Made by a program: the position numbers and the translations under genes. The notes beneath the pieces are model-generated. The model had not been told where the DNA came from. It saw nothing but the letters and a program-made list of their open reading frames with translations, and made no database searches. Positions 1 through 64,000 of a stretch of 64,000 nucleotides of DNA are shown one piece after another (within the stretch, counting starts at the first letter, position 1; every line of letters starts with the position of its first letter). Location: contig OZ253580.1 in assembly GCA_965263035.1 (NCBI GenBank), positions 1,392,196-1,456,195 on the forward strand, written 5' to 3'. This DNA is from Acidobacteriota bacterium (GTDB lineage: Bacteria > Acidobacteriota > UBA6911 > RPQK01 > JAJDTT01).

Positions 1-1
1 C

Positions 2-2353
2 GGAGGACTGCTAGTTCCGCTCGCTTTCCTTCTGGCCTTCGCCGGGCTCAGTGCCAGCCCTGTAAAGGCATCCACTCCCGCGCCGGCAGGCGCCCCGAGC
101 TGCGCCATCGTTGTAGGATCCCAGGCGCCGGAATTGGAGCGCTACGCCGCCCGCGAGCTTCGCCGCTACCTGAGCGATCTGTACGGCATCCAGGCGGACC
201 CTCTCACCACGATTTCCCCTCAGGCCGACGTCAACCTGATCCTGGGCAGCCCGGGGACCAACCGATCCGTCTCCCTGGTGATGGGCGAGCAGGGCTGGCC
301 TCAGGTCAGCGATCAGGGATTGGTCCTGAAGACCGTCACCTGGAACGGCAAGCCGGCGGTGGTTGTGGGGGGAGGCAGCCCGGCGGCCACTCTCTGGGCC
401 GTCTACGACTTGCTGGAGAACCTGGGCGTGCGGTTTCTCCTGGAAAAGGACGTGCTTCCCGCGCAGCCGGCCCAGTTCCCCCCCCAGGGCCTGGACAAGG
501 TCCGGGAGCCACGCTTTCGTTTCCGCTCCTACCGGGCCATCAACAACCTGGCCACGTCGCTCATCTTCTACGGAATGGACGACTACCGGCATCTCATCGA
601 TCAGTTGGCCAAGTTGAAGTTCAACGTCCTGTACTGTCAGATCTATCCCCATCAGCCCTTCGTCCATTTTCAATTCCGGGACCAGCCCAAGACGACCGGT
701 GTGTTCCACTACGGTTGGAAGGTGCCGATCCATGGAGAGACCATCGGGCGCGAACTCTTCGGCGGCCGTACTGAACTCGTGAACCCGGACCTGGCCGGAG
801 CCGAGACCTACGAGGAACGGGTTCGCGCGGCCCAGAAGCTGCTGCACGGCCTGCTGGCCTACGCCAAGAGCCGGGGGATGCTGACCGGCATCAACTTCCG
901 GATCAACCAGTTCACCAACGAATTCAACTGGCGGCTTCCCGAATGGTCCGACCGTGAATACGTCCCCAGAGAGCTGATGAAGGGCACGCACAACGGCCGG
1001 CTGGGCATCTCCGAGTACGGCGTGGATCCCACGGCCTTCCCCTACATGACCCCGGACAACCCGGTGGTCACCGGCCTGAACAAGGCCATCATCCGGGCTC
1101 ACATCAACACCTATCCGGAGGCGGACTTCTACGGCCTGACCCAGCCCGAGAATCCGGGAGGCGGCGAGTATTACAAGGCCATGTGGGAGCGGCTGGACCG
1201 CAAATACAAACTGGAGCCCCGATTCAGTCTGGAACGGATGGAGGAGTCGGCCCGAACCAACACCCTGCCGGTGGGCGTCCGCAGCCCAGGCCGGCCCCTG
1301 TATGAACTCAAGGGGGCCATCGCCAACGCCGACACTCTGGACAAGCTTCTCAACGAGGAGCGGATCCTGGAAGGGACCGCCAATCCGGACGCCACCGTCG
1401 TGGTCGCCACCTTCAGCGACGAGTTCTACCCGGTCATGCTCAAGATCTTCCCGGAACGTTCACTGCTTCTGGTCCGGATGGACTACCTGACCTCGCTGGC
1501 GGCCCGCCGCACGGAGATGCTGTCCTTTGCCAGCGAGCATCCGGGGCAGGTGGCCACTCTGGCGACTCTGGCGGACGACAACGTGGGCATCCTGCCCCAG
1601 CTCCCCACGCAGCCGCTGCACCGCATTCTGCAGGCCATGGAACGGTACGGCGTGCACGGCTTCTTCGGCCGGCAGTTCCTGGTGACCAAGCTGGAAGCGG
1701 GAACGGCCTATCTGGCCCAGGCCTCCTGGTCCTCGGAGGTGACTCCCGAATCGGTCTATCGGGACCAGGTGGAACAGGTCTGCGGCTCCGAAGCCGTCCC
1801 CGAGATGATGGAGTTCTACCGAACCTTGGAAAGGGCCACGGCCCGGGGGGACGAGATCGCCATGGGGTTCCTCTTTCCGGTCACCCGGATGATGCGCAAG
1901 CACTGGCACAGCCTGCAGGGTCCGGTCCCGGAATGGAACGAACTGAAGGCCTTCTACGTGGAGGCCGTCCCCCTGCTGGAGTCCGCGCTGGAGAAGACGC
2001 GGCCCGAGGGACGGAGCTACCTGGAGCAGCTCCTGGGGCAGGTCCGTTTCGGCGTCGACTACATTGAAGCCGTGCAGACGGTTCGCCGGGCCCGGGTCGA
2101 ATACGATCTCTCCCAGCAGGCTTTCGTCGGGAAAGACGCCCGCAGTTTCGAGAAGCGGATCAGGGGAGCTCACCGGAGTCTTGAGAAGGCGGTGGAGCTT
2201 CTGGGCTCGGGGATCCAGTCCTGGGCCGGCGCCGTCCGCGATCCTTCCGATCTGGGGGCCCTGGGCGTCCTCAATTACTTCTGCCGCGACTACCTCAAGG
2301 GAGTCGCCCTGGACGTCTACCTGGAAGCGGAAAACTGGAGAATGCAGTTCTGA
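2..2353 (+). CDS. Secreted glycoside-hydrolase-like protein, 5' partial (continues upstream of window).
   Basis: The reading frame is open from base 2 and encodes a hydrophobic signal-like stretch (GGLLVPLAFLLAFAGLSA) before the listed Met at 134. The N-terminal block IVVGSQAPELERYAARELRRYLSDLYG resembles the conserved start of GH20b/GH115/DUF4838-type glycosidase N-domains. The family is not firmly assigned. Confidence 0.55.
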   Translation, partial: GGLLVPLAFLLAFAGLSASPVKASTPAPAGAPSCAIVVGSQAPELERYAARELRRYLSDLYGIQADPLTTISPQADVNLILGSPGTNRSVSLVMGEQGWPQVSDQGLVLKTVTWNGKPAVVVGGGSPAATLWAVYDLLENLGVRFLLEKDVLPAQPAQFPPQGLDKVREPRFRFRSYRAINNLATSLIFYGMDDYRHLIDQLAKLKFNVLYCQIYPHQPFVHFQFRDQPKTTGVFHYGWKVPIHGETIGRELFGGRTELVNPDLAGAETYEERVRAAQKLLHGLLAYAKSRGMLTGINFRINQFTNEFNWRLPEWSDREYVPRELMKGTHNGRLGISEYGVDPTAFPYMTPDNPVVTGLNKAIIRAHINTYPEADFYGLTQPENPGGGEYYKAMWERLDRKYKLEPRFSLERMEESARTNTLPVGVRSPGRPLYELKGAIANADTLDKLLNEERILEGTANPDATVVVATFSDEFYPVMLKIFPERSLLLVRMDYLTSLAARRTEMLSFASEHPGQVATLATLADDNVGILPQLPTQPLHRILQAMERYGVHGFFGRQFLVTKLEAGTAYLAQASWSSEVTPESVYRDQVEQVCGSEAVPEMMEFYRTLERATARGDEIAMGFLFPVTRMMRKHWHSLQGPVPEWNELKAFYVEAVPLLESALEKTRPEGRSYLEQLLGQVRFGVDYIEAVQTVRRARVEYDLSQQAFVGKDARSFEKRIRGAHRSLEKAVELLGSGIQSWAGAVRDPSDLGALGVLNYFCRDYLKGVALDVYLEAENWRMQF

Positions 2354-2476
2354 GGAATAGAGGAAAGCAGGAAAGAGAAAAGCTCCCCCACCGGCCCGGT
2401 CCGGCGGACGCCCGGTAGAAAAAGGGTAGGAGCGCCGGTTTCCAACCGCCGAACTCCGGTGGAGCATGGAGGAATG

Positions 2477-2507
2477 GGCGACTGGAAGTCGCCCCTCCTT
2501 GTTTCTT
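2477..2507 (+). terminator. Putative intrinsic terminator after the glycosidase-like gene.
   Basis: A 7-bp stem GGCGACT-gga-AGTCGCC is followed by the T-rich run CCTCCTTGTTTCTT. Confidence 0.4.
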
Positions 2508-2587
2508 AGAAGAGTGAAGAATGGCGGGTCGTTGACGCGTAGCGGGCCGCGGGCCGGTGGGGAAATTTCTAACGGGATAACGAATCA

Positions 2588-3646
2588 ATGGAATCGAGAG
2601 TTTTTTCGGCCGACGAGTTGAGGGATCTGGCCCGGCGAATCTTCGCCGCCGCCGGCTCCAACGAGCGGGAGGCGCTCAACATCGCCACCCGCCTGGTGAA
2701 AAGCAACCTGGTCGGACACGACTCCCACGGGGTCATTCGGATCCCGCGCTACTGGGAGTGGATCAAGAAGGGCCTGGTCCTGTCCAACCGGAAAGTGACG
2801 TTCGCGTTGGACCGGGGTCCGATTGCGGTGCTCGACGGAAACAGCGGCTTTGGACAGTCGACCGGAGAGCAGACCATGGAAATCGCCGTCGACCGGGCCC
2901 GGCGTCACGGTTGCAGCATGGTGGGACTCCGAAACACGGGACACCTGGGGCGGATCGGCGATTGGCCCGAGATGGCGACCGCCGCGGGAATGCTCAGCCT
3001 GCACTTCGTGAACACCAGCGGAATGGGCAATCTGGTGGCGCCCTACGGCGGCAAGGACCGGCGCCTCTCCGCCAATCCCATCGCCTTCGGCGTTCCTCAG
3101 CGAGAGGGCCCTCCCCTGATCATGGACATGTCCGCCTGCATGATCGCCGAGGGGAAGGTCCGGGTGGCTCTCCACCAAGGCGTGCGAGTCCCCGACGGGT
3201 GCCTCATCGACTCGGAGGGCCGTCCCACCAACGATCCCGAACTCTTCTACCGGCATCCTCCCGGTTCCATACTCCCCATTGCGGGACACAAGGGCTACAT
3301 CCTGAGCTTCATGATCGAAATACTGGCGGGAGCCCTCACCGGCGGATCGTGCACCAATCCCGCCAACGCCCACCGGCTGGCCAACGGAATGTTCACCATC
3401 GTTATCGACCGGAGCTGGTTCGCGGACCGTGACGAGTTCTTCGACGAGGTCGACCGGTACGTCCGGTACGTGAAGAGTGCCCGCACCATCGATCCCGACG
3501 GTGAGATCCTCGTCCCCGGCGAGTTGGAGGTGCGCACGTCGGAGCGGAGAACGCGGGAAGGGATTCCGCTGGCCGGGACCACCATCGGGCAGATCCTCCA
3601 GGTCTGCGAAGAGTTGAATATCGACTCGGGATGGGAAACCGGCTGA
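2588..3646 (+). CDS. Ldh_2 family (malate/L-lactate/sulfolactate-type) NAD(P)H-dependent dehydrogenase.
   Basis: Carries the LVGHDSHGV motif; the length (352 aa) and overall pattern are typical of Ldh_2 family members (AllD/ComC-like). Confidence 0.75.
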   Translation: MESRVFSADELRDLARRIFAAAGSNEREALNIATRLVKSNLVGHDSHGVIRIPRYWEWIKKGLVLSNRKVTFALDRGPIAVLDGNSGFGQSTGEQTMEIAVDRARRHGCSMVGLRNTGHLGRIGDWPEMATAAGMLSLHFVNTSGMGNLVAPYGGKDRRLSANPIAFGVPQREGPPLIMDMSACMIAEGKVRVALHQGVRVPDGCLIDSEGRPTNDPELFYRHPPGSILPIAGHKGYILSFMIEILAGALTGGSCTNPANAHRLANGMFTIVIDRSWFADRDEFFDEVDRYVRYVKSARTIDPDGEILVPGELEVRTSERRTREGIPLAGTTIGQILQVCEELNIDSGWETG

Positions 3647-3685
3647 CCGGACCGGTTCCTTCCTGTCCGCTCCGGTAGATTCGCC

Positions 3686-4606
3686 ATGGGCCTGATGGAT
3701 TGGATCAAGGCAGCCGACTACGAAGCGGCCCTGCCCACCATTTCGAAGCTGCCCCGCACTCTGGCCTACGGCTTGGCCGATTTGCGGGGAAGATTGCTGA
3801 CCTACACGCGCCGGGACTCCTTTGCCTGGGCCTCGCGCAACGTCGAGTCCGTTTTTCCCCACTTCGATGCGGGTGAGCGCCGGCGGATCGTCATCGGCCA
3901 CTACCAGGTCGAATCCCGCGACACGATGGAGGCGTTTTGGTATTCCAAGCCGCTGAGCCATCTCCAATCCTTCGTTCGTTGCACCGGGCTGGACACCCTC
4001 CGGGAAGCCGCATCCTCCGGGAACGGCGTTCTCCTTTTTTCCAGCCACATGGGGAGTACCGGCCTCTTCCTCGTCTTCGCCGGCAAGAGCGGAGTCCCCA
4101 TGAACATCGTCGCACGGTCCATCGAGCCCGAAGACAATCCCCTGCACCCCGCGCTGCTCCGCTACAGCAGGAAGCGGGTCCGTTGGATCGAAACGGCCAT
4201 CGGGCATCCCCTTCTCATAACCGGACGCGGGAACTACTCCCGGCTGGTGGAGAAGCTTCGAGCCGGCGGGGTCATCATGATGCTGATCGATGTCTTGCCC
4301 AACCTGGTCAACCCGAAATACACGACGGAGGTCACGTTCTTCGGCCGGCGGGCCTGGTTCCCCAACGGCATCGCCAGCCTCTTCTTCACCACCGGATCCC
4401 GCCTTTTTCACTGGAGGATCCACAGAAACCAGAAGACGGGATACCAGGAGATCGAGATCTCCGAATTGACCGATTCTTTTCGGCCGGCCGCCGACCGGGC
4501 GCAATTCATGCAAAAGCTGGTGGGACTGCTGGAACAGGACATTCGCCGGTACCCCGATCACTGGCTGAGCTGGGACTCGTTGAGGCACTACTACCGGAAA
4601 CCGTAA
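3686..4606 (+). CDS. LpxL/HtrB-family lipid A (Kdo2-lipid IVA) acyltransferase.
   Basis: Aligns from memory with E. coli LpxL: NVESVFPHFDAGERRRIV ~ NLELCFPEMSEQERRKMV, a HxxxxD-type region SSHMGSTG, and a C-terminal ...RHYYRKP ~ ...RRFKTRP. Confidence 0.6.
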   Translation: MGLMDWIKAADYEAALPTISKLPRTLAYGLADLRGRLLTYTRRDSFAWASRNVESVFPHFDAGERRRIVIGHYQVESRDTMEAFWYSKPLSHLQSFVRCTGLDTLREAASSGNGVLLFSSHMGSTGLFLVFAGKSGVPMNIVARSIEPEDNPLHPALLRYSRKRVRWIETAIGHPLLITGRGNYSRLVEKLRAGGVIMMLIDVLPNLVNPKYTTEVTFFGRRAWFPNGIASLFFTTGSRLFHWRIHRNQKTGYQEIEISELTDSFRPAADRAQFMQKLVGLLEQDIRRYPDHWLSWDSLRHYYRKP

Positions 4607-4723
4607 CGCCAGGAGTCCAATGCGCCGTCCCCGGCTCCATTTCGGGTGTCCCCTTCGACCCGTCTCCCGCGCTTTCCGGAACGAATCGTCCGGCCGGTCC
4701 GTATTTGCTGAGAGACCGGTTCA

Positions 4724-5173
4724 TTGACGGAAAGAGGCACGATGACTCGATGGATGGCCCTGGACGTAGGCTCCAAGCGATGCGGGGTTGCCGTGACCGA
4801 TCCGCTGAAGCTGACGGCGCGTCCACTGCTCACCTTCGAACGGGAGAGCCTGAAGGGGGACGTCGAGAGGCTCATCGGACTCATGCGGGAATACCGGGTG
4901 GAGAGACTGATCGTGGGGCAACCCCGGCATCTCAGTGGCCGGCCCAGCCCCATCGAACAGGCCGTCATTCCCCTGGTGTCCCGATTGCGTGGACAGGCGA
5001 TGGTTCGAGTAGAGTGGATGGACGAACGCCTGTCGACCAAGGAGGCCGAATCGGTCATGCGGGAGCTGGGAATCCCTGAGCACCTGCGGCGACAGAAGAA
5101 GGACGAGTTCGCGGCGGCAGTGATTCTGAAATGGTATCTGGAGGAGAGGGGATCTCCCGGATTCCCCGGGTGA
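4724..5173 (+). CDS. ruvX: Holliday-junction resolvase-like nuclease RuvX/YqgF.
   Basis: LDVGSKRCGVAVTD N-terminal motif; small (~145 aa) RNase H-fold protein. The true start may be the Met at ~4742. Confidence 0.85.
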   Translation: MTERGTMTRWMALDVGSKRCGVAVTDPLKLTARPLLTFERESLKGDVERLIGLMREYRVERLIVGQPRHLSGRPSPIEQAVIPLVSRLRGQAMVRVEWMDERLSTKEAESVMRELGIPEHLRRQKKDEFAAAVILKWYLEERGSPGFPG

Positions 5174-6168
5174 TTCGCGGACTGACGATCGCGATCCTGA
5201 TTCTGGCGGGGAGCGCTCTGGCCGCGGTCAACTGGTGGGAGTCTCGCGTCAGTGAACCTCATCTGGGGCGTTCGACGAAAAACCGGCTTCTGACCGTTCC
5301 CTTCGGGTCGTCGGTGAGAAGCATCGGCCAACTGCTCCAGGGCTCGGACATCATTCGGTCCGACCTCATATTTGCAGCCTATGTCCGCATCAGCGGTCCC
5401 GATCCGCTCCAGGCTGGAGAATACCTTTTCGAGAATCCCATCAGCCTGACCCAAGTGGTGCAGATACTGAGGGAGGGCCGGGTTCACCACTACCGCATCA
5501 CGATCCCTGAAGGATTGACCATGGATGAGGTCATCGGCCGTTTCGTCCAGGAGGGATTGGGACAACAGCACGAGTTGGAGCCTCTGACCGGGCGTACGGA
5601 CCTGCTGGGCGGCCTGGACCCGGAGGCCACGGACCTGGAGGGCTATCTCTTCCCCGACACCTACTATTTCACTCGGTCGGACCAGGAGTTGACGTTGGTC
5701 TCCACACTGGTGACCCGTTTCAGGGAGGTCTGGAACTCCCCGCGGCAGAAGCGCACCGAAGACCTGGGTCTCACCGTTCGGGAGGTGGTGACACTCGCCT
5801 CGCTGATCGAGAAGGAGACGGCTCTCCCTTCGGAGCGGCCTCTGATCTCCGCCGTTTTTCACAACCGGCTCCGGCGAAACATCAAGTTGGATTGCGACCC
5901 CACCGTCATTTACGCCATCCGCAAGACCGGTGAATACGACGGCGTGCTACACCAGAGCGATCTGGCCCTGGACTCTCCCTACAACACCTATCTCTACGCG
6001 GGCCTCCCTCCCGGCCCCATCGCCAACCCCGGGACCGCTTCCATCGATGCGGCACTGAGTCCGGCGCCGGTCAGGCACCTCTACTTCGTATCCAAGAACG
6101 ACGGCAGCCACGTCTTCTCCACCAGCTACCGGGAACACCGGCGGGCCGTACGCCGGTACCAGCGCTGA
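5131..6168 (+). CDS. mltG: Endolytic murein transglycosylase MltG (YceG family).
   Basis: N-terminal TM segment and the conserved C-terminal blocks DPTVIYA and YNTYLYAGLPPGPIANPG. It sits directly after ruvX, as in many bacteria. Confidence 0.85.
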   Translation: MVSGGEGISRIPRVIRGLTIAILILAGSALAAVNWWESRVSEPHLGRSTKNRLLTVPFGSSVRSIGQLLQGSDIIRSDLIFAAYVRISGPDPLQAGEYLFENPISLTQVVQILREGRVHHYRITIPEGLTMDEVIGRFVQEGLGQQHELEPLTGRTDLLGGLDPEATDLEGYLFPDTYYFTRSDQELTLVSTLVTRFREVWNSPRQKRTEDLGLTVREVVTLASLIEKETALPSERPLISAVFHNRLRRNIKLDCDPTVIYAIRKTGEYDGVLHQSDLALDSPYNTYLYAGLPPGPIANPGTASIDAALSPAPVRHLYFVSKNDGSHVFSTSYREHRRAVRRYQR

Positions 6169-6255
6169 TTCGCATCTCGGAAAACCGAATCACGGCCTCC
6201 AATTGGTTCAGCAGTGCGCCCCGGGCTGATAGACTGTGAGCCGGGAACAGCCGGT

Positions 6256-6822
6256 ATGGGACGTAAGCTGGTCTGGACGTCATTGACCCTCTTGGCTCTG
6301 GCCGCGGCGCAGATTGATGCGCAAAAGAGATTCGAACCTCCGATGCGCCTGGGCGTCCCGTTTCCGGCGGCGTGGAAGGCCATGCTGGAAGTCCTGCAAG
6401 GCCAGAAATGGAACCTGGTCAAGAAGGACAGGGGAAGGGGCGAGATCCTGACCGGCTACCGGGAATACATGTCGGGTCCCTTGACGGCAAAACATCTCGA
6501 CAAGATCGGAGTCCGGCCCCGGCTGCCCGACGGGGAGTGGGTTCGGGTCCGCTACCGTTACGATCTGTCGGTCAGTCTGATCCGTGAACGTCAGACGGTG
6601 GTTACCGTCGACAGCGACATCCAGGCGCTCAAACGCGATTTTCTGGGACGGGAGGAGTGGGTCGAGATCGATTCCACCGGGCGGTTGGAAAAACAGTTGC
6701 TGACCGCATTCGGGCAAGCCCTCTACGGGGCCGACTTCTCCCTGGACAAGCGCCGCAAGGGTTTTCTGGGACTGCCCCCCATTGGGGAAGGCCCCACTCC
6801 TGCGAAGCCGCCGGGCAATTGA
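6256..6822 (+). CDS. Hypothetical secreted protein.
   Basis: Signal-peptide-like start MGRKLVWTSLTLLALAAAQIDA. No recognisable family. Confidence 0.5.
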   Translation: MGRKLVWTSLTLLALAAAQIDAQKRFEPPMRLGVPFPAAWKAMLEVLQGQKWNLVKKDRGRGEILTGYREYMSGPLTAKHLDKIGVRPRLPDGEWVRVRYRYDLSVSLIRERQTVVTVDSDIQALKRDFLGREEWVEIDSTGRLEKQLLTAFGQALYGADFSLDKRRKGFLGLPPIGEGPTPAKPPGN

Positions 6823-6964
6823 GAGGAGAGAGACGGCAGACGCCGGGGCGGCCTTGTGAACGCCCGTTAGCGCCGGCAACCGGTCATCCGCCGGCAAACC
6901 CGTTCATCGCGATACCGCGGCGAACGGACGGCTCGAAGACTTTCCCACGGACTTCTGAATTCCA

Positions 6965-7633
6965 ATGGATCATCCCGTCCTTCGAATCGTAGATTTTCCC
7001 GTCCAGGTCGGCCTCTGGGTCTTTCTCGTCTCTTTTCTGGTTTTCCTGCTGGTGGTCCGAGCTCGCATCCGCGCGCGGAAATTCAGTCTCAAGGATTACT
7101 TCAGGGAGGAGTTCGATCGATACTACCGAGAGAAACTCGAGGAGACCTCCAGCAGGACGCGCCGAAAAGAATCCTGGACCGCCACCCTGAACGAGTACCG
7201 CATCGTCTTCCAGATCATGCTGCTTTCCATCCTGTTGGCCGTCGGGTCCTTCGTGGGCGTGAGCTTCGTGCCCATGCCCTATCTCCAGAACTGGACGGGG
7301 GTCGAGTCCGTCGAAACGGAGCCCCTGAGAATGGTCGCTCTCTCCTATGATCGATTCTATACGGGATTCTCCCTCAAGGGGGAGATCTGGAATCAGGGGC
7401 AGATTCCTCTGCAGGGACTCTCGGCGCGCGTCAGGATCTGGGGACGGGATGACATGCCGCTGGAAGAAATCCTGGCCCAGATCGAGCCGGCCGTGCTGAA
7501 TCCCGAGTCTTCGGGCAGTTTCGGCATGAAATACTCGCAGAAGTCCCCTTCCCTGCTCTACGGCTACGAGGTGGCATTCGTCGATTCCGAAGGTGTCGAG
7601 ACGCCGCACATCCGGGGATTCGATGCCCCCTGA
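6965..7633 (+). CDS. Hypothetical membrane-anchored protein.
   Basis: N-terminal hydrophobic segment (LWVFLVSFLVFLLVV) and a second TM. No recognisable family. Confidence 0.5.
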   Translation: MDHPVLRIVDFPVQVGLWVFLVSFLVFLLVVRARIRARKFSLKDYFREEFDRYYREKLEETSSRTRRKESWTATLNEYRIVFQIMLLSILLAVGSFVGVSFVPMPYLQNWTGVESVETEPLRMVALSYDRFYTGFSLKGEIWNQGQIPLQGLSARVRIWGRDDMPLEEILAQIEPAVLNPESSGSFGMKYSQKSPSLLYGYEVAFVDSEGVETPHIRGFDAP

Positions 7634-9386
7634 GCCAGCCGGAGCCGATCGAGAGTGGGCTTTGGCCACCTTGATCCCCTACCTGAGGCAGTACCGCGCC
7701 CGTATCGCCGTCGGCGTGGCGATGGTCCTCATGACCAACGTGGCCGTGGTCATCACGCCCAAGGTCCTGGGATCGGCCGTCGACGATCTCTTCAGCGGAG
7801 GTGACACCCGACTCGTGCTCGGCTACGCCGCCCTGGTGTTGGCCCTGAGCTGCGCCGAAGGCCTCTTCCGCTACCTGATGCGGTGGATCCTCATCGGCGT
7901 CTCGCGCCGGATCGAATTCGACCTGCGCAACGACCTCTTCCGGCACCTGCAGCGACTGACGCCCTCCTTCTACCAGCGGCATTCCACGGGAGACGTGATG
8001 GCGCGATCCACCAACGACCTGAGCGCCGTTCGAATGGTGCTGGGACCGGGCATCATGTACTCGGTCAACACCCTGTTCATGGTCATCCTTACCGTCCCCA
8101 TACTGATTCGGACCGATGCCGGCTTGGCTCTTCTCACCTTGGCTCCCCTCCTGCTCGTCTCCTACTGCGTCAAGTTCTTCGGCAGGAAGATCCACCAGAG
8201 ATTCGAGAAGATCCAGGAACAGTTCTCGATGCTCACGACGCTGGTTCAAGAGAACGTCTCGGGGATTCGAGTCGTCAAGGCCTACAATCAGGAGTCCGCC
8301 TTCGTGAGCCGGTTTCGAGACGCCAACCGGGAATACATGCAGCGAAGCATGGCCCTGGTCAAAGTCTGGGGGATCTTTTATCCCCTGCTGGCTTTTCTCC
8401 TGGGCCTCTCGGCCGTCATTCTCCTCTGGTACGGCGGACGGCAGGTCGTGGACGGGGCTCTGTCTCTCGGCGATCTGGTCTCGTTCATTTTCTATCTGGC
8501 CCGACTGACCTGGCCCACCATCGCCCTGGGATGGGTCATCAACACCTTCGAGCGCGGATCGGCTTCGATGGGAAGAATCAACCGGATCCTGGCGACCCAG
8601 CCGGACGTGCTGGACGAGGGCCGCCTTCCTGTCGAGGCCATCAAGGGACGCGTGCAGGTCAAGAACCTCACCTTTTCCTACGATGAAACTCCGGTCTTGA
8701 AAAACCTGGAATTCGAGCTGCCCGCCGGAACCACCCTTGCCATAGTGGGCAGCACCGGCTGTGGAAAATCCACCCTGGTGCAACTGCTCTGCCGCCTCTA
8801 CCCCGTGCCTCGGGACCGGATCCTCATCGATGGAACGGACGTCAACGACATTCCCCTGATCCAGCTGCGAAGAAGCATCGGCTGTGTTCCCCAGGACACC
8901 TTCCTCTTTTCCGAATCGATCCGGGACAACCTGACCTTCGGAGTCCCGGAGGCCCCCGACCACCCCATCCGGGAGGCTGCGCACACCAGCAACATCCTGG
9001 CTGAGATCCAGAGCTTCCCCGACCAGATGTCCACCTTCGTCGGAGAGCGAGGGTTGACTCTTTCAGGTGGCCAGAAACAGCGGATGACCATAGCGAGAGC
9101 GCTCCTGACCGACCCCAAGATCCTGATCTTGGACGACTCCCTGTCCAGCGTGGATACATACACGGAGGAGGAGATATTGAAGCGGCTCGCTCCCATCATC
9201 GCGGGCAGAACCACCATCCTCATCTCCCATCGCATCTCGACGGTCAAGGCGGCAGACCAGATCCTGGTGATGGATCGAGGCCGAATCGTTCAGCGGGGCC
9301 GCCACCGGGAGTTGCTCCAGGTCGCGGGTCCCTACGCCGAAATGCACCGGAAGCAGTTGCTGGAACAGGAGTTGGGAATCGCATGA
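7623..9386 (+). CDS. ABC exporter, fused permease + ATP-binding protein (half transporter 1 of a heterodimeric pair).
   Basis: Six-TM N-half; Walker A GSTGCGKST, signature LSGGQKQR, Walker B ILILDD. Confidence 0.9.
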   Translation: MPPEPAGADREWALATLIPYLRQYRARIAVGVAMVLMTNVAVVITPKVLGSAVDDLFSGGDTRLVLGYAALVLALSCAEGLFRYLMRWILIGVSRRIEFDLRNDLFRHLQRLTPSFYQRHSTGDVMARSTNDLSAVRMVLGPGIMYSVNTLFMVILTVPILIRTDAGLALLTLAPLLLVSYCVKFFGRKIHQRFEKIQEQFSMLTTLVQENVSGIRVVKAYNQESAFVSRFRDANREYMQRSMALVKVWGIFYPLLAFLLGLSAVILLWYGGRQVVDGALSLGDLVSFIFYLARLTWPTIALGWVINTFERGSASMGRINRILATQPDVLDEGRLPVEAIKGRVQVKNLTFSYDETPVLKNLEFELPAGTTLAIVGSTGCGKSTLVQLLCRLYPVPRDRILIDGTDVNDIPLIQLRRSIGCVPQDTFLFSESIRDNLTFGVPEAPDHPIREAAHTSNILAEIQSFPDQMSTFVGERGLTLSGGQKQRMTIARALLTDPKILILDDSLSSVDTYTEEEILKRLAPIIAGRTTILISHRISTVKAADQILVMDRGRIVQRGRHRELLQVAGPYAEMHRKQLLEQELGIA

Positions 9387-11176
9387 TCGAGTACGACCAG
9401 GAAGAGATCCTGGGTCGAGTCTACGACCGGCGATTGGCCCGGAGGATGCTGGGATACCTGGCTCCCTACCGCTGGGTCGTGGGCGCATCGGTAGCGTTGC
9501 TTCTGGTGGTGTCGGCCCTGCAACTGGCGGGTCCGCTCCTGACGCTGATCGCCATCGACCAACACATCAGAATCGGCGACCGGAACGGTCTCACGCTTCT
9601 GGCACTGCTTTACCTCGGGCTCCTGATTCTGCAATTCGGCTGCTCGTTCGCACAGACGTGGCTGATGAACTGGACCGGACAGCGGGTCATGAACGATCTG
9701 AGGGTCCAGATCTTCAGTCACGTCCAGACCCTGCACGTCGGCTACTTCGACAGGAATCCCGTGGGCCGGCTGATCACCCGCATGACCAACGACGTGGACG
9801 TCCTCAACGAGCTCTTCACGGCCGGCGTCGTGAGCATCTTCGGGGACATCTTCCTGTTGGGCGGCATCGTAACGGTCATGCTCTGGACGGATTGGCAACT
9901 GGCCCTGATCAGCTTGTCGGTCCTGCCCCTCATTTTCCTGGCCACCATGATCTTCAAGATCAAGGTTCGCGGCTCCTATCGATGGGTCCGGGCCTGCGTG
10001 GTCAAGATCAACGCCTTCCTTCAGGAGAACATCACCGGCATGCCGGTGGTCCAGATCTTCGTTCAGGAGGACCGCAAGTTCGACCAGTTCCGGGAACGGA
10101 ACCGGGAACACCTACAGGCCAATATTCAATCCATCTTCTACTACGCGGTATTCTATCCCGTGATCAACTTGGTGGGGGCCCTGGCCATCGCCCTGATTCT
10201 CTGGTACGGAGGGGGCCGCGTGCTGGACGGCGTCCTGACCCTGGGCACGCTGGTGGCCTTCCTTCAGTATTCGGAACGCTTCTTCAAGCCCATCAGCGAC
10301 CTGAGCGAAAAGTTCAACATCCTGCAGAGCGCCATGGCCAGTTCGGAGCGGATCTTCAAGCTCCTGGACACACGTGCCGAGGTTCGGCCTCCGTCGGAAC
10401 CCACACCGTTGCCGTCAGGCGGCGGCGCCATCGAGTTTCGCAACGTGTCGTTCGCCTACAAGGAGGACACGCCGGTCCTGCGGAACCTGAGCTTGAGGAT
10501 CGCCCCCGGCGAACGAGTGGCCATCGTGGGACCGACCGGTTCGGGAAAAACCACGCTGATCAACCTGATCTGCAGATTTTACGACGTCCAGGAAGGAGAC
10601 ATTCTCATCGACGGAATCCCCATCGCCGACCTGGACCCCGGGGAATTGAGGCGAAGGATGGCGGTGGTGCTCCAGGACGTCTTTCTCTTCAGCGGCACCA
10701 TCGAAGAGAACGTCCGGCTGTGGAGGGCTTCCATCGACCGGCCACGGGTCACGGATGCGGTGCGCCACGTCAACGCCCTGGGCTTCATTCAGGAGAAGCC
10801 CAAGGGACTCGACTCGCCGGTTACGGAAAGGGGCACATCGTTGTCCGTGGGTCAAAGACAGCTACTGGCCTTCGCCCGGGCCCTGGCCCACGATCCCAGA
10901 ATCCTGATCCTGGACGAGGCCACTTCGTCGGTCGACACGGAGACCGAGATTCTCATCCAGGACGCCTTGAGCACGCTCATGGAAGGGAGAACCTCCATCG
11001 TCATCGCCCACCGCCTTTCCACCATCCAGAACTGCGACCGTATCGTGGTCCTCCGCCAGGGAAGAATCGAGGAAGAAGGCACCCATCAGGAGTTGCTCAA
11101 ACTGAGGGGCCTCTACTACAAGCTTTACCAACTCCAGTATCAGGATGAGGAACGAACCGTGGGGAGTGAGAAGTGA
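9383..11176 (+). CDS. ABC exporter, fused permease + ATP-binding protein (half transporter 2).
   Basis: Walker A GPTGSGKTT, signature LSVGQRQL, Walker B ILILDEATS. Its 4-bp overlap with the preceding gene indicates an operon. Confidence 0.9.
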   Translation: MIEYDQEEILGRVYDRRLARRMLGYLAPYRWVVGASVALLLVVSALQLAGPLLTLIAIDQHIRIGDRNGLTLLALLYLGLLILQFGCSFAQTWLMNWTGQRVMNDLRVQIFSHVQTLHVGYFDRNPVGRLITRMTNDVDVLNELFTAGVVSIFGDIFLLGGIVTVMLWTDWQLALISLSVLPLIFLATMIFKIKVRGSYRWVRACVVKINAFLQENITGMPVVQIFVQEDRKFDQFRERNREHLQANIQSIFYYAVFYPVINLVGALAIALILWYGGGRVLDGVLTLGTLVAFLQYSERFFKPISDLSEKFNILQSAMASSERIFKLLDTRAEVRPPSEPTPLPSGGGAIEFRNVSFAYKEDTPVLRNLSLRIAPGERVAIVGPTGSGKTTLINLICRFYDVQEGDILIDGIPIADLDPGELRRRMAVVLQDVFLFSGTIEENVRLWRASIDRPRVTDAVRHVNALGFIQEKPKGLDSPVTERGTSLSVGQRQLLAFARALAHDPRILILDEATSSVDTETEILIQDALSTLMEGRTSIVIAHRLSTIQNCDRIVVLRQGRIEEEGTHQELLKLRGLYYKLYQLQYQDEERTVGSEK

Positions 11177-11197
11177 GATCAGGCCGGAGGGCTAGCT

Positions 11198-13662
11198 CTG
11201 CCCTATACCCACAAATAGTGCTGGACAAACAAGAATGCCTGTCGTAGTCTCCACGACATGGCAGTTCAGAACCAGATCAAGCGCACCTTGAGCCGAGAGT
11301 TGGATCGTTTGCACGCCGTGATGAGGCGGGAGAAGTTCGCCCACCGGACGGCGCTGGCGGACCGGGTCTGCTCGGAGTTTGGATTTCACGATGCCCGAGG
11401 GCGGGCGCAACGGAGCGGCTGCCTGAAGGCGCTCCGGGAGCTGGAGGCGGGCGGACGGATTCGTCTGCCGACGCCGCGACGGCGGGTGAAACATTGCGGG
11501 CCCCGAGGACTGGGCCGTGCGGTGCCGGAGCCGGTCGGGGTGCCCGAGACGGTGGACGGCGTGCGGGAGCTGGAGTTGATCGCGGTGGAGACGGGTCCGC
11601 AACGAGCGCTCTGGAACGAGTTGATGGCGCGAGAGCATCCACGGGGCGCGGGGCCGTTGGTGGGTGCTCAACTACGCTATCTGGTGGGCTCGGCGCACGG
11701 CTGGCTGGGGGGCTTGGGGTTCGGGGCGGCGGCGTTGCGGTTGCGGGACCGGGACCGCTGGATCGGATGGGATGAGGAACAACGCCGGGCGCACCTGCAC
11801 CGGGTGGTGGGGCTGAGCCGGTTTCTGATCCGTCCGTCAGTGAGGTGTCGTAATCTGGCCTCCCGGGTGCTGGGGGAGGTGTTGCGGCGGCTGGGTCCGG
11901 AGTTCCAGGCGCGCTACGGCTACCGTCCCTGGCTGGTGGAGACCTTCGTGGAGACGGCTCGCCACGATGGGGCCAGTTTGCGCGCCACGAACTGGAGGGT
12001 TCTGGGGCAGACGCAGGGTCGAGGCCGGCAAGATCGGGCGCACCGGGGTGCGGAGACGAGCAAGGCGATCTATGGGTATGAGTTGTGCCGGGATTGGCGT
12101 CGGCGGTTGGGGGTGGGACCGGCGCCGAGGCGGGGAGTGGAACCGATGTCGGAGGGCGAGGGACTGGAGGGAGCGGGCTGGGCTCAGCAGGAGTTGGGCG
12201 GGGCGCCGCTGGGAGACCGGCGCTTGAGTCGGCGACTGGTGGAGAGTGCGCACCGTCAGGCGCAGGAGCCGGGGCGGGCGTTCACGGGAGTGGCGCGGGG
12301 CGATCCGGCGGCGGTCAAGGGATACTACCGGCTGATCGACCAGCCGGAAGCCTCGGCGGTGACGGTGTCCAACATCCTGGCCCCGCACCGGGAGCGGACC
12401 CGGCAGCGGATGCAGGGGCAGCGGACGGTGCTGTGCATCCAGGACGGGAGCGATCTGAACTTCACGCGGCACGGCCGGTGTGAGGGACTGGGGGTGATCG
12501 GGCGCAACCAGACGGGAGCGACGGCGCGGGGACTGCATCTGCACGCGACGCTGGTGGTGAGTGAGACGGGGCTGCCGCTGGGGGTGTTGCGGGCGAAGCT
12601 GGACGCGCCGAAGCCGGGACCGGTGGCCACGCGGAAAAAGAAGAAGACGTATCGCTGGATCGAGGGACTTCGGGACTGCGCCGAGGTGTCGCGGTCCCTC
12701 GACGGGGTGCGGGTGGTCAGCGTGGTGGACCGGGAGGCGGATTTTTTCGCACTGTTCGCCGAGCAACGAGCGTCTCCGGAGGTGGAGTTGCTGGTGCGTG
12801 CGAAGCAGGATCGGGTGCTGAAGCGGAAGACCCGGGCGAAGGCGGCCGGGAAAAGCGGGGATCCGGACCAGGAGCAGAAGCGGAAGCTGTTCGGGCGCCT
12901 GCGATCGGCGCCGGTGCGGGCCCGGATGCTGCTGGAGGTGAAGCGTCAGAGTGCGCGGATCAAGGCCAGCAAGCAGGCGGCCCGCCCGCGGCGGCTGGCG
13001 CGGGTGGCACGGATGGAACTGCGCTACGAGACCCTGACGATTCCGGCGCCGCGCGGGAACCCAACCGGCATCCCGTCGCTGAGACTGTCGGTGGTGCACG
13101 CGCGGGAGGTCGCGCCGCCGGCGCAGGGGAAGCGCCTGGAATGGTTCCTGCTCACCACCCTGCCGGTGACCGATGTCGAGACGGCGCAGCAACTGCTGAG
13201 ATGGTATGCCCTGCGCTGGCGGGTGGAGGATTATTTCCGGGTGCTCAAGACCGGATGCCGGGTGCAACAGCTCCAGCACCAAACCGCCGAACGTCTGAAA
13301 CGGGCCATCGCCATGCACGCCGTCATCGCCTGGCGGATCATGCTGATGACGCTGTTGGGGCGAGAGGACCCGGATCTGCCGGCGCAGTTGCTGTTTTCCG
13401 ATCTGGAAATCCGGGTCCTGGGGGCGTTTGCCGCGTCGCGACGATACCCACCGCCGGAAGACCTGGGGGCGGCCGTGCTCGTGCTGGCCCGCCTGGGAGG
13501 ATATCTGGCTCGTAAACACGACCCCCCACCCGGGCATCAACTGCTGTGGCAGGGCTACGTCACGCTTTACGGCATGTGTCTGGGCTTCGCTTTACGAGAA
13601 GAAACATGAACGAAACCAGACCCAGGCTAATGTGCCCTGTGCAATATGTGGGTAAAGGGCAG
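11198..13662 (+). mobile_element. IS4/Tn5-like insertion sequence, copy 1 (the divergent copy).
   Basis: Imperfect terminal inverted repeats CTGCCCTATACCCACAAATAGTGC ... GCAATATGTGGGTAAAGGGCAG. An 8-bp direct repeat GGCTAGCT lies at 11190-11197 and 13663-13670. It contains the 783-aa transposase ORF. Confidence 0.9.
11258..13609 (+). CDS. Fusion protein: N-terminal ~300-aa domain (DUF4338/DruA-like, from memory) + Tn5-type DDE transposase.
   Basis: The C-terminal ~470 aa match Tn5 Tnp in the DNA-binding region and the DDE triad (IQDGSD, VVDREADFF, RWRVEDYFRVLKTG). The N-terminal 300 aa have no transposase counterpart. Confidence 0.85.
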   Translation: MAVQNQIKRTLSRELDRLHAVMRREKFAHRTALADRVCSEFGFHDARGRAQRSGCLKALRELEAGGRIRLPTPRRRVKHCGPRGLGRAVPEPVGVPETVDGVRELELIAVETGPQRALWNELMAREHPRGAGPLVGAQLRYLVGSAHGWLGGLGFGAAALRLRDRDRWIGWDEEQRRAHLHRVVGLSRFLIRPSVRCRNLASRVLGEVLRRLGPEFQARYGYRPWLVETFVETARHDGASLRATNWRVLGQTQGRGRQDRAHRGAETSKAIYGYELCRDWRRRLGVGPAPRRGVEPMSEGEGLEGAGWAQQELGGAPLGDRRLSRRLVESAHRQAQEPGRAFTGVARGDPAAVKGYYRLIDQPEASAVTVSNILAPHRERTRQRMQGQRTVLCIQDGSDLNFTRHGRCEGLGVIGRNQTGATARGLHLHATLVVSETGLPLGVLRAKLDAPKPGPVATRKKKKTYRWIEGLRDCAEVSRSLDGVRVVSVVDREADFFALFAEQRASPEVELLVRAKQDRVLKRKTRAKAAGKSGDPDQEQKRKLFGRLRSAPVRARMLLEVKRQSARIKASKQAARPRRLARVARMELRYETLTIPAPRGNPTGIPSLRLSVVHAREVAPPAQGKRLEWFLLTTLPVTDVETAQQLLRWYALRWRVEDYFRVLKTGCRVQQLQHQTAERLKRAIAMHAVIAWRIMLMTLLGREDPDLPAQLLFSDLEIRVLGAFAASRRYPPPEDLGAAVLVLARLGGYLARKHDPPPGHQLLWQGYVTLYGMCLGFALREET

Positions 13663-13664
13663 GG

Positions 13665-15104
13665 CTAGCTCGCGCCGCGGCCCCAGACTACGGCCGGTAT
13701 GGTCTTGAGCAGAATCCAGAGATCGAGCTTCAAGGACCACTGGTCGATGTACTGGAGATCCAGCTTCATCCATTCCTGAAAGTCCAGCTCGTTCCGGCCG
13801 GAGATCTGCCAGAGACAGGTGATGCCCGGCTTGACGCTCAGGCGCCGCCGCTGGCTCCGGGAATAGTGCCGGACCTCCTCGGGGAGCGGCGCCCGGGGGC
13901 CCACCAGGCTCATCTCGCCTCTCAACACGTTTGCCAGTTGCGGCAACTCGTCGATGCTGTACCTGCGCAGAATGCGTCCCAAGGACGTCACGCGGGGATC
14001 GTTGCGCATCTTGAACACCGGACCGTCCATCTCGTTGAGATGCCGGAGTTCCCGGAGCTGGTCCTCGGCCCCTTCGACCATGGTGCGAAACTTGACCAGC
14101 CGGAACTCCCGGCCGTAGAGCCCGCGCCGAACCTGACGATAGAAGACCGATCCGGGTGAGGTGAACTTGATCAGAGCCATGATCAGGAGCATGAAGGGGG
14201 ACGCCAGCGCCAGCAGAGCCGACGCCAGGACACAATCCATGATCCGCTTGACCACCAGGGCCACGCTCTGGTCCGGAGCCATGGAGAAGGTGATGAGGGG
14301 AAGCTCCTCCAGGAAATCGAGCGATAGCCTGGAGGCGGATGCGGGGAAGAAGTCGGCGGCGATCCGGGTCCGGATTCCGAGCTCCTCACACAGTTTCAGA
14401 ACCTCCTGAAACTGGCGGTTGTCCTCGGGCTGAGCGTCCACGAATATGATCTCGTCCACGATCAGCCGGTCCATGACCAAGTCGGGAAGATCCTTGAGCG
14501 ATCCCACAATCCGTATCCCGGGGGCCTCGGTCCAGGTTTCTCCAGGCGCCAGATGTCCGACGACGTGGTAGCCCCACTTTCGGAACCGGACCAGCACCTC
14601 GCTGACATGCTGGGCCCGGGAGTCGATTCCCACGACCAGGATCTTGACCTGATGGTGCTCGTTGACGTTCCGGGTCCTCAAGATCCAATGCAGCAGAATG
14701 CGGTTCAAGCCCAGAAAGAGACCGGAGAGTCCGATGAAATTGAAGAAAACGGGCCGGCTCACATCCAGGTCGAACACGAAGACGATGAAACCCACGGCAA
14801 GACCGGCGGCGCAGACGAAGCGGCCGATGCGGAACAGGTGCTGGGAGGCGGAGACCTGGTAGAAGCGAGAGTATTGTTGGGTCATCCGGAGGATGGGAAT
14901 CCAAATCGGCAACACGGCCAGCAGATAGACCAGGTAACGGGAATAGGGCAGCAGAACCGGATGGAATGCGGGCGCGATCAAGGCCGGCGCCAATTCCACC
15001 AGCAAGGATCGGGAGAAATAGGCCAGGGTCAAGGCCAGAAAGGCGACGGCGATGTCCGCCGCCTGAAGGAGGTTGCCGTAGACTTGAGACTGGCGATCGA
15101 ACAT
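13665..15104 (-). CDS. Polyprenyl-phosphate sugar phosphotransferase (WcaJ/EpsL-like bacterial sugar transferase, exopolysaccharide priming).
   Basis: N-terminal TM helices plus the C-terminal Bac_transf blocks KFRTM, DELPQL and SLVGPRP. Its stop codon lies inside the CTAG target duplication of IS copy 1. Confidence 0.85.
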   Translation of the reverse strand: MFDRQSQVYGNLLQAADIAVAFLALTLAYFSRSLLVELAPALIAPAFHPVLLPYSRYLVYLLAVLPIWIPILRMTQQYSRFYQVSASQHLFRIGRFVCAAGLAVGFIVFVFDLDVSRPVFFNFIGLSGLFLGLNRILLHWILRTRNVNEHHQVKILVVGIDSRAQHVSEVLVRFRKWGYHVVGHLAPGETWTEAPGIRIVGSLKDLPDLVMDRLIVDEIIFVDAQPEDNRQFQEVLKLCEELGIRTRIAADFFPASASRLSLDFLEELPLITFSMAPDQSVALVVKRIMDCVLASALLALASPFMLLIMALIKFTSPGSVFYRQVRRGLYGREFRLVKFRTMVEGAEDQLRELRHLNEMDGPVFKMRNDPRVTSLGRILRRYSIDELPQLANVLRGEMSLVGPRAPLPEEVRHYSRSQRRRLSVKPGITCLWQISGRNELDFQEWMKLDLQYIDQWSLKLDLWILLKTIPAVVWGRGAS

Positions 15105-15163
15105 CTCGGTGTCGTCCCCGAAGCGGCCCGCCGGACCTGGCCGGGAGCCGGGGGGCGTTCAAT

Positions 15164-15874
15164 TCAGCAATCGGTCAGGTCCCCGATCCGGGGAGGCCGG
15201 GACATGAGGAAACCCTCCGCCAAGGAGCATCCTACTAGACTCCCCACGTGCGTGTGGAAACTCCGGATCCTTTCCAGGAACCGAGGATCGCTGAGATAGG
15301 TGGCAGGCTCGCTCGAGTCCGAGCGAAATAACTGGGACGCAAAGGCCTCCAAAGCGCGCTCCTTCTGCTCGTAGTGGTCCGAAATGTCCACTCCGAAGTG
15401 GGGTACGACCGGCTGATCGAAATGGGTCCAGTAGGCGATCCGCTGCGGACGGAAACGCGGTTGAGACGTTTCGATGGCCGCCAGGCCGGCATGGTGAACC
15501 GCCTCCTCTACCAGAATCGTTGCCTTGCCGTGGTCCGGATGGCCCCATCTGGAATGAGTCAGGACCAGCTTGGGCCGGTACTGGCGGATCACTCGGATCA
15601 ATTCCAGACGGCTCTCCTCATCGAGACTCAGATCCCCGTCTCTCAACCCCAGGTTCAGCCGGAAGTCCAGACCCAGGAGAGCAGCCGCGCGACGGGCTTC
15701 GAGGGCCCGGGTCTCAATCGTACCGCGGGTTCCCAACTCGCCCCGTGTCAGATCCACGACGCCTGTGCGGCGACCCAGGGACTTCAGGCGAAGCAGCGTC
15801 CCGCCGCAACCCAGCTCGACGTCGTCGGGATGCGCGCCCACGGCGAGAACGTCGACTCGTTCCTGTTCACACAT
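15164..15874 (-). CDS. bshB: PIG-L/LmbE-family N-acetylglucosaminyl deacetylase (BshB-like).
   Basis: AVGAHPDDVELGCGGT motif. It overlaps the 3' end of bshC by 8 bp. Confidence 0.75.
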   Translation of the reverse strand: MCEQERVDVLAVGAHPDDVELGCGGTLLRLKSLGRRTGVVDLTRGELGTRGTIETRALEARRAAALLGLDFRLNLGLRDGDLSLDEESRLELIRVIRQYRPKLVLTHSRWGHPDHGKATILVEEAVHHAGLAAIETSQPRFRPQRIAYWTHFDQPVVPHFGVDISDHYEQKERALEAFASQLFRSDSSEPATYLSDPRFLERIRSFHTHVGSLVGCSLAEGFLMSRPPRIGDLTDC

Positions 15875-17507
15875 GGATCACCTGGTGGCCCATACAGAAG
15901 GGGTCGATCGTTTCCAACAGGCCATCGATGAACCCGGGTCCCTCTTCCATCAGGAACTGGTTGAAGTTGACGACCCGTTCCTGCAGCTTCTCCTCGGGAT
16001 GAAGACGGGTATGAAGATAGTCCAGATGACGGCCGGCGACGCGGTCGCGGTTTCGATAGTTTTCCAGAAATCGGTTCTCCACCCGGTCCATCTGATAAAA
16101 GACTCGCTTCCAAGCCCTGGGAACCATCCTGTCGAGACTCGGATCGACGCGGACAATGTCCCCCTGTAGCCGAGTCAGGCTCTCCCTGACCACTTCCGAG
16201 ATCCGGTCGAACTCGTCCAGGACGTGCTTTGAAGCTCCTGTCCTGGCGACACGTTGGGTGATTCGGGAGGCGCCCAGGGTGAGCAGCTCGACCAGATCCA
16301 GCGAGTGCTTTTTCAGCAGCCGCTGGGACTTCCGGTCCACTACCGTTACCCCGACCCTGGGGAACACGCAGCACTGAATCTTCCAGTAGGGACTGATGGC
16401 GCCGATCTGACTGAAGTAGGCGACCTCCGCCGGCCCTCCCACGTAAGCTACGGTAGGGAAAAGGTGGTCCTGAATGATGGGCCGCAACAAAACGTTGGGA
16501 CCGAACTCACCAACTCCGGTTCGTATCCGTTCCAGCAGCTCTTCCGGCCGCAGCCGGAGAGAGCGGCTACCGCGGCTCCAATAGGCTCCGGATCGGTACT
16601 CCAACTTGTAACGCCGTCTCCCCTCGAGCCAGAAGAGGAGTGACTCTGAGCTGTCCACGGGCACCTGCACGCGGTGGCCATCCGCCTCCAGCTTCCGCCC
16701 GCGGGTCTGCAAGGAGCGGATCAGACGTTTCCGCTCCAGGACCGCCGTCTCGAAGACCTGTCTCAACGCGCCCTTGTATCCGGGTTGGAGCGCGTCGAAG
16801 AGAATGAGCCCCTGGTTTCGAAAGAGCCGGGCGAGCCAACGGCCCTGGGCATCGGTAAAAGGCGTGCCGGGCGCGAAGGCCGATTCGAGGGTTCGAAGGA
16901 TCGCTTCCTGACACTCGGAAGTGGGAGCGCCGTCCTGGAGCCTCTTCAGGGGATCACCCACCGATTCCAACGAAACCGTGCCCACCATGGTTGACGAAGG
17001 GGGGGAGGGACCGGAATAGTCCAGATGCAACAACGATCCCTGCGGACCGAAGAAGGCTGTGGAACGGGATTCCAGAAAATCAGAGTCATCGGAAGGAAGC
17101 CAGAAGACGGGAACCGCCGGACACCCCTGAGACTCCAGGACCCGGGCCAGGCTCACGGCGGTCAGCGCCTTGTAGACGGAGAGGGCCGGTCCGCCGAAGA
17201 GGCCCAGCTGTTGGCCCGTCACCACAGCCACGGTCCCCGAATCCCGCAGCTTCTCGATATTCTCGCCGGTGGAGGGCCCCGAGCCCACCCGGGCATTGAA
17301 ATCGTGCAGCATCCGGACGAGACTCTCGCGGGGCAACCGGGAGTCCCGTCCCCGCGCGGCCTCGGCCCGTTGGCGCAGAGCCTCCGGGCTGGTGTGCGCC
17401 GGTCCGGCCGGATAGAGCGGTGAGACCCGGTCGAAATCGTGCAGATACTGGAGAAAAAGCCGACTCTGCCCCGGCAACCGGCGGCGGTCGAGACGCTCGA
17501 CTCTCAT
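15867..17507 (-). CDS. bshC: Bacillithiol biosynthesis cysteine-adding enzyme BshC.
   Basis: 546 aa. VVTGQQLGLFGGPALSVYKALTAVSLARVLE...VPVFWLPSDDSDFLE aligns with the B. subtilis BshC block VVGGQQAGLLTGPLYTIHKI...IPIFWVAGEDHDLDE. PTVAYVGGPAEVAYFSQ ~ PTLAFIAGPGEINYWGE. Confidence 0.8.
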   Translation of the reverse strand: MRVERLDRRRLPGQSRLFLQYLHDFDRVSPLYPAGPAHTSPEALRQRAEAARGRDSRLPRESLVRMLHDFNARVGSGPSTGENIEKLRDSGTVAVVTGQQLGLFGGPALSVYKALTAVSLARVLESQGCPAVPVFWLPSDDSDFLESRSTAFFGPQGSLLHLDYSGPSPPSSTMVGTVSLESVGDPLKRLQDGAPTSECQEAILRTLESAFAPGTPFTDAQGRWLARLFRNQGLILFDALQPGYKGALRQVFETAVLERKRLIRSLQTRGRKLEADGHRVQVPVDSSESLLFWLEGRRRYKLEYRSGAYWSRGSRSLRLRPEELLERIRTGVGEFGPNVLLRPIIQDHLFPTVAYVGGPAEVAYFSQIGAISPYWKIQCCVFPRVGVTVVDRKSQRLLKKHSLDLVELLTLGASRITQRVARTGASKHVLDEFDRISEVVRESLTRLQGDIVRVDPSLDRMVPRAWKRVFYQMDRVENRFLENYRNRDRVAGRHLDYLHTRLHPEEKLQERVVNFNQFLMEEGPGFIDGLLETIDPFCMGHQVIHV

Positions 17508-17527
17508 GCGGCCGCCAGTTTAACCGA

Positions 17528-17565
17528 AAGTCCCGCGCGGCACCGGGACCGATGCCGCGCGGGAC
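17528..17565 (-). terminator. Stem-loop between comEA and bshC (possible comEA terminator or bshC leader structure).
   Basis: Perfect 14-bp inverted repeat AGTCCCGCGCGGCA-ccgggaccga-TGCCGCGCGGGACT. There is no strong U-tract. Confidence 0.3.
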
Positions 17566-17675
17566 TCTCATCAGGGACCTCCGGGAACAGAGTCCGCAGT
17601 GTCATGCCCCTCGAGATGACCGACGACAATCGCCGGCATCTCCATGAGACGCAAGCCTTTTGGAGGGACGGTCTG

Positions 17676-17990
17676 TTACGGGCGCTTCGCCTTTTCCTCG
17701 GAAGGGGAGGAGGGGGCCTTGACCATGATCCGGTCCCTGAGCCTCAGAAAGGTCTTCTCTCCGATGCCACGGACGTTCATCAGATCTTCAATCCGCTTGA
17801 AGGCTCCGTTTTTCTCCCGGAACGTCACGATTCGTCTGGCGATTGACGGTCCGACGCCGGGGAGGGTGTCCAACTCTTCCACGGTCGCCTGATTCAGATC
17901 CAGCTTGTCCGCAGCCGCGGCATCCGGACACCAGAGCCAGGGCATGGCCATCAGCAAGGTCGAGAACAACAGAATCTTTCGCATGTGCAC
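17676..17990 (-). CDS. comEA: ComEA-family helix-hairpin-helix DNA-binding protein.
   Basis: Signal peptide followed by the HhH motif LDLNQATVEELDTLPGVGPSIARRIVTFR...GIGEKT. Confidence 0.85.
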   Translation of the reverse strand: MHMRKILLFSTLLMAMPWLWCPDAAAADKLDLNQATVEELDTLPGVGPSIARRIVTFREKNGAFKRIEDLMNVRGIGEKTFLRLRDRIMVKAPSSPSEEKAKRP

Positions 17991-18013
17991 CTCCTTTGGT
18001 TTGGGTTTGGGGC

Positions 18014-18601
18014 TTATATATCTGACTTGACATCAGCACACAGTTCCGGCGCCACGCTCGGCCCACTGGCCCACGTTTCGGCACCCAGGGCAAGAACCCC
18101 CGCCCTGAGAATGTTCAGGGCTGCATTGTGGTCCCTGTCCATTCTGAGATCGCAGGCTGAGCAGCGATACGTCTCGCTCCTTCCCGGTCGATACCGGGCA
18201 CCAAAACGGTGACAGTCCTGCGACGTGTTTTGTGGGTTGACTTCCACGAACTCCCGACCGGCCCACTCTGCCTTGTATCGGAGCCGGGGATACCCAGGAT
18301 TCTCTCCAGCCTTGCAGCGCCGGAAGAAGGCCTGGAAGGCTCGCTCCTGGCGAAACCACATCCCCCTTTCGGCCTTGACGGCAATGGCCCCGAGCCCGTC
18401 CGGATCGTTTCTCCGCTGCTGCGTCAAACCCCGCATCTGGTCATATAGAGTCACGGATTTCTCTTCCTTCTCCCAGGTGTCCTTACGCTCCTCCAGGGCG
18501 GAGTTGTAGAGGCGGTTCAAAACCGATCTGATCCAATCCAGATGCCGAAACCCTCCCTTGGACATCTTGGCTCGGCACTGAAATATTGTGTGAACCTTCA
18601 T
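18014..18601 (-). pseudogene. IS200/IS605-family TnpB relic with in-frame loss of the RuvC core.
   Basis: The first ~130 aa align with the TnpB N-terminal region (YNSALEER, FQAFFRR, GYPRLRYK ~ GFPRFRKK of ISDra2 TnpB). The ORF then jumps directly to the C-terminal zinc-finger/RuvC-III tail (NTSQDCHRFG...YRCSACDLRMDRDHNAALNILRAG). About 200 aa of catalytic core are missing. Confidence 0.65.
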
Positions 18602-18717
18602 AGTGAATGCGAAAACACATCTCTAGGACGATCTGTCAAGTTAGATAAATGAGCCCCTTGGGTTTCCTATCTGAGCCTAACGCTCCAGATGGAAAAAACG
18701 CGAAGCGGAGCGGCGGT

Positions 18718-19971
18718 TCACCCGCCAACTGGTGCGTGGACGCCGTTGCAGAGGTAGTCGAAAATTTCGTAGTTCCGGGCTCCGTGGGCCGCCCGGGTCC
18801 GGTACTCGTCGCTCAAAGGCTCGGAAAGCAGCATGGGGACCATCTCTTCATGGCGTCCGCCGTGGGACCTTAGAGGTTGGTTCAGGACGCTCAGATCATG
18901 GTCGGCAGGGGTCCTGCCGATGACGGCGCCGGCGTCCGCCATCACGACCAGATCGCCGATGCGGTCGGCCGGCAAGTCCAGTTCTCTCGACGCCGCAGTG
19001 CGGTCGTAGACTTCGTCGATGCCGGGCAGCCGGCGGATCCAAGCGGCCACGGCAGCGGTCTTGAGCGGTTCGGTCACGTGCACCATGACCGCCGAACCCA
19101 GAGAGCCGTGGTGAACGACGTAGGGGTCCGTGATGGGACAGACCACTCGGTTTCCCTCTCCGAAACGATCTCTCAGCAGAGATTCGAGATAGACGACGTT
19201 GGGGCTCCCGTCGGGCCGGGTTTTGGCATTCATTCCGTGGTCAGCCGTCACTCCAACCCGGGCGCCGGTCTCCAGCAGCGCGCCGATCTCCCGGTCCAGC
19301 GCCTGGTGGAAATCCAGTGACTCGGAAGACTCGGGAGGGTACTTGTGCTGCATGTAGTCAGTCAGGGAGAGGAAGAGAAAATCGACCATATCCCTCTGGA
19401 TGAGTCTGGCCCCGGCCGCCAGCACGAAGAGGCTGGCGTCGGCGCTGTAGATCTCCGGCTGTGGCCTGCCCACCAGGTCTTCCAGGTTCGCGATGCCGTG
19501 GGTCTCGACGGAGGCGACGGCGGCTCGCTCGGAAGAAAAGGCGATTCCGTTCAGGCCTTTCGTGAGCAGGTCACGGAGTTTCTCCTTGGCCGTCACCATA
19601 GCCACCTTTCTGCCGGCACGGGACGCCGCCGCCAGAATGGTGTCGCACCGGACGTAGCGGGATGAGTTCATCATCAGTTCCCGGCCGGTCCGCGGATCGA
19701 GAAAGAAGTTGCCGCTGATACCAGTCACGGACGGGGGGACCCCGGAGACGATGGCAGCATTGTTCACGTTGGTGAAGGAGGGGAGAGCGCCCCGGACCAC
19801 GGACTCGAATCCACCTGCGGCCAGACCGTCCAGATGAGGCATGCGGCCCCGACGCCTGGAGACCTCCAGGTACTCGGGCCCGCAGCCATCGATGCAGACC
19901 ACCACCAGGGGCTTGGCCGGAGGCCGGTATTCCCGCCCGTTGACCCGGAAAGGTGTGGTGCTGATCCGCAT
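18718..19971 (-). CDS. Alkaline-phosphatase-superfamily hydrolase, phosphonoacetate hydrolase (PhnA)-like.
   Basis: VVVCIDGCGPEYL, PSFTNVNNAAIVSGVPPSVTGISGNFF, VAMVTAKEKLRDLL and ITDPYVVHHGSLGS match, from memory, the conserved blocks of Pseudomonas PhnA. Confidence 0.6.
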   Translation of the reverse strand: MRISTTPFRVNGREYRPPAKPLVVVCIDGCGPEYLEVSRRRGRMPHLDGLAAGGFESVVRGALPSFTNVNNAAIVSGVPPSVTGISGNFFLDPRTGRELMMNSSRYVRCDTILAAASRAGRKVAMVTAKEKLRDLLTKGLNGIAFSSERAAVASVETHGIANLEDLVGRPQPEIYSADASLFVLAAGARLIQRDMVDFLFLSLTDYMQHKYPPESSESLDFHQALDREIGALLETGARVGVTADHGMNAKTRPDGSPNVVYLESLLRDRFGEGNRVVCPITDPYVVHHGSLGSAVMVHVTEPLKTAAVAAWIRRLPGIDEVYDRTAASRELDLPADRIGDLVVMADAGAVIGRTPADHDLSVLNQPLRSHGGRHEEMVPMLLSEPLSDEYRTRAAHGARNYEIFDYLCNGVHAPVGG

Positions 19972-19981
19972 CAAGCAGCCG

Positions 19982-20797
19982 TCAATTGGAGAAGTACCAG
20001 CGCAGAATCTCGGGACCCCAAAGGGCGGCCGCAGCCGATGCCACACCCAGGAACGTTCCGAACGGCAACGGGTAGCTCCGTCGCTTGGAGCGGGCCCGCA
20101 TGTAGATGGAGCCCGCGACGGCTCCCACCACCGAACCCAGGAAGACGCTCAGCCAGGCACACTTCCAGCCCAGGAAGGCGCCCAGCATGGCCGTCATCTT
20201 GACGTCGCCGAATCCCATCCCGTCGATGCCTGAAAAACGGCGGTAGAGGGCGGCGATCAACCAAAGAAAGCCACCTCCCACCCCGGCTCCCAGGAGGGAG
20301 AATCCCAGGTGGTCCCAGGCCGGGAGCGACGCCGTCCTCGCCTCCCAGTGGAAGAAATCCGGATCCTGAAAAGGCGACAGGAGGACACCGGCCGCCAAAC
20401 CTCCGAGCGTCAGGACGTCGGGCAGGATCCGATGGTAAAGGTCGATGACGGTGAGAGCCAGGATCAACGCCAGGAACAGGCAGCTGACCACAAAGGCCGA
20501 GGACCAACCGAACCGCATCCAGGCGGTGACAAAAAGAGCTGCGGTCGCGGCCTCCAGCAGCGGGTACTGGAGAGAGATGCGCCGGTGGCAGGCGCGGCAG
20601 CGGCCCTTGAGGAGCAAGAAGCTCAAGACCGGAATGTTGTCCCCGGCCGATATCGGTTTCGAGCAGTTCGGGCAGCGGGAGCGGGGCCGAATGACCGACT
20701 CCCGGCGCGGGAGACGGTGAATGCAGACATTGAGAAAGCTTCCGATCACCAATCCGGCCAGGGCCGGCACGACTGCGATCCAATCCATCTCCCGCAA
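19982..20797 (-). CDS. pilD: Prepilin peptidase (A24 family, PilD/GspO).
   Basis: N-terminal GSFLNV, the Cys-rich RCPNC...CRAC zinc site and a multi-TM C-terminal peptidase domain. Confidence 0.85.
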   Translation of the reverse strand: MREMDWIAVVPALAGLVIGSFLNVCIHRLPRRESVIRPRSRCPNCSKPISAGDNIPVLSFLLLKGRCRACHRRISLQYPLLEAATAALFVTAWMRFGWSSAFVVSCLFLALILALTVIDLYHRILPDVLTLGGLAAGVLLSPFQDPDFFHWEARTASLPAWDHLGFSLLGAGVGGGFLWLIAALYRRFSGIDGMGFGDVKMTAMLGAFLGWKCAWLSVFLGSVVGAVAGSIYMRARSKRRSYPLPFGTFLGVASAAAALWGPEILRWYFSN

Positions 20798-20858
20798 TTA
20801 TACGCGTGGCTTGGCAGGGTCCGGTTGCACCAGGAGACGGAGCTGCCCGAATGCCGGA

Positions 20859-22544
20859 CTATTCGCGGCGGGCCAGTACGATGTCGTTGTTGTCGACGAT
20901 GGTGTACATGGCCTTCTCCAGGTCGGTCACGGCCTGTTGATAGTCCACCCGAGCCCTCAGCTCCTGCACCTGCGCGTGGCTCAGGTCCCTCTGATAACGG
21001 AGCACTTCGAAGTTGGTGGACAGGCCGGCCTGGAAACGCTTGTTCTCGCCCTCCAACTGGGCCTCCGAGAGCTGGCGCGCAACCCCGGCCGCTTCCAGGC
21101 GCTTCCTCTGGGTGGCGATGGTCTCGTAGGCATTGCGCACTTCCACGATGATCATCTGCTGCTGGTTCTTCAGTTGACTGGCAAGCCGGCGATCCCGGAT
21201 CAGGATGCTCGCTCTCTCCGCCTCGTTGGCCCGGTTCTTCAGCGGGATCTCCACGCTGACACCGAGAGTGTAGTTGATGTAGTCGAACCCGAAGACCTGA
21301 CCCCACGAATTTCCGAAACCGCCGTAGAACGGACTCCCCTGCTGAGGCACGTTCTGCATTCGGGTGTCGGGGACGCCGTCCCCATCGGTATCCACGAACT
21401 CGCTTCCGAACACCTCTCCGGCGCGCCCCGTATTGGTCAGGCTCGCCACCAGGTCCACGCTGGGTCGTCCATCCTTTTGAAAGAACTCCCGGTCCACCTC
21501 GACCTGTTCCCGTGCCAACTGATTTTGTTTCAGTTCGGGACGCCTCTCCATGGCCCTGGCGATGGCCTCATCCAGAGTGATCACCAAATCCTGGACTTGA
21601 GGACGCTGGGTGGGGATCAGCGTCAGATTCCAGATGGACGCCGTCGGGTCCGGCGCCAGATAACGCTTGAGTCCGTTCTGGGAGGTAATGATCTGAACCT
21701 CCGACTGGATCATCTCCTGCTCTCGCGTGGCCACTTCGGCCCGAGAGGCGGTGACTTCGATGGGCGCCATGACGCCGATCCGGACCCGCTTCTGATTGTT
21801 CTCGTGCTGGATGATGGCCAGCTCCATGGACTTGCGAATGGCTTCGTAGCTTTCGATCGCGAACACCAGTTCCCAATACTGATTCTGCACCTGTTGGACG
21901 ATCTCCGACACTTTCTGTTGAAACTGGCTGTCGTTGATCTCGGTCTCCAGGTTGTAGATCCTGAGCTGGCGCCGGGTCCAGGTCTCGCGGAATCCCCTCA
22001 AGAGCGGCTGGCGCAAGATAACCGCGATGTTGGATCCAAAAGAGGGATTCATGAAGGAAAAGGAACTGTTGGTGCTGAAACGGTTGTTGTTGAAGTTCAA
22101 GGTGAGGCTGCTTCCGTTAGGCAGATTCTGCACCAGCGAGCTGTCGAAATAGATCCGGTCCGTGGTGTTCACCGGAATGCCCTGACCCGCGTCCAGGATG
22201 GACCGAGCCGGATTCTCAGTGGCCGCCCAGCCCACCTCGAATTGGATCCTGGGATCGTAGAAGCCCTTGGTTCCAAAGATCAGTTGTCGGTTCAGATCCT
22301 CGTTGTAGTCCTCGATGGAGATCTCCAGGTTGTTGATCAACGACAGGCGGATGGCGTCCTTGACACTCAACTCCCGTACCGGTTTCTCACGGCGCATCCG
22401 ATCCGCCCACGACTCGGGCCGGTCGATTTCCGGCATCTTTGGCCCGGTCTGATCCGTGGCCGCCTTCCCTTGAGGGCCACCCCGCAAAAAGGACACGGCC
22501 AATACGAGAAAGATGGGAAGAATGATTCCTGTGACGATCTTCAT
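20859..22544 (-). CDS. TolC-family outer-membrane efflux protein.
   Basis: Signal peptide MKIVTGIILPIFLVLAVS. Two tandem repeats of the OEP-type coiled-coil/beta-barrel pattern. Length ~560 aa. Confidence 0.7.
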   Translation of the reverse strand: MKIVTGIILPIFLVLAVSFLRGGPQGKAATDQTGPKMPEIDRPESWADRMRREKPVRELSVKDAIRLSLINNLEISIEDYNEDLNRQLIFGTKGFYDPRIQFEVGWAATENPARSILDAGQGIPVNTTDRIYFDSSLVQNLPNGSSLTLNFNNNRFSTNSSFSFMNPSFGSNIAVILRQPLLRGFRETWTRRQLRIYNLETEINDSQFQQKVSEIVQQVQNQYWELVFAIESYEAIRKSMELAIIQHENNQKRVRIGVMAPIEVTASRAEVATREQEMIQSEVQIITSQNGLKRYLAPDPTASIWNLTLIPTQRPQVQDLVITLDEAIARAMERRPELKQNQLAREQVEVDREFFQKDGRPSVDLVASLTNTGRAGEVFGSEFVDTDGDGVPDTRMQNVPQQGSPFYGGFGNSWGQVFGFDYINYTLGVSVEIPLKNRANEAERASILIRDRRLASQLKNQQQMIIVEVRNAYETIATQRKRLEAAGVARQLSEAQLEGENKRFQAGLSTNFEVLRYQRDLSHAQVQELRARVDYQQAVTDLEKAMYTIVDNNDIVLARRE

Positions 22545-22825
22545 TGCATCTCCTGGATAGCTCGAGACTCGGCAAACTTTGGTGAAGGTCCCCGCACCAT
22601 TCGACGGTTGCCATTGGGGACTTTCACCACGGAATGTACCACGAGGTTCCACCCTTATGGTGTACGAACGACACGGGAAGATTGTTTCAACAACCTGGAG
22701 GTGGGGTTAAGGGCTCGAAGCGCCGGCCACCGGGGGAGGACCCTCCCAGGAGCCGGCGCTGAAGGTGGTCGCGGCATTCGACCGGCGCTACGCGGAACCT
22801 GCCGGAGACGCCGGAATGCGTGCCG

Positions 22826-23899
22826 TCAATTCTCGGACTCAGGCTCAGACTCGGGCTCGGACTCGGACTCGCTCGGCCGCGTCCGCTTCAGGGAGGGCCG
22901 CTTCAACGTCGGTCGGTCGCCCTTCAACGTGGGCTCTTCCCGATCGTCCCGGTCGTTGGTCCGACGCTTCAAGGTGGGGCGGGAAGCGCCGCTCTTGGTT
23001 CCGCCCTGCCCCGGACGGATCTCCGCACGATCCATCTGGATCAGCCGCGCCTTCACCCGGTCGAACTCGGAAGTGCTGACCACGTACTCGTCCTTGGCCG
23101 GCAAATGCGAGATCTCCTTGTTCACCTGGGTGATCCGGTTCTCGAAGGAGGGGTGAGTCCGAAAGAAGCTGGCGAACTTGCCGGGCCGGTTCTTGTCCTT
23201 GGCCTGCATCTTCTCGAAGAAGGAAATGAATCCCTGCGGGTCGTATCCCGTATTCCAGAGGTACTGGGTCCCCAACTGATCGGCTTCGACCTCCGACTTG
23301 CGGGTAATGCCCAGAACCGCCAGGTTCATGCCCATTCCCAGCCCCTGATAGAGCGCGTACTGAGCCCAGCCACCGGTGAAGATCAGGGCCGGCAGAGCCG
23401 CGAACTGCATGAGTTGGCCCTTGGTCATCCTCTCGGTGGCATGCCGGGCCGTCACGTGGGCGATCTCGTGAGCCATGACCCCGGCCAGCTCGGCCTCGTC
23501 CTCGGCCTCCAGGATCAGCCCCTTGTTCACGAAGAAGTAGCCGCCTGGCAAGGCGAAGGCGTTCACCTCTTCGGAATCGAGCACGCGGATCACGAAGGGA
23601 ACTTTCGCGTCGGAGTTCTTCACGATGTACTGTCCCAGTCCGTCGACGTACTCGATCACTACAGGATCTTCCACCAGCCGGGCAGTCTGCTCGATCTGCT
23701 GGGCGTACTGGGCGCCCAAATGGATCTCCTTCTCCAGCGACACGAAGTTCGGGAAGATCATGGCTACCTTCCCGTTGATATCCCGGTTGCCGATATTTTC
23801 CACATCCCCGTGTTTGCGCCCGGATTGTGTCGGCACGTTCGCCAGCAGCACCAGGGCCACGGTCACGAGAGTCAATGGGATTCTGGTTCGTTTGGTCAT
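22826..23899 (-). CDS. M48-family Zn metallopeptidase (BepA/YfgC-like) with an acidic Glu/Ser/Pro-rich C-terminal tail.
   Basis: HEIAHV zinc-binding motif; signal peptide; C-terminal ESESEPESEPESE low-complexity tail. Confidence 0.75.
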   Translation of the reverse strand: MTKRTRIPLTLVTVALVLLANVPTQSGRKHGDVENIGNRDINGKVAMIFPNFVSLEKEIHLGAQYAQQIEQTARLVEDPVVIEYVDGLGQYIVKNSDAKVPFVIRVLDSEEVNAFALPGGYFFVNKGLILEAEDEAELAGVMAHEIAHVTARHATERMTKGQLMQFAALPALIFTGGWAQYALYQGLGMGMNLAVLGITRKSEVEADQLGTQYLWNTGYDPQGFISFFEKMQAKDKNRPGKFASFFRTHPSFENRITQVNKEISHLPAKDEYVVSTSEFDRVKARLIQMDRAEIRPGQGGTKSGASRPTLKRRTNDRDDREEPTLKGDRPTLKRPSLKRTRPSESESEPESEPESEN

Positions 23900-24130
23900 G
23901 GTAGCGTCCTCATGAGGGTTAGGGACTGACATTCAGTATATCCGTAGTCAGGCAGATCTGCCAAGAACACGCCGGAACCGTTACGGTCTTTCCATGTGCG
24001 CCGCATCTCTGCTAACTTCCTTCACCATATTCCGATGCTTCCACAAGCTTCCGGGTTCAATAGCTCAAGGCCACCCGTCTTCCTCGGCGGAGAGGTCCGC
24101 TCCTGGGTCAAGATACTGACCGCGTCCCAG

Positions 24131-25726
24131 ATGGGGACCGTGGACCGGCTCACCACCCGGGACTGCGGACTCCCCAGCCTGCTGTTGATGGAAAACGCCG
24201 GGCTGAACCTGTATCAGGTCCTAAAATCCCACTTCGGGGAACGGCTTGCCAGCCGCTCCACCGTGATTCTCTGCGGCAAAGGGAACAACGGCGGAGACGG
24301 TCTGGTCCTGGCGCGCCAATTGGCGCGCCGCGAATCTTCCCCGACGGTGGTCCTGCTCTGCAGACCCGGGCAGCTGCGGGGAGACGCCGCCGTCCAGTTG
24401 AAGGCGTACCGGAAATCCGGTGGAGAGGTGGTGTCCGTCACCTCACGGGAGGAGTGGACGAAGGTTGCGCCCATCCTCGGCAGCTGCCGGATCTTGGTGG
24501 ACGCCCTCCTGGGAACCGGGCTCGGACGTCCCGTAACCGGACTGCTCGCAGAGGTGGTTCGGGACGTCAACGGCAGCGGCGCCTTCGTGCTGGCCGTGGA
24601 CATCCCGACGGGTACCCCCTCCGACGGCCTCCGGCCTATCGGGCCCTCGGTCCGGGCTCACGCCACCGTCACCTTCACGGCCCCCAAGATCGCCCACATT
24701 CTTCACCAGGAGCCGGAGACGTTCGGACAGATCTACGTCACTCCCATCGGGACGCCCCTCCAGGTGCTGGATACACCGGAACACTTTCTGAACCTGATGA
24801 TGCCTGCCCGGATCCGGGCGGTCCTGCCGGCCCGAAAGGCGTTCTCCCACAAGGGCACATTCGGGCATGTGGCGGTCATTGCGGGGAGCCGGGGCAAGAC
24901 CGGGGCCGGCGCCCTGGCCTCCCGAGCCGCGTTGAGATCCGGGTCCGGCCTGGTGACGGGCTTGGCCCCCGACGCCGTCCAACCACTGATGGCCTCCTTC
25001 CAGCCTGAGATCATGACGGAAGGGGTGCCGTCCACGCCCGCTGGAACCTTGGCCTCGTCCGGAATCGATCGCATTCTGGAACTATTGGAGGGCAAGGACG
25101 CCGCCGGCCTGGGGCCGGGCCTGAGCACGGAGAAGGAAACCGTCGACGTGGTTCGCCGGCTGACGCGGGAGGCCGAGGTTCCCCTGGTCCTGGATGCCGA
25201 CGCCTTGAACGCCTATGCCGGCCGGGCCCACGAGTTGGTCAACCTGAAGGGGCAACCCCTCGTCATCACTCCCCACCCGGGCGAGTTTGCCCGCCTGACG
25301 GCCCATTCCATTCCGCAAATTACGGAAAACGGGATCTCCATCGCCCGCGAGTTCGCCCGGAACCGGAATCTCTGGCTCGTGCTCAAGGGGTTCCGGACCC
25401 TGGTGGCGTCGCCGGACGGCCAAGTCTATGCCTGTCCGCTGGGAAACCCGGGAATGGCCACCGCAGGAAGCGGCGACGTCCTTACGGGCGTGATCACCTC
25501 TTTCCTGGGCCAGTATCGGGCCCAGGCCCGCGTCTCTCCGCCGCAGACCACCGACGCCGTCGTCACCGCCGTCTACCTCCATTCCCTGGCCGGCGATCTG
25601 GCGGCCCAAACGCGGGGGATGGACTCGCTGGCGGCCACAGACATCATCGATCACCTGGGATCGGCCTTCCTCCAGCTGCGCGGCCGTGGAGGGCGGCACA
25701 GCGACCCGGTGGGAAATGCGGGCTAG
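24131..25726 (+). CDS. nnr: Bifunctional NAD(P)H-hydrate repair enzyme (epimerase + ADP-dependent dehydratase).
   Basis: YjeF-N motif ILCGKGNNGGDGLVLARQL and the C-terminal carbohydrate-kinase-like domain with GSGDVLTGVI. Confidence 0.85.
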   Translation: MGTVDRLTTRDCGLPSLLLMENAGLNLYQVLKSHFGERLASRSTVILCGKGNNGGDGLVLARQLARRESSPTVVLLCRPGQLRGDAAVQLKAYRKSGGEVVSVTSREEWTKVAPILGSCRILVDALLGTGLGRPVTGLLAEVVRDVNGSGAFVLAVDIPTGTPSDGLRPIGPSVRAHATVTFTAPKIAHILHQEPETFGQIYVTPIGTPLQVLDTPEHFLNLMMPARIRAVLPARKAFSHKGTFGHVAVIAGSRGKTGAGALASRAALRSGSGLVTGLAPDAVQPLMASFQPEIMTEGVPSTPAGTLASSGIDRILELLEGKDAAGLGPGLSTEKETVDVVRRLTREAEVPLVLDADALNAYAGRAHELVNLKGQPLVITPHPGEFARLTAHSIPQITENGISIAREFARNRNLWLVLKGFRTLVASPDGQVYACPLGNPGMATAGSGDVLTGVITSFLGQYRAQARVSPPQTTDAVVTAVYLHSLAGDLAAQTRGMDSLAATDIIDHLGSAFLQLRGRGGRHSDPVGNAG

Positions 25727-26177
25727 CCAGATCCTTCGCTCCAGCAGCGAAGAGGAGACACGGCGCATCGGCCTCAGGCTGGGTGAGACGCTGCACCCTC
25801 CGCGTGTGGTCCTCCTCTCTGGAGAGCTGGGAGCCGGCAAGACGGTGTTCACCCAGGCCTTGGCAGCCGGTCTGGAGGTCGAAGATCTCTCCCTGGTCCG
25901 AAGTCCCTCCTTCACCCTGATCAACGAGTACCCGTCGGCTCGCGGTCCCATCTACCATGTCGACCTGTACCGCCTGGAGGGAGCGGACGACTTCCATTCC
26001 ATCGGTATGGAGGAGATCCTGGAGCGGGAAGCCGTCGTCATCATCGAATGGGGCGAAAAGCTCGACTTGCCCGTGGAAGACCCCGTCCGTATCCGAATCC
26101 TGGTAGACCCGGCGAGCGACGAGCGCCTGCTGGAAATCGACGTCGGAGAGGAAAGAGGAAAGAGGAAAGAGAGATAA
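25716..26177 (+). CDS. tsaE: tRNA t6A37 threonylcarbamoyladenosine biosynthesis protein TsaE.
   Basis: P-loop GELGAGKT and ~150 aa length. The nnr-tsaE adjacency is conserved in many bacteria. Confidence 0.8.
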   Translation: MRASQILRSSSEEETRRIGLRLGETLHPPRVVLLSGELGAGKTVFTQALAAGLEVEDLSLVRSPSFTLINEYPSARGPIYHVDLYRLEGADDFHSIGMEEILEREAVVIIEWGEKLDLPVEDPVRIRILVDPASDERLLEIDVGEERGKRKER

Positions 26178-26555
26178 GGTGGCGGCTGGCTCTGAGATAA
26201 CTCGATCTCACTCGAGGTATGTGACTTGGGCGTGAGAGGAGAGGAGAGCTTTCTTATGGGGCGGGATCCGGTGAAGTCACCGGAGAAACAAGGCATCGAG
26301 TTAGTCCGGCTCAGATGCCCCCGATGAGATCATTTCCCATTCTGCGCCCCCCTGCGCGTCAACTACCCACCCTCTTTCCTCTTTCCTGATTTCCCCTGCT
26401 TCCCCGAAGACAATATTCATGCTTTTCCAGCAGAGATCGTTTGAGTTCTGTGAAGCCAACACACGAAAAGAGGTGAGACCATCGCTGCCAACGCTGTACT
26501 GCTGACTCGTCTGCTGGAGTTTCCCGCAACTGCGCTTCCAACTCATTTCACCGGA

Positions 26556-27026
26556 GTGGCCACTGGGGAGGGGCGTGTCCGAACCGGATCCCCAGCACGT
26601 GGGAATGCTCACGGCTATCAGCTGCTGGAAGTCACGTTGACCTGCCTGCTCATCGGCTTTCTGGCCTCGCTGGCATGGCCGGCCTATCAGCAGGTGCGGG
26701 ATCACTGGAGACTGTCGCAGGGGTCTCATCTCTTTCTCTCCCTCCTGGAGCAGGGGCGTACCGCGGCCATCGGGCGGAATCTGACCGTACAGATCCGAGT
26801 TTCACCCGACGGGGGACGAGCCACGATTGCACCGGCAGGGGAAGAGACCGGACATTGGCTGACCCTCCCCAGGGGAGTTCTGGTCGTCCGGAGGCCAAAC
26901 CGCGAAATATCCTTCTATTCCAGAGGGACCGCCGCTCCGGGCGGGACGTTTGTCCTGGGCAACTCTGCCGGCAAGATCCGCATCGTGATCTCGCCGGCCG
27001 GGAGGATTCGATGGCAGAGAGGATAG
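26556..27026 (+). CDS. Type IV pilin-like minor pseudopilin (GspH/FimT-like).
   Basis: A prepilin-type N-terminus (GYQLLEVTLTCLLIG) followed by a beta-rich domain. Confidence 0.55.
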   Translation: MATGEGRVRTGSPARGNAHGYQLLEVTLTCLLIGFLASLAWPAYQQVRDHWRLSQGSHLFLSLLEQGRTAAIGRNLTVQIRVSPDGGRATIAPAGEETGHWLTLPRGVLVVRRPNREISFYSRGTAAPGGTFVLGNSAGKIRIVISPAGRIRWQRG

Positions 27027-27331
27027 CCGGGGACAGCGCCGAGGACGGGTTCGCCCTCCTGGAGCACCTGATGGCCACAACGATACTGACCGTCGCCGTC
27101 CTTTCCCTGATCCAGACCATGGCTCTGACCCTGGGCAACTACGCCATCATGGAAAAACGGCGCCAGGAAATTCTGCAACGGTGGAACCGGGGCGAAGAGG
27201 CCCGCTCCCGGGAGCCGGAAGGGGAGAGGATCGTCCTGGTGCCGGACGGACCCTTGTTGTGGCGCCTGAACGTCTCGGGCACCGAGGACGAGAACGCCTC
27301 AAGTTGGGAGGTGCTCCGATCGCTACCCTGA
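27011..27331 (+). CDS. Minor pseudopilin (GspI-like).
   Basis: N-terminal GFALLEHLMATTILTVAVL prepilin-type cleavage/methylation segment. ~105 aa. Confidence 0.5.
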   Translation: MAERIAGDSAEDGFALLEHLMATTILTVAVLSLIQTMALTLGNYAIMEKRRQEILQRWNRGEEARSREPEGERIVLVPDGPLLWRLNVSGTEDENASSWEVLRSLP

Positions 27332-27345
27332 ATGGAGGCGTCCGA

Positions 27346-27948
27346 ATGAGCCCGATTGATTCGCCGGCGGGACCCCGCGGGGCGAAGACGAAAGAGGGGG
27401 AACGGGGATTCAGCCTGATCGAGGCGCTTCTGGCCACCGCTGCCTCGGCGCTCCTTTTCTCTCTTTTTCTGGGAATGTTCGACCAGGTTCAGACCACCGT
27501 CACCAATCTCACACGCTTGATGGAACGGGACCGGAACCTGATCCTGGCCCCCGTCCTGCTGGGTGGGTGGATCCTGGGAGCGGGCAACCGGGAGTGGAAC
27601 CGGGCCGGGGACGGAATCCTGATCCAGTCCGGAATCCTCCAGATCGAGTCCGACCTGGACGGGAAGGACGGGTTTCCCGACGGGCGAGTCGACGGCAATT
27701 TCGAGAGCCTGTCGCTCCGCTGCCGGACGGAGCATTTGCAACTCAAGAGCGGCGGGGGGAGCTTTCAAGCCGTCCTGAAACACATCCGGCAGTGGGAAAT
27801 TCTGATGCAAGGACGGTTGCTGAGCCTTCGCCTCACCGGCGCCGTCAGCCCCAACCTGATGTACTGGAAAGGGGACGGAGAGACCGTTGAGACGATCCAA
27901 TTCACGCTTCGGAACTACCGGCCCAACCTCTTCCCTCCCCGGGATTGA
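27346..27948 (+). CDS. Minor pseudopilin (GspJ-like).
   Basis: N-terminal GFSLIEALLATAASALLF prepilin-type segment. Confidence 0.5.
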   Translation: MSPIDSPAGPRGAKTKEGERGFSLIEALLATAASALLFSLFLGMFDQVQTTVTNLTRLMERDRNLILAPVLLGGWILGAGNREWNRAGDGILIQSGILQIESDLDGKDGFPDGRVDGNFESLSLRCRTEHLQLKSGGGSFQAVLKHIRQWEILMQGRLLSLRLTGAVSPNLMYWKGDGETVETIQFTLRNYRPNLFPPRD

Positions 27949-29182
27949 TGAACTCCGGAAATCGGAATCGGAAGCAGGACTTGCCCTGCTGGCCGCCCTG
28001 CTCACGACGGCTCTGGTCGCGACTCTGGTCTGGACCCTGAGCGTGCAGAACCTGATCCAGTGGAGACTGCTCCAAGGGGTCGAGGCGCAACTCTACAGTC
28101 TGTTTCTGGCCCAGAACGGGATCGAATTCGCTCGCGGCCTTCTTCCCCTGGTCGATGTCGACGAACTCCTTTCCGGTCCCGACGGTTCCTTCTCCGGAAC
28201 CGATTTTCCCGAATGGAGAAATCCTCTCCCCTTTTCGGAGGCTCACCGTCTGGACCCGGAGAGTTGGACACCCGACCGCGACGACGGACTCCCGTCTCGT
28301 GGCCGGAACCGGCTGCTGCCGAACGGTTACCCGGACCCTGGAGGGGGGCGTTTCTACTTGAGGTTTTCCAACAACCCCGAGGAGCCGGCCCACCAGGACC
28401 GGGACGGAGTGGTCCTGGTCCGGAGCATGGGGATCGCTCCTCTCAAACTGCAGAACCCCTTCCTGGCTTCCACCCACAACAGCGTGACTCTGATCGAATC
28501 CCGCCTTCTGCAGGAGACTGCATTTCGACTCCGGAGCGCGCTCACCCTGGCGGGAGACGACGGAGACTTCCATTGGGTGGGAAGCGACTTTCTCCTGGAC
28601 GGTGGACACCGAGAACCGGCGGTCCGCCTCCTCTCCCTGGGAGGCGATGGACTCGGCACCGAGTTTCTGCGGAACCTCAATCCGGCCCAAGCCGGCCGGA
28701 TCCGGGGTGCCGGACCGGAACCTTCTCTTCGGGACTCGACTGCGGCATACCGTGAGGACCCTCGTTATCGTTCCCTTTTCCAAGCTGTCTTCTGGAGGCA
28801 CTTTCAGGATCAGCTGCCGGCCCTCTCGTCGGCCACCGGGATTGTCCATCTTCCGGAGGGAGGAACCCTGTCAGGCGCGGTGTCGGGGGTCGTCATCGCC
28901 CGGGGGAACCTGATCCTGCAGGGAGACGTCCGGTTCCGGGGAATCCTGCTTCATCTGGGTGGGGGAGGCGTCATTCTGAAAGACCGTGCCCAGATCGTAG
29001 GAGGACTCTGGCTTTCCAACCTGAGTGTGGAGGGAGAAACGATCCGCGGGGGCTCCTTGAGCCTTCATCTTTCGGACCTGGCCAGTATCCGATACGACGC
29101 CGATGCCATCCGGTCGGGACTGCGCAGCTTTCCGCCGACTCAACTGGGTTGGCGGCTCCTCTTTCCGGAGATGAAGCTGTGA
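27887..29182 (+). CDS. GspK/PilX-like large minor pseudopilin.
   Basis: N-terminal hydrophobic GLALLAALLTTALVATLVWTL segment and size (~430 aa). It ends 5 bp before a MITE. Confidence 0.45.
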   Translation: MRRSNSRFGTTGPTSSLPGIDELRKSESEAGLALLAALLTTALVATLVWTLSVQNLIQWRLLQGVEAQLYSLFLAQNGIEFARGLLPLVDVDELLSGPDGSFSGTDFPEWRNPLPFSEAHRLDPESWTPDRDDGLPSRGRNRLLPNGYPDPGGGRFYLRFSNNPEEPAHQDRDGVVLVRSMGIAPLKLQNPFLASTHNSVTLIESRLLQETAFRLRSALTLAGDDGDFHWVGSDFLLDGGHREPAVRLLSLGGDGLGTEFLRNLNPAQAGRIRGAGPEPSLRDSTAAYREDPRYRSLFQAVFWRHFQDQLPALSSATGIVHLPEGGTLSGAVSGVVIARGNLILQGDVRFRGILLHLGGGGVILKDRAQIVGGLWLSNLSVEGETIRGGSLSLHLSDLASIRYDADAIRSGLRSFPPTQLGWRLLFPEMKL

Positions 29183-29186
29183 GGGA

Positions 29187-29353
29187 CTAGGAGGCTGCGC
29201 CGCAGAAATTGATCTACTGCGAAAGCGGTAGAATCGGTCCATATTTCCTCGATTTCTCGGCGAATAGAACAACTATGCACCTCCAAATCGAGAAAATCTG
29301 GCCTCGATTCCCCACTTTCTCGCTACGATCATTTCTACCGCGCAGACTCCTAG
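29187..29353 (+). repeat. MITE-like ~165-bp repeat, copy A.
   Basis: Same sequence as 50846-51012. Its reverse complement is at 35103-35268. Terminal inverted repeats GAGGCTGCGCCGCAGAAAT ... ATTTCTACCGCGCAGACTC. A CTAG tetranucleotide bounds both ends. Confidence 0.85.
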
Positions 29354-29355
29354 CC

Positions 29356-31817
29356 CTGCTCTATACCCACAAATAGTGCTGGACAAACAAGAATGCCTGT
29401 CGTAGTCTTCACGACATGGTAGTTCAGAACCAGATCAAGCGCACCTTGAGCCGAGAGTTGGATCGTTTGCACGCCGTGATGAGGCGGGAGAAGTTCGCCC
29501 ACCGGACGGCGCTGGCGGACCGGGTCTGCTCGGAGTTTGGATTTCACGATGCCCGAGGGCGGGCGCAACGGAGCGGCTGCCTGAAGGCGCTCCGGGAGCT
29601 GGAGGCGGGCGGACGGATTCGTCTGCCGACGCCGCGACGGCGGGTGAAACATTGCGGGCCCCGAGGACTGGGCCGTGCGGTGCCGGAGCCGGTGGAAGTG
29701 CCCGAGACGGTGGACGGCGTGCGGGAGCTGGAGTTGATTCTGGTGGAGACGGGTCCGCAACGAGCGCTCTGGAACGAGTTGATGGCGCGAGAGCATCCAC
29801 GGGGCGCGGGGCCGTTGGTGGGTGCTCAACTACGCTATCTGGTGGGCTCGGCCCACGGCTGGCTGGGGGGCTTGGGGTTCGGGGCGGCGGCGTTGCGGTT
29901 GCGGGACCGGGACCGCTGGATCGGATGGGATGAGGAACAACGCCGGGCGCACCTGCACCGGGTGGTGGGGCTGAGCCGGTTTCTGATCCGTCCGTCAGTG
30001 AGGTGTCGTAATCTGGCCTCCCGGGTGCTGGGGGAGGTGTTGCGGCGGCTGGGTCCGGAGTTCCAGGCGCGCTACGGCTACCGTCCCTGGCTGGTGGAGA
30101 CCTTCGTGGAGACGGCTCGCCACGATGGGGCCAGTTTGCGCGCCACGAACTGGAGGGTTCTGGGGAAGACGCAGGGTCGAGGCCGGCAAGATCGGGCGCA
30201 CCGGGGTGCGGAGACGAGCAAGGCGATCTATGGGTATGAGTTGTGCCGGGATTGGCGTCGGCGGTTGGGGGTGGGACCGGCGCCGAGGCGGGGAGTGGAA
30301 CCGATGTCGGAGGGCGAGGGACTGGAGGGAGAGGGCTGGGCTCAGCAGGAGTTGGGCGGGGCGCCGCTGGGAGACCGGCGCTTGAGTCGGCGACTGGTGG
30401 AGAGTGCGCACCGTCAGGCGCAGGAGCCGGGGCGGGCGTTCACGGGAGTGGCGCGGGGCGATCCGGCGGCGGTCAAGGGATACTACCGGCTGATCGACCA
30501 GCCGGAAGCCTCGGCGGTGACGGTGTCCAACATCCTGGCCCCGCACCGGGAGCGGACCCGGCAGCGGATGCAGGGGCAGCGGACGGTGCTGTGCATCCAG
30601 GACGGGAGCGATCTGAACTTCACGCGGCACGGCCGGTGTGAGGGACTGGGGGTGATCGGGCGCAACCAGACGGGAGCGACGGCGCGGGGACTGCATCTGC
30701 ACGCGACGCTGGTGGTGAGTGAGACGGGGCTGCCGCTGGGGGTGTTGCGGGCGAAGCTGGACGCGCCGAAGCCGGGACCGGTGGCCACGCGGAAAAAGAA
30801 GAAGACGTATCGCTGGATCGAGGGACTTCGGGACTGCGCCGAGGTGTCGCGGTCCCTCGACGGGGTGCGGGTGGTCAGCGTGGTGGACCGGGAGGCGGAT
30901 TTTTTCGCACTGTTCGCCGAGCAACGAGCGTCTCCGGAGGTGGAGTTGCTGGTGCGTGCGAAGCAGGATCGGGTGCTGAAGAGGAAGACCCCGGCGAAGG
31001 CGGCCGGGAAAAGCGCGGATCCGGACCCGGAGCAGAAGCGGAAGCTGTTCGGGCGCCTGCGATCGGCGCCGGTGCGGGCCCGGATGCTGCTGGAGGTGAA
31101 GCGTCAGAGTGCGCGGATCAAGGCCAGCAAGCAGGCGGCCCGCCCGCGGCGGCTGGCGCGGGTGGCTCGGATGGAACTGCGCTACGAGACCCTGACGATT
31201 CCGGCGCCGCGCGGGAACCCAACCGGCATCCCGTCGCTGAGACTGTCGGTGGTGCACGCGCGGGAGGTCGCGCCGCCGGCGCAGGGGAAGCGCCTGGAAT
31301 GGTTCCTGCTCACCACCCTGCCGGTGACCGATGTCGAGACGGCGCAGCAACTGCTGAGATGGTATGCGCTGCGCTGGCGGGTGGAGGATTATTTCCGGGT
31401 GCTCAAGACCGGATGCCGGGTACAACAGCTCCAGCACCAAACCGCCGAACGTCTGAAACGGGCCATCGCCATGCACGCCGTCATCGCCTGGCGGATCATG
31501 CTGATGACGCTGTTGGGGCGAGAGGACCCGGACCTGCCGGCGCAATTGTTGTTCTCGGATCTGGAAATTCGGGTCCTGGGGGCGTTTGCCGCGTCGCGAG
31601 GATTCCCAGCGCCGGAAGACCTGGGGGCGGCCGTGCTCGTGCTGGCCCGCCTGGGAGGATATCTGGCTCGTAAACACGACTCCCCACCTGGGCATCAACT
31701 GATGTGGCAGGGCTACGTCACGCTCTACGGCATGTGTCTGGGCTTCGCTTTACGAGAAGAAACATGAATGAAACCGGACGGCTAATTTGCCCTGTGCAAT
31801 ATGTGGGTAAAGGGCAG
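29356..31817 (+). mobile_element. IS4/Tn5-like insertion sequence, copy 2.
   Basis: 8-bp TSD TCCTAGCC at 29348-29355 and 31818-31825. The left IR carries one mismatch (CTGCTC). Confidence 0.9.
29416..31767 (+). CDS. Fusion transposase (DUF4338-like N-domain + Tn5-type DDE transposase), copy 2.
   Basis: 783 aa, ~99% identical to copies 3 and 4. Confidence 0.85.
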   Translation: MVVQNQIKRTLSRELDRLHAVMRREKFAHRTALADRVCSEFGFHDARGRAQRSGCLKALRELEAGGRIRLPTPRRRVKHCGPRGLGRAVPEPVEVPETVDGVRELELILVETGPQRALWNELMAREHPRGAGPLVGAQLRYLVGSAHGWLGGLGFGAAALRLRDRDRWIGWDEEQRRAHLHRVVGLSRFLIRPSVRCRNLASRVLGEVLRRLGPEFQARYGYRPWLVETFVETARHDGASLRATNWRVLGKTQGRGRQDRAHRGAETSKAIYGYELCRDWRRRLGVGPAPRRGVEPMSEGEGLEGEGWAQQELGGAPLGDRRLSRRLVESAHRQAQEPGRAFTGVARGDPAAVKGYYRLIDQPEASAVTVSNILAPHRERTRQRMQGQRTVLCIQDGSDLNFTRHGRCEGLGVIGRNQTGATARGLHLHATLVVSETGLPLGVLRAKLDAPKPGPVATRKKKKTYRWIEGLRDCAEVSRSLDGVRVVSVVDREADFFALFAEQRASPEVELLVRAKQDRVLKRKTPAKAAGKSADPDPEQKRKLFGRLRSAPVRARMLLEVKRQSARIKASKQAARPRRLARVARMELRYETLTIPAPRGNPTGIPSLRLSVVHAREVAPPAQGKRLEWFLLTTLPVTDVETAQQLLRWYALRWRVEDYFRVLKTGCRVQQLQHQTAERLKRAIAMHAVIAWRIMLMTLLGREDPDLPAQLLFSDLEIRVLGAFAASRGFPAPEDLGAAVLVLARLGGYLARKHDSPPGHQLMWQGYVTLYGMCLGFALREET

Positions 31818-31819
31818 TC

Positions 31820-32500
31820 CTAGCCACCCGATCTCGATTTTCGGCCCAGGTGAAGACATGCGATCCCGGCCGAGAGGGTTCGGTGGTGGATCTCGCGGAA
31901 CCCCGCCCTCTCCAGCAACCGGTCCAGATCCTCGGGCGCGAGGAACTGTCGCACCGACCGGGAGAGATAGTCGTAGGCTGGTCCGTGTCCCGAGATCCAA
32001 CCGCCGAGTCGAGGCAGGATCCGCACGAAATAGAACAGGTACAGCGACCTGAACAGCGGCAAAGTGGGGAGCGTAAACTCCAGGATGGCCAACACGCCTC
32101 GGGGTCGGAGCACCCGATGCATTTCGGCCAGACCCTGGCGGTAGCTCTCCAGATTCCTCAATCCGAACGCGATGCTGACGGCGTCGAAGGACCGGTCCGG
32201 AAAGGGGAGTCTCAGCGCGTCCCCTTCGGCGAACGCAACACGACGGCCGTTTGCGGAACGGGACGCCTTCTTCTTACCCAAAACCAGCATGGGATGAGAG
32301 AAGTCACACGCCACCACCGAACCCACATTGGAGAGCTCCAGGGCCAGGTCCCCGGTTCCCGTGCACAGGTCCAATATCCGCGGTTCCGACGGCAGCCGGC
32401 GTTCCAGCTCGCGCCTCGTCACCCGCCTCCAGCGCCGGTCCACGGACAGGGAGAGAAGACGGTTGGCCCGGTCGTATCGGGGGGCAATGGCGCCGAACAT
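31820..32500 (-). CDS. ubiE: UbiE/MenG-family demethylmenaquinone/ubiquinone C-methyltransferase.
   Basis: MFGAIAPRYDRANRLLSL plus the SAM-binding motif LDLCTGTGD. The start is uncertain; the ORF extends upstream in frame. Its stop codon lies inside the TSD of IS copy 2. Confidence 0.7.
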   Translation of the reverse strand: MFGAIAPRYDRANRLLSLSVDRRWRRVTRRELERRLPSEPRILDLCTGTGDLALELSNVGSVVACDFSHPMLVLGKKKASRSANGRRVAFAEGDALRLPFPDRSFDAVSIAFGLRNLESYRQGLAEMHRVLRPRGVLAILEFTLPTLPLFRSLYLFYFVRILPRLGGWISGHGPAYDYLSRSVRQFLAPEDLDRLLERAGFREIHHRTLSAGIACLHLGRKSRSGG

Positions 32501-32738
32501 CCGGCGGATCCGCCCCGATTCCTTATCAGTCCGTGGTGAAAGTCCCGCGTAGCACCGAGACCGGGGCTGCGCCCGCCGGACCAGGCGCGGTGAGGGAGCA
32601 TATTCGACCCTATGTGACCGAGGCGCAACGCAGTCCGCGCACGATGCAGACCCGGTCGAATGCCGCGACGACTTTTGCCACGGGCTATTATCCTCCATTT
32701 GAATCCCCGGAACCCGCGACGGCAATCCCCGGCGACCG

Positions 32739-33830
32739 CTATTTCACTTGCTTCACTTGGTCCCAGGCCCGCGCCAGGTCCTGGTCTGGAATGTCGTCCC
32801 GGATCCGGGTGATCCCGATCGCCGCCAGCAACACGACGACCGTACGTTGATTCCGGCGTTTCTTGTCCCGCTTCATGGCCTCCACGACGCGACCCGTGGG
32901 CACCGTATCGATCGTTGGCAGAGGCCCGATCTCCCGGATCGACTGCACTGCCCGGTCCCGTGACTCCCGTGAAAGACCCGTGCGCCAATGCGAGAGATGA
33001 GCAGCAGCCATCATTCCGTAGGCTACCGCTTCCCCGTGGGTCACCCCCTGAAATCGGACGGCGGATTCCAGTCCGTGACCGAAGGTATGTCCCAGGTTCA
33101 GTATTCGCCGCAGATCCGATTCGCGTTCGTCCTGGGCGGTGACCTGCGCCTTGATCTGGCAGCAGCGCTGGATCAACTGCTGCATCACCGGGGCCTTCCG
33201 GGCCTGGATCTCTTCCAGCGACGCGTTCAGCCAATCGAAGAATTCGGCGTCCCGGATGAGGCCGTACTTGAACACTTCATAGAGTCCGGACTGATACTCT
33301 CGTTGAGGCAAGGAGAGAAGGGTTTCCGGGTCGATGCAGACCAGGCTCGGCTGCCAGAAGGAACCGACCATGTTCTTGGCCAGACCATGATTGACTCCGG
33401 TCTTGCCTCCAACTGAACTGTCCACCTGAGCCACCATCGTCGTCGGGATCTGGATATACGGAATTCCCCGCATGAAGGTGGCAGCGGCGAATCCCGCGAT
33501 GTCTCCGGTCACGCCGCCACCCAGGGCCAACAGGGCCGACGAGCGATCCGCGCCGCCGGTCACGAGCTGTCCGTAGATCCGCTCGACGGTTCGGAGTGTC
33601 TTGTGGGATTCTCCGTCCGGTATCAGAATCTCCGATACCCGGAACCCGAAGTCCGCGAGACCCTGCATGAGCCGCTCGCCGTAGAGTTCGTGGACCGTGG
33701 GATTGGAGACCAGGAACAGCCTCCGGGTCGTCTCGCGGTCGCTCAGCAGCCTCGGGACCTCGGCCAGGAGACCGGGACCGATCAGGATGTCATAGCTGCG
33801 GCCGGGAAGGCTGACCTGAACCGTCTTCAC
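32739..33830 (-). CDS. aroB: 3-dehydroquinate synthase.
   Basis: GGGVTGDIAGFAAATFMRGIPYIQIPTT and the metal/NAD-binding blocks typical of AroB. Confidence 0.85.
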   Translation of the reverse strand: MKTVQVSLPGRSYDILIGPGLLAEVPRLLSDRETTRRLFLVSNPTVHELYGERLMQGLADFGFRVSEILIPDGESHKTLRTVERIYGQLVTGGADRSSALLALGGGVTGDIAGFAAATFMRGIPYIQIPTTMVAQVDSSVGGKTGVNHGLAKNMVGSFWQPSLVCIDPETLLSLPQREYQSGLYEVFKYGLIRDAEFFDWLNASLEEIQARKAPVMQQLIQRCCQIKAQVTAQDERESDLRRILNLGHTFGHGLESAVRFQGVTHGEAVAYGMMAAAHLSHWRTGLSRESRDRAVQSIREIGPLPTIDTVPTGRVVEAMKRDKKRRNQRTVVVLLAAIGITRIRDDIPDQDLARAWDQVKQVK

Positions 33831-33917
33831 CGGGTTCCTTTCCTGCTGTACGCCGCTTTGGGAAATCGCGTCGGCATCGATGCGGCTGGTGCGATCTTGG
33901 AAAAAACCGGTCCCGGG

Positions 33918-34901
33918 CTAACCCAGCACGCCTTCCAGAGGACTGCTCGCCGTGGCGTAGAGCTTGCGGGGAATCCGCCCCGCCTTATAGGCCAGACGAC
34001 CCGACTCCACGGCCAGTTTCATGCTCCGGGCCATGGACACCGGATCCTTGGCGCCGGCAATCCCGGTGTTCATGAGGACTCCGTCGATCCCCAGCTCCAT
34101 GGCCAGCGTGGCGTCGGAAGCGGTCCCGACACCGGCGTCGACGATGACGGGAACCGAGGCGAACTCCAGGATGATGCGGATATTGTTGGGGTTCTGGATG
34201 CCGAGGCCCGAACCGATGGGGGCTCCCAACGGCATCACCGCCGCCGCTCCCGCATCCTCCAGCCGCTTGCAGACGATGGGGTCGTCGTTGGTGTAGGGGA
34301 GCACCACGAATCCTTCCTTGACCAGCACGTGCGTGGCTTCCAACAAGGCTTCGTTGTCGGGGAACAGCGTGCGCTCGTCTCCGATCACCTCCAGCTTGAC
34401 CAGATTCGACAGGCCCGCCTCCCGCCCCAGCCGGGCGTATCGAATCGCTTCGGCCGCCGTGTAGCAGCCGGCGGTGTTGGGCAACAGCCGGTAGCGGTTG
34501 GGGTCGATGTGGTCCAGGAGGGATTCTCGAGTCTTGTCGGTCAGATTGACGCGCCGCACGGCCACCGTGACCAACTCGGCCCCGCTGGCCTCCAAGGCCT
34601 GCTCCATCTGGCCGAAGGTCGCGTATTTCCCCGTTCCCACCAGCAAACGGGAGTGATACTCACGTCCGGCTATGGTCAGCGTATCTTCCACGGCCCCTCC
34701 TCCCACGAAATGAACGATTTCGATCCGATCGCCACTTTGGATTTCCTGCTCGGCCCACCGGGCACGGCGGACGATCCGCTCATTGATTTCGACCGCGACC
34801 CGACCCCCCTCAAGCTCCAGATCCTGAACCAGATCCGCCACACTGCGGCCCAATTCCACCCGGTGCTGCAGACCATTCAAAACGACTTGGATCTTGCCCA
34901 T
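33918..34901 (-). CDS. thiG: ThiS-ThiG fusion: sulfur-carrier ThiS domain + thiazole synthase ThiG.
   Basis: The N-terminal ~66 aa end in ...IVHFVGGG (ubiquitin-like ThiS C-terminal GG). The remainder is a canonical ThiG TIM barrel ([17 protein letters not shown]). Confidence 0.8.
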
Positions 34902-35102
34902 GGGTCCATCGTTTTCGAGCCCAGTCTACTACGACGCCGCGCCCGTCTGCCAGCCGGACGGAGCCCTGACCCGCGGGGCATCGGCCCATTCCGGGACCAT
35001 CGTCCGGCTCTAGCGGACCCAGGGTCGGAGCCACTCAACTTCCGGTCGAATTCCTCATCGAATGTTGGCGAGCGCCATCAACCTTGACGGGGTTCTGCAC
35101 CA

Positions 35103-35268
35103 CTAGAGTCTGCGCGGTAGAAATGATCGTAGCGAGAAAGTGGGGAATCGAGGCCAGATTTTCTCGATTTGGAGGTGCATAGTTGTTCTATTCGCCGAGA
35201 AATCGAGGAAATATGGACCGATTCTACCGCTTTCGCAGTAGATCGATTTCTGCGGCGCAGGCTCCTAG
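35103..35268 (-). repeat. MITE-like repeat, copy B (inverted orientation).
   Basis: Reverse complement of copy A. CTAG at both ends (35103-35106 and 35265-35268). Confidence 0.85.
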
Positions 35269-35287
35269 CCTGATTGCCGAAGGGTTC

Positions 35288-35611
35288 CTATTGCCGGAAG
35301 AGTTCGTATGCCTCAGGGAGGAAAATCCGGGCGGTCATGATCTCCGTCATGGGGATGACGACCCGAAAATCTCCATACGCCAATCCGGATGACCCCTCAA
35401 GGGACCTCCATATCATAGGCGCATAGTTGGTCTTGACTACCAACTCCTGTTTGTCTTTATCGCGGTAGCCGCTAGCCATCGGGACGATCTTAATATCGCC
35501 CTCACCCTGGCTTTCGATTCCGCTCTTGAGGGGGAAGCCAATGTATACCTTTCTGCTCTTCAGCGAGATCTCAACCAGCCTTTGATTCTCGATGGATTCC
35601 GCGACGAGCAA
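35288..35611 (-). CDS. Hypothetical protein in a lower-GC islet.
   Basis: 107-aa ORF with no recognisable family. Local GC (~52%) is well below the surrounding sequence. Confidence 0.3.
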   Translation of the reverse strand: MLVAESIENQRLVEISLKSRKVYIGFPLKSGIESQGEGDIKIVPMASGYRDKDKQELVVKTNYAPMIWRSLEGSSGLAYGDFRVVIPMTEIMTARIFLPEAYELFRQ

Positions 35612-36427
35612 CTCAATGAGGTCACCGCCTCTTTCTGCTACTCGTCAAGCGGCCTGTTCTTCGCTGTAGAAACGGTTGCCCACAAACGGCAGCACGAAGC
35701 CCAACAGGGCACTCGGCAGTATTGCCGTCGAGGAGTAGGGGATTGATCCGTACGACGTCCATGCCGGGTCTATCCAAGACCAATAATAGTGCAGAGGAAG
35801 AACCATCAAGTGTCCAATCCCCGCCAGAATGCCGCCGAGACCGCGGCCCGGAAGAAGACATGGTAACCGGAATCACGCAGAGCGCCGTAGCGGGTGAAGT
35901 AGAGATGGGTCAGGAACCAGTATCCACCCAGAGCCGAGACGAGAAACAGACCAAGACCCAAGGGCAACAGTTCCTGACAGATTGATGGCGTTGATCCTTA
36001 CTGGCGTTTTTCCGGAGATGCACCGGACGAATCCCTTCCAAAGTCAAGTTTCGCCATTTTTTCGATGACGGCGCGCGCCCGCTTGCTGCGGAGCAGATCA
36101 TCTGCTTTGACGTACAGCGCGCCCTTTGGCGTCACGTACACCGGAGGACGTTCCGGGTCCGTTGACGACGGTGCCTTTGGCGAAGTCTTCGTCATGATGT
36201 CTCCTTACTCCATAACGTCCGAAACTCATCGTACATGATCAAGGTGCTTTCGGACATGGAGCGGACCCGGCCAGCCCTCAAGATGGGCTGAAGTTCGAGC
36301 CTGCCCGGTTCTTCCTTTCATCGGAAGGGAGACCGTGTCGCTTGTAATTCACGGCGACCCGACATTAGGCGTCGCCGGGAGCGCATCCCCATATGCGGTG
36401 CGAAGCGGGGACCCTTGCCCCGAACCG

Positions 36428-37354
36428 TCAACGCAACAGATAGGCCAAGGCCAGGCCGACCTGGGCCGTCAGCGTCAGGAGATACATCTGCCGCCAACTG
36501 GGGTGGTTCTCCCAGTCCATGCTCCCTTCCCATTCCTGCGAAGACCGGACCAGCAGGAGGATGATCCAACCGCCCCAACCGGCGAGAATCAGCCCCAGGC
36601 CCGCCAGCAGCGCCGGTTGTCCGGACAGCAGCCCGAAGACCGCGCCCGGGACGAGGGCCAGAAATGGCAGTACAAAGAAAGGCGCGATGATCCGGATCGA
36701 CCGGTGCACGCCATAGATAACGGGAAGCGTCCGGCAGCCGCCCCGGCGGTCCCCCTCCACGTCGGAGAAGTCCTTCGTGGTGACGGCCCCCAGGAAATAG
36801 ACTCCCAGGATCGCACCGAGCACCCAAGGCTCCGGCTGCAGCACATGCTTCACGGTGGACCAACCGGCCACCGGGAGCAGCGTTCCCCGGACGACGGCGA
36901 TGGTCAGGTTGGCCCAGATGCCTCGAGACTTGGTCCGGAATGGAGGCGCCGAGTAGAGACAGGTTCCCAGGGCGCCTCCGAGAACGACGAGAAAGCACTG
37001 GTAATTGATCCAGATGGCCAGCAGCAGGGCGACCACCAGGAAGACCAGACTGAGGCCCCAGGCTTCCGGCATGGAGATGCGGCCCGATGGCAGCATGCGG
37101 TGAGGCTTGTTGATACGATCGATCTCCAGGTCGCAGATCTGGTTGAGGCCGTTGGAAAAGGCGTTCAGCGCGGCCGCCAGAACGGCTCCGGCCAAGATCC
37201 GCAGAATGATCTCCTCACCCCCCGGGCTCCAGTCGGATACTCCCTTCGGATCCACCGAGAGCCCCATGAGTGCGCCGCAGACCATTCCCAGCGCCGGCAC
37301 CAGCAGGGTGAAGGGGCGAATGAACCGGAAGTAACGGACGATTGGTTCAGGCAT
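36428..37354 (-). CDS. UbiA-family membrane prenyltransferase.
   Basis: NQICDLEIDRINKPHRMLPSG matches the UbiA Asp-rich motif. Eight to nine TM helices. Confidence 0.8.
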   Translation of the reverse strand: MPEPIVRYFRFIRPFTLLVPALGMVCGALMGLSVDPKGVSDWSPGGEEIILRILAGAVLAAALNAFSNGLNQICDLEIDRINKPHRMLPSGRISMPEAWGLSLVFLVVALLLAIWINYQCFLVVLGGALGTCLYSAPPFRTKSRGIWANLTIAVVRGTLLPVAGWSTVKHVLQPEPWVLGAILGVYFLGAVTTKDFSDVEGDRRGGCRTLPVIYGVHRSIRIIAPFFVLPFLALVPGAVFGLLSGQPALLAGLGLILAGWGGWIILLLVRSSQEWEGSMDWENHPSWRQMYLLTLTAQVGLALAYLLR

Positions 37355-37447
37355 GACGCGGCGGGTGCTTTACCTCGAAGCCCGGAAGGCACGGGCAACC
37401 GGCAGCGATTCCGAGTCGTCGGGAATCCATCGGCGCCGATCCATTTC

Positions 37448-38779
37448 TCAAGGGGTCGCCGGGGAACGGAAAAGGAACCAGATTCCCCCGCTGGCGCAGG
37501 CTCCCGCCAACGTATTGTACAAGTTGAGCACCTGGTGCCGGCCCGGGCCGTCCCGCCCGTCGCCGGCCAGCCAAGACTCGACTCCATTCCCCGCAATGGC
37601 TCCGGCCGCCAACGCCGGCAGTGCCGACGCAGGAATCCAGCTCCACAGGACCGGAACCGACGAAACCGCCAGGGCCGCAACCGATCCGGCCAGCGTGCCC
37701 GCAAGTGAAACGGCGCCGGGAGTCCCCACCGGAACCGGCTTGAAGGTGCGGAGATCCCTGGGAGTCCGTCCCAACCACTGCCCGATCTCGGTGGCGACCG
37801 TGTCCAGGGTGGCGGCGGCCAGGGCGCCGGTGTAGGCCACTCGCGCCACCGTGCTGTCGGCCCAGAAAAACAGCAGCGCCAGGATGCCCGCGACCAGACC
37901 CTTGGACAGAACGTTGGCCACGCCTCTCCGTCCGAGATTCTCTTCCGCGACTCCCAGAGCCTCCTTCCGTCCCTTCCCCAACCAGGTGCTGAACCCGCCC
38001 AGGAAGAAAAAGAGGCAGAGGACGACATAGCCCGCGGGTCCCGCCGAGAGATAGACGCCGATCCCCAGGACCAGCCCGGCGGCGGCGCCGCGCCAGGAGA
38101 TCCAACCCACCATCAGACTGAGGCCGGCCAGGAGCAAGTTGATTCCAACCGCGTGGGACCAGGGCGCGGCCAGCTCGGGAATCAGGTCGGGCGCGCCCAG
38201 GAGCAGCGGGAAGATCCCGGCGCCGACCACCACGATGACCAGATTGTCGTCCACCAGGTTCGGCAACGACTCGGCCAAGGCGCAGACCAGGGAACCGAAA
38301 AGACAGAAGGCTGCCAGCGTGAGACTGGAAATTCCGTCCGATTGCGGCAGGTTCCAGACCAGGAGTGTCCAGGATCCCGCCGTCGCCGCCAGGAAGAAGC
38401 CAAGGGAGCCGCCCAGGCTCTTCTCCCGATTGTAGGGGAGTGGGACCCAGGGCCACCGCCGTCCCGCCAAGTTGGAAACCGAGTCTCCCACCGCCAGAAC
38501 GGCCCAGACGGCCGCCGCGACGTGAAGGCGCTCGCGAAACAGGAGAAGCAGCATCATGATTCCGAAGGCGTAGTAGAGCTTGCCGGCGGAGTATCCCGCC
38601 TCCCGTTCCGAACCCCGCGTCGTCACCCGGATCCAACGAGGGGAAATGAACGCGGCGTAGAAAAACGAAAAGAGGCTCAGGAGAAGGATCAGCCCGTAGT
38701 CCACGTAGGGAAGGAGAAAGGCGAAGGCCAGGGGCAGCACATGTTCCAGCTGCCTCAGGTCCTCTCTTCCGTCCTTCAT
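37448..38779 (-). CDS. Fusion membrane protein: CTP-transferase/phytol-kinase-like domain (dolichol kinase/VTE5/CdsA family) + DUF92 (TMEM19/VTE6-like) domain.
   Basis: N-half AVLAVGDSVSNLAGRRWPWVPLPYNREKSLGGSLGFF resembles the CTP_transf_1 catalytic loop. C-half NVLSKGLVAG...ATLDTVATEIGQ resembles DUF92 conserved blocks. The Met at 38777-38779 overlaps the TGA of the upstream SDR gene (ATGA). Confidence 0.65.
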   Translation of the reverse strand: MKDGREDLRQLEHVLPLAFAFLLPYVDYGLILLLSLFSFFYAAFISPRWIRVTTRGSEREAGYSAGKLYYAFGIMMLLLLFRERLHVAAAVWAVLAVGDSVSNLAGRRWPWVPLPYNREKSLGGSLGFFLAATAGSWTLLVWNLPQSDGISSLTLAAFCLFGSLVCALAESLPNLVDDNLVIVVVGAGIFPLLLGAPDLIPELAAPWSHAVGINLLLAGLSLMVGWISWRGAAAGLVLGIGVYLSAGPAGYVVLCLFFFLGGFSTWLGKGRKEALGVAEENLGRRGVANVLSKGLVAGILALLFFWADSTVARVAYTGALAAATLDTVATEIGQWLGRTPRDLRTFKPVPVGTPGAVSLAGTLAGSVAALAVSSVPVLWSWIPASALPALAAGAIAGNGVESWLAGDGRDGPGRHQVLNLYNTLAGACASGGIWFLFRSPATP

Positions 38780-39699
38780 GATCCCATCCAACGGTTCGTG
38801 CTGCTCAGGCCCTCCTCCAGGGAGCGGGCCGAGTAGCCCAGATGGGAGCGGGCCTTGCCCGAGGAAAACCGCCAGTTCTGGAGAAAGAACTCGGCCGTGG
38901 AGGGGACCAGCAACGGCGAGGTCCCCCGCAGTCGCGCGCTCCAGTCCTCCAACCGGGCGGCGGCGCGAAACAGCCCGTCCGGGAGACCCAGGGGAACGAT
39001 CGGCACGTCCGCAACCCTTCGGAAGGTCGCATACAGATCCCGGAGCGTCCGGTTTTCGCCTCCCAGGACGAAATCCTCTCCGGGGTCGGCATCCAGGCAT
39101 CGAACCAGAGCCTCGGCGACGTCGTCCACGTAGACGAAGTTCCAGCAGGGGGCCCCGCGGCCGGGCAGTGCCGCCACACGCAGCTTCTTCCACCGCCGAA
39201 GGAGACGCACCAGCAGGTTCCCCTCCGTCATCGGCCCGGGGCCGTACACGACGGTGGGAAAGACCGTGTTCATGGGAAGCCGTTCCTTCCACCGGCCGGC
39301 CAGTCGAAATGCCTCGAATTTGCTCTGGTCGTACCCGTGGAAGAATCGGGTCCTGTCGGGAATTCGTTCCTCGGTATGGATCCCGTCGCCGCTGGGGCCA
39401 AAGATGGTGAACGAGGAGACATGGACCATCCTGGCAACCCGGTGGCGCCGAGCCAGTTCCAGGACGTTCCTCAAACCGTCCACGTTGACCCGGAGGAAGG
39501 GGCCGGGCCGGGCCTGGACCAGGGCGGCCAGATGAAACACGGCCTCAGCGTCCCGGAAGCTGGGCTCCAAGGTCCGGATGCGGGTCACGTCCTGGCCCCG
39601 GGATCGCGAAGCCACGGTCACGTCGTGCCCTTGCTCCCTTAGCCTTCGCACCAGGACACTCCCCAGGAAGCCTGTCCCGCCCGTGACCAGGCACCTCAT
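38776..39699 (-). CDS. NAD-dependent epimerase/dehydratase-family SDR.
   Basis: N-terminal Rossmann motif VTGGTGFLGSVLVRRL. ~307 aa. Confidence 0.75.
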   Translation of the reverse strand: MRCLVTGGTGFLGSVLVRRLREQGHDVTVASRSRGQDVTRIRTLEPSFRDAEAVFHLAALVQARPGPFLRVNVDGLRNVLELARRHRVARMVHVSSFTIFGPSGDGIHTEERIPDRTRFFHGYDQSKFEAFRLAGRWKERLPMNTVFPTVVYGPGPMTEGNLLVRLLRRWKKLRVAALPGRGAPCWNFVYVDDVAEALVRCLDADPGEDFVLGGENRTLRDLYATFRRVADVPIVPLGLPDGLFRAAARLEDWSARLRGTSPLLVPSTAEFFLQNWRFSSGKARSHLGYSARSLEEGLSSTNRWMGS

Positions 39700-41678
39700 G
39701 GCGATTCGAATGACCAGGCGCGGCCGTCCAGGGGCTCAGGATCTTCGACCTGAAACAACCGGTACAGCGTCGGCGCCACGTCCATGATGTGAGGATTCTC
39801 CGTAACGATGGTGCGATTTGAGACCGCGAAACCCGCGGTGTCCGAAAAATCGGAAGCACAGTGGTCGCCGCTCCATTTCCTGAGGTTGGCGACGAGGACG
39901 TGCTCGGGCACCGCACCCAGGGCCGTCTGCCACGAAGTCCGGTAACCGGAGCGGAAGCTGAGCTGGATGTCTCCGGCATGCTCGATCTCTTCACCGGTGT
40001 AGATCTCGTCCCTGAAATAAGCGTTCTGCAGCACCGGTTCTCCGGTTTCCGGGTCCCGATACTCGAGAATATCGCGAGAGATTTCCCGGACCAGATCCAT
40101 ATAGCCGCGGCCGGGTTCGACGATTCCCTGACCCTCCCGCCCCTTCAGGTTCACGTAGATATGGCCCAGGCCCAGGGCGTAGGCTCGAGTCCGGCTCCAG
40201 TCCACGTTGGGGAAGAAGCTTCCGCCGCGATAGACCTGCTCCATCCGCTTCAGATCAGTGTCGGCCCGCACGCCTTTGAGAACCACGAAACCATTCTCCA
40301 GGAGCCAGGTGTTGGTGTTGAATTCCTTGCGCCAGGAGTGAAACCCATGATCGGAAACGACCAGCAGCAGGTCCTGGGGATCCAGGTGCTCCAGGACTCG
40401 GGAAAGGATGGAGTCCATTTTCCGGTAGACGTTCAACAGGAATCTGCCGTAGGCCTGTGCGGCCTCCGGGTCGTAACGGGGATGATGGGGGTCGATGAAG
40501 CGGTAGAACATGTGGGCGGCGCTGTCGGTGGCCGTGAAAACGGCCGTGTACAGGGACGCCTTACCTCGTTCCAGCTCGTGCATCAGGAGCCGCTCCAGAT
40601 GGTTCATGTTGCGGAAGAGGTCCTCCAGAAAGACCTGCTCGTCGATCTGCTCCTCGTTCAGGCCCCAGGTCTCGTGGACCCAGCCGAGAGTCTTGAACGG
40701 GAAGAGTTGGGCGGCCAGGTCTTCCGAGTAACCGGCCGGACTCGATAGAGGCAGGATGGGATCGGCCGGATCGAGGCTGATGGGCATCAGGTAGAGCCTC
40801 ACTTCGGGAAATGTCTCCAGTACGTAGAAGCGGCTGATTCCGCGGATCTTGACCAGGGGCCCCGCGGAGAAGGCGAAGCGGAACCAGTCGCTCCACTGTC
40901 CCTCGTCGACCTCCTCTTCCTGATCCTGGAGCCTCAGCGTCAGGGAGGTCGACTGCGGGTCCAACTCCACCGACAGCGGGATCGTCAGCCGGACCAGGTC
41001 CTCTTCTCTGGGGTCGGCGGGTCCGTCGATCTGCGCTTGAAAACGGCCGTCCTGCTCTTCCAGGCGGATCACCCGGCCGCCGAACTCCGTATCCTGCAGG
41101 TCCCAGCGGCTCACGTCGGTGGAGAGGTAGAAGTAGGTCCCCCAGGTCCCCCGGACGTCGGGCACGCCCAGCCCCGACAGCGTGGTCCCATGGTCCAGGG
41201 ACCGGGCCGGGAACTCCAGGGGAAGCCGCAGATTGGCGGTGACGATGCCGGATCGATCCAGTTGCTCCCAAAAGGGGACGCCCTTGCGGTTGTTGGTCAA
41301 TCGGGCTCCGCGGATGGGGATGGTCTTGAACAGGAAGCGAGGCTTTTCCACCGTCACCAGCCCGATGTCGGGCATGTAGGTGACCGGGTCCCGCCGGAGA
41401 AAGTCGAAGATTCCGTGCCGGCCTGGATTGAGTCCGGTGGCGAAACTGGCCCAGGCCACGGGGGACGCGGGAGGGTTGGTGGTTCCCAGGGTCGACAGGG
41501 TCCCCTGCTCCCCCAGGCGGCGGATAGTGGGAAGCTCTTCGATCCATCGATCCACCAGGTCGGGATCCACACCGTCGAAGCCCAGGACCACGACCTTGAA
41601 CCCTGTACGCCTGGGGTCAGGCGTACAGAAGGATCCCAGAAGGACGATCAGAATGAGTCCCAGCCGACTCCAGGTCAT
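39696..41678 (-). CDS. Secreted alkaline-phosphatase-superfamily protein (type I phosphodiesterase/nucleotide pyrophosphatase-like).
   Basis: Signal peptide. VVVLGFDGVDPDLVD ... NPPASPVAWASFATGLNPGRHGIFDF is a typical metal-site N-terminal block of AlkP-core/NPP enzymes. It overlaps the SDR gene by 4 bp. Confidence 0.65.
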   Translation of the reverse strand: MTWSRLGLILIVLLGSFCTPDPRRTGFKVVVLGFDGVDPDLVDRWIEELPTIRRLGEQGTLSTLGTTNPPASPVAWASFATGLNPGRHGIFDFLRRDPVTYMPDIGLVTVEKPRFLFKTIPIRGARLTNNRKGVPFWEQLDRSGIVTANLRLPLEFPARSLDHGTTLSGLGVPDVRGTWGTYFYLSTDVSRWDLQDTEFGGRVIRLEEQDGRFQAQIDGPADPREEDLVRLTIPLSVELDPQSTSLTLRLQDQEEEVDEGQWSDWFRFAFSAGPLVKIRGISRFYVLETFPEVRLYLMPISLDPADPILPLSSPAGYSEDLAAQLFPFKTLGWVHETWGLNEEQIDEQVFLEDLFRNMNHLERLLMHELERGKASLYTAVFTATDSAAHMFYRFIDPHHPRYDPEAAQAYGRFLLNVYRKMDSILSRVLEHLDPQDLLLVVSDHGFHSWRKEFNTNTWLLENGFVVLKGVRADTDLKRMEQVYRGGSFFPNVDWSRTRAYALGLGHIYVNLKGREGQGIVEPGRGYMDLVREISRDILEYRDPETGEPVLQNAYFRDEIYTGEEIEHAGDIQLSFRSGYRTSWQTALGAVPEHVLVANLRKWSGDHCASDFSDTAGFAVSNRTIVTENPHIMDVAPTLYRLFQVEDPEPLDGRAWSFESP

Positions 41679-42109
41679 GATCCCTCCCGCGTCCGTTCTT
41701 TGGGCGGAGTGGTCCCGGCTTGCATATCCGCCGTCCAGTCTACTACGACCCCGCGAATCTCAGACACAGGGAACGAACCACCGGCGCAGGGACCACGGCA
41801 GGTTCACGACTTCGCCTTTCGTCCCCAGAATGGGTCCTCGGTTAACAGCCCGTGGCAAAAGTCGTCACGGCATTCGACCGTCCCTGCATCGTGCGCGGAC
41901 TGCGTTGCGAACTCGGTCACATACTCCCGGTAGGCTCCCTCATTGCGCCTTGTCCGGCGGCGGGCGCAGGAATGGTCTCGGTGCTCGCGGGACTTTCACC
42001 ACGGACTGTTAAACGCCCATGTGGACGAGTGTCGAGACAGCATATTCCAAGACTCGCCGCGGCCCGATATCGGGTCCGTTCGTTGACACCATCCGGGCCC
42101 TTCACTAAG

Positions 42110-42637
42110 ATGCATTCTCCGCAAGCGGGGGAGCCAAGTGTGGAGCAAATCGTCTTTTACGTGTTTGCAGCCGTAGCCGTCGGCTCCGCTCTCATGGTGA
42201 TCCTCCAGCAGCGCGCCGTCTACAGCGCATTCTCCCTGATCGTCTGCTTCGGCGCTTTGGCCGTCCTCTACTTTCAGTTGGGAGCCGCCCTCGTCGCCGC
42301 TCTGCAGGTCATCGTTTACGCCGGGGCCATCATGGTCCTGTTCCTGTTCGTGATCATGCTTCTGGATCCGAAGTCGGAGATTTTCGGTCCCGACCGGTTC
42401 AAGAAGACGGCCTTGGCCGCATTGCCCGCGGCCGCCTTTCTGGCGTTTGTCCTGCTTCGCGTCTTCCCGGCGTGGAGTCCCCGCGGATCAGGCGACCCCC
42501 TCGGATCAGGCGAAGGTCCGAAGCGGATCGCCCAGCTTCTCTTCCGGGACTATCTGCTGCCCTTCGAGGTCACCTCCATCCTGATTCTGGTGGCCATTCT
42601 GGGCGCCGTCGTCCTGGTCAAGCATAGTCCCGATTGA
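42110..42637 (+). CDS. nuoJ: NADH-quinone oxidoreductase subunit J.
   Basis: VYAGAIMVLFLFVIMLL motif. The start is uncertain; a GTG at 42140 is an alternative. Confidence 0.8.
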   Translation: MHSPQAGEPSVEQIVFYVFAAVAVGSALMVILQQRAVYSAFSLIVCFGALAVLYFQLGAALVAALQVIVYAGAIMVLFLFVIMLLDPKSEIFGPDRFKKTALAALPAAAFLAFVLLRVFPAWSPRGSGDPLGSGEGPKRIAQLLFRDYLLPFEVTSILILVAILGAVVLVKHSPD

Positions 42638-42945
42638 TGGGTATGGTCCCTGCCACTCATTACCTGGCGCTGGGCGCGGTTCTCTTCGTCATCGGCGTCG
42701 CCGGCTTCATCGTCAGACGCAACGTCATAACCATGTTCATGTCGGTGGAATTGATGCTCAACGCCGTCAACCTCACGTTTCTGGCCTACGCGCGGACGTG
42801 GAGCCAGGTGGACGCCCACATCTTCGTCTTCTTCGTCATGACCGTGGCCGCGGCGGAGGCGGCGGTGGGTCTGGCGCTGATCCTGGGTCTCGACCGGCAC
42901 TCCCAGACCCTGGACATCGACTCCGCCAACAAGCTTCAGGGCTGA
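42634..42945 (+). CDS. nuoK: NADH-quinone oxidoreductase subunit K.
   Basis: ~100-aa three-TM protein with FMSVELMLNAVNLTF. Confidence 0.85.
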   Translation: MMGMVPATHYLALGAVLFVIGVAGFIVRRNVITMFMSVELMLNAVNLTFLAYARTWSQVDAHIFVFFVMTVAAAEAAVGLALILGLDRHSQTLDIDSANKLQG

Positions 42946-42947
42946 CC

Positions 42948-44885
42948 ATGACCGAGTACTTCTGGCTGGCCCTGGTCCCACCCCTCGCCGGCTTCCTGTT
43001 CAACGGCCTGGTGGGAAAGCGGCTGCCGGCTCGCATCGTCTCCGGCGTCGGCTGCGCGGCCACCGGAGCCAGCTTCCTGTTTCTGCTGTCCGTCTTCGCC
43101 GAGTTCATCCGGCTGCCGGCACCGGAGCAGCAGATCGTCCACCGCCTCTTCACCTGGATTCAGGCGGGGACCTTCACCGCCGAGTGCAGCTTCCTGCTGG
43201 ACCCTCTGTCCATGATCATGCTCCTGGTCATCACGGGAGTCGGATTCCTGATTCACGTCTACTCCACGGCCTACATGAAGGGTGAGACGGGTCTGTACCG
43301 CTATTTTTCCTACCTCAACCTCTTCGTGTTCATGATGTCCCTGCTGGTGATGGCGGGAAACTACCTGTTGCTGTTCGTGGGGTGGGAAGGGGTGGGCCTC
43401 TGCTCCTATCTCCTGATCGGCTACTACATTGAACGGAAGAACGCCGGCGATGCGGCCAAGAAGGCCTTCGTCGTCAATCGGGTGGGGGACGCCTGTTTTC
43501 TGCTGGGCGTCTTTCTCATCTTCAAGACCTTCGGGACTCTGGAGTTCGGATCCCTCTTCGAAACCGTGAGCCGGACCCATCCCCAACCCGAGAGCGGGTT
43601 CACCGTGCTGGCGGCAATCACTCTGCTCCTGTTTCTGGGGGCGACGGGCAAGAGCGCCCAGATCCCGCTTCAGGTCTGGCTGCCGGACGCCATGGAGGGA
43701 CCCACTCCGGTGAGCGCCCTGATCCACGCCGCCACCATGGTGACCGCCGGCGTCTACCTGGTGGTGCGCTCGGCCGCGCTCTACAGCCGGGCGCCCGACG
43801 TGCTCCTCCTGGTGGCCATCGTCGGAGTCCTGACGGCGCTCCTGGCGGCCCTCACGGCGTTGGTCCAGCGGGACATCAAGAAGGTCCTGGCGTACTCCAC
43901 CATCAGCCAACTGGGCTACATGTTCATGGCGCTGGGGGTGGGCGCCTTCAGCACCGGGATCTTTCATCTGTTCACCCACGCCTTCTTCAAGGCCCTGCTC
44001 TTCCTGGGGGCGGGCAGCGTCCTGCTGCGGCTTCATCACGAGTTGGACCTGTTCCGCATGGGGGGGCTGAAGAACTCCCTGAAAGTGACCTGTTGGACCA
44101 TGTGGGTGGGGACCGCGGCCCTGGCCGGAATTTTCCCCCTGTCCGGGTTCTTCTCCAAAGACGAGATTCTGTGGAGAGCGCTCGACAGTCCCCTGGGGCA
44201 TCCGGTCTTCTGGGTAGCGGGCCTGGTGGTGGCCGGGCTCACCGCCTTCTACATGTGCCGGCTCATGTTCCTGGCCTTCTACGGCAAGGCCGCCCACGGC
44301 CACGAGGAATCCGGCTCGGAAGCGGGAACCGCCGTCACCGCGCCCCTGGCCATCCTGGCCGGAGCGGCGGCGGTCGCCGGAGTCGCCGGTCTGCCGGCCT
44401 ACCTGGGCGACCACCGTTTGGACGACTTTCTGGCTCCCGTGTTCCGGTTCACCTACGACCATGGCGTCTCGGCGGGTCACGGAGCCTCCCACAGCCTGGA
44501 ATTGCTGGCGGGTGGCGCCGCCCTGGCCGTCAGTCTGTTGGGCGCCGCCCTGGCCTACCGTCTCTACGCCGGAGACCGGTCTCTCCCCCGGCGGCTGGCC
44601 GACCGGTTGCCGGGACTCCACGGCACGCTCCTGCAGCAGTTCCGGATCGATCAGGCCTATTCCCTGTTCGTGGTCGGCGGTCTCAAAGCGCTGTCCAGGC
44701 GGGTGTTGTGGAGAGTCGTCGACGTGGGCATCGTGGACGGAGCGGTCAACGGCACCGCCTCCCTGTTTCGGCGATGGAGCGGCGTGGCGAGCCGGATGCA
44801 GAGCGGGAACACCCGCACCTACGCGGCCTGGATCGTGACCGGCGCCGCCCTCGTTTTCCTGTATCTCTATAGTGTGATCGGTTGA
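42948..44885 (+). CDS. nuoL: NADH-quinone oxidoreductase subunit L.
   Basis: Antiporter-like subunit with WLPDAMEGPTPVSALIHAATMVTAGVYL. The ATG at 42948 lies within the longer track ORF. Confidence 0.85.
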   Translation: MTEYFWLALVPPLAGFLFNGLVGKRLPARIVSGVGCAATGASFLFLLSVFAEFIRLPAPEQQIVHRLFTWIQAGTFTAECSFLLDPLSMIMLLVITGVGFLIHVYSTAYMKGETGLYRYFSYLNLFVFMMSLLVMAGNYLLLFVGWEGVGLCSYLLIGYYIERKNAGDAAKKAFVVNRVGDACFLLGVFLIFKTFGTLEFGSLFETVSRTHPQPESGFTVLAAITLLLFLGATGKSAQIPLQVWLPDAMEGPTPVSALIHAATMVTAGVYLVVRSAALYSRAPDVLLLVAIVGVLTALLAALTALVQRDIKKVLAYSTISQLGYMFMALGVGAFSTGIFHLFTHAFFKALLFLGAGSVLLRLHHELDLFRMGGLKNSLKVTCWTMWVGTAALAGIFPLSGFFSKDEILWRALDSPLGHPVFWVAGLVVAGLTAFYMCRLMFLAFYGKAAHGHEESGSEAGTAVTAPLAILAGAAAVAGVAGLPAYLGDHRLDDFLAPVFRFTYDHGVSAGHGASHSLELLAGGAALAVSLLGAALAYRLYAGDRSLPRRLADRLPGLHGTLLQQFRIDQAYSLFVVGGLKALSRRVLWRVVDVGIVDGAVNGTASLFRRWSGVASRMQSGNTRTYAAWIVTGAALVFLYLYSVIG

Positions 44886-46417
44886 TGCCCTTGGCTGCGT
44901 ATCCGCTGAGTCTGTTGCTGTTGATTCCGCTGACCGGTGCGGCCGTGGTCTGCCTGCTCCCGTCCGGTCGAGAACGACTCCTGAAATGGGCCGCGCTGAT
45001 CGCATCCCTGGCGGCGTTTCTCTGGTCGGTCGTTCTCTTCAGGGATTTCGACAACCAGACCGGATCCTTCCAGATGGTGGAGCAGGCCGACTGGTTCCAG
45101 ACGGTCGGTTTTCGAGTCCAATACTACCTGGGCCTGGACGGGATCAGCCTGCTCCTGGTGCTCCTGACCACGGTCCTGATCCCCTTGGCGCTGTTGTCCA
45201 GCTGGAACCTGAAGGACAAGCTCAAGCTCTACCTGGCCTCCATCCTGCTACTGGAGGTGGGGATCCTGGGCGTTTTCCTGGCTCTGGACCTGATCCTCTT
45301 CTACGTCTTCTGGGAGGTCTCCCTGATTCCCATGTACTTCCTGATCGGGATCTGGGGGTCGAGCCGGCGGATCTACGCCGCGGTGAAGTTCTTCATCTTC
45401 ACCATGGCCGGTTCGCTGCTGATGTTGGCGGGGATCGTCCTCCTCTATTCCCTGCTGGGAACCGGCAACTTCGATCTGGTGGAGATGATCGCAATCTTGA
45501 ATCGGGGCGAGACGATTCTCTCCCCGGGAATGGAATACGCCCTCTTCGGCCTGTTCTTCGTCGCGTTCGCCGTCAAGGTGCCCGTCTTTCCCCTGCACAC
45601 CTGGCTGCCGGACGCCCACACCGAAGCCCCCACGGCGGCTTCGGTGATCCTGGCCGGAGTCCTCCTCAAGATGGGGGCCTACGGGCTCCTGCGCTTCTGC
45701 CTGCCCCTCTTCCCCTGGGCGTCGGCTCAACTGGCGCCGGCGATCTGCATCCTGGCGTTGATCGGAATCATCTACGGCGCGCTGGTGGCCATGGTGCAAC
45801 CCGACCTGAAGCGGCTCGTGGCCTACTCTTCCGTCAGCCACCTGGGCTTCGTGGTGCTGGGAATCTTCTCCTTCAGCTTTCAGTCCATGGAGGGAGCGGC
45901 CTACCAGATGCTCAACCACGGAGTCTCCACCGGAGCCCTGTTCCTCCTGGTGGGCATCCTCTACGATCGCCGCCACACCCGCCGGATCGACGAGTTCGGA
46001 GGGCTGGCTCATTCCATGCCGCGCTACTCGGCCTGCTTCTTCATTGTCCTGCTGGGAAGCATCGGGCTGCCCGGCCTCGGCGGGTTCGTAGGCGAGTTTC
46101 TCATTCTCCAGGGGACCTTTCTCACCAGTGTCCCGTCCGCCGCCGTTGCGGTCTGCGGAGTGGTCCTTTCGGCGGCCTACATGCTCTGGATGTACCAGCG
46201 GGTCTTTCTGGGACGGGTGGAGAAGGAGGAGAACCGCCGGCTCCCGGACCTGAGCCTCCGGGAGGGAGCGATGCTGATTCCGGCCATCGCCCTTTCGCTC
46301 TGGATGGGGATCGGCTCCGGCACCTTTCTGAGAACCATGGACGGCAGCATTCAACTGCTGGTGGACCGGTTGGACCAGGTACAGCACGCACAGGTAGTCC
46401 GAAGCGATGTCCCTTAA
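44882..46417 (+). CDS. nuoM: NADH-quinone oxidoreductase subunit M.
   Basis: TWLPDAHTEAPTAASVILAGVLLKMG antiporter-like motif. Confidence 0.85.
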   Translation: MMPLAAYPLSLLLLIPLTGAAVVCLLPSGRERLLKWAALIASLAAFLWSVVLFRDFDNQTGSFQMVEQADWFQTVGFRVQYYLGLDGISLLLVLLTTVLIPLALLSSWNLKDKLKLYLASILLLEVGILGVFLALDLILFYVFWEVSLIPMYFLIGIWGSSRRIYAAVKFFIFTMAGSLLMLAGIVLLYSLLGTGNFDLVEMIAILNRGETILSPGMEYALFGLFFVAFAVKVPVFPLHTWLPDAHTEAPTAASVILAGVLLKMGAYGLLRFCLPLFPWASAQLAPAICILALIGIIYGALVAMVQPDLKRLVAYSSVSHLGFVVLGIFSFSFQSMEGAAYQMLNHGVSTGALFLLVGILYDRRHTRRIDEFGGLAHSMPRYSACFFIVLLGSIGLPGLGGFVGEFLILQGTFLTSVPSAAVAVCGVVLSAAYMLWMYQRVFLGRVEKEENRRLPDLSLREGAMLIPAIALSLWMGIGSGTFLRTMDGSIQLLVDRLDQVQHAQVVRSDVP

Positions 46418-47837
46418 CACCATTGCCCTGCTCCCGGAGATCCTTCTGGCCGTGGCCGGCATTCTGCTCATGTTGGCCATTCCCGTCCTTCCGTCTCGCC
46501 ACCAGGTTCGACTGGGATACGCCGCCTCGCTGATCCTGGCCGCAGCGCTGGTCGTCGCTCTGCTCCAATGGGGCGATCACGGCCCCGCCTTCTTCGGCAT
46601 GGTGTCCATGGACCCGTTGGGCGGCGGCGCCAGGATCCTGTTTCTGGTCTCCAGCGCAGCGGTTGCCCTGATTTCGGTCTCCTACCTGAAGCGGGAGCAG
46701 TTGCGGCACGGCGAATACTTCCCTCTCCTGCTGATGGCGACGGTGGGGATGTCGCTCATGGCCGTGAGCGCCGACCTCATCATGACCTTCCTGGGACTGG
46801 AGATCCTTTCCATCTCCAGCTACGTCCTGGCCGGCTATCGCCGGGGGGATCCCAGGTCGAACGAGTCGGCCCTCAAGTACTTCCTGCTGGGGGCATTCTC
46901 CACGGCGTTCATGCTCTACGGGATCGCCCTCCTTTACGGCGCGACGGGATCGACGAAATATTCCAGGATCGCCGAGTCGGCGACCCAGGGACAGGCGGAC
47001 CAGGCTACTTTTCTCGTGGGTCTCGGACTGCTTTTGGTGGGATTCGGCTTCAAGGCGGCCCTGGCGCCGTTGCACGTCTGGACTCCGGACGTCTACCAGG
47101 GAGCCCCGATTCCCATCACCGCCCACTTGGCAGTGGGCTCCAAGGCGGCCGTCCTGATCACGCTGCTGCGCCTCCTTCATCAGGTATTCCCGGAGAGCGC
47201 CGACCAATGGCAATACCTGCTCTGGATCGCCAGCGCCGCGACCATGATCATCGGCAACGTGGCGGCACTGACCCAGACCGACGTCAAGCGCCTCCTGGCC
47301 TATTCCTCCATCGCCCACGCCGGTTACATCCTGCTCGGCGTCATCGCCAACAGCCCGCGGGGCGCCCAGGGGGTTCTCTTCTATCTGGCGGCGTACTCCC
47401 TCATGACGCTGGGAGCGTTCGCCGTGGTGCAGGTCTTCTCCCGCCGGGACGAGCAGTTCACCTCGCTCGAGGACTACCGGGGGATCGGCTATCGCTATCC
47501 GCTTCTGAGCGTCTCCCTGACCATCTTTCTCCTCTCCCTGATCGGAATCCCGCCGACAGCGGGATTTTATGGAAAGCTCTTCCTCTTCTCGGCCGCAGTC
47601 GAGGCGGACCTGATCGCCCTGGTGATTCTGGCGGTGCTGGCCTCGGCCGTGGGACTCTACTACTACCTGCAGCTCATCGTCCTGATGTTCATGAAGGAGG
47701 CGTCCTCGCCGCCGGAGCCCGTTCCGATACCTCTGGCGGCACGGATCGTGATACTACTAATGGCCGCTGGAACCCTCTACCTGGGGGTCTACCCGGCGCA
47801 GGTTCTTTCCATTGCCGGGGAGGCAGCAGGATTGTGA
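46407..47837 (+). CDS. nuoN: NADH-quinone oxidoreductase subunit N.
   Basis: Antiporter-like subunit with HVWTPDVYQGAPIPITAHL. Confidence 0.85.
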   Translation: MSLNTIALLPEILLAVAGILLMLAIPVLPSRHQVRLGYAASLILAAALVVALLQWGDHGPAFFGMVSMDPLGGGARILFLVSSAAVALISVSYLKREQLRHGEYFPLLLMATVGMSLMAVSADLIMTFLGLEILSISSYVLAGYRRGDPRSNESALKYFLLGAFSTAFMLYGIALLYGATGSTKYSRIAESATQGQADQATFLVGLGLLLVGFGFKAALAPLHVWTPDVYQGAPIPITAHLAVGSKAAVLITLLRLLHQVFPESADQWQYLLWIASAATMIIGNVAALTQTDVKRLLAYSSIAHAGYILLGVIANSPRGAQGVLFYLAAYSLMTLGAFAVVQVFSRRDEQFTSLEDYRGIGYRYPLLSVSLTIFLLSLIGIPPTAGFYGKLFLFSAAVEADLIALVILAVLASAVGLYYYLQLIVLMFMKEASSPPEPVPIPLAARIVILLMAAGTLYLGVYPAQVLSIAGEAAGL

Positions 47838-48298
47838 AGGAAGCCAAGGCCAAGCTGGAACAAGAGGTCCGGAAGTTGGAGCGCGAGCTGCGCGAGGAAC
47901 TCCCCGCGGCGCTCAAGAAAGCGTTGCAGATGGGCGATCTCCGGGAGAACGCCGAGTACCAGGCCGCCAAGGAACGGCAATCCTACGTCCAGGCCCGGCT
48001 GTCCCATCTGCAACAACGGCTGGCCAGCTTCTCCCTGATCAATCTGAGCAAGATTCCCACCGGTCGTATCTCCTACGGTTCCACCGTGGTCCTTTTCGAC
48101 CTGGACACCGAAGCCGAGGTGACCTACCGGCTGGTCACCAGCGAGGAGTCGGACGTCAAGGCCGGCAAGATCTCCACCGCCTCTCCCATCGGTCGCAGCC
48201 TGCTGAACCGGGAAGAGGGGGACGAGGTTCAGATCCGGACCCCCGGCGGGACCAAGAACTACGAGATCATGGAGCTCACGACCATCCACGACGAGTAG
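47834..48298 (+). CDS. greA: Transcription elongation factor GreA.
   Basis: N-terminal coiled coil with GDLRENAEYQAAKERQ and a C-terminal FKBP-like domain. GTG start overlapping the nuoN stop. It is the 3' part of a longer track ORF in the same frame. Confidence 0.8.
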   Translation: MKEAKAKLEQEVRKLERELREELPAALKKALQMGDLRENAEYQAAKERQSYVQARLSHLQQRLASFSLINLSKIPTGRISYGSTVVLFDLDTEAEVTYRLVTSEESDVKAGKISTASPIGRSLLNREEGDEVQIRTPGGTKNYEIMELTTIHDE

Positions 48299-48381
48299 CT
48301 TTGGCGAAGGCCCTGCGCAGCCATTGCCGCAATCTCCGTCCAGAGGGTCCGCTCGCCGCACCGTAGAGGGGCTGGCTAGGA

Positions 48382-50843
48382 CTGCCCTATACCCACAAAT
48401 AGTGCTGGACAAACAAGAATGCCTGTCGTAGTCTTCACGACATGGTAGTTCAGAACCAGATCAAGCGCACCTTGAGCCGAGAGTTGGATCGTTTGCACGC
48501 CGTGATGAGGCGGGAGAAGTTCGCCCACCGGACGGCGCTGGCGGACCGGGTCTGCTCGGAGTTTGGATTTCACGATGCCCGAGGGCGGGCGCAACGGAGC
48601 GGCTGCCTGAAGGCGCTCCGGGAGCTGGAGGCGGGCGGACGGATTCGTCTGCCGACGCCGCGACGGCGGGTGAACCATTGCGGGCCCCGAGGACTGGGCC
48701 GTGCGGTGCCGGAGCCGGTCGGGGTGCCCGAGACGGTGGACGGCGTGCGGGAGCTGGAGTTGATTCTGGTGGAGACGGGTCCGCAACGAGCGCTCTGGAA
48801 CGAGTTGATGGCGCGAGAGCATCCACGGGGCGCGGGGCCGTTGGTGGGTGCTCAACTACGCTATCTGGTGGGCTCGGCCCACGGCTGGCTGGGGGGCTTG
48901 GGGTTCGGGGCGGCGGCGTTGCGGTTGCGGGACCGGGACCGCTGGATCGGATGGGATGAGGAACAACGCCGGGCGCACCTGCACCGGGTGGTGGGGCTGA
49001 GCCGGTTTCTGATCCGTCCGTCAGTGAGGTGTCGTAATCTGGCCTCCCGGGTGCTGGGGGAGGTGTTGCGGCGGCTGGGTCCGGAGTTCCAGGCGCGCTA
49101 CGGCTACCGTCCCTGGCTGGTGGAGACCTTCGTGGAGACGGCTCGCCACGATGGGGCCAGTTTGCGCGCCACGAACTGGAGGGTTCTGGGGCAGACGCAG
49201 GGTCGAGGCCGGCAAGATCGGGCGCACCGGGGTGCGGAGACGAGCAAGGCGATCTATGGGTATGAGTTGTGCCGGGATTGGCGGCGGCGGTTGGGGGTGG
49301 GACCGGCGCCGAGGCGGGGAGTGGAACCGATGTCGGAGGGCGAGGGACTGGAGGGAGCGGGCTGGGCTCAGCAGGAGTTGGGCGGGGCGCCGCTGGGAGA
49401 CCGGCGCTTGAGTCGGCGACTGGTGGAGAGTGCGCACCGACAGGCGCAGGAGCCGGGGCGGGCGTTCACGGGAGTGGCGCGGGGGGATTCTGCGGCGGTC
49501 AAGGGATACTACCGGCTGATCGACCAGCCGGAAGCCTCGGCGGTGACGGTGTCCAACATCCTGGCCCCGCACCGGGAGCGGACCCGGCAGCGGATGCAGG
49601 GGCAGCGGACGGTGCTGTGCATCCAGGACGGGAGCGATCTGAACTTCACGCGGCACGGCCGGTGTGAGGGACTGGGAGTGATCGGGCGCAACCAGACGGG
49701 AGCGACGGCGCGGGGACTGCATCTGCACGCGACGCTGGTGGTGAGTGAGACGGGGCTGCCGCTGGGGGTGTTGCGGGCGAAGCTGGACGCGCCGAAGCCG
49801 GGACCGGTGGCCACGCGGAAAAAGAAGAAGACGTATCGCTGGATCGAGGGACTTCGGGACTGCGCCGAGGTGTCGCGGTCCCTCGACGGGGTGCGGGTGG
49901 TCAGCGTGGTGGACCGGGAGGCGGATTTTTTCGCACTGTTCGCCGAGCAACGAGCGTCTCCGGAGGTGGAGTTGCTGGTGCGTGCGAAGCAGGATCGGGT
50001 GCTGAAGAGGAAGACCCCGGCGAAGGCGGCCGGGAAAAGCGCGGATCCGGACCCGGAGCAGAAGCGGAAGCTGTTCGGGCGCCTGCGATCGGCGCCGGTG
50101 CGGGCCCGGATGCTGCTGGAGGTGAAGCGTCAGAGTGCGCGGATCAAGGCCAGCAAGCAGGCGGCCCGCCCGCGGCGGCTGGCGCGGGTGGCTCGGATGG
50201 AACTGCGCTACGAGACCCTGACGATTCCGGCGCCGCGCGGGAACCCAACCGGCATCCCGTCGCTGAGACTGTCGGTGGTGCACGCGCGGGAGGTCGCGCC
50301 GCCGGCGCAGGGGAAGCGCCTGGAATGGTTCCTGCTCACCACCCTGCCGGTGACCGATGTCGAGACGGCGCAGCAACTGCTGAGATGGTATGCGCTGCGC
50401 TGGCGGGTGGAGGATTATTTCCGGGTGCTCAAGACCGGATGCCGGGTACAACAGCTCCAGCACCAAACCGCCGAACGTCTGAAACGGGCCATCGCCATGC
50501 ACGCCGTCATCGCCTGGCGGATCATGCTGATGACGCTGTTGGGGCGAGAGGACCCGGACCTGCCGGCGCAATTGTTGTTTTCCGATCTGGAAATCCGGGT
50601 CCTGGGGGCGTTTGCCGCGTCGCGAGGATTCCCAGCGCCGGAAGACCTGGGGGCGGCCGTGCTCGTGCTGGCCCGCCTGGGAGGATATCTGGCTCGTAAA
50701 CACGACTCCCCACCTGGGCATCAACTGATGTGGCAGGGCTACGTCACGCTCTACGGCATGTGTCTGGGCTTCGCTTTACGAGAAGAAACATGAATGAAAC
50801 CGGACGGCTAATTTGCCCTGTGCAATATGTGGGTAAAGGGCAG
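48382..50843 (+). mobile_element. IS4/Tn5-like insertion sequence, copy 3.
   Basis: 8-bp TSD GGCTAGGA at 48374-48381 and 50844-50851. The right TSD overlaps the start of MITE copy C. Confidence 0.9.
48442..50793 (+). CDS. Fusion transposase, copy 3.
   Basis: 783 aa. It differs from copy 4 at ~2 positions. Confidence 0.85.
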   Translation: MVVQNQIKRTLSRELDRLHAVMRREKFAHRTALADRVCSEFGFHDARGRAQRSGCLKALRELEAGGRIRLPTPRRRVNHCGPRGLGRAVPEPVGVPETVDGVRELELILVETGPQRALWNELMAREHPRGAGPLVGAQLRYLVGSAHGWLGGLGFGAAALRLRDRDRWIGWDEEQRRAHLHRVVGLSRFLIRPSVRCRNLASRVLGEVLRRLGPEFQARYGYRPWLVETFVETARHDGASLRATNWRVLGQTQGRGRQDRAHRGAETSKAIYGYELCRDWRRRLGVGPAPRRGVEPMSEGEGLEGAGWAQQELGGAPLGDRRLSRRLVESAHRQAQEPGRAFTGVARGDSAAVKGYYRLIDQPEASAVTVSNILAPHRERTRQRMQGQRTVLCIQDGSDLNFTRHGRCEGLGVIGRNQTGATARGLHLHATLVVSETGLPLGVLRAKLDAPKPGPVATRKKKKTYRWIEGLRDCAEVSRSLDGVRVVSVVDREADFFALFAEQRASPEVELLVRAKQDRVLKRKTPAKAAGKSADPDPEQKRKLFGRLRSAPVRARMLLEVKRQSARIKASKQAARPRRLARVARMELRYETLTIPAPRGNPTGIPSLRLSVVHAREVAPPAQGKRLEWFLLTTLPVTDVETAQQLLRWYALRWRVEDYFRVLKTGCRVQQLQHQTAERLKRAIAMHAVIAWRIMLMTLLGREDPDLPAQLLFSDLEIRVLGAFAASRGFPAPEDLGAAVLVLARLGGYLARKHDSPPGHQLMWQGYVTLYGMCLGFALREET

Positions 50844-50845
50844 GG

Positions 50846-51012
50846 CTAGGAGCCTGCGCGGCAGAAATTGATCTACTGCGAAAGCGGTAGAATCGGTCCA
50901 TATTTCCTCGATTTCTCGGCGAATAGAACAACTATGCACCTCCAAATCGAGAAAATCTGGCCTCGATTCCCCACTTTCTCGCTACGATCATTTCTACCGC
51001 GCAGACTCCTAG
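50846..51012 (+). repeat. MITE-like repeat, copy C.
   Basis: Identical in organisation to copy A. CTAG at 50846-50849 and 51009-51012; the latter contains the stop codon of the downstream methyltransferase gene. Confidence 0.85.
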
Positions 51013-51533
51013 ACCTCGCCGTAGACCTCCGCAAGGGCCTTGTTCTCGACCCGGATGCGCGTACGGAGCGCTAGCAGGTTCAGCACGGATGCGATCACTG
51101 CCAGTGTCCACGCGCCGAACATCAGCGGCACCACGGCGATCTCGCCGCAAACGATCAGGTAATTCGGGTGGTTGACGTAGCGGTACGGCCCGGCCCGAAT
51201 GCGTTTGGCGCCGGGCACGACCATGACGCGAGTCGTCCATCGCGAACCCAGGGTCACGACCACCCACACCCGCCCGCACTCCAGCAGGACGAAGACGGCC
51301 AGCAGCGGGATCGACACCGGCGTCTGCGGATCGATGGTGCCAAGCAGCGCCAGCAGCCAGCCGGCGTGCAGGGCGACAAGCGCGGGATAGTGCCGCCGGC
51401 CGAACTCGATCGCCCCCCGAGCCACCAGCGCCCGATGGTTGCGCCGTGCGATGCCCAGTTCCACGAGACGCTGAAAAACCAGAAAGCCGATGATCGCGTA
51501 CAGGGGGCTCATGGGAAACGAGCTCAGCATCAC
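51009..51533 (-). CDS. Isoprenylcysteine carboxyl methyltransferase (ICMT)-family membrane methyltransferase.
   Basis: Multi-TM ~170-aa protein with the C-terminal RVENKALAEVYGE-type motif of ICMT/phospholipid methyltransferase family enzymes. It overlaps the PKS gene by 4 bp. Confidence 0.7.
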   Translation of the reverse strand: MMLSSFPMSPLYAIIGFLVFQRLVELGIARRNHRALVARGAIEFGRRHYPALVALHAGWLLALLGTIDPQTPVSIPLLAVFVLLECGRVWVVVTLGSRWTTRVMVVPGAKRIRAGPYRYVNHPNYLIVCGEIAVVPLMFGAWTLAVIASVLNLLALRTRIRVENKALAEVYGEV

Positions 51534-52585
51534 ATCGACTGCAGTAGCAGGAATCCGGCCGAAAACCCCGGGCCCAGGCTGGTCAACAGGTGCCGTTTCG
51601 CCGTGCGGTCCCTGAGCATGCGGTCGAGTACGAACAGCACGGTCGCGGCCGACATGTTGCCGTAGTCACGCAAGACCGCCCGCGACTCTTCGAGCCCCCC
51701 GGGCGGGAGGTCGAACGCCTCTTCGAGGGCGTCAAGCACCTTGGCGCCGCCGGGGTGGCAGACGAAGCTGTCGATATCGCGAAGACCCAGGCTCCGGGTG
51801 GAAAGAAATTCCTCCGTTGCGCGCCGCATGCGCGAACGGACGAGGTCGGGAATACTGCGCGAGAACACGACCCCGAACCCGTCATCGGCCACGTCCCAAC
51901 CCATGATGTCGAGCGAATCAGGCCACGTGTATTCGCCCCACGAGGAGATCGCCGGTCCCGGTCCGTCATCCGTCAGCAATACCGCCGCGGCGCCGTCACG
52001 GAACAACGCCGTGGCGACGAGGTTCCGAACGGATCGATCGCGGCCACGGAACGTGAGGGTGCAGAGTTCTACGACCAGGAACAGAACGCGACTGCCAGGA
52101 GAAGCCCGCGCACAAGCGGCGGCGCGCGCCAGCCCCAGCACGCCTCCTGCGCATCCCAGACCGAAGATCGGCAGTCTTTGCACGTCGCGGCGAAACGGCA
52201 GCTCGGTCATGAGCCTGGCGTCCAGGCTGGGCGTAGCGATGCCGGTCGTCGAGACGGTGACGATCAGGTCGATGTCGCCGGGGTCGGTGTTGCCGGCGGC
52301 CAGGCACTCGACGGCCGCGTCTTTCAGCAGGGCCACCGCATTTTCGAGGTACAGCCGGTTCTTCTCCGCGAAGCCGTGCCCGGTTTCCCCGTACCAGCTT
52401 CTGGGCAGGCAGCAATACCCTTCTCCGATCGCCGCGTTCTCGTAAACATCAAGCAGGCGATCCAGGCCCGCGACGCTGCCGGCAAAGAAACTGGCACCGA
52501 AATCCCTGACCTCGTCCTGGGTTATCCGGTGGGACGGAACCGCCGTCGCGATCGACCTGATTCGCGGACCCGATTCTGCCGTCAC
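51530..52585 (-). CDS. Type III polyketide synthase (chalcone/stilbene synthase family).
   Basis: Catalytic Cys in GLGCAGG, His in CHPGGAKV, Asn in GNMSAATVLFVL, and the GPGFS C-terminal motif. Confidence 0.85.
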   Translation of the reverse strand: MTAESGPRIRSIATAVPSHRITQDEVRDFGASFFAGSVAGLDRLLDVYENAAIGEGYCCLPRSWYGETGHGFAEKNRLYLENAVALLKDAAVECLAAGNTDPGDIDLIVTVSTTGIATPSLDARLMTELPFRRDVQRLPIFGLGCAGGVLGLARAAACARASPGSRVLFLVVELCTLTFRGRDRSVRNLVATALFRDGAAAVLLTDDGPGPAISSWGEYTWPDSLDIMGWDVADDGFGVVFSRSIPDLVRSRMRRATEEFLSTRSLGLRDIDSFVCHPGGAKVLDALEEAFDLPPGGLEESRAVLRDYGNMSAATVLFVLDRMLRDRTAKRHLLTSLGPGFSAGFLLLQSM

Positions 52586-52860
52586 CGGAACCCCTCCTCC
52601 AGTCCAGTTCTCATCGGGAAATCCTCAAGTTATTGATAAATAAGGGATAAGAAGGCGTTTTCAAGTTCCGGTTCCAGCCTGATCATGGGTTAGGCCATTG
52701 GCGACAGATTAAAGACAACAAACGACTTGCACAAGACCGAGTGTTTGATCTTGCGTCGCCACCGGAAAAACCAACTTCGACTGACCAGCCCCTGGCCGGA
52801 CCAAGCGCAACAAGATCCTATAGCTCGCCACCATCCACGATGAAAAGGTCTTGGTTTCTA

Positions 52861-54036
52861 CTATCGTAGCGGGGGGCTCCAGATCGTCGCTCCGATGTAG
52901 CGCTCGGGGCCGGAGGCCTCGTCGGTGAAGTAGTACACCGCGACCACCTTGCCGTCCGGTCTCTGCACGGCTCGGACGTAGCCGATGTCGCGGCTGGCGC
53001 CGTCGTCGCGGAGCGTGACGGGTTCGCTCCAGGTCCGGCCACCGTCGCTACTGAGCACCGCACGAATGCTGTAGGGCTCGGCCCGGTAGCCGTAGAGCAG
53101 GCAGATGCGGCCGTCCCGCAGCCGGATCATGGCGGGCGGGTTGCCGACGCCCGTGTCGGAGACGGCGTCGTTGATGTACTCCCAGGTCGCACCGTTATCG
53201 GTGGACAGGTAGGTCGCGATCCACCGCCTGGGCCCTTCGCGATCGCGGACCGTCACCAGGATGTCGGTTTCGCTGAGCCGCAACGAGGCGGGCATGATGG
53301 AAAACCCCTCCTCCGGCTCGGGGGCGATCCAGGAAAGGAACTTCCAGGTCTTGCCGCCGTCGGTGGTGCGGACACAGAGGGGGCGGCCCTCCCTGCCGTT
53401 GGGCTTCGCGGCCGTGATGAACAGGGTGGAGGTTTCTTGGCCGTCGACGATGTAGTCCGTTCTGGGGGCGATTCCGGGAGTATCGAAGCTGGGTAGCCGG
53501 AACGGGCCGTCCCAGGAGCGCCCGCGGTCGTAGGAGTAGAACACCCGGCCGATTCCGGCGTGAATGCTGTTGGTGCGGACCGTCAGCGCGAAGTCGGGGT
53601 GGGTGAAGTCGATGCCGCCCTCGCTCTCCCGCAAGGGAGGGATGGTCACGCCCGGCCGCGTGACTCCGTGCAGATACCCCCCCTCGGTGAGCAGGTACCC
53701 GTTGGCGCCCGGATCCTCCAGCGACCAGGTCTCACCGCCGTCGAGGCTCCTGGCCAGCATGGGAATCTCGGGTTTTTCGCGATCGATGTGGTGGCTCAGA
53801 CCCTGATCCTTGTAGTAGCCCATGCCGAATCCGACGAGAATCTCCTCATCCCAGATCCAGATCCCGTGGTTGGCCGGCCACCCGCCGAACATGCCTTTCT
53901 CGAAGTAGACCTTGACGTGGCGGGGCTCGTCCGCCGGCTCCGCACCCTCACTGCTCGATCCCGAGTCGCCAGGGACTGTGCAGGCAACGGCCCCGATCGC
54001 CAGCACGCCTGCTGCGGCAATGTTTCTCCAAGTCAT
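52861..54036 (-). CDS. BNR/Asp-box repeat sialidase-like lipoprotein.
   Basis: Lipobox-like AIGAVAC signal. Five Asp-box repeats: SLDGGETW, SYDRGRSW, TTDGGKTW, STDNGATW, SSDGGRTW. Confidence 0.75.
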   Translation of the reverse strand: MTWRNIAAAGVLAIGAVACTVPGDSGSSSEGAEPADEPRHVKVYFEKGMFGGWPANHGIWIWDEEILVGFGMGYYKDQGLSHHIDREKPEIPMLARSLDGGETWSLEDPGANGYLLTEGGYLHGVTRPGVTIPPLRESEGGIDFTHPDFALTVRTNSIHAGIGRVFYSYDRGRSWDGPFRLPSFDTPGIAPRTDYIVDGQETSTLFITAAKPNGREGRPLCVRTTDGGKTWKFLSWIAPEPEEGFSIMPASLRLSETDILVTVRDREGPRRWIATYLSTDNGATWEYINDAVSDTGVGNPPAMIRLRDGRICLLYGYRAEPYSIRAVLSSDGGRTWSEPVTLRDDGASRDIGYVRAVQRPDGKVVAVYYFTDEASGPERYIGATIWSPPLR

Positions 54037-54246
54037 GGGATCCTCCATCTCTTCTTCACATTTCGCCCGAAGCCTATACCGGAATACCCGCCGCCGAACA
54101 TACGGATCCCGGTCAGTGTTGACAAGGCGTGGCGGGTCCCTGTCTTTGGGGTTGGCCGTAGAACGTCCAGGATCGGGCAAGAGTAGAGCCCCTGATCAAC
54201 GCTCCATGCCCAAGCCCGGCAATCTGCTACATTCAATGGACCCGAC

Positions 54247-56358
54247 ATGAACCACAGCCAGATCGCCAGCTTCATTTGGGGCGTGGCGGACCTGATCCGC
54301 GACACCTTCAAACGCGGCAAGTACCAGGACGTGATCCTGCCGCTCACCGTGCTGCGCCGGCTCGACTGCGTGCTGTCCCCTACGAAACCAAAGGTGCTGG
54401 AAGTCCAGGCCAGATTCAGGGGCAAACTCGAGAACCTCGACCCACTGCTTCGGCGCGCCTCCGGATTCGCCTTCTACAACACGTCCCGCTACGACTTCGA
54501 GAAACTGCTCGCCGACGCGCCTCACATCGCGCAGAACCTGCGGAACTACATCGCCGGGTTCAGCCCCAACATGCGGGAGGTGCTGGAGAAGTTCGACTTC
54601 GACAACACCATCTCCAAGCTCGACGAGGCGGGCCTCCTCTTCCTGGTCATGCAGCGGTTCGGCGACCCGAAGGTGAACCTCCACCCGGACGCCATCGACA
54701 ACTTCACCATGGGCACGATCTTCGAGGAGCTCATCCGTAAGTTCAACGAGGCGCTGAACGAGAACCCCGGCGAACACTTCACGCCCCGCGATGTGGTCCA
54801 TCTCATGGTGGACCTGATGCTGGCCGGTGACGAGGAAGAACTGCGCAAGAAGGGCGTTGCGCGGAGCGTCTACGACCCTTGCTGTGGCTCAGGCGGCATG
54901 CTCACCATCGCCAAGGAGCACACGACCCTCGGCGAGATACGAGAGGGCAAGCGGCTGGGCGACCCCGTGAACCCGGACGCTCACATCCACCTGTTCGGCC
55001 AGGAGGTGAACCCGGAAACGTTCGCGATCTGCAAGTCCGACCTCTTCATGAAGTCGAAAGACGGCCGCGACGCGAAGAAGATCCTGTTCGGGAGCACGCT
55101 CTCGAACGATCGGCACGCCGGAACCGGCTTCGACTACATGATCGCCAATCCTCCCTACGGCAAAGACTGGAAGCGCGACCAGGACGCAGTACGGGGCGAG
55201 CACGATCGAGGCGCTGCCGGCCGCTTCGCACCGGGCCTGCCGCGGATCAGCGACGGCCAGCTCCTGTTCCTGCTGCACATGCTCGCGCACGCCAAAGAAC
55301 CGGCCCAGGGCGGCTCCCGGGTGGCCATCATCATGAACGGCTCGCCGCTCTTCACCGGCGACGCCGGCAGCGGCGAGAGCGAAATCCGCCGCTGGATCCT
55401 TGAGAACGACCTGCTCGAGGCGCTCATCGCGCTGCCCGAGCAGCTCTTCTACAACACGGGGATCGCCACCTACGTCTGGGTGCTCACGAACCGGAAACGG
55501 CCCGAGCGGCGCGGCAAGGTCCAGCTCATCCACGCCACGTCGTTCTGGGTCCTGCTGCGAAAGAGCCTGGGCGCCAAACGCCGCGAAGTCCCGTTCGACC
55601 GCAAGGAGGACGTCCTGCGGCTGCTGGAGGACTTCGAGGACGGCGCGACCCGCAAGGTGGACGATAACGGCGAGGAACGGGAGGTGGTCGTCAGCCGCAT
55701 CTATCCCACCACCCGGTTCGGCTTTCGCAAGATCACGGTGGAACGGCCGCTTCGGCTCGATTTCCAGGCCAGCCCCGAGCGGATCGCGCGGCTCGACGAC
55801 CAGCGCGCCTTCGTCAACCTGGCCCGGTCCCGCAAGAAGGGCCCAGCCAAGGCCAAGGACGAGGCGGCGGGCCGCGAGAAGCAGGCCGCGATCCGCGCCC
55901 TCCTCCGTAGTCTGCCCGACCGGCTCTTCCTGGATCGGGCTGTCTTCGAATCCGAACTCTCCCGGGCAACGCAAACTGCCGGGCTGAAACTCACCGCGCC
56001 TCTAAAAAAAGCCGTGCTCTCCGCCCTGTCCGAGCGAAACACCGAAGCCGCGGTCTGCCGGGACCGAAAGGGCCGCCCGGAGCCCGATCCGCAGCTCCGC
56101 GACACGGAGAACGTGCCTCTCCTGGAGGACGTAGAGTCGTTCTTCGAGCGCGAGGTGAGGCCCCACGTTCCCGACGCCTGGATCGATTCTAAGCGCCGGG
56201 ACCCCCAGGACGGAAAGGTCGGGCTTGTGGGCTACGAGTTCAACTTCAATCGCTACTTCTACGAATACCGACCGCCCCGTCCCTTGGAGGAGATCGAGGC
56301 CGACATCCGGCGGGTGGAGAAGGAGATCGCGGCGATGCTGGAAGAGACGCGCGGTTGA
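54247..56358 (+). CDS. hsdM: Type I restriction-modification N6-adenine DNA methyltransferase subunit M (long form).
   Basis: HsdM_N start MNHSQIASFIWGVADLIRDTFKRGKYQDVILPLTVLRR. SAM motifs DPCCGSGGML and NPPYG. ~200-aa C-terminal extension. Confidence 0.85.
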   Translation: MNHSQIASFIWGVADLIRDTFKRGKYQDVILPLTVLRRLDCVLSPTKPKVLEVQARFRGKLENLDPLLRRASGFAFYNTSRYDFEKLLADAPHIAQNLRNYIAGFSPNMREVLEKFDFDNTISKLDEAGLLFLVMQRFGDPKVNLHPDAIDNFTMGTIFEELIRKFNEALNENPGEHFTPRDVVHLMVDLMLAGDEEELRKKGVARSVYDPCCGSGGMLTIAKEHTTLGEIREGKRLGDPVNPDAHIHLFGQEVNPETFAICKSDLFMKSKDGRDAKKILFGSTLSNDRHAGTGFDYMIANPPYGKDWKRDQDAVRGEHDRGAAGRFAPGLPRISDGQLLFLLHMLAHAKEPAQGGSRVAIIMNGSPLFTGDAGSGESEIRRWILENDLLEALIALPEQLFYNTGIATYVWVLTNRKRPERRGKVQLIHATSFWVLLRKSLGAKRREVPFDRKEDVLRLLEDFEDGATRKVDDNGEEREVVVSRIYPTTRFGFRKITVERPLRLDFQASPERIARLDDQRAFVNLARSRKKGPAKAKDEAAGREKQAAIRALLRSLPDRLFLDRAVFESELSRATQTAGLKLTAPLKKAVLSALSERNTEAAVCRDRKGRPEPDPQLRDTENVPLLEDVESFFEREVRPHVPDAWIDSKRRDPQDGKVGLVGYEFNFNRYFYEYRPPRPLEEIEADIRRVEKEIAAMLEETRG

Positions 56359-56491
56359 CGCCGACCCGTCTGCGGCGGCTGCGGGCCAAGCAGACCGAGA
56401 GGAGACTGTCGCCGCTCCCCGTCAGTCTCCTTCGTGCGATTCACAGCAGTTGACACGCACTCGACGCCACAAGACTTCCGGTTCTACCTCC

Positions 56492-56520
56492 TTGACACAC
56501 ACCATGTGTGGCTCTAGGAT
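56492..56520 (+). promoter_or_regulatory. Sigma70-like promoter with an embedded operator-like inverted repeat for the VapBC-like pair.
   Basis: TTGACA (56492-56497), a 17-bp spacer and TAGGAT (56515-56520). The spacer contains CACAC-CAT-GTGTG. It sits immediately upstream of the antitoxin ATG at 56529. Confidence 0.4.
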
Positions 56521-56528
56521 CACGGACC

Positions 56529-56834
56529 ATGGGAGATACGCGGCGAGTCCAAGTGACGCTCGATGCGAGGGGATACGCGGCGGTGTCGCGGATTGCACGA
56601 CGCGAAGGGAAGAAGCTGGCCGCAGTCGTGCGGGAGGCCGTCGAGCAGTACTGCGTTCTGCCGGAGGCGCGGCAACGGCGACTGGAGGCCATCGACAGGC
56701 TGTACGCGACGGGGGCGGTCCCAGCGCCAGAATCGCTGCCGGAGTGGGAACGCCAGTACAGTCGGCTGAAGGTCGGCCTGGCTACCGACTGTCTCCACAC
56801 CACCGAAGGTCCGGGAAGTCACGAGGACAGTTGA
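56529..56834 (+). CDS. Ribbon-helix-helix (CopG/VapB-like) antitoxin.
   Basis: ~100 aa. The N-terminal RRVQVTLDARGYAAVSRIARREG is RHH-like. Its stop overlaps the start of the PIN gene (TTGA). Confidence 0.6.
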   Translation: MGDTRRVQVTLDARGYAAVSRIARREGKKLAAVVREAVEQYCVLPEARQRRLEAIDRLYATGAVPAPESLPEWERQYSRLKVGLATDCLHTTEGPGSHEDS

Positions 56835-57259
56835 CGAGCGTGCGTGATTCACTGTTCGTGGACGCCAACGTGTTCATGTACCTCGCGGGCGGTGATGCCC
56901 TGTACCGGGAGGCCTGCCGACGGGCTCTGTTGGCCGCGACTGAGCAGGGGACCATGTTGATCACCAGCACAGAAGTACTGCAGGAGATCCTCCATTACCA
57001 TGTCGCCCGAAGGCGGCCCGAAAACGCCCGGACCGTGTACCGGGCAGTGACAGACATCTGCGACGAGATCCTGCCGGTGACGGAACACCAAACGGCCCGT
57101 GCGCTCGAACTGCTGGTGCGGCATCCCGGGTTGCCGGCACGAGACGCCCTGCACGTCGCGACGATGGAGGTCCACGGCGTCGAGCGGCTGCTGTCGGCAG
57201 ACCGGCACTTCGATCAGATCGACACCGTCACGCGTGTCGACCCGCTCGCCCCCCCTTGA
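56831..57259 (+). CDS. vapC: PIN-domain toxin (VapC-like).
   Basis: LFVDANVFMY N-terminal Asp, conserved acidic residues (TSTEVLQE, DALHVA) and ~140 aa. It is the 3' part of a longer track ORF in the same frame. Confidence 0.65.
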   Translation: MTSVRDSLFVDANVFMYLAGGDALYREACRRALLAATEQGTMLITSTEVLQEILHYHVARRRPENARTVYRAVTDICDEILPVTEHQTARALELLVRHPGLPARDALHVATMEVHGVERLLSADRHFDQIDTVTRVDPLAPP

Positions 57260-57533
57260 TCCTCCGCCTGCACTGGACGACAAACAGGCGGAGAATGAGA
57301 CCGCCGTCATGCTGCAGGACATGACGGCGAGTTGATCTCCGGGCGCGTGCGCCTCGGGCACGCGAGATCCCAGCCGAGCGGTTCGAGCCGGATTGAACAC
57401 GCAGAGTGGCAGCCTCTCTGGCACAGACTGCGCTGGGCGCGCCCTCGCCGGTGTTTTCGCCGTTTGCCGGCGCCTCGCTCAAGGGGATGGCGGAGCGACG
57501 GCTTCGGCGGCCTGGGCGAATCAGGAACAAACT

Positions 57534-57559
57534 GTCGGCACTTGTTTTTATGTGCCGAC
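57534..57559 (+). promoter_or_regulatory. Inverted repeat, candidate AbiEi operator upstream of abiEi.
   Basis: GTCGGCAC-ttgtttttat-GTGCCGAC, a perfect 8-bp arm IR 20 bp upstream of the abiEi ATG. AbiEi antitoxins are known to autoregulate via promoter inverted repeats. Confidence 0.4.
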
Positions 57560-57580
57560 AATCATTACGATTCTTTCATG

Positions 57581-58180
57581 ACTGAACTCACTGCTGCCGC
57601 GCTCGAAGAAGCCGGCATTGGAGCCTTTTTCCGGCCGCGAGACATTGAGGCGCTCGGTGTCCCGTACCGTCGCCTCCGCGGACTCGTTGCGGCCGGTGCC
57701 GTGGAGAACCTCGGCGGCGGCCTTTACCGGCTGGCCGAGGTCGAGCCGACCGAGCTGGAAACGGTCGCCATGGTGGCTGCTGCCGTGCCGCACGCGATCG
57801 TCTGCCTGATGACCGCGCTCCGCGTCCACCAGATCGGAACCGAGTCCCCTCACGAGGTCTGGATAGCCATCAACCGCAAGGCGCGCCGGCCCACCCGAGT
57901 GCCGGCGCAGATTCGCGTCGTCTGGTTCTCGAAGGCGATGCTCACATACGGGGTCGTGCGCCGCCCGATGCTCGGCGTGCCGGTTGCGATCACATCGCCG
58001 GCCCGGACGGTCGTCGACTGCTTCCGGTACCGCAACAAGTTCGGCCTCGACACCGCGCTGGAGGCGCTCCGGGACGTGCTGCGCCAACGGCTCGCCACCG
58101 TGGATGAGATCATGCGCGCAGCCAGCGTCTGCCGGGCTCGCACGGTCCTGCAGCCCTACATGGAAGCGGTTCTGTCGTGA
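57581..58180 (+). CDS. abiEi: AbiEi-family type IV antitoxin / transcriptional regulator.
   Basis: ~200 aa. N-terminal winged-helix region (FFRPRDIEALGVPYRRLRGLVAAGAVENLGGGLYRL) typical of AbiEi/COG5340. 4-bp overlap with abiEii. Confidence 0.7.
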   Translation, partial: TELTAAALEEAGIGAFFRPRDIEALGVPYRRLRGLVAAGAVENLGGGLYRLAEVEPTELETVAMVAAAVPHAIVCLMTALRVHQIGTESPHEVWIAINRKARRPTRVPAQIRVVWFSKAMLTYGVVRRPMLGVPVAITSPARTVVDCFRYRNKFGLDTALEALRDVLRQRLATVDEIMRAASVCRARTVLQPYMEAVLS

Positions 58181-59127
58181 CGAGACGCCATCTCAAGAAC
58201 GTCGCGGCGTCCGTCCGTGCCCGGCTGCTCGCCCGCAGTCGCGAAACCGGCGAGGATTTCCAGTTTCTCCTGTGGAGGTACGTGGTCGAACGATTCCTTT
58301 TCCGTCTTAGCCATTCCCCCTACCGTGATCGCTTCGTTCTGAAAGGGGCCATGCTCTTCGCTCTCTGGAACGAGGCGTTCCACCGGCAGACCCAGGACAT
58401 TGACTTCGCCGCCTACGGCGACTCGGAAACCGACGACTTTGTGACGGAGTTGCAGCAAGTTTGCTGTACCGGCGTTGACGACGACGGCGTTGTCTTCCAC
58501 GCCGACCAGATCAGCAGCAGCACAATCCGCGGCACAACGGACAAGGGCGGCACCCGCTACCGCTTCCCGGCGACCGTTGGCGGAGCCCGCATAACCGTGC
58601 AGGTCGACATCGGCGTCGGCGACTCGATTCAGCCACCGCCGGAGGATGCCGAATTCCCGACGCTGCTCGACACCGCCCCGTGCCACGTTCGTGCGTATCC
58701 GAAGGAAGCGGTCGTCTCCGAGAAGTTCCACGCTACGGTCGCACACGGTGAGCGGACGAGCCGCTACAAGGACTTCTTCGACCTGTACGAATTGGCTCGG
58801 TGCTTCCGCTTCGACGGCGTGCGACTCGTGCAGGCCCTTGTCGCGACTTTCGAGAGCCGTAGTTCACCGACCGAAGCGGTCCCGCTCTCCCTGACCAGCG
58901 GCTTCTATACAGACACGGCGCGAGGCGAACGCTGGCGGGCCTATCTGACCAAGCGCGGGCGCCTGCCGGCGCCCATGGACTTCGGTGCTGTCGGTGAACT
59001 CGTCACGCTCTTCCTGGCACCGCCGTGGCGCGCCCTGTTACGTAGGGACCGATTTATAGCCGCGTGGCCTGCCGGCGGGCCGTGGCGGCCCGGGATTCGG
59101 GCCCGGACGGGAGGTGAAGGACTGTGA
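58177..59127 (+). CDS. abiEii: AbiEii/AbiGii-family nucleotidyltransferase toxin (DUF1814).
   Basis: N-terminal MTRRHLKNVAASVRARLL...FQFLLWRYVVERFLFRL and the NTase motif KGAMLF...DIDFA. Confidence 0.75.
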   Translation: MTRRHLKNVAASVRARLLARSRETGEDFQFLLWRYVVERFLFRLSHSPYRDRFVLKGAMLFALWNEAFHRQTQDIDFAAYGDSETDDFVTELQQVCCTGVDDDGVVFHADQISSSTIRGTTDKGGTRYRFPATVGGARITVQVDIGVGDSIQPPPEDAEFPTLLDTAPCHVRAYPKEAVVSEKFHATVAHGERTSRYKDFFDLYELARCFRFDGVRLVQALVATFESRSSPTEAVPLSLTSGFYTDTARGERWRAYLTKRGRLPAPMDFGAVGELVTLFLAPPWRALLRRDRFIAAWPAGGPWRPGIRARTGGEGL

Positions 59128-59261
59128 CCGAAGGAACCGATCGGAAGGAGGAGGCGCGGCCGCGGCGTTTTCGGCCGTACCCTGAGTACAGTGACTCCGG
59201 TATCGAGTCGCTGGGCGAAATTCCGGCACATTGGGACGTGAGACGGCTCAAGACCCTAGCC
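59124..59261 (+). pseudogene. hsdS: Type I R-M specificity subunit HsdS, 5' fragment (gene split by IS copy 4).
   Basis: Encodes VTEGTDRKEEARPRRFRPYPEYSDSGIESLGEIPAHWDVRRLKTLA. IPAHWDVRRLK is HsdS N-terminus-like. The frame is broken by the IS at 59262. Confidence 0.7.
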
Positions 59262-61723
59262 CTGCCCTATACCCACAAATAGTGCTGGACAAACAAGAAT
59301 GCCTGTCGTAGTCTTCACGACATGGTAGTTCAGAACCAGATCAAGCGCACCTTGAGCCGAGAGTTGGATCGTTTGCACGCCGTGATGAGGCGGGAGAAGT
59401 TCGCCCACCGGACGGCGCTGGCGGACCGGGTCTGCTCGGAGTTTGGATTTCACGATGCCCGAGGGCGGGCGCAACGGAGCGGCTGCCTGAAGGCGCTCCG
59501 GGAGTTGGAGGCGCGCGGACGGATTCGTCTGCCGACGCCGCGACGGCGGGTGAAACATTGCGGGCCCCGAGGACTGGGCCGTGCGGTGCCGGAGCCGGTC
59601 GGGGTGCCCGAGACGGTGGACGGCGTGCGGGAGCTGGAGTTGATTCTGGTGGAGACGGGTCCGCAACGAGCGCTCTGGAACGAGTTGATGGCGCGAGAGC
59701 ATCCACGGGGCGCGGGGCCGTTGGTGGGTGCTCAACTACGCTATCTGGTGGGCTCGGCCCACGGCTGGCTGGGGGGCTTGGGGTTCGGGGCGGCGGCGTT
59801 GCGGTTGCGGGACCGGGACCGCTGGATCGGATGGGATGAGGAACAACGCCGGGCGCACCTGCACCGGGTGGTGGGGCTGAGCCGGTTTCTGATCCGTCCG
59901 TCAGTGAGGTGTCGTAATCTGGCCTCCCGGGTGCTGGGGGAGGTGTTGCGGCGGCTGGGTCCGGAGTTCCAGGCGCGCTACGGCTACCGTCCCTGGCTGG
60001 TGGAGACCTTCGTGGAGACGGCTCGCCACGATGGGGCCAGTTTGCGCGCCACGAACTGGAGGGTTCTGGGGCAGACGCAGGGTCGAGGCCGGCAAGATCG
60101 GGCGCACCGGGGTGCGGAGACGAGCAAGGCGATCTATGGGTATGAGTTGTGCCGGGATTGGCGGCGGCGGTTGGGGGTGGGACCGGCGCCGAGGCGGGGA
60201 GTGGAACCGATGTCGGAGGGCGAGGGACTGGAGGGAGCGGGCTGGGCTCAGCAGGAGTTGGGCGGGGCGCCGCTGGGAGACCGGCGCTTGAGTCGGCGAC
60301 TGGTGGAGAGTGCGCACCGACAGGCGCAGGAGCCGGGGCGGGCGTTCACGGGAGTGGCGCGGGGGGATTCTGCGGCGGTCAAGGGATACTACCGGCTGAT
60401 CGACCAGCCGGAAGCCTCGGCGGTGACGGTGTCCAACATCCTGGCCCCGCACCGGGAGCGGACCCGGCAGCGGATGCAGGGGCAGCGGACGGTGCTGTGC
60501 ATCCAGGACGGGAGCGATCTGAACTTCACGCGGCACGGCCGGTGTGAGGGACTGGGAGTGATCGGGCGCAACCAGACGGGAGCGACGGCGCGGGGACTGC
60601 ATCTGCACGCGACGCTGGTGGTGAGTGAGACGGGGCTGCCGCTGGGGGTGTTGCGGGCGAAGCTGGACGCGCCGAAGCCGGGACCGGTGGCCACGCGGAA
60701 AAAGAAGAAGACGTATCGCTGGATCGAGGGACTTCGGGACTGCGCCGAGGTGTCGCGGTCCCTCGACGGGGTGCGGGTGGTCAGCGTGGTGGACCGGGAG
60801 GCGGATTTTTTCGCACTGTTCGCCGAGCAACGAGCGTCTCCGGAGGTGGAGTTGCTGGTGCGTGCGAAGCAGGATCGGGTGCTGAAGAGGAAGACCCCGG
60901 CGAAGGCGGCCGGGAAAAGCGCGGATCCGGACCCGGAGCAGAAGCGGAAGCTGTTCGGGCGCCTGCGATCGGCGCCGGTGCGGGCCCGGATGCTGCTGGA
61001 GGTGAAGCGTCAGAGTGCGCGGATCAAGGCCAGCAAGCAGGCGGCCCGCCCGCGGCGGCTGGCGCGGGTGGCTCGGATGGAACTGCGCTACGAGACCCTG
61101 ACGATTCCGGCGCCGCGCGGGAACCCAACCGGCATCCCGTCGCTGAGACTGTCGGTGGTGCACGCGCGGGAGGTCGCGCCGCCGGCGCAGGGGAAGCGCC
61201 TGGAATGGTTCCTGCTCACCACCCTGCCGGTGACCGATGTCGAGACGGCGCAGCAACTGCTGAGATGGTATGCGCTGCGCTGGCGGGTGGAGGATTATTT
61301 CCGGGTGCTCAAGACCGGATGCCGGGTACAACAGCTCCAGCACCAAACCGCCGAACGTCTGAAACGGGCCATCGCCATGCACGCCGTCATCGCCTGGCGG
61401 ATCATGCTGATGACGCTGTTGGGGCGAGAGGACCCGGACCTGCCGGCGCAATTGTTGTTTTCCGATCTGGAAATCCGGGTCCTGGGGGCGTTTGCCGCGT
61501 CGCGAGGATTCCCAGCGCCGGAAGACCTGGGGGCGGCCGTGCTCGTGCTGGCCCGCCTGGGAGGATATCTGGCTCGTAAACACGACTCCCCACCTGGGCA
61601 TCAACTGATGTGGCAGGGCTACGTCACGCTCTACGGCATGTGTCTGGGCTTCGCTTTACGAGAAGAAACATGAATGAAACCGGACGGCTAATTTGCCCTG
61701 TGCAATATGTGGGTAAAGGGCAG
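59262..61723 (+). mobile_element. IS4/Tn5-like insertion sequence, copy 4, inserted in hsdS.
   Basis: 8-bp TSD CCCTAGCC at 59254-59261 and 61724-61731. Confidence 0.9.
59322..61673 (+). CDS. Fusion transposase, copy 4.
   Basis: 783 aa. All DDE residues are intact. Confidence 0.85.
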   Translation: MVVQNQIKRTLSRELDRLHAVMRREKFAHRTALADRVCSEFGFHDARGRAQRSGCLKALRELEARGRIRLPTPRRRVKHCGPRGLGRAVPEPVGVPETVDGVRELELILVETGPQRALWNELMAREHPRGAGPLVGAQLRYLVGSAHGWLGGLGFGAAALRLRDRDRWIGWDEEQRRAHLHRVVGLSRFLIRPSVRCRNLASRVLGEVLRRLGPEFQARYGYRPWLVETFVETARHDGASLRATNWRVLGQTQGRGRQDRAHRGAETSKAIYGYELCRDWRRRLGVGPAPRRGVEPMSEGEGLEGAGWAQQELGGAPLGDRRLSRRLVESAHRQAQEPGRAFTGVARGDSAAVKGYYRLIDQPEASAVTVSNILAPHRERTRQRMQGQRTVLCIQDGSDLNFTRHGRCEGLGVIGRNQTGATARGLHLHATLVVSETGLPLGVLRAKLDAPKPGPVATRKKKKTYRWIEGLRDCAEVSRSLDGVRVVSVVDREADFFALFAEQRASPEVELLVRAKQDRVLKRKTPAKAAGKSADPDPEQKRKLFGRLRSAPVRARMLLEVKRQSARIKASKQAARPRRLARVARMELRYETLTIPAPRGNPTGIPSLRLSVVHAREVAPPAQGKRLEWFLLTTLPVTDVETAQQLLRWYALRWRVEDYFRVLKTGCRVQQLQHQTAERLKRAIAMHAVIAWRIMLMTLLGREDPDLPAQLLFSDLEIRVLGAFAASRGFPAPEDLGAAVLVLARLGGYLARKHDSPPGHQLMWQGYVTLYGMCLGFALREET

Positions 61724-61731
61724 CCCTAGCC

Positions 61732-62970
61732 TCGGTGCAACTGAGCAATGTCGACAAGAAAACCGTAGAAGGCCAAGCTCCCGTAAAACTCTGCAACTAC
61801 GTCGACGTTTACTACAATGACTTCATCACCGCCGGGCTCGAATTCATGAACGCAACCGCCACACCCGAACAGGTGCGGCGATTCATGCTCCGGGGCGGCG
61901 ATGTTTTGATCACCAAGGACTCGGAATCCTGGAATGACATAGCAGTCCCCGCTGTCGTGGTCGAAGAACTGACGGATGTCCTGTGTGGATACCACCTGGC
62001 ACAAATCAGGCCGCGATCAGGTCTTGATGGGCGGTTTCTTGCCCGCCAATTCTCGGCGATTGGCACCCGGGACCAGTTCCATCTTGCGGCCAACGGAATA
62101 ACACGGTTCGGCTTGGGTGGAGATGCAATCCGTAGCGGTCTGTTTCCGATCGCGCCGATCGAGGAACAACAAGTCATCGCTGACTTCCTTGACCGCGAGA
62201 CGGCGAAGATCGATGCGTTGGTGGAGCAGAAGGAGCGGCTGGTTGAGTTGCTTCAGGAGAAGCGCAGCGCTTTCATCGCCCGTGCCGTCACCCGGGGCCT
62301 CGACCCGAACGTCCCCATGAAGGACTCCGGCGTCGAGTGGCTGGGCGAGATCCCGACACACTGGAAGCTTAAGCCGCTCAAGCGTCTTCTAAGCCGAAGT
62401 GACTATGGAATATCGGAGAGCTTGGGAGTAGGAGGTGATATCCGGGTTCTAACTATGGCGCACATTCAAAATGGCGAGGTTGTATTGCCCCATGATGGCA
62501 GCATCAGTGAAATCGACCGGTCAATGAGGCTTGAGTCCGGCGACCTTCTGTTCAACAGAACCAACAGCCGTGAGCTCGTAGGTAAGGTCGGTATATTTCG
62601 TGGCAACCACGATGATTGCGTGACCTTTGCATCGTACCTTGTAAGGTTAACCCCGCGTCAGCACGTCGAACCCGAATGGCTAAACTACCTGCTCAACTCC
62701 ACTGGCGTTCTTGGAATGGCGCGAAGCATGGCATTACTTAGTGTAAACCAAGCCAATCTCAACCCAACCAAGCACCAGCAAATTATCATACCTGTGCCCG
62801 CACCCGCTGAACAGCGAACCATCGCAGGTTTCTTACGCGGGGAGACCGCGAAGATCGATTCCCTCATCGTCAAGATCCGGCAAGCAATCAGCTACCTCCA
62901 CGAATTTCGCACCGCTCTTATCTCCGCGGCGGTCACCGGCAAGATTGATGTCCGGGAGGAAGCGTCATGA
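61732..62970 (+). pseudogene. hsdS: HsdS, 3' fragment (both target-recognition domains).
   Basis: Continues in frame from the 5' fragment once the IS and one TSD copy are removed (...LKTLA|SVQLSNVDKK...). It contains the conserved HsdS coiled-coil repeats LDRETAKIDALVEQKERLVELLQEKRSAFI and LRGETAKIDSLIVKIRQAISYLHEFRTALISAAVTGKIDV. Confidence 0.75.
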
Positions 62971-64000
62971 GCCCCGAGGTATCTGAGCGAGCCTTCGAAG
63001 AGGCGATCGAGTGTTCGCTACTTCGAGATGGTCCGGACGCCTGCCCGGGCGACGCGATGACAGTGAGGGAATCGCCACGGGCATACGGTGCCGAGCCGGT
63101 GCCAGGCGGCTACCACAGACGGCGTCCGGAGGACTTCGACCGCAGGCTCTGCCTGATCACGGCCGACGTTGTCGACTTCCTCCTCGCCACCCAGCCGAAG
63201 GAGTGGGAGAAGCTCAAGCAGCACCACGGTGCCGACGTGAAGCCCCGCTTCCTGGGCCGGCTCTCGCGTGAGATCACCCGGCGGGGGGCGCTCGACGTGT
63301 TGCGCAACGGCGTCAAGGACTCGGGCTGCAAGTTCCGGATGGCGTACTTCCGGCCGGCGAGCGGGCTCAACGAGGAATTGCAGCGCCTGCACGGGGCCAA
63401 CCTCTTCGCTGTTGTGCGCCAGCTCCGCTTCAGCGAGAAGACTGAGCAGAGTGTCGATCTCGCCCTCTTCCTGAACGGCATCCCCGTCTTCACGGCCGAG
63501 CTCAAGAACCCGCTCAACGGGCAGGATGTCGAGGACGCAATCCGGCAGTACAAGCACGACCGGGACCCTCGCGAGCCGCTCTTCGGCTACGGACGCTGCC
63601 TCGCCCATTTCGCCGTGGACCCGGAGCAGGTGTTCGTGACGACCCAACTCGCCGGGCCCAGGACCCGGTTCCTGCCATTCAACCAGGGACGCTTCGGCGG
63701 TGCGGGGAATCCTCCGATCCCGCCCACTCGTACGGGCTTCCCGACCGACTACCTGTGGGAGCGGATCTGGGCCCGCGACAGCGTCCTCGATCTCGTCCGG
63801 CAGTTCATCCACGAGGTCGAGGTGGAGGACGACCGCGGGCGCAGAACCGGCAAGCGGATCCTGATCTTCCCGCGTTTCCAGCAGCTCGCCTGCGTGCGCC
63901 GGCTCGTGCGTCACGCACGCAACCACGGCGCCGGTGAGCGCTACCTGATCCAGCATTCTGCCGGCAGCGGCAAGAGCTTCACCATCGCCTGGCTCGCCCA
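62967..64000 (+). CDS. hsdR: Type I restriction enzyme R subunit HsdR, 3' partial (runs off window).
   Basis: The ATG at 62967 overlaps the hsdS stop. The frame is open to the window end. HsdR N-terminal nuclease region (FLNGIPVFTAELKNPLNGQDVEDAIRQY) and helicase motif I (HSAGSGKSFTIAWLA). It is not in the ORF track because it has no stop in the window. Confidence 0.75.
   Translation, partial: MSPEVSERAFEEAIECSLLRDGPDACPGDAMTVRESPRAYGAEPVPGGYHRRRPEDFDRRLCLITADVVDFLLATQPKEWEKLKQHHGADVKPRFLGRLSREITRRGALDVLRNGVKDSGCKFRMAYFRPASGLNEELQRLHGANLFAVVRQLRFSEKTEQSVDLALFLNGIPVFTAELKNPLNGQDVEDAIRQYKHDRDPREPLFGYGRCLAHFAVDPEQVFVTTQLAGPRTRFLPFNQGRFGGAGNPPIPPTRTGFPTDYLWERIWARDSVLDLVRQFIHEVEVEDDRGRRTGKRILIFPRFQQLACVRRLVRHARNHGAGERYLIQHSAGSGKSFTIAWLA

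Follow-up and report, generated by a model that had tools for sequence, protein, structure and literature searches.

Tn5-type transposases are the textbook case of near-random integration, and mutagenesis and tagmentation rely on them heavily. Tn5 itself duplicates 9 bp of a target for which only the weak consensus AGNTYWRANCT has been reported (PMC2577343, Table 1), while the IS50 subgroup has published direct repeats of 8-9 bp and the end consensus CW------Y---CA-A--W- (PMC2266710, Table 1). Tn10 inserts at the motif GNNGCTNAGCNNC with a 9-bp duplication (PMC2577343, Table 1). A preference for CTAG has been described for IS630, which inserts at the TA within CTAG (PMC2577343, Table 1), and for the IS5-family elements ISPst12 and ISPa16, found at CTAG or TTAG (PMC3735179).

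We describe here an insertion sequence (IS) present in four copies in the window, the whole 64-kb stretch of DNA that was analysed. Judged by its transposase and ends, it is an IS4-family element related to the IS50/Tn5 subgroup, with strong site selectivity. We consider it very probable that it is an active cut-and-paste IS selecting the palindrome 5'-(G)(G/C)CTAG(G/C)(C)-3' with an 8-bp duplication. A preliminary description of the window had proposed selection of NNCTAGNN with an 8-bp duplication, and the empty sites, the family-wide conservation and a metagenome replicate agree with this proposal. Our literature search, which did not extend to ISfinder, returned no paper that describes this clade, nor any account of IS4/Tn5-like elements with 8-bp duplications centred on CTAG.

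Four IS copies and their empty sites

The four copies lie in the same orientation, measure 2462-2465 bp, have the ends CTGCCC...GGGCAG and hold one ORF each. Boundaries were set by anchoring on these ends; an automatic repeat finder ran into the palindromic CTAG flank. Exactly as the preliminary description had it, perfect 8-bp direct repeats flank all four copies (GGCTAGCT, TCCTAGCC, GGCTAGGA and CCCTAGCC for copies 1 to 4), with CTAG at the exact centre each time. One base further out the two sides no longer agree at copies 2-4, which rules out a 9-bp duplication and sets the length at 8 bp. The outer bases of the 8-mer match within each copy and vary from copy to copy.

Copy 1 (11198..13662, + strand, 2465 bp) carries its transposase gene at 11258..13609 (+, 783 aa) and lies between GGCTAGCT at 11190..11197 and at 13663..13670, the right duplication overlapping the TAG stop codon of a minus-strand gene of 479 aa (13665-15104). 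Its terminal inverted repeats are imperfect and span ~22-24 bp (CTGCCCTATACCCACAAATAGTGC and, reverse-complemented, CTGCCCTTTACCCACATATTGCAC); the left inverted repeat of the window copies, CTGCCCTATACCCACAAAT, matches all specified positions of the IS50-subgroup end consensus. A candidate RNA hairpin at 11236-11262, spanning the start codon, was dropped, being no better than shuffled sequence (z = -0.29). Copy 2 (29356..31817, +, 2462 bp; transposase ORF 29416-31767) is flanked by TCCTAGCC at 29348..29355 and 31818..31825, and its left duplication coincides with the right-flank CTAG of a miniature element (MITE copy 1). Copy 3 (48382..50843, +, 2462 bp; ORF 48442-50793) has GGCTAGGA at 48374..48381 and at 50844..50851, where the right duplication coincides with the CTAG on the left side of MITE copy 3. 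Copy 4 (59262..61723, +, 2462 bp; ORF 59322-61673) sits between CCCTAGCC at 59254..59261, within the hsdS gene, and at 61724..61731.

Empty-site alleles exist in related strains for all four copies, and each holds exactly one relevant 8-mer; the preliminary description had suggested this comparison. The duplications are therefore true target-site duplications of a pre-existing CTAG. For copy 1, alleles L081 and L082 have the same flanks with GGCTAGCT once between them; for copy 2, L086, L088 and L089 hold the MITE and a single TCCTAGCC; for copy 4, L102 has a single CCCTAGCC and an uninterrupted Methylase_S reading frame. The site of copy 3 is the most varied. L097 and L099 carry a single GGCTAGGA, and five further alleles (L091, L092, L093, L095 and L098) read GGCCAGGA and are likewise without the IS. 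All IS-bearing alleles at this site are CTAG and none is CCAG, although some CTAG alleles (L097, L099) are also empty. Strain L089 has an additional, strain-specific insertion of the same IS at another CTAG (window position 35265) with the duplication GGCTAGGA, and the CTAG into which copy 3 inserted is taken in strain L094 by an IS630-like element. An exact-sequence look-up of the window transposase returned this same locus and no further insertion sites.

CTAG scarcity and a CTAG-flanked MITE

The scarcity of CTAG is well known. The under-representation cited in the preliminary description is evident in the window, which has 20 CTAG where mononucleotide composition predicts 215 and a Markov model 70. 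Of these 20, eight are duplicated IS sites and six come from the CTAG-flanked repeats of the MITE. Some 16 pre-insertion sites (~16 in ~54 kb of non-IS DNA) amount to ~3e-4 per position, and the chance of four out of four insertions in exact register is therefore, by simple arithmetic, ~1e-14. All occupied CTAGs of the window are SCTAGS. Within the window, 5/8 SCTAGS sites are occupied in some strain compared with 0/8 other CTAGs (hypergeometric p = 0.013).

The MITE, said beforehand to be bounded by CTAG, is indeed so at both sides of its three window copies of roughly 165 bp. Together with their flanking CTAGs these lie at 29187..29353 (copy 1, +, body 29191-29349), 35103..35268 (copy 2, -, its CTAG at 35265 being empty in the window) and 50846..51012 (copy 3, +). 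At one of the six flanks a junction base has been lost and the last C of the element doubles as the C of CTAG. The inverted repeat of copy 1 reads GAG(C/T)CTGCGCSGYAGAAAT. If the MITE duplicates CTAG on insertion, as its flanks suggest, it would create new sites.

CTAG scarcity may thus shape the ecology of the IS, leaving few landing sites that are shared among unrelated CTAG-using elements such as the IS630-like one in L094. Few shared sites, together with new CTAGs possibly made by the MITE, may lead to nested insertion hotspots. With CTAG ~10-fold depleted in the host, many of the few landing sites would lie at the edges of CTAG-flanked MITEs or at TAG stop codons, and insertions would thereby be concentrated at a limited number of sites, most of them harmless. 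Copy 4 inactivates a type I restriction specificity gene (hsdS), so the IS has phenotypic consequences in the host population.

The target across relatives

We compared relatives from 48 genomes (49-99% protein identity). Across 80 loci from many phyla, CTAG is found in register at 133/146 flanks. Family-wide there are 33 unique perfect 8-bp duplications, of which 32 have CTAG at positions 3-6, and GGCTAGCC is both the consensus and the most common of them (12/33). The target logo that the preliminary description had called for, weighted by genome, has C.96, T.99, A.97 and G.97 at positions 3-6 over the 48 genomes; at positions 2 and 7 the combined share of G and C is about.95, extending the motif to SCTAGS. 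Beyond the 8-mer no sequence is conserved, and the SCTAGS core is all that the 48 genomes have in common. As read from these flanks, the real target is wider than CTAG, namely SCTAGS with the consensus GGCTAGCC.

Rare copies with a perfect 8-bp duplication are one base off CTAG: GCCAAGCC (CAAG) at copy L001 of the related MAG CBDCJH01 and GGGTAGCA (GTAG) at L117 of a Thioalkalivibrio isolate. The preliminary description had held that copies lacking a central CTAG would speak against the rule; such copies strictly exist as these one-base exceptions, and the rule survives them. Specificity, as it can be read from surviving natural insertions, is strong and not absolute.

In an independent metagenome sample, CTAG is present in 38/42 ends and the remaining 4/42 are one-mismatch variants of CTAG, counting ends only after transposase coding sequence was required inside them. 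Before this coding filter, the raw 16-mer scan gave 58% CTAG because many matches are without transposase homology or have too little checkable interior. Some raw 16-mer matches are probably due to chance, and at least two are MITE-like derivatives. In about half of the loci with both flanks, the two repeats disagree somewhere in the outer positions (1, 2, 7 and 8), which we tentatively attribute to decay, to recombination between copies or to short-read MAG assembly.

The clade defined by the N-terminal domain described below has thousands of members across bacterial phyla, with a copy also in an archaeal MAG, and in most relatives the IS measures 2399-2465 bp. Among readable loci, the flanks show that the rule of CTAG with 8 bp holds across this clade except in one lineage of Holophagaceae and in two genomes where one flank alone is readable. 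The Holophagaceae MAG has three copies (L053, L056, L078) in a REP-like palindrome or hairpin, flanked by GGCWNWGCC as inverted and not direct repeats; a simple 8- or 9-bp duplication does not fit them.

IS1397 and ISKpn1 are known to insert into BIME/REP palindromes. By analogy, what the present IS recognises might be a repeated structure, for example the ends of the MITE or a REP-like palindrome, and CTAG would be incidental. Four of nine distinct insertions of this IS species adjoin the MITE (W2, W3, L003 and L089), many flanks in MAG CBDCUP01 fall within the palindrome AATGCGGGCTAGCCCGCATT and others in CAWAUR01 within TCAGSCGGCTAGCCGSCTGA, and the Holophagaceae copies point the same way. 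We nevertheless find this improbable: copy 1, in unique intergenic DNA, and copy 4, in hsdS coding sequence, have no such repeat, the shared feature of 48 genomes is the SCTAGS core, and where a genome has little CTAG, repeats flanked by it make up much of the possible target in any case.

Even less probable is that insertion is essentially random, as in Tn5, with purifying selection removing all insertions but those at CTAG, a sequence that would lie mainly between genes, at stop codons or in junk repeats. In favour of this, intergenic DNA or a stop codon is the site of three of the window's four insertions, and CTAG holds TAG on both strands. Selection of this kind cannot fix a base-exact register, though, such as CTAG at positions 3-6 in nearly all perfect duplications; other intergenic DNA is abundant yet unused, copy 4 lies within the hsdS coding sequence, and relatives without the N-terminal domain, under comparable selection, show no CTAG. 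That CTAG belongs to the element (termini ...CTAGNN beyond CTGCCC), or that the duplication is only 2-4 bp, would account for CTAG at both ends of nearly all copies and for the left/right mismatches at the outer positions in many loci, but is refuted to near certainty by the empty sites of all four window copies, which hold one complete 8-mer and nothing else, and by outer bases that agree within a copy and differ between copies.

The transposase and its N-terminal domain

The 783-aa transposase starts with a helical N-terminus, followed by a GNAT-like DUF4338/DruA-type domain (~100-285) and then by a full Tn5-type transposase (305-783). Its C-terminal 475 aa cover the whole Tn5 transposase 1MUS in an alignment (E=3e-29), and a structure model matches 1MUH/4DM0 in a fold search (TM 0.75). 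The catalytic residues D396, D491 and E657 align to Tn5 D97, D188 and E326, and the YREK motif (Y650, R653, E657, K664) to Y319, R322, E326 and K333; these residues are invariant or nearly so in 50 homologues. PF14706, PF01609 and PF02281 score above the Pfam cut-offs, so that the Tn5-type DNA-binding and dimerisation domains are present, and the best NCBIfam match is the IS4 model NF033590 (302 bits, cut-off 160).

The window IS thus shares with the IS50/Tn5 subgroup the DDE residues and Y-(2)-R-(3)-E-(6)-K signature, the DNA-binding and dimerisation domains, a single ORF, ends that begin 5'-CTG and fit the subgroup consensus, and 8-bp repeats that fall inside the published range of 8-9 bp. 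It differs in size, 2462-2465 bp against 1350-1550 bp, because of the N-terminal extension of roughly 300 aa that contains the DUF4338/DruA-type domain. It also differs from Tn5 in duplicating 8 bp instead of 9, and in a CTAG core that is nearly invariant across the family where the Tn5 consensus is weak.

CTAG preference is shared with IS630/Tc1-mariner elements and the IS5 group, but the former have a TA (2-bp) duplication and a DDE_3 transposase and the latter a 4-bp YTAR/CTAG duplication and an IS5-type transposase, neither of which fits an 8-bp duplication by a Tn5-type enzyme. The IS10/Tn10 hotspot NGCTNAGCN is closer, being the symmetric target of an IS4-family element, as here, albeit one with an IS10-like and not a Tn5-like transposase. 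In both systems the half-site GCT begins one base inside each cut; in the pattern N-(G/C)-C-T | A-G-(G/C)-N of the window IS the half-sites abut (8 bp), whereas in IS10/Tn10 one base lies between them (9 bp). Natural insertions suggest a far stricter requirement for the CTAG core than Tn10 shows for its hotspot.

Most likely, a transposase dimer reads the palindrome and makes cuts staggered by 8 bp. The two 3' ends of the IS would be joined one to each target strand, at points 8 bp apart and placed symmetrically about the central TA step, and gap repair would yield the 8-bp duplication. Each subunit of the two-fold symmetric dimer would read one half-site, (G)GCT, in a register that matches IS10/Tn10 NGCTNAGCN minus its central base. 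The base-specific contacts could come from the Tn5-like core or else from the N-terminal addition.

The closest relatives without the N-terminal domain offer a comparison. Thirteen were fetched from plasmids, a collection in which no homologue with the domain was found, and the ten with a clean duplication were counted. These transposases, at 31-35% identity, have 9-bp duplications in 10/10 cases (two readable as 9 or 10) and CTAG in 0/10. The preliminary description had regarded 8 bp as short for Tn5/IS4 relatives, with 9-12 bp as their typical length; this is right in comparison with the domain-less relatives but not with the IS50 subgroup, whose range of 8-9 bp includes it (PMC2266710). The clade-level correlation hints at a role for the DUF4338/GNAT-like module and the preceding helical segment in making a Tn5-type transposase near site-specific, by reading SCTAGS or by re-spacing the cuts from 9 to 8 bp, a role that we regard as possible but doubtful. 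Were it true, this widespread clade would be a natural sequence-targeted Tn5 family. A large natural Tn5-type clade with a near-invariant palindromic target of 6-8 bp and a shifted, 8-bp stagger provides a direct comparative handle on target reading by this enzyme class, and might serve as a basis for developing site-restricted Tn5 tools.

The N-terminal domain matches Pfam PF14236 (DruA, E=4e-31). A sequence search of the PDB gave no match for it, and its predicted GNAT-like fold came from the fold search on the structure model; DUF4338 has been assigned to GNAT (PMC10853773). Druantia DruA has the same Pfam domain, which in the window IS is fused to a transposase, and the IS contains none of the druB-E partner genes of Druantia. 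The gene calls flanking the four insertion sites include neither a DruB-D gene nor any large helicase of the DruE type; hsdR of the type I R-M operon accounts for all helicase-type genes called there. If the role proposed for the domain is true, DUF4338 of DruA could likewise be a DNA-recognition module. The PADLOC DruA1 model matches the transposase marginally (E=0.004 over 48 residues).

Four insertions and their empty sites

The window contains four IS copies of 2462-2465 bp, all on the + strand, at 11198-13662, 29356-31817, 48382-50843 and 59262-61723 (copies 1 to 4). In a multiple alignment including the flanks, the left boundary falls at CTGCCC(T/C)... and the right one at ...GGGTAAAGGGCAG. 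The 8 bases outside both boundaries are identical within one copy and vary from copy to copy, being GGCTAGCT for copy 1, TCCTAGCC for copy 2, GGCTAGGA for copy 3 and CCCTAGCC for copy 4, and base nine outward is unlike on the two sides of copies 2-4. The interval 11190-13670 singled out in the preliminary description corresponds exactly to copy 1 plus both its duplications, and the 8-bp CTAG-centred duplications that it reported at all four insertions are confirmed by the aligned flanks and by empty-site alleles.

These alleles come from the same chromosomal regions of related strains, found in ENA assemblies via exact protein matches of neighbour genes. For each of the four insertions some strain has exactly one 8-mer, and nothing more, between identical flanks: GGCTAGCT at the copy-1 site (loci L081 and L082; L-numbers denote loci from other genomes or strains), TCCTAGCC at the copy-2 site (L086, L088, L089), GGCTAGGA at the copy-3 site (L097, L099) and CCCTAGCC at the copy-4 site (L102). 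The 8-mers are thus true target duplications, and the empty alleles indicate recent IS activity. The copy-3 target is itself polymorphic, reading either GGCTAGGA or GGCCAGGA; all insertion-bearing alleles read CTAG, and the IS is found in none of the five GGCCAGGA alleles (L091, L092, L093, L095, L098). From these natural alleles, a change of the target to the GGCCAGGA form would be predicted to abolish targeting.

L089 carries an additional copy, with the duplication GGCTAGGA, at a CTAG whose counterpart in the window (position 35265) is empty, and the related MAG CBDCJH01 (L001-L004) has three more CTAG-centred insertions and one exception, GCCAAGCC. Across the window, L089 and CBDCJH01, 8/9 distinct sites of this IS species are CTAG-centred.

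The right duplication of copy 1 (13663-13670) includes the TAG stop of the downstream sugar-transferase gene (Bac_transf, 13665-15104, - strand), which remains intact because the duplication remakes the stop. At the copy-1 site, L084 has a 2492-bp IS variant (5816-8307), 27 bp longer and with a called ORF of 695 aa. Copy 4 interrupts hsdS of a type I restriction-modification operon (54247-64000) with hsdM (54247-56358), PIN, AbiEii (58177-59127), an N-terminal hsdS stub (59124-59282), the remainder of hsdS (61735-62970) and hsdR (from ~62967). In L102 hsdS lacks this IS, yet is broken further downstream by a different one (DDE_Tnp_1_4).

The target across the family

One genome per species was scanned, yielding 334 relatives; the best 80 (49-99 % identity) were examined. 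They come from Acidobacteriota, Proteobacteria, Verrucomicrobia, Planctomycetota, Bacteroidota, Spirochaetia, Gemmatimonadota and other groups, and include one Methanomassiliicoccales MAG. The contig of that MAG (L030, 2524 bp) holds a full-length member with CTAG flanks; it is IS-sized and its archaeal binning may be unreliable.

Reading the flanks from the conserved ends (consensus CTGCCCtTTaCCC...), we found CTAG at flank positions 3-6 in 133/146 evaluable flanks of these 80 relatives, and on both sides at 58 of the 65 loci with both flanks. A perfect 8-bp duplication is present at 33 unique sites, of which 32 have CTAG and 12 are exactly GGCTAGCC. With 48 genomes weighted equally, the target logo has C3 at.96, T4 at.99, A5 at.97 and G6 at.97, with G (.68) or C (.27) at position 2, C (.60) or G (.37) at position 7, and a weaker G at position 1 and C at position 8. 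As an independent replicate, metagenome contigs were scanned for an IS-end 16-mer and ends were kept if a transposase coding sequence lay inside; CTAG is in register at 38/42 such ends, the remaining four reading CTCG, CAAG, CTAA and GTAG. The claim that every copy has CTAG holds for 32/33 perfect family sites but not without exception, given GCCAAGCC in CBDCJH01 and the perfect 8-bp duplication GGGTAGCA, one base off CTAG, in the isolate Thioalkalivibrio nitratireducens DSM 14787.

Where both flanks are available, roughly one locus in two has mismatches at the outer positions of the duplication. Short MAG contigs that stop at or close to the IS are frequent among these, which makes consensus flanks of several copies or recombination between copies plausible sources. 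Three 2761-bp copies in the Holophagaceae MAG CAVRKY01 (L053, L056, L078; ~2395-5260) contain an internal REP-like unit and sit in a REP-like hairpin (palindrome CGCCCTGGTTCGTCGCCGCCGGC-NNN-GCCGGCGGCGACGAACCAGGGCG); their flanking 9-mers, GGCWNWGCC, are inverted, not direct, repeats. In L053 the right end is duplicated in tandem.

The transposase and its proposed reading of the target

The single ORF encodes 783 aa with the Pfam domains DruA/DUF4338 (residues 103-261, E=4e-31), Tnp_DNA_bind, DDE_Tnp_1 and Dimer_Tnp_Tn5, and matches the NCBIfam IS4 model NF033590. Residues 305-778 align over the entire Tn5 transposase (1MUS, E=3e-29), and the catalytic residues D396, D491 and E657 and the YREK residues (Y650, R653, E657, K664) are invariant or nearly so among 50 homologues. 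In an AlphaFold2 model (mean pLDDT 72.6) the C-terminal part is Tn5-like by fold search (TM 0.75 to 1MUH and 4DM0), and residues 100-285 form an α/β domain whose top solved matches are GNAT acetyltransferases such as RimI and PaiA (E ~1e-3), as fits PMC10853773, where DUF4338 is assigned a GNAT fold. Since its match to the PADLOC DruA1 model is no more than marginal, the N-terminal domain is a DUF4338-superfamily domain rather than a Druantia component. The N-terminal 300 aa as query retrieved 6255 cluster representatives at E≤1e-3 and 529 at E≤1e-30, with lengths peaking at ~740-810 aa (full-length with transposase) and at 290-500 aa (fragments or stand-alone).

In Tn5 and IS10, a transposase dimer grips both ends, excises the element via hairpins and captures a bent target; the two 3'-OH ends are joined to opposite strands at a fixed stagger and gap repair yields the duplication. 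The published targets of both are 9-bp degenerate palindromes. For this IS the stagger is 8 bp, and its palindromic target has the TA step of CTAG at the centre; each transposase subunit would read one half-site of this target, (G)(G/C)CT from its own cut. The Tn10 hotspot NGCTNAGCN (PMC2577343, Table 1) has a GCT half-site in the same register and also a central base that is absent from the IS target. Base contacts to CTAG may come from either the Tn5-like core or the added N-terminal module; the one pointer to the module is a clade-level correlation (domain present versus absent).

That correlation involves relatives on plasmids. The plasmid collection contained no homologue with the N-terminal domain, the best matches being to the Tn5-like part alone at 31-35 % identity. 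We fetched 13, of which 10 had clear inverted repeats and duplications; all 10 duplicate 9 bp (two ambiguous, 9-10) and none has CTAG. The CTAG-centred 8-bp duplication thus marks the N-terminal-domain clade and sets it apart from the ordinary Tn5-like elements closest to it. The terminal repeats agree with the published IS50-subgroup end consensus. Described beforehand as shorter than the 9-12 bp typical of Tn5/IS4 relatives, 8 bp is short relative to these domain-free elements but falls inside the 8-9 bp published for the IS50 subgroup, whose typical size of 1.35-1.55 kb the IS exceeds by ~1 kb (PMC2266710, Table 1). A literature search, with ISfinder outside it, found no paper on a Tn5-like clade combining a GNAT-like N-terminal domain with this duplication.

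Scarce CTAG sites, repeats and the MITE

The presumed scarcity of CTAG is borne out within the window, where it occurs 20 times, whereas base composition would give 215 and a second-order Markov model 70; no palindromic tetramer but TTAA is more depleted. IS duplications account for eight of the 20, and another six flank the three copies of a ~165-bp MITE (29187-29353, 35103-35268 on the - strand, and 50846-51012), which, as first described, is bounded by CTAG on both sides in every copy. All occupied CTAGs are SCTAGS (G or C on either side), and 5/8 SCTAGS sites versus 0/8 other CTAGs of the window are occupied in some strain (p = 0.013). Empty in the window are a perfect consensus GGCTAGCC at 25721-25728, CGCTAGCC at 35470-35477 and CGCTAGCA at 51069-51076.

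It is conceivable that the IS targets repeats, such as MITE ends and REP-like palindromes, and this has some support, as 4/9 distinct insertions of the window's IS species adjoin a MITE-flanking CTAG and other genomes have the IS within palindromic repeats containing GGCTAGCC. Yet the DNA around copies 1 and 4 is unique, and what recurs from genome to genome is the SCTAGS core alone; the simpler view is that a rare tetranucleotide is chiefly supplied by such repeats. A model of random insertion with later selection fails to account for a register that is exact to the base, for which we calculate a chance probability near 1e-14 at 4/4 insertions (~16 pre-insertion CTAGs, ~54 kb), or for copy 4 inside hsdS. 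The empty sites with their single 8-mer refute the idea that CTAG belongs to the element. Selection of a CTAG-centred 8-mer by the IS in CTAG-poor DNA is supported by the empty sites, the family logo and the metagenome replicate.

Already known users of CTAG are IS630-type elements, which duplicate 2 bp (TA), and IS5-type elements, which duplicate 4 bp, in contrast to the 8 bp here. The MITE has 19-bp inverted repeats, GAG(C/T)CTGCGCSGYAGAAAT, and as its ends are unlike those of the IS, the enzyme that mobilises it is probably of the IS5 or IS630 type. In L094 a 1.2-kb IS630-like element (4560-5770; DDE_3 and HTH genes) lies, with a TA duplication, within the CTAG used by copy 3 (48374-48381), so that two unrelated IS families compete for one rare site. 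Many insertions in the multi-copy genomes CBDCUP01 (L050-L080) and CAWAUR01 (L054, L060, L072) are central in short repeated palindromes, AATGCGGGCTAGCCCGCATT and TCAGSCGGCTAGCCGSCTGA, several with more CTAGs within ~15 bp. Numerous copies are also present in ERZ25072854 ctg60465 (6.19 Mb, circular) and in Thioalkalivibrio nitratireducens CP003989. MITE-like derivatives of 261-268 bp with both IS-family ends (CTGCCCTTTACCCATAAGTC...GACTTATGGGTAAAGGGCAG) occur at L121:432-692 and L132:4619-4886, and their partly decayed flanks contain CTAG.

Follow-up and report, generated by a model that had tools for sequence, protein, structure and literature searches.

The window analysed here, that is, the whole stretch of 64 kb of DNA, carried a 195-aa open reading frame (ORF) on its minus strand, and the coordinates of the features at this locus are listed in Table 1. 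The ORF was located inside a 649-bp element (18009-18657), which had terminal inverted repeats (TIRs) of 24 bp and was flanked by an 8-bp target-site duplication (TSD). A phosphonoacetate-hydrolase-like gene and a comEA-like gene flanked the insertion, which lay within the 76-nt spacer separating the two. The comEA ATG at 17984 was 29 nt past the stop codon of the ORF; a start at the GTG at 17990 would reduce this distance to 23 nt. An earlier sequence-only reading of this DNA had placed comEA 24 bp downstream; the closeness of the gene was confirmed, and the distance had to be corrected. Among the genes and Pfam domains listed for the orthologous locus there was no tnpA, in agreement with that reading. 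Moreover, neither the element nor the ~8 kb around it contained a Y1 (HUH) TnpA, and no serine recombinase was found nearby.

Table 1. Features of the relic element and its surroundings, in the numbering of the window.
Feature	Position	Strand	Basis
TSD, left copy, 8 bp, AAACCCAA	18658..18665	-	Identical to right copy; single AAACCCAA and no element in L028, L029, L032, L034
Left-end TIR, GGGGCTCATTTATCTAACTTGACA	18634..18657	-	21/24 against reverse complement of right end; homology to L002/L005 paralogues begins here
195-aa TnpB-remnant ORF	18014..18601	-	ORF list and translation
ORF 5' part, residues 1-108: TnpB N-terminal strand and REC helices	18278..18601	-	L005 2-107; ISDra2 31-113
Deletion junction (CTCCGA/T), 594 bp lost (WED, RuvC-I, RuvC-II)	18277..18283	-	BLAST blocks; sequence comparison with L002, L005, L006
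ORF 3' part, residues 109-195 and stop: RuvC helix, TNB zinc finger, DRD RuvC-III motif, C-terminal tail	18014..18277	-	PF07282; L005 304-392; ISDra2 302-379
Omega-RNA-like structured scaffold over ORF 3' end and right end	18009..18135	-	RNAalifold, covariation test, folding
Right-end TIR, TGTCAAGTCAGATATATAAGCCCC	18009..18032	-	Inter-copy homology stops at ...AAGCCCC
TSD, right copy, 8 bp, AAACCCAA	18001..18008	-	Identity to left copy; empty sites
Candidate omega-RNA guide flank, AAACCCAAACCAAAGGAGGT, covering the comEA ribosome-binding site	17989..18008	-	Predicted from the TnpB guide rule
comEA-like gene, downstream, outside the element	17676..17984	-	TIGR00426 ComEA HhH region, 70.3 bits (cut-off 53.1); HHH_3 at orthologous loci

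The homology of the ORF to TnpB was evaluated with profiles, a solved structure and an intact relative. Pfam PF07282 (Cas12f1-like TNB) matched residues 106-164 with E=2.6e-20, and the NCBIfam model guided_TnpB (NF040570) matched in two stretches with 73.9 bits, which is below its cut-off of 100. In the alignment with the solved ISDra2 TnpB (8bf8), residues 31-111 of the ORF corresponded to TnpB 31-113 and residues 102-175 to TnpB 302-379, indicating that ~190 middle residues were gone. The reference for mapping was L005, an intact 392-aa family member from an Acidobacteriota MAG, and tblastn with this protein resolved the ORF into L005 residues 2-107 and 304-392. L005 passed the guided_TnpB cut-off of 100 at 200.3 bits, and contained GIDLG (RuvC-I, D190), AVEKL (RuvC-II, E271), DRDHN (RuvC-III) and two CxxC pairs. 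The D190 and E271 equivalents were absent from the ORF, because they fell inside the deleted 594 bp, and the WED domain was missing as well (equivalents of ISDra2 ~114-301). The RuvC-III Asp was kept in a DRDHN motif at residues 155-159, with D157 aligning to ISDra2 D361. The second CxxC of the zinc finger was intact (C147-S-A-C150), whereas the first was degenerate (C130-H-R-F133, that is, C133F); the corresponding pair was CxxC in 14 of 14 intact relatives (CHRC). What is left of the protein, namely REC helices, a zinc finger minus one ligand and the RuvC-III helix, would not be a plausible nuclease or guide-RNA binder. At the DNA level, the ORF 5' part was 87.5-90% identical to the subfamily-A copies and the 3' part 95.6-95.9% identical to L005 and L002. 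The better conservation of the 3' part may be due to a constraint that still acts on the RNA or on the right end. The sequence-only reading had taken the ORF for a TnpB remnant without RuvC-I and RuvC-II and without a frameshift, and the homology blocks, the profile matches and the in-frame deletion bore this out. Its N- and C-terminal portions were likewise recovered as two blocks, of about 108 and 87 aa rather than ~130 and ~60 aa.

Alignment of the DNA to full-length copies showed that 594 bp (198 codons) were missing in frame. The junction reads ...CGG CTC CGA/TAC AAG... at 18277-18283, where the slash marks the breakpoint. BLAST blocks against the full-length L006 copy overlapped by 5 nt at the junction, and a short imperfect microhomology, TCCGA/TCCAG, was seen at the deletion edges in the comparison with L002, L005 and L006. 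A reading frame survives a random deletion one time in three, and the in-frame deletion by itself was weak evidence for domestication. A second copy with this junction was found neither in the 64-kb window nor in the protein databases nor in the JGI metagenomes; hence, a deletion in situ and the insertion of an already short element were indistinguishable. In the JGI metagenomes, a codon-degenerate version of the junction gave 0 matches, a weak negative since the genomes concerned here are ENA/NCBI assemblies.

The ends of the element were defined by comparison among paralogues. Homology extended from 56 nt upstream of the ATG to 5 nt past the stop codon, and the inverted-repeat ends, GGGGCTCATTTATCTAACTTGACA and the complement of GGGGCTTATATATCTGACTTGACA, matched at 21 of 24 positions. 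The right end was 5-30 nt past the stop codon in every family copy (5 nt in the relic). Fifteen family copies, representing five subfamilies with protein identity down to 53%, all had TIRs and a copy-specific A/T-rich 8-bp TSD; the duplication was perfect in 12 and matched at 7/8 in 3, a count that allows a one-base offset in L017-L019. Furthermore, an orientation-specific G (usually GG) stood just 5' of the duplicated target, on the left side only, at 15/15 sites. Orthologous loci were located via the neighbouring phosphonoacetate-hydrolase-like gene. The empty site read ...CAGATAGA-AAACCCAA-ACCAAAGGAGG... in L028, L029 and L032, and ...GATAGG-AAACCCAA-ACCATAAGGAGG... in L034, and the BLAST blocks between the window and L028 overlapped by exactly the 8 nt of the TSD. 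The single AAACCCAA of the empty sites and this overlap denote a true insertion with a real TSD. L007 has a full-length copy at a point that is unoccupied in the window (15128-15158).

These ends bear on the class of the element. IS200/IS605 elements (including the tnpB-only IS1341) and IS607 have neither TIRs nor TSDs; IS200/IS605 elements carry subterminal hairpins in place of TIRs, and for them and IS1341 the insertion point is set by a fixed tetra- or pentanucleotide on its 5' side (PMC13565253, PMC3627910). The element described here has both TIRs and an 8-bp TSD, and it is therefore not of that type. Hence, of the 'decaying IS605 relic' suggested from the sequence alone, the decaying relic stands and the IS605 assignment does not, the 24-bp TIRs and the 8-bp TSD having been proven by empty sites. 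The intact L005 protein scored 154 against the IS200/IS605-specific NCBIfam model (cut-off 425) and 113.5 against the IS607-specific NF038280 (cut-off 350). With ISDra2 TnpB (8bf8/8exa) and the IS1341 group, the relic shares the homology of both blocks, the single-gene organisation and the RNA structure reaching to the right end. It differs from them in the loss of WED and RuvC-I/II, in its sub-threshold profile score and in the TIRs and 8-bp TSDs of its family.

Inverted ends are known round TnpBs that travel in elements with a DDE transposase, of which six branches are published, and solo TnpBs can be bounded by these same ends (Altae-Tran et al., 2023, PMC10691335). These TIR-bounded DDE-type or solo TnpB elements are the closest described kind, sharing inverted ends round a solo tnpB, a 3' end of the gene near the transposon end and the lack of an internal transposase. 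A cognate DDE transposase was found neither in the window nor in ~200 kb of related loci nor fused in long relatives, and Pfam detected no transposase domain on nine long relatives (500-620 aa). A tblastn search of PLSDB plasmids with the intact protein returned relatives of <=36% identity only, which were uninformative on ends or partner. The four-copy 783-aa DruA/Tn5-like IS of the window was considered as a mobiliser and rejected, because its TIRs were unrelated and its TSD was NNCTAGNN at a CTAG-centred target. The DDE families associated with TnpB include ISL2 and IS1031 (PMC13565253). IS630 is also named among them in the literature. All three generate 2-4-bp duplications, not 8 bp. The ends GGnnATTAT together with the 8-bp TSD may resemble those of the ISNwi1 group of IS1595, and mobilisation by a DDE-type enzyme would fit the architecture. 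Internal deletions of tnpB elements are known from Haloquadratum as PATEs and core-deleted IS1341-type elements (PMC3119063). The relic resembles such MITEs and PATEs in the lost core, the two retained ends, the deletion between short repeats and the many broken relatives; it differs in that its short form is single-copy, has not multiplied and still carries a 195-aa ORF.

The sequence-only reading had left no room for an omega-RNA, and this view was overturned by the RNA analysis. Since the right end always lies near the stop codon, a scaffold can only be accommodated by overlap with the 3' end of the coding region, and the scaffold was indeed mostly inside the ORF. The terminal 220 nt of 19 copies were folded jointly with RNAalifold; four main helices fell within the final ~110-130 nt, with 32 predicted pairs, 13 of them with compensatory changes. 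In a pair-count test, 97.5% of the cells were paired, compared with 33-48% when the partners were slid by 1-3 columns, and the covariation score was reached by 0 of 500 shuffles. The scaffold sequence of the window folded likewise (-62.4 kcal/mol, z=-2.9). The right edge of the deletion is 270 nt from the right end; hence, the relic retains the whole scaffold (18009-18135). Judging from its position and its family, this RNA is probably the TnpB guide scaffold. TnpB guides are read from the DNA directly 3' of the right end, which would make AAACCCAAACCAAAGGAGGT the guide region of the relic. A search of Rfam over 16500-20000 at E<=1 gave no omega-RNA family, only a chance-level sRNA match at 17522-17664, and a scan of 17600-18800 for sigma-70 promoters and terminators gave none on the minus strand.

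The distribution of the short form among genomes was narrow. The sequence-only reading had looked to orthologous short forms in related genomes, and the same short form (P0001) was found at the same locus only in L001, which is 98.8-99.5% identical to the window. The five next-closest genomes (91.7%, 87.1%, 86.5%, 87.3% and 85.9% identical) all had an empty site. Since only two ~99%-identical strains have the short form and the site is empty in their relatives, the insertion and the deletion were recent and belong to one species-level lineage. L001 is an independent assembly (ENA ERZ26051151) that has the identical junction and a different neighbouring IS content, including an IS4-type element that splits the left TIR of the relic. 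No specific sign of a mis-assembly or chimera was noted beyond the fact that the relatives are metagenome assemblies, some of low coverage, and given the same junction among other IS neighbours in L001, an artefactual deletion is next to impossible.

Another history was suggested by L006 (OZ242374.1), in which a full-length tnpB is located at the exact same nucleotide position, after ...CAGATAGG, in the same orientation and with flanks that are syntenic with the window and 85.6-85.7% identical. One ancient insertion might accordingly have been shared with L006 and then been shortened recently in the lineage of the window. However, the window copy was 90-96% identical to the subfamily-A copies L002 and L005 at other loci and only 70-85% identical to the L006 copy, which in turn was 93.4% identical to the L007 copy at another locus. 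Moreover, the TSD of L006, AAACGAAA, differed from AAACCCAA of the window on both sides, each matching the spacer of its own lineage, and the site was empty in genomes nearer to the window than L006. A shared ancient insertion is hence extremely unlikely. On these sequence comparisons, the window and L006 copies are two independent insertions of different subfamilies at one hotspot, not orthologues. The full-length TnpB that the sequence-only reading envisaged at this locus in a related genome thus exists, of another subfamily and with another TSD, and is not the ancestor of the relic. That two subfamilies arrived independently at one and the same nucleotide in front of comEA is a sign of strong target selection.

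Short TnpB forms were also sought in protein databases. In a word-indexed search of 5.8 billion proteins, P0001 was the sole highly identical protein to share this architecture. An exhaustive phmmer search of 1.84 billion representatives gave mostly proteins of 370-480 aa and ~9 short two-block forms, and every junction was different. P0027 (181 aa, 42% identical, in L003) was the sole match that aligned straight across the junction; its zinc finger was intact and TIR-like ends were present. When P0027 was used as a second seed, relatives of ~180-195 aa broke at differing places. A conserved 'mini-TnpB' family, tried with the relic and P0027 as seeds, was rejected, because the short forms were all singletons with different breakpoints. 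Several independent left breakpoints lay at or within a few residues of GYPRF, perhaps through biased detection or through an effect of a domain boundary. In related Acidobacteriota genomes, the family is multicopy and was recently mobile, and most of the subfamily-A copies found were broken. Complete genomes with the family include OZ242374.1, OZ241897.1, OZ242276.1 and CBDCJH010000002.1. Decayed copies, with deletions, frameshifts or a MITE insertion, were P0002, P0003, P0005, P0006, P0009-P0012, P0025, L010, L021 and L022; other in-frame deletions occurred in P0002, P0006, P0025 and L021, and frameshifted copies were many. The 64-kb window contained no full-length family copy. The subfamily-A TIR gave 0 matches in the JGI metagenomes, again a weak result for genomes held as ENA/NCBI assemblies.

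The constraint on the relic was estimated from the window and L001. Four nonsynonymous and one synonymous differences were counted (pN 0.0089, pS 0.0073, pN/pS ~1.2); these are very small counts, and L001 is a 2x-coverage contig, so that some of the differences may be sequencing errors. The pN of four neighbouring genes was 0-0.0028, and that of the relic was 3-5 times that of its neighbours. In addition, 4 of 77 family-invariant residues were altered in the relic (T6I, L85Q, F107L and the zinc ligand C133F), compared with 0-3, mostly 0-1, in 14 intact copies. These comparisons point towards relaxed constraint on the relic. Decay is opposed by the unbroken ORF, which keeps its native start codon in the two strains, and by the continued presence of the RuvC-III Asp and the second CxxC.

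These observations bear on the domestication that had been offered as the other option for this ORF, in which a nuclease-dead derivative is kept by the host as a 195-aa REC and TNB protein that binds DNA or RNA, for example as a regulator of comEA. The in-frame deletion would agree with such a role, as would an ORF that has kept its start codon and is uninterrupted in two strains; a site directly upstream of comEA would suit a regulator, and the GYPRF motif is also close to the breakpoints of a few unrelated short TnpBs (P0006, P0027, P0050, P0162). However, the form is restricted to the two ~99%-identical strains, the site is empty in five related genomes, the pN and pN/pS values are those of a relaxed sequence, and several invariant residues, a zinc ligand among them, are gone. 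The short forms elsewhere, as singletons with different junctions, supply no conserved relatives, and the two contigs carrying P0027, L003 and L004, are 99.97% identical and thus uninformative on selection. TldRs are known nuclease-dead, TnpB-like repressors. They are reported to be near full-length and conserved across species, with the transposon ends lost and guides matching host promoters (10.1101/2023.11.30.569447). The relic resembles the TldRs in its incomplete RuvC active site, its position next to a host gene and its guide-type scaffold. Unlike them, it has lost half the protein, including the WED and RuvC core that TldRs are reported to retain (10.1101/2023.11.30.569447), is strain-restricted and under relaxed constraint, and lies within intact transposon ends. 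Host domestication of the ORF is therefore very unlikely.

A further alternative is that the relic is a still-active, MITE-like mini-element, whose TIRs and omega-RNA work in trans while other loci of the genome supply the transposase and the full-length TnpB. The two TIRs, the TSD and the entire covariation-supported scaffold are intact, the 3' part is closer to the paralogues than the 5' part (96% against 88-90%), the family is multicopy and has moved recently in related genomes, and P0027 in L003 is likewise short, of comparable size and bounded by TIR-like ends. By contrast, no second copy of the junction was found in the window, the protein databases or the JGI metagenomes, the window lacks a full-length family copy, most subfamily-A copies found are themselves broken, and the left TIR in L001 has been split by another IS with no apparent consequence. 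Continued activity is on balance unlikely.

The relic is very probably a decaying, non-autonomous, 649-bp internal-deletion derivative of a TIR-bounded tnpB-only element of ~1.24 kb. The element inserted into the spacer between the phosphonoacetate-hydrolase-like gene and comEA and duplicated AAACCCAA, after the split from the ~92%-identical relatives and before the two ~99%-identical strains diverged. The 594-bp deletion between short imperfect microhomologies removed the WED domain and RuvC-I/II with the frame kept, and the remaining protein would be drifting, devoid of RNA-guided nuclease capacity. With its TIRs, TSD and omega-RNA-like scaffold intact, the element might still be moved by the transposase of the family, and its RNA might be bound in trans by full-length TnpB paralogues. 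A more far-reaching possibility concerns the family as a whole. The family could represent an undescribed pairing of TnpB and omega-RNA with cut-and-paste transposition (TIRs, 8-bp TSD), in which the left-side G/GG would be the TAM for homing at empty sites and the relic a live guide-only hitch-hiker using transposase and TnpB in trans. This possibility is unlikely. If it were true, the guide region of the hitch-hiker would coincide with the comEA ribosome-binding site.

The relic itself, read as a decaying derivative, matters little; it is ordinary genomic debris and a textbook case of selfish-element decay, and the architecture of the family is the more interesting by-product. The label 'IS200/IS605 family' on an element with tnpB only can conceal a TIR/TSD element, whose ends, guides and TAMs should then be predicted differently. 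With its intact members, exact ends, empty sites and scaffold RNA, the family provides material for studying how TnpB homing goes together with target-duplicating transposition.

The tnpB-only family was delimited by terminal inverted repeats (TIRs) of ~22-26 bp that start with GGGG(A/C)TTATA (window 18001-18665; loci L002 and L005-L020 from related genomes). The elements were ~1243-1255 bp in length and were flanked throughout the family by A/T-rich 8-bp target-site duplications (TSDs), which differed from copy to copy. IS200/IS605 elements, in contrast, have neither TIRs nor TSDs. Genes resembling the family tnpB are commonly annotated under IS200/IS605.

Evidence for recent mobility of the family came from a site with the PIG-L and Bac_transf genes on either side. 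It was empty in the window, whereas in L007, from a genome ~89% identical to the window, it was filled by a full-length subfamily-B copy with the TSD AATTGAAA. The L006 copy and the window relic, which come from two lineages, share both their orientation and their exact nucleotide position upstream of comEA. These copies belong to different subfamilies and are independent insertions; hence, the comEA-upstream site (...CAGATAGG|AAAC...) is an insertion hotspot. AAACGAWW targets were likewise used by the L002 and L015 copies. The tnpB of the L006 copy (contig OZ242374.1) was full-length and carried C344S in the second CxxC pair. Because the Cys at this position was invariant in the other intact family copies, the substitution suggests that this gene may be losing function.

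The base directly 5' of the left TSD was G in 15/15 insertions (window 18666-18667 for the relic), and the second base was mostly G. A mirror-image G preference was looked for on the right side of the same 15 insertions, and none was seen. The left-flank G is an orientation-specific target feature of the family. It could be a putative TAM that serves homing guided by the omega-RNA, or it could reflect an asymmetric preference of the transposase.

Related genomes also contained other copies of the family that were shortened by deletion or truncation (L010, L021 and L022). One of them was 466 bp in length, with a left-TIR-like start joined to codon ~243, and in another, residues 110-185 were fused in-frame to residues 343-392. 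Independent short forms of TnpB were also present in unrelated lineages (P0006, P0027, P0045, P0050 and P0162); their left breakpoint often coincided with the conserved GYPRF motif or lay only a few residues from it, and the right breakpoint was at L-x-YKAEW in several of them. The recurrence of these positions may be due to bias in the search, to a hotspot for deletions or to an effect of domain boundaries.

Coordinates of the tnpB-family copies and other mobile elements
Feature	Location	Strand
Relic upstream of comEA	window 18009-18657	-
Copy upstream of comEA	L006:2935-4184	
tnpB of this copy	L006:3004-4158	
Empty PIG-L/Bac_transf site	window 15128-15158	
Copy at this site	L007:2179-3428	
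Deletion derivative	L010:2813-3278	
Deletion derivative	L021:2785-3156	
783-aa-protein IS	window 11258-13609	+
783-aa-protein IS	window 29416-31767	+
783-aa-protein IS	window 48442-50793	+
783-aa-protein IS	window 59322-61673	+
MITE-like repeat	window 29195-29348	+
MITE-like repeat	window 35107-35261	-
MITE-like repeat	window 50853-51007	+
MITE-like repeat in tnpB	L002:4823-4977	
IS4-type element	L001:6270-7918	

The copies of the 783-aa-protein IS were near-identical, and four copies per 64 kb is a very high density. The protein contained DruA (PF14236), Tn5-type DNA-binding, DDE_Tnp_1 and Tn5 dimerisation domains, and the element had TIRs (CTGCCCTATACCCACAAATA...) and 8-bp TSDs with CTAG at the centre (NNCTAGNN). 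The ~155-bp MITE-like repeat (CCTGCGC(C/G)GCAGAAATTGATC...ATTTCTACCGCGCAGACT) showed 97% identity among its three window copies, two of which adjoined copies of this IS. The same repeat interrupted a paralogous tnpB in L002, with CCTGGGAG repeated on both flanks. In the sister strain (L001), an IS4-type element encoding a 441-aa DDE_Tnp_1 protein was inserted within the left TIR of the relic (between window-equivalent 18642 and 18647).

A TATAA(G/T)-like hexamer was located 4 nt from the terminus at every right end (window 18009-18020; all copies), and the left ends carried a matching hexamer on the opposite strand. This hexamer could be a putative -10 box directed outward, towards neighbouring genes such as comEA.

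Follow-up and report, generated by a model that had tools for sequence, protein, structure and literature searches.

The 64-kb stretch of DNA analysed here, referred to below as the window, carries three copies of a short repeat, and all three are present where the first-pass annotation had placed them. Copy A occupies 29187..29353 on the plus strand (CTAG at 29187-29190, a 159-bp core at 29191-29349 and CTAG again at 29350-29353), copy C lies in the same orientation at 50846..51012 (CTAG, core 50850-51008, CTAG) and copy B is found in reverse orientation, on the minus strand, at 35103..35268 (core 35106-35264). The cores begin with GAG, end with CTC, measure 159 bp and differ from one another at 2-3 positions (98-99% identity). 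The CTAG reported for each terminus was seen on both sides of the cores, copy B being one base short at the junction of its GAGTC end, which reads CTAGAGTC in place of CTAGGAGTC. A 44-nt internal probe matched the window exactly three times, at copies A, B and C, and never in 100 shuffles, and the terminal-repeat pattern matched exactly six ends against 0.07 expected. The ends read GAG[G/C]CTGCGC[C/G]GCAGAAAT on one side and GAGTCTGCGCGGTAGAAAT on the other, with the consensus GAG[C/T]CTGCGC[G/C]G[C/T]AGAAAT, also written GAG[C/T]CTGCGCGG[C/T]AGAAAT. These terminal inverted repeats (TIRs) had been put at ~15 bp; they are in fact ~19-22 bp long with 2-3 mismatches, and complementarity spans the whole unit. 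The internal open reading frame (MFYSPRNRG...), already suspected to be non-coding, was rejected as a gene: a 1-nt indel between 158- and 159-bp units breaks it, the frames differ between subfamilies and the ORF is not conserved among them.

Two of the copies adjoin methyltransferase genes. A ubiE/COQ5-type gene lies on the minus strand at 31820..32725, and its TAG stop (31820-31822) belongs to the CTAG that once flanked the GAGTC end of MITE A; copy 2 of the resident IS described below now separates this stop from the MITE. An ICMT-family gene, also on the minus strand (51009..51533), shares an operon with the gene for a type III polyketide synthase (51530-52585) and takes its TAG stop from the right CTAG of MITE C, again at the GAGTC end. 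A degenerate remnant of the terminal repeat (ACCTCGCCGTAGA, 51013..51025, plus strand) adjoins MITE C and encodes the last ICMT codons. In L050, a stretch from another genome, the ICMT orthologue ends in ...EVYGAGS* and carries at 4949-4971 an intact 16-nt repeat (GAGCCTGCGCCGTAGA) by a CTAG and no MITE, unlike window positions 51009-51025, where a complete MITE occupies the CTAG of a repeat that is degenerate. Copy B lies upstream of a thiS-thiG fusion gene (33918-34901, minus strand), at a distance of ~200 nt; a 494-aa ORF beside it (33603-35087, plus strand) was discarded as a spurious antisense frame of this gene (ThiG E=1e-111).

The window also holds four copies of a resident 2,462-bp IS, all on the plus strand. 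In its 783-aa protein, an N-terminal DruA domain (PF14236), of the family of Druantia defence proteins, is fused to a Tn5-like transposase of the IS4 family. Copies 1 (11198..13662) and 4 (59262..61723) have no adjoining MITE and are bounded by the duplications GGCTAGCT (11190-11197 and 13663-13670) and CCCTAGCC (59254-59261 and 61724-61731), respectively. Copy 2 (29356..31817, transposase 29416-31767) lies in the right-hand CTAG of MITE A and is bounded by the 8-bp duplication TCCTAGCC at 29348-29355 and 31818-31825, while copy 3 (48382..50843) lies in the left-hand CTAG of MITE C between duplications GGCTAGGA at 48374-48381 and 50844-50851. Judged from the exact end coordinates of the four copies, the resident IS duplicates 8 bp centred on CTAG, of the form NNCTAGNN.

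The 159-bp unit had been described as a discrete short repeat rather than a part of a larger element, and an orthologous pair of loci substantiates this description. When the MITE and 4 bp are removed from the filled locus (L059), it aligns without gap across the junction with the empty one (L070), where the site reads CGAG. Two other comparisons were set aside: L050 offers no clean empty site, both MITE positions being rearranged despite synteny with the window, and L037, compared with L055, is occupied at the same stop codon by a fragment from another MITE. In several family members the flanking tetranucleotides have diverged to ATAG, TTAG or CTTG, which suggests that many insertions are old. 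The unit shows the traits by which MITEs are recognized, namely small size (below ~300 bp), several near-identical copies, TIRs, CTAG flanks, an empty site in a relative and a non-coding interior.

The fragment seen in L037 (138-193) belongs to a second repeat family of ~160 bp, with members in the window at 41853-42008 (plus strand) and ~32524-32686 (minus strand) and in L027 at 1749-1909. Its ends read CAGCCCGTGGCAAAAGTC ... GACTTTCACCACGGACTG, and the TTAA flanks of one copy (41849-42012) indicate that this family is probably another MITE, targeting TTAA or TAA. In L037 the fragment lies at the TAA stop of an ABC-ATPase gene, and in L055 the TAG stop of the same gene carries the CTAG MITE.

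Members of the first family were sought in one genome per species with a pattern consisting of YTAR followed by the terminal repeat. More than 95 stretches were among the matches listed, against ~4 expected by chance from an arithmetic estimate, and at least 61 of the listed stretches are short inverted pairs, mostly of 158-161 bp and nearly all flanked by CTAG on both sides. Copies at least 91% identical to those of the window occur in at least 10 Acidobacteriota assemblies (one labelled Aminicenantes and one 'bacterium'), with at least 14 loci in OZ241897.1 and at least 10 in CBDCJH010000002.1. The window shows synteny with L050, at 87-90% identity, and so comes from a relative of these organisms. 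Units of similar length at 60-75% identity were found in Granulosicoccaceae, Tamilnaduibacter, Pseudomonadales and other Gammaproteobacteria; among hosts in culture, Tamilnaduibacter salinus DSM 28688 has one of these related subfamilies. The subfamilies have three features in common: the terminal repeats, the subterminal pair GCGA.AA / TT.GCAG and, at the centre, the motif TTTGAGG-[CATAG...CTATG stem-loop]-ACGAAAATGA. The terminal repeat was encountered in Acidobacteriota, Gammaproteobacteria, Betaproteobacteria and one contig labelled Anaerolineaceae, and its presence in several phyla implies an IS lineage that crosses phyla. A blastn search of a plasmid collection with the unit, a scan of viral contigs for the repeat pattern and a comparison of both strands with Rfam covariance models (E<=1) gave no match; a metagenome scan with a family-specific 27-mer gave five loci, one of them a full copy in usable context and three the truncated 52-nt remnant described below.

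No IS1182 transposase is detectable in the 64-kb window, even at E<=1, and for this reason the MITE is called non-autonomous. The first-pass annotation had reasoned that a CTAG-targeting transposase other than that of the resident IS must mobilize the unit, and a search for an IS with matching inverted repeats led to full-length elements of the IS1182 family which, with the same TIRs and CTAG flanks, would be suitable mobilizers. A full-length element in Candidatus Foliamicus (L017, 893-2446) has the same ends, flanked as CTAG|GAGCC...GGCTC|CTAG, and encodes a 439-aa transposase scoring 361 bits on the NF033551 model 'IS1182 family transposase' (cut-off 270), with DUF772 and DDE_Tnp_1 domains. 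Another from Massilia (L043) encodes a 487-aa protein with DUF772 and DDE domains that scores 324 bits on the IS1182-family model (cut-off 270). In three contigs labelled as acidobacterial or Thermoanaerobaculia (L009, L062 and L085), the same 21-nt end follows CTAG and an IS1182-type transposase starts ~27 nt further on. An IS1182 element on a Halomonas plasmid has similar ends and CTAG flanks.

The best known relative is ISKpn6, the IS1182-family IS found next to blaKPC in Tn4401, whose transposase is 52% identical to that of L017. Its junctions read CTAG|GAGCCTGCGCGGCAGAAGCC ... GCCGCGCAGACTC|CTAG, the right end being also given as GGCTCTGCCGCGCAGACTC. The outer 16 nt of its left TIR are identical to those of the MITE (GAGCCTGCGCGGCAGA), the right end agrees at 15/16 positions and CTAG is present on both flanks; full-length ISKpn6-like relatives with the complete 19-nt repeat are found in Gammaproteobacteria, Betaproteobacteria and Acidobacteriota. 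Unlike ISKpn6, which measures ~1.54 kb and carries its own 439-aa transposase gene, the MITE is 159 bp long, non-coding and palindromic throughout, and the two have no interior in common. Beyond ~21 nt, indeed, the MITE interior bears no likeness to the ends of the elements in L017, L009, L062 and L085, of ISKpn6 or of the Halomonas IS; either the direct parent IS may be unsampled or the interior may be of unrelated origin. From the ends and their flanks, we regard the 159-bp unit as very probably a non-autonomous MITE that belongs, within the IS1182 family, to the ISKpn6-like branch. Mobilized in trans by an IS1182-type transposase, it would offer its 19-22-bp TIRs as binding sites to a DDE enzyme encoded elsewhere in the genome, which would insert it into the palindrome CTAG and duplicate these 4 bp.

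IS1182-derived MITEs of this size have precedents. MITEPye1 of Paracoccus yeei is an intergenic, IS1182-derived unit of 159 bp whose repeats measure 18 bp; it duplicates GGCC and is predicted to form a stem-loop as RNA (PMC11578231). The window family shares with it the IS1182 derivation, the length, repeats starting GAGNCTG, a 4-bp palindromic target duplication, an intergenic location and a predicted RNA hairpin (PMC11578231). MITEPye1 differs in its GGCC target, in repeats that diverge after position 7 (GAGACTGTGTAAAAACTC) and in a dissimilar interior, as well as in a much weaker fold, reported at -48 kcal/mol, and 1-3 copies per genome in a single species (PMC11578231). The IS1182 element ISPsy36 targets GGCC as well (PMC8027508). 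In the archaeon Methanosarcina acetivorans, MITEs of 160 and 169 bp derived from ISMac2, with repeats of ~25 bp and in one case a 4-bp duplication, also belong to the IS1182 family and are of similar size, a likeness drawn from their description only (PMC3852290). What sets the window family apart from the published IS1182 MITEs is its CTAG target, its sequence, a palindrome that extends over the full length, its copy number and the range of its hosts. Its initial description as novel holds in so far as no paper describing the family was found; it does not hold for the type of element, since the literature already contains IS1182-derived MITEs of this size and public Acidobacteriota assemblies commonly carry the element. 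In the papers searched, the end sequence appears only in KPC primer lists.

Other short multicopy palindromic units are known from intergenic regions, where ERIC, YPAL, Correia and REP-type repeats are co-transcribed and fold as RNA hairpins. The window MITE may behave in the same way in 3' regions, but they have other sequences and other or unknown mobilizers. REPs measure 20-40 bp, have GTAG or CGTC heads and are moved through RAYT proteins; identity with a REP or BIME was rejected for a unit of 159 bp with GAG...CTC ends and a CTAG duplication.

The computed fold of the whole unit is a single long hairpin, an imperfect palindrome with arms of ~80 bp. As RNA, one strand folds at -90.7 kcal/mol and the other at -68.0 (z -10 and -8); the better-folding strand begins with GAGTCTGCGCGGTAG, corresponds to the minus strand for copy A and is the same in most subfamilies. 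The asymmetry is also obtained with DNA parameters (-47.9 vs -37.4). A consensus hairpin built from 12 representatives of divergent subfamilies has 95% of its cells paired. Two-sided changes affect 23/50 pairs, against 13.8 +/- 1.9 in shuffles, none of which (0/500) reaches this value, and 6-15 in slid controls. Cells with G.U outnumber those with A.C by 55:21 over a strand-neutral union of pairs, in a test weakened by the relatedness of the sequences and by two G.U positions inherited in the terminal repeats. Among the positions conserved best are those of an asymmetric internal loop in which GAGG faces ACGA. Promoter and terminator scans of the unit found neither, and no U tract follows the hairpin.

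The position of the hairpin relative to genes is not symmetrical. Both window copies that abut a stop codon, A and C, have the TAG stop at the GAGTC end, and the arrangement was followed in 36 family members (window and L002-L098) with mostly unrelated flanks, the flanking ORFs other than the two window genes being judged by length, codon-position GC and reading of their translations. Among ORFs of at least 125 codons, an adjoining TAG stop was counted at the GAGTC end of 15 independent copies and at the GAGCC end of 2 (binomial p 0.002); with a threshold of 150 codons, the counts are 13 and 2 (p 0.007). A TAG stop at the GAGTC end means that the transcript of the upstream gene would carry the better-folding strand. 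Replication direction was considered as a cause and rejected, since orientation showed no relation to local GC skew, in what is a weak test on 8-kb pieces. The bias may stem from selection for a 3'-end hairpin, from a back-up in-frame TAG located five codons on, or from something else. The upstream tetranucleotide of several copies has become ATAG or TTAG, a drift that alters only the third position of the last codon. Three metagenomic stretches (L099 5218-5274, L101 11155-11211 and L102 1128-1184) have in common a remnant consisting of the first 52 nt of the MITE, placed in the same arrangement, where it immediately follows the TAG that ends a 368-aa ORF.

These observations can be read as a host-retained RNA hairpin module, for which transposition would only be the means of arrival: transcribed at the 3' end of the upstream gene, it would be terminator-like or mRNA-stabilizing, and copies would be kept wherever this is of benefit; this would add to the MITE reading, and we consider it rather doubtful. 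It draws on the whole-unit fold with the same stronger strand in most subfamilies, on the two-sided changes, the G.U excess and the conserved GAGG/ACGA loop, and on a 15 to 2 orientation bias to which both stop-abutting window copies conform and which has no link to GC skew. Several of these points have a weaker side, however: the unit lacks a U tract and contains no terminator or promoter that could be found, the weaker strand still folds very stably, the asymmetry persists with DNA folding parameters, two of the G.U positions are inherited in the terminal repeats, compensatory changes are also expected if both arms bind the same protein, and copy B stands in the other orientation. A broader proposal, to which we lean slightly more while still judging it improbable, is that of a cross-phylum, IS1182-mobilized family of ~160 bp, in Acidobacteriota and several Gammaproteobacteria, in which selection on one strand keeps the hairpin. 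Its members would persist preferentially immediately behind (C)TAG stops, oriented with the more stable hairpin at the 3' end of the mRNA, and would be mobile 3'-end modules, terminator-like or stabilizing, and not just selfish elements. The only features that go beyond an ordinary MITE are the hairpin conserved across phyla and the orientation bias at stop codons, and any function at the RNA level is putative.

It is considerably less probable that MITE C and the adjoining repeat remnant mark the edge of a composite element, bounded by MITEs and carrying the type III polyketide synthase-ICMT operon. In L050 the operon does lie between the solo 16-nt repeat with its CTAG (4949-4968) and a complete MITE (6546-6703), the repeats being inverted, and the window has MITE C and the degenerate repeat at the ICMT end. 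The other end of the operon carries no repeat in the window, however, where 52597-52869 is unrelated AT-rich DNA; the whole segment is without flanking duplication, and the operon was seen at only one genomic location, in two related genomes.

The mobilizer could also belong to a different CTAG-using family, an IS630/Tc1-like one duplicating TA or one of the IS5 group, in which case the ends would read GGAG...CTCC. IS630 inserts at CTAG and duplicates TA, and with a palindromic target a 4-bp CTAG duplication and a TA duplication are inseparable from the sequence. ISPsy32 has been reported as another CTAG-targeting IS (PMC8027508). We nevertheless find such a mobilizer very unlikely, because the full-length elements that were found with such ends all encode a transposase of the IS1182 family. 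Moreover, the GGCC-targeting IS1182 derivative MITEPye1 also begins with GAG and ends with CTC, which argues that the tetranucleotide is part of the target rather than of the element; for the same reason the duplication is better taken as the 4 bp CTAG than as 2 bp inside it. Last, an origin of the unit from the resident 2.46-kb IS, by deletion or as a solo end, is next to impossible: physical contact with two IS copies is its sole support, whereas the IS ends (CTGCCCTATACCC... and ...GGGTAAAGGGCAG) share nothing with those of the MITE, as the annotation had stated, two IS copies stand apart from any MITE, no IS adjoins MITE B, MITEs occur without the IS in other genomes, and the junction sequences refute descent from the DruA and Tn5-like IS4 element by placing the MITE first.

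The junctions instead record the order in which an ISKpn6-like IS1182 MITE and the unrelated resident IS would have come together. The contacts noticed at the outset, between MITE A and IS copy 2 and between MITE C and IS copy 3, are borne out by the 8-bp duplications, which hold two terminal MITE bases together with CTAG; the IS thus entered beside MITEs that were already present. In CBDCJH010000002.1 (L027), a 95%-identical IS copy lies against a MITE end within the duplication GCCTAGGA, and its different flanks indicate that the insertion beside the MITE was there an independent event. The suggestion of successive insertions into rare CTAG sites agrees with the counts, since the window contains 20 CTAG sites where base composition predicts ~215, an approximately tenfold depletion, and 12/20 of these sites are at MITE or IS junctions. 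This scarcity explains why the IS lands on the CTAGs that flank the MITEs. Each MITE insertion would create a second CTAG in a CTAG-poor genome, and the resident IS, with its 8-bp duplications centred on this tetranucleotide, would tend toward the MITE flanks, giving rise to end-to-end nesting.

Several consequences may be drawn for these organisms and for the IS1182 family. A type of mobilizer, the ISKpn6-like IS1182 transposases, can now be proposed for a repeat abundant in assemblies of the poorly studied Acidobacteriota, which would otherwise confuse annotation and assembly. Strong depletion of CTAG channels two transposons that are unrelated to each other into a handful of shared sites, in many cases stop codons, and this explains the nested junctions. 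The end sequence further ties environmental elements to ISKpn6, the IS beside blaKPC. Should selection at the RNA level underlie both the bias in orientation and the strand asymmetry of the hairpin, the family would provide a tractable case of 3'-end structures supplied by a transposon to genes of a high-GC phylum without good terminator models.

Follow-up and report, generated by a model that had tools for sequence, protein, structure and literature searches.

Four copies of a single insertion sequence, each about 2.46 kb long and all on the + strand, are found in the window, that is, in the whole 64,000-nucleotide stretch of DNA that was analysed. Each copy holds one uninterrupted 783-aa reading frame (11258-13609, 29416-31767, 48442-50793 and 59322-61673), as a preliminary description of this DNA had stated. 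The features of the locus, with copy 2 dissected in full, are the following.

11198..13662, + strand: IS copy 1, 2465 bp; 8-bp target-site duplication (TSD) GGCTAGCT at 11190-11197 and 13663-13670
29348..29355, no strand: left 8-bp TSD of IS copy 2, TCCTAGCC, with the same 8-mer at 31818-31825
29356..31817, + strand: IS copy 2, complete element of the IS50 subgroup, IS4 family, 2462 bp (from the alignment of the four copies, ends, flanks and terminal 19-mer matches)
29356..29374, + strand: left inverted repeat of IS copy 2, CTGCTCTATACCCACAAAT, fitting the IS50-subgroup end consensus CW------Y---CA-A--W-
29416..31767 (stop included), + strand: single 783-aa ORF, DUF4338 module fused to a Tn5-like transposase
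29416..29607, + strand: putative HTH-like helical N-terminal subdomain, aa 1-64; four helices and a beta-hairpin in the AF2 model, 59% mean family identity
29716..30270, + strand: GNAT-fold core, aa 101-285, DUF4338/DruA Pfam family, Mom-like
30334..30510, + strand: Tnp_DNA_bind, Tn5-type N-terminal end-binding domain, aa 307-365 (Pfam, Tn5 alignment)
30511..31485, + strand: DDE catalytic domain, aa 366-690, with D396, D491 and E657 (Tn5 transposase alignment, motif positions)
31486..31764, + strand: Tn5-type C-terminal dimerisation domain, aa 691-783 (Pfam Dimer_Tnp_Tn5, 689-767)
31799..31817, - strand: right inverted repeat of IS copy 2, reverse complement CTGCCCTTTACCCACATAT, matching the left repeat at 17/19 positions
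31818..31825, no strand: right 8-bp TSD of IS copy 2, TCCTAGCC
48382..50843, + strand: IS copy 3, 2462 bp; TSD GGCTAGGA at 48374-48381 and 50844-50851
59262..61723, + strand: IS copy 4, 2462 bp; TSD CCCTAGCC at 59254-59261 and 61724-61731

The ends of the element are 19 bp long, imperfect and Tn5-like, and begin 5'-CTG. The terminal inverted repeat CTGCCCTATACCCACAAAT agrees with the IS50-subgroup consensus at each specified position, and the terminal 19-mer has exactly 8 matches within the window, where 0.01 would be expected by chance. The left repeat starts CTGCCC... in copies 1, 3 and 4, unlike that of copy 2, which is identical at 12/19 positions to the Tn5 OE sequence. The four copies show 97% mean column identity in an alignment that includes 50 bp of unrelated flank. 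Copy 1 is the most divergent: its CDS differs at about 30 nt, and a 3-bp indel lies close to its right end. The TSDs are 8 bp long, each distinct, and all centred on CTAG (GGCTAGCT, TCCTAGCC, GGCTAGGA and CCCTAGCC), so that the CTAG-centred targets proposed earlier hold at all four copies. The host is poor in this tetranucleotide (observed/expected 0.31). The flanking genes (ABC transporter, sugar transferase, UbiE, GreA, type III PKS, AbiEii and HsdS) are mutually unrelated. Copy 4 sits within a defence island, with the AbiEii gene on one side and the hsdS gene on the other. The whole element had no match among plasmid sequences by megablast. The differing flanks and the target duplications point to mobility. 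The insertion sequence belongs to the IS50 subgroup, IS4 family, and it looks active: it occupies four distinct sites, copies 3 and 4 are only 3 nt apart in the CDS, and elements of this kind are multi-copy in many genomes.

The four 783-aa proteins differ from one another at 5-13 residues. All of the motif strings quoted in the preliminary description are present, the sole variant being WRVLGKTQGRGRQDR in copy 2, where copies 1, 3 and 4 carry Q251. Four Pfam domains are recognised in the protein: DruA PF14236 (aa 102-261, 2e-31), Tnp_DNA_bind (308-363), DDE_Tnp_1 (504-690) and Dimer_Tnp_Tn5 (689-767), the last three each over its cut-off. The C-terminal half is thus Tn5-like, as had been claimed; it also matches NCBIfam transpos_IS4_3 (1.6e-89; 300.7 bits, cut-off 160), and over residues 307-778 it can be aligned to residues 11-464 of the Tn5 transposase (E = 8e-28 with 1mus_A, 9e-57 with the family profile). 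D396, D491 and E657 align with Tn5 D97, D188 and E326, and the YREK motif is complete (Y650, R653, E657, K664) and aligns with Tn5 YREK. On these alignments, the Tn5-type transposase in residues 307-778 is complete and its DDE/YREK site intact. An Inh-like protein made from an internal start was considered and rejected: M297 aligns with Tn5 M1 but is Leu in most homologues.

The N-terminal half had been attributed to the DUF4338/DruA family. Its PF14236 score is 109.7 bits, the cut-off being 27. An AF2 model built on a 71-sequence alignment (mean pLDDT 87.6) gives this obligatory module of about 300 aa an HTH-like helical subdomain, joined through a variable linker to a GNAT-fold core. The HTH assignment of aa 1-64 is suggested by the topology of the model, along with a faint PaaX-like match in P0230, an IS66 transposase fused to the same module. 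Within the core, W119, H127, Q138, R140, Y141, R165, R176, R188, S202, E228 and R255 are invariant or nearly so; for example, R188 and H127 are each kept in 328/329 family members and S202 in 319/329. Among 105 homologues less than 70% identical, mean identity is 68% in the GNAT core vs 54% in the catalytic domain. The N-terminal module is real and under selection, given its Pfam DruA score, the conservation of its core and the intact fused frames of homologues.

The nearest characterised relative of the GNAT core is phage Mu Mom, a protein that the preliminary description did not mention and that is a more informative relative than DruA. The GNAT fold of the module is closest to that of Mom, and its structure matches in BFVD include Mom and Mom-REase-type proteins. 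One fused relative, P0217, passes the Pfam Mom gathering score (30.1 vs 27.1 bits, E = 4.6e-7), and a Mom match at E <= 1e-3 occurs in 7/67 relatives; the window protein itself gave no Pfam Mom match even at E <= 5. The Mom family profile aligns with the DUF4338 profile at P = 2.7e-4 (hhalign probability 42%, identity 18%), a better result than with Mom sequences singly: the DUF4338 profile against Mu Mom alone is weak (hmmsearch P ~0.002), and hhalign against a single Mom sequence is marginal (E = 0.037). In the profile-profile alignment, which compares sequences and not superposed coordinates, R188 falls on Mom R101 and S202 on Mom S114, in a common RN-x-x-S motif. These two Mom residues, numbered R111 and S124 in PMC13219725, are both essential (PMC13219725). 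At the position of Mom D139 the family has E, D or Q and so no invariant residue, and at that of Mom Y149 the window element has L. According to the authors of the Mom study, the substrate and donor of Mom are not readable from its sequence (PMC13219725).

The fusion defines a large clade spread across many phyla and is not peculiar to the source genome. Full-length homologues with all four domains number more than 100 and reach down to 54% identity. Of the 80 best loci in GTDB genomes, 57 hold an intact ORF of 700 aa or more, and only one is broken. The fused elements are usually multi-copy; long-read assemblies that carry them include the Acidobacteriota MAG CBDCJH01 and the Vicinamibacterales MAG CBDHGC01. 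Literature searches turned up no paper that deals with N-terminal extensions in IS4 or Tn5 transposases, with CTAG as a target of the IS4 family, or with a link of DUF4338 or DruA to a transposase, and no study of the joined transposase and DUF4338 form. The claim of an uncharacterised architecture stands to that extent, but the architecture is shared by all of these homologues, several of which NCBI already labels 'IS4 family transposase'. Members of the fused clade insert at GGCTAGCC with 8-bp duplications, CTAG being central in 35 of 42 clean cases. The unfused IS50-like relatives with clean duplications (n=5) have 9-bp duplications and lack CTAG.

Transposases of the ISAs1 and IS66 types are also accompanied by the DUF4338 module, which is either fused to them or encoded by a separate, overlapping gene. 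ISAs1-type transposases are found both fused to a DUF4338 N-terminus and in a split ISAs1-like arrangement. IS66 elements, seen in several different flanks, encode the module as a gene of its own (about 290 aa), placed after the transposase gene or overlapping it, and the abundant stand-alone forms of about 290 aa that were sampled lie directly downstream of IS66-family transposases. The earlier statement that DUF4338 is as a rule a separate ORF beside IS4-type transposases is only partly correct. One split Tn5-type case agrees with it, on Thiodictyon pTs485, where the two genes share an ATGA stop/start overlap and an IS91 insertion lies further downstream, in the transposase gene; the sampled stand-alone forms follow IS66-family transposases, and ISAs1-type partners also occur. 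By tblastn of the N-terminal module, homologues were found on two Thiodictyon plasmids only among plasmids and on no phage. The IS66- and ISAs1-linked modules resemble the one described here in having an HTH-like and a GNAT part (40-47% identical) inside DDE transposons, and their elements differ from the Tn5-type fusion in the family of the partner transposase. We know of no published description of an IS66 element with DUF4338 as second gene or of an ISAs1 element with a DUF4338 N-terminus. No CTAG site was seen at the two IS66-linked elements examined, and therefore the module alone does not imply CTAG targeting. The ISAs1 fusion L002 and the IS66 unit L011 had no convincing inverted repeats or duplications; L005 has GTAAAC-type inverted repeats (16/20), and the duplication looked for there was absent. 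Since the module is shared by Tn5-, ISAs1- and IS66-type transposases, it would provide a general service to DDE transposons and not form part of Tn5 chemistry.

What the module does can be proposed tentatively. It is quite possible, if short of probable, that this IS50-subgroup element carries a catalytically competent Mom-like acyl or aminoacyl transferase that would act on DNA at the ends or target. The element would move by Tn5-style cut-and-paste; the end-binding domain of the transposase itself would keep the module close to DNA, and the module, as a competent acyl or aminoacyl transferase, would put a covalent mark at or near the element ends or the CTAG target. Such a mark could regulate re-cleavage or re-insertion, or it could protect the element against nucleases of the host. 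An analogy is offered by IS10 and IS50, which are controlled through Dam methylation sites in their ends. A role linked to DNA would fit the 8-bp GGCTAGCC targets of the fused clade, set against the 9-bp duplications lacking CTAG in the five unfused relatives.

Several other roles were weighed. The module could be a non-catalytic DNA-recognition device, its GNAT scaffold and HTH-like subdomain steering the transposase to GGCTAGCC. It immediately precedes the end-binding domain, the palindromic 8-bp target is strict in the fused clade, and the sampled unfused relatives duplicate 9 bp without CTAG. Because CTAG is rare in the host, such targeting would also keep insertions harmless. This role is nevertheless unlikely. 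Polar residues with little or no variation are numerous and include the counterparts of the essential Arg and Ser of Mom, a pattern that catalysis or cofactor binding fits better than a scaffold does; as a separate protein the module also serves IS66 and ISAs1 transposases, with two IS66-linked copies off CTAG; and symmetric target preferences occur in plain IS4-family transposases, for example in IS10, which obtains its preference for GCTNAGC from the transposase core alone.

A protein acyltransferase that tunes transposition by acting on the transposase or on a host protein (a nucleoid, repair or defence factor) is a similarly doubtful candidate. The best structural and profile matches are Mom and Mom-like phage proteins and not protein acetyltransferases, and the Mom-type RN-x-x-S motif stands in place of the canonical Q/RxxGxG/A CoA loop.

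Still less likely is a module with no role in transposition, carried as defence or anti-defence cargo like Druantia DruA and directed against phages or restriction. Membership in PF14236, which is named for Druantia DruA, and the defence island around copy 4 would suit such cargo, as would the occurrence of DUF4338 as a variable N-terminal domain in DndF defence proteins (PMC10853773). The PADLOC DruA match is poor, however, druB-E adjoin no copy, the four flanks are unrelated, and no phage homologue was found by tblastn; in addition, an in-frame N-terminal fusion to a DNA-binding domain, kept intact across phyla, is abnormal for cargo. The last alternative, that the long ORF is a spurious in-frame extension or a decayed gene fusion, draws on the long spurious ORFs of GC-rich DNA (a 567-aa antisense ORF inside each copy is an example) and has a negligible chance, being refuted by an N-terminal half that exceeds a curated Pfam cut-off by 80 bits, has a confident predicted fold, is uninterrupted in every copy and, over a set of more than 100 homologues, is better conserved than the catalytic domain.

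The Mom-like transferase reading can be extended, improbably as yet, to DUF4338/'DruA' modules at large. These would be transposon-borne Mom-like DNA (amino)acyl transferases that mark bases at the ends or the CTAG target, giving DDE transposons of at least three families a self-encoded epigenetic switch, and Druantia DruA would be a domesticated relative. If so, the switch would serve target or end immunity, or protect the element and donor site from host nucleases, and the kinship would point to the activity of DruA. The module's recurrence with Tn5-, ISAs1- and IS66-type transposases suggests that it may perform an accessory role that is common to DDE transposons and has so far gone unrecognised. 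Reconstituting a Tn5-like system of one protein is far easier than reconstituting a defence operon of five genes, which would make the module a convenient entry to the DUF4338/DruA family. Builders of site-preferring Tn5 derivatives may also take an interest in the strict 8-bp GGCTAGCC target, used in CTAG-depleted hosts.

With respect to IS50/Tn5, the element shares the DDE and YREK residues, the N-terminal end-binding domain, the C-terminal dimerisation domain and 19-bp ends starting with CTG. The IS50 subgroup is described by the end consensus given above, 8-9 bp target repeats and a typical length of 1350-1550 bp (PMC2266710). The 8-bp target repeats here are inside that range, but have a strong GGCTAGCC preference. 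The transposase of the subgroup is about 450-480 aa long, vs an element of 2462-2465 bp and a protein of 783 aa here; the extra 300-aa N-terminal module accounts for the excess, and subgroup size is a convention and not a mechanistic criterion. The transposase is about 33-35% identical to its nearest unfused plasmid-borne relatives and, in contrast to Tn5, has no conserved internal start for an Inh-like protein.

DruA of Druantia type I belongs to the same Pfam family (PF14236, formerly DUF4338), well over the gathering score, and the label 'DruA-like' given in the preliminary description is apt at that level. It does not extend to Druantia itself. The PADLOC DruA1 model matches the window protein weakly (E = 0.004, 14.3 bits, 48 residues only), and the domain spans only profile positions 47-226 of 297. 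Neither druB, druC, druD nor the DruE helicase was found beside any of the four copies, the element being a single ORF. Druantia is a defence operon, whereas the context here is a 2.46-kb insertion sequence. Because of the missing druBCDE neighbours and the weak PADLOC match, the element is not a Druantia component. No description of DUF4338/DruA function in Druantia type I was found; the DUF4338 family has been termed a GNAT domain by the Aravind group (PMC10853773).

Mom (PF25680; PDB 8BV8) is a Gly-tRNA-dependent dsDNA adenine-N6 aminoacyl transferase. It has an essential HTH-like insertion between its last strands, where the N-terminal module has a gap in the profile alignment and no counterpart in the AF2 model; the module has instead a separate N-terminal helical subdomain. 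Mom is a late phage gene, whereas the DUF4338 module is joined to a transposase or encoded next to one. Bacterial transposases with a second enzymatic domain are rare, and in this one a transposase is joined to the closest known relative of the DNA-hypermodifying Mom, in a fusion that is retained across many phyla and in multiple copies.

The element under study is an IS50-subgroup insertion sequence (IS) of the IS4 family, in which the transposase is fused to a conserved GNAT module resembling Mom, the DNA-modifying enzyme of phage Mu. Four copies occur in the window, each bounded by an 8-bp direct repeat:

11198-13662, + strand: IS copy 1, 2465 bp, direct repeat GGCTAGCT
29356-31817, + strand: IS copy 2, 2462 bp, direct repeat TCCTAGCC
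48382-50843, + strand: IS copy 3, 2462 bp, direct repeat GGCTAGGA
59262-61723, + strand: IS copy 4, 2462 bp, direct repeat CCCTAGCC

The copies align over their full length, and their 50-bp flanks show no alignment. Alignment and ORF calls agree with the preliminary description in finding a single uninterrupted 783-aa ORF in all four; the motif strings quoted there are likewise all present in the window. The four proteins differ from each other at 5-13 residues. The coding sequences of copies 3 and 4 are only 3 nt apart, indicating very recent transposition, and copy 1 is the outlier with ~30 nt differences. The ends, CTGCCCTATACCCACAAAT and CTGCCCTTTACCCACATAT, match at 17 of 19 positions. 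Since the terminal 19-mer is seen exactly eight times in the window (0.01 expected by chance), the four elements are complete and none of the ends stands alone. The IS appears to have been active recently in this genome. All four copies have the same orientation despite the palindromic target, and all lie within 64 kb. Opposite the transposase gene lies a 567-aa ORF (29995-31698, - strand, with an equivalent position in every copy), which probably reflects the 63% GC content and does not represent a gene.

The C-terminal two-thirds of the protein is a complete Tn5-type transposase, as had been proposed. Pfam detects Tnp_DNA_bind (308-363), DDE_Tnp_1 (504-690) and Dimer_Tnp_Tn5 (689-767), and the score for NCBIfam transpos_IS4_3 is 300.7 bits (cut-off 160). 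Residues 307-778 align to residues 11-464 of the crystallised Tn5 transposase (E = 8e-28; 9e-57 with a family profile), with D396, D491 and E657 as the DDE triad and Y650, R653, E657 and K664 as the YREK signature. M297 is the counterpart of Tn5 M1 but varies among homologues, so there is no sign of a short transposase translated on its own.

The element targets GGCTAGCC-type sites, with formation of 8-bp duplications. From 67 intact fused elements collected with a looser filter, 42 had clear inverted repeats and duplications matching at 7/8 positions or better. CTAG occupies duplication positions 3-6 in 35 of these 42, and the consensus is the palindrome GGCTAGCC. A minority sits at 8-bp targets lacking CTAG (GCCAAGCC, GACAAGCC, GGTGCGCC and GGCGCGGG at loci L013, from Acidobacteriota MAG CBDCJH01, L091, L074 and L084), so the preference is strong, not absolute. 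Among eight unfused relatives, CTAG is missing from the perfect 9-bp duplications of five and from the 8-bp duplication of one; the remaining two are unclear. CTAG is scarce in the 54,149 bp of non-IS DNA of the window: a second-order Markov model predicts 64.5 sites and base composition 185, and 20 are seen. The observed/expected ratio under the Markov model is 0.31, and no other 4-bp palindrome comes near so low a value. Eight of the 20 are duplicated targets; thus there were 16 sites before insertion, of which the IS now occupies four. No CTAG lies within the IS. A perfect consensus target, GGCTAGCC, is free at 25721-25728, as are near-consensus sites at 35470-35477 (CGCTAGCC) and 35263-35270, the latter identical to the target of copy 2 (TCCTAGCC).

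Residues ~1-300, the N-module, belong to the DUF4338/DruA family suspected earlier: Pfam DruA (PF14236, formerly DUF4338) covers residues 102-261 with E = 2e-31 (109.7 bits, cut-off 27). The defence-specific PADLOC DruA model reaches E = 0.004 over 48 residues only. An AlphaFold model built on a 71-sequence alignment (mean pLDDT 87.6) gives the first three divisions below; mean identities are for 105 full-length homologues, each less than 70% identical to the query.

aa 1-64: N-terminal helical subdomain, 59%
aa 65-100: linker, disordered and poorly conserved, 35%
aa 101-285: alpha/beta (GNAT) core, 68%
aa 286-306: linker, 41%
transposase end-binding domain: 70%
transposase catalytic domain: 54%

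Judged by this conservation, the N-module is under selection. Kinship with Mom is seen at sequence level. The Pfam Mom family matches 7 of 67 relatives, and one of the fused relatives (P0217) exceeds its gathering score (30.1 versus 27.1 bits, E = 4.6e-7); the window's own 783-aa protein gives no match to it. Profile-profile alignment of 329 DUF4338 modules with ~100 Mom homologues pairs residues 185-285 with Mom 98-220 (P = 2.7e-4). R188 and S202 fall on Mom R101 and S114 in a common RN-x-x-S motif. These Mom residues, R111 and S124 in published numbering, are both essential to an enzyme that moves glycine from Gly-tRNA(Gly) onto N6 of adenine in double-stranded DNA (PMC13219725). Within the 329 modules R188 is conserved in 328, S202 in 319 and H127 in 328, and W119, Q138, R140, Y141, R165, R176, E228 and R255 are each at least 95% conserved.

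The N-module is also found with other transposases. A search of 1.84 billion cluster representatives gave 6249 relatives at E <= 1e-3. Among those with a length of 400 aa or more, 58 of the closest 67 run on into Tnp_DNA_bind. On Thiodictyon plasmid pTs485 (NZ_CP020372) the Tn5-type arrangement is split: the stop of a 293-aa DUF4338 ORF overlaps the transposase ATG (ATGA; L001:4816-4983), and the transposase gene is then broken by an IS91/integrase insertion. Plasmid pTs417 (NZ_CP020371) of Thiodictyon encodes an ISAs1-type fusion, WP_216644545 (L002:3956-5290), in which the GNAT core (DruA 18-171) precedes DDE_Tnp_1_assoc and DDE_Tnp_1 (NCBIfam transpos_ISAs1, 9e-36) without the helical subdomain. 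In a split ISAs1-like case (L107:1-1499), a 288-aa DUF4338 ORF overlaps an ORF matching DDE_Tnp_1_assoc (E = 6e-5); its left end CTGCCCTTCATACACAAAT and protein start MHVQNQIKR are close to the IRL and start of the present element. The element is possibly a chimera; the contig stops short of its right end.

Stand-alone DUF4338 forms (~286-298 aa, 40-47% identical to the N-module) are abundant. Their genes lie 0-30 bp 3' of, or overlap, a gene for a 505-564-aa IS66-family DDE transposase (L005-L011 and L101-L105, e.g., L102:729-3199). This holds for all ten fetched loci with a classifiable upstream gene, the transposase gene being intact in nine and split in two in one. The neighbours of L102, L103 and L105 differ, indicating a mobile two-gene unit, and 21-nt GTAAAC-type inverted repeats bracket the pair in L005. 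Single-ORF IS66-DUF4338 fusions, e.g., P0230, also exist. No TnpB accessory-gene family appears among Pfam annotations of the genes called at these loci. The pair looks like an undescribed two-gene IS66-type element.

Fused proteins are widespread. More than 100 full-length examples (767-798 aa, each with the four Pfam domains, identity as low as 54%) were recovered from 5.8 billion proteins, and relatives are encoded by at least 587 stretches (one genome per GTDB species). The best 80 of these represent Acidobacteriota (Vicinamibacterales, Bryobacterales, Holophagaceae), alpha-, beta-, gamma- and deltaproteobacteria, Anaerolineae, Verrucomicrobia, Planctomycetota, Gemmatimonadaceae, Binatia and others, often with several copies per genome. 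A check based on a motif classed 57 of the 80 as intact (ORF of 700 aa or more), six as cut by contig ends and one as broken; the motif missed the other 16. The nearest genome is Acidobacteriota MAG CBDCJH01 (96-99% identity). On plasmids, the closest unfused IS50-type transposases share only 33-35% identity, so the fused elements form their own clade. No homologue was detectable in phage records.

A Druantia component was considered and rejected: the element is a single ORF and the flanks of the four copies are unrelated, with genes for an ABC transporter, sugar transferase, UbiE, GreA, type III PKS, AbiEii and HsdS. Copy 4, between an AbiEii toxin gene (58177-59124; Pfam AbiEii, 3e-44) and an HsdS-like type I restriction-modification specificity gene (61735-62967), looks to be inside a defence island, and its insertion may have cut hsdS off from the genes upstream of it. 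Pfam gives no match at E <= 1e-4 for the ORFs at 27887-29179 (431 aa, directly upstream of copy 2) and 20721-23153 (811 aa).

IS10 and IS50 are under Dam-site control. Tentatively, and at somewhat less than an even chance, the N-module may be an active acyl or aminoacyl transferase that modifies DNA beside the transposase, at the ends, duplications or target. Its mark would be a self-encoded counterpart of Dam-site control, or perhaps protection from host nucleases. A non-catalytic targeting module, for which the contrast between 8-bp CTAG (fused) and 9-bp (unfused) duplications speaks, is unlikely given the invariant catalytic-type residues and the IS66 cases without CTAG. That the module acylates protein is, in our view, just as doubtful; defence or anti-defence cargo is more improbable still, and an artefactual fused ORF can be practically dismissed.

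Public databases already list fused proteins under generic names, several (Achromobacter, Anaerolineae, Salinisphaera, Thioalkalivibrio) being labelled 'IS4 family transposase' by NCBI. A 2008 survey of the IS4 family has no element this large (PMC2266710). No literature link of DUF4338 or DruA to a transposase was found, DUF4338 itself being seldom mentioned. What is new is the recurrent association of DUF4338 with transposases, together with the Mom kinship.

The likeness to Mom has limits. In the profile alignment Mom's essential HTH-like insertion is absent from DUF4338 modules. Where Mom has D139 they have E, D or Q, and where Mom has Y149 the present element has L. In the IS50 subgroup the end consensus is CW------Y---CA-A--W- and direct repeats are 8-9 bp (PMC2266710); the ends of the present element fit that consensus and its 8-bp repeat falls in that range. 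At 2.46 kb it is ~1 kb above the subgroup's 1.35-1.55 kb, an excess due to the N-terminal module.
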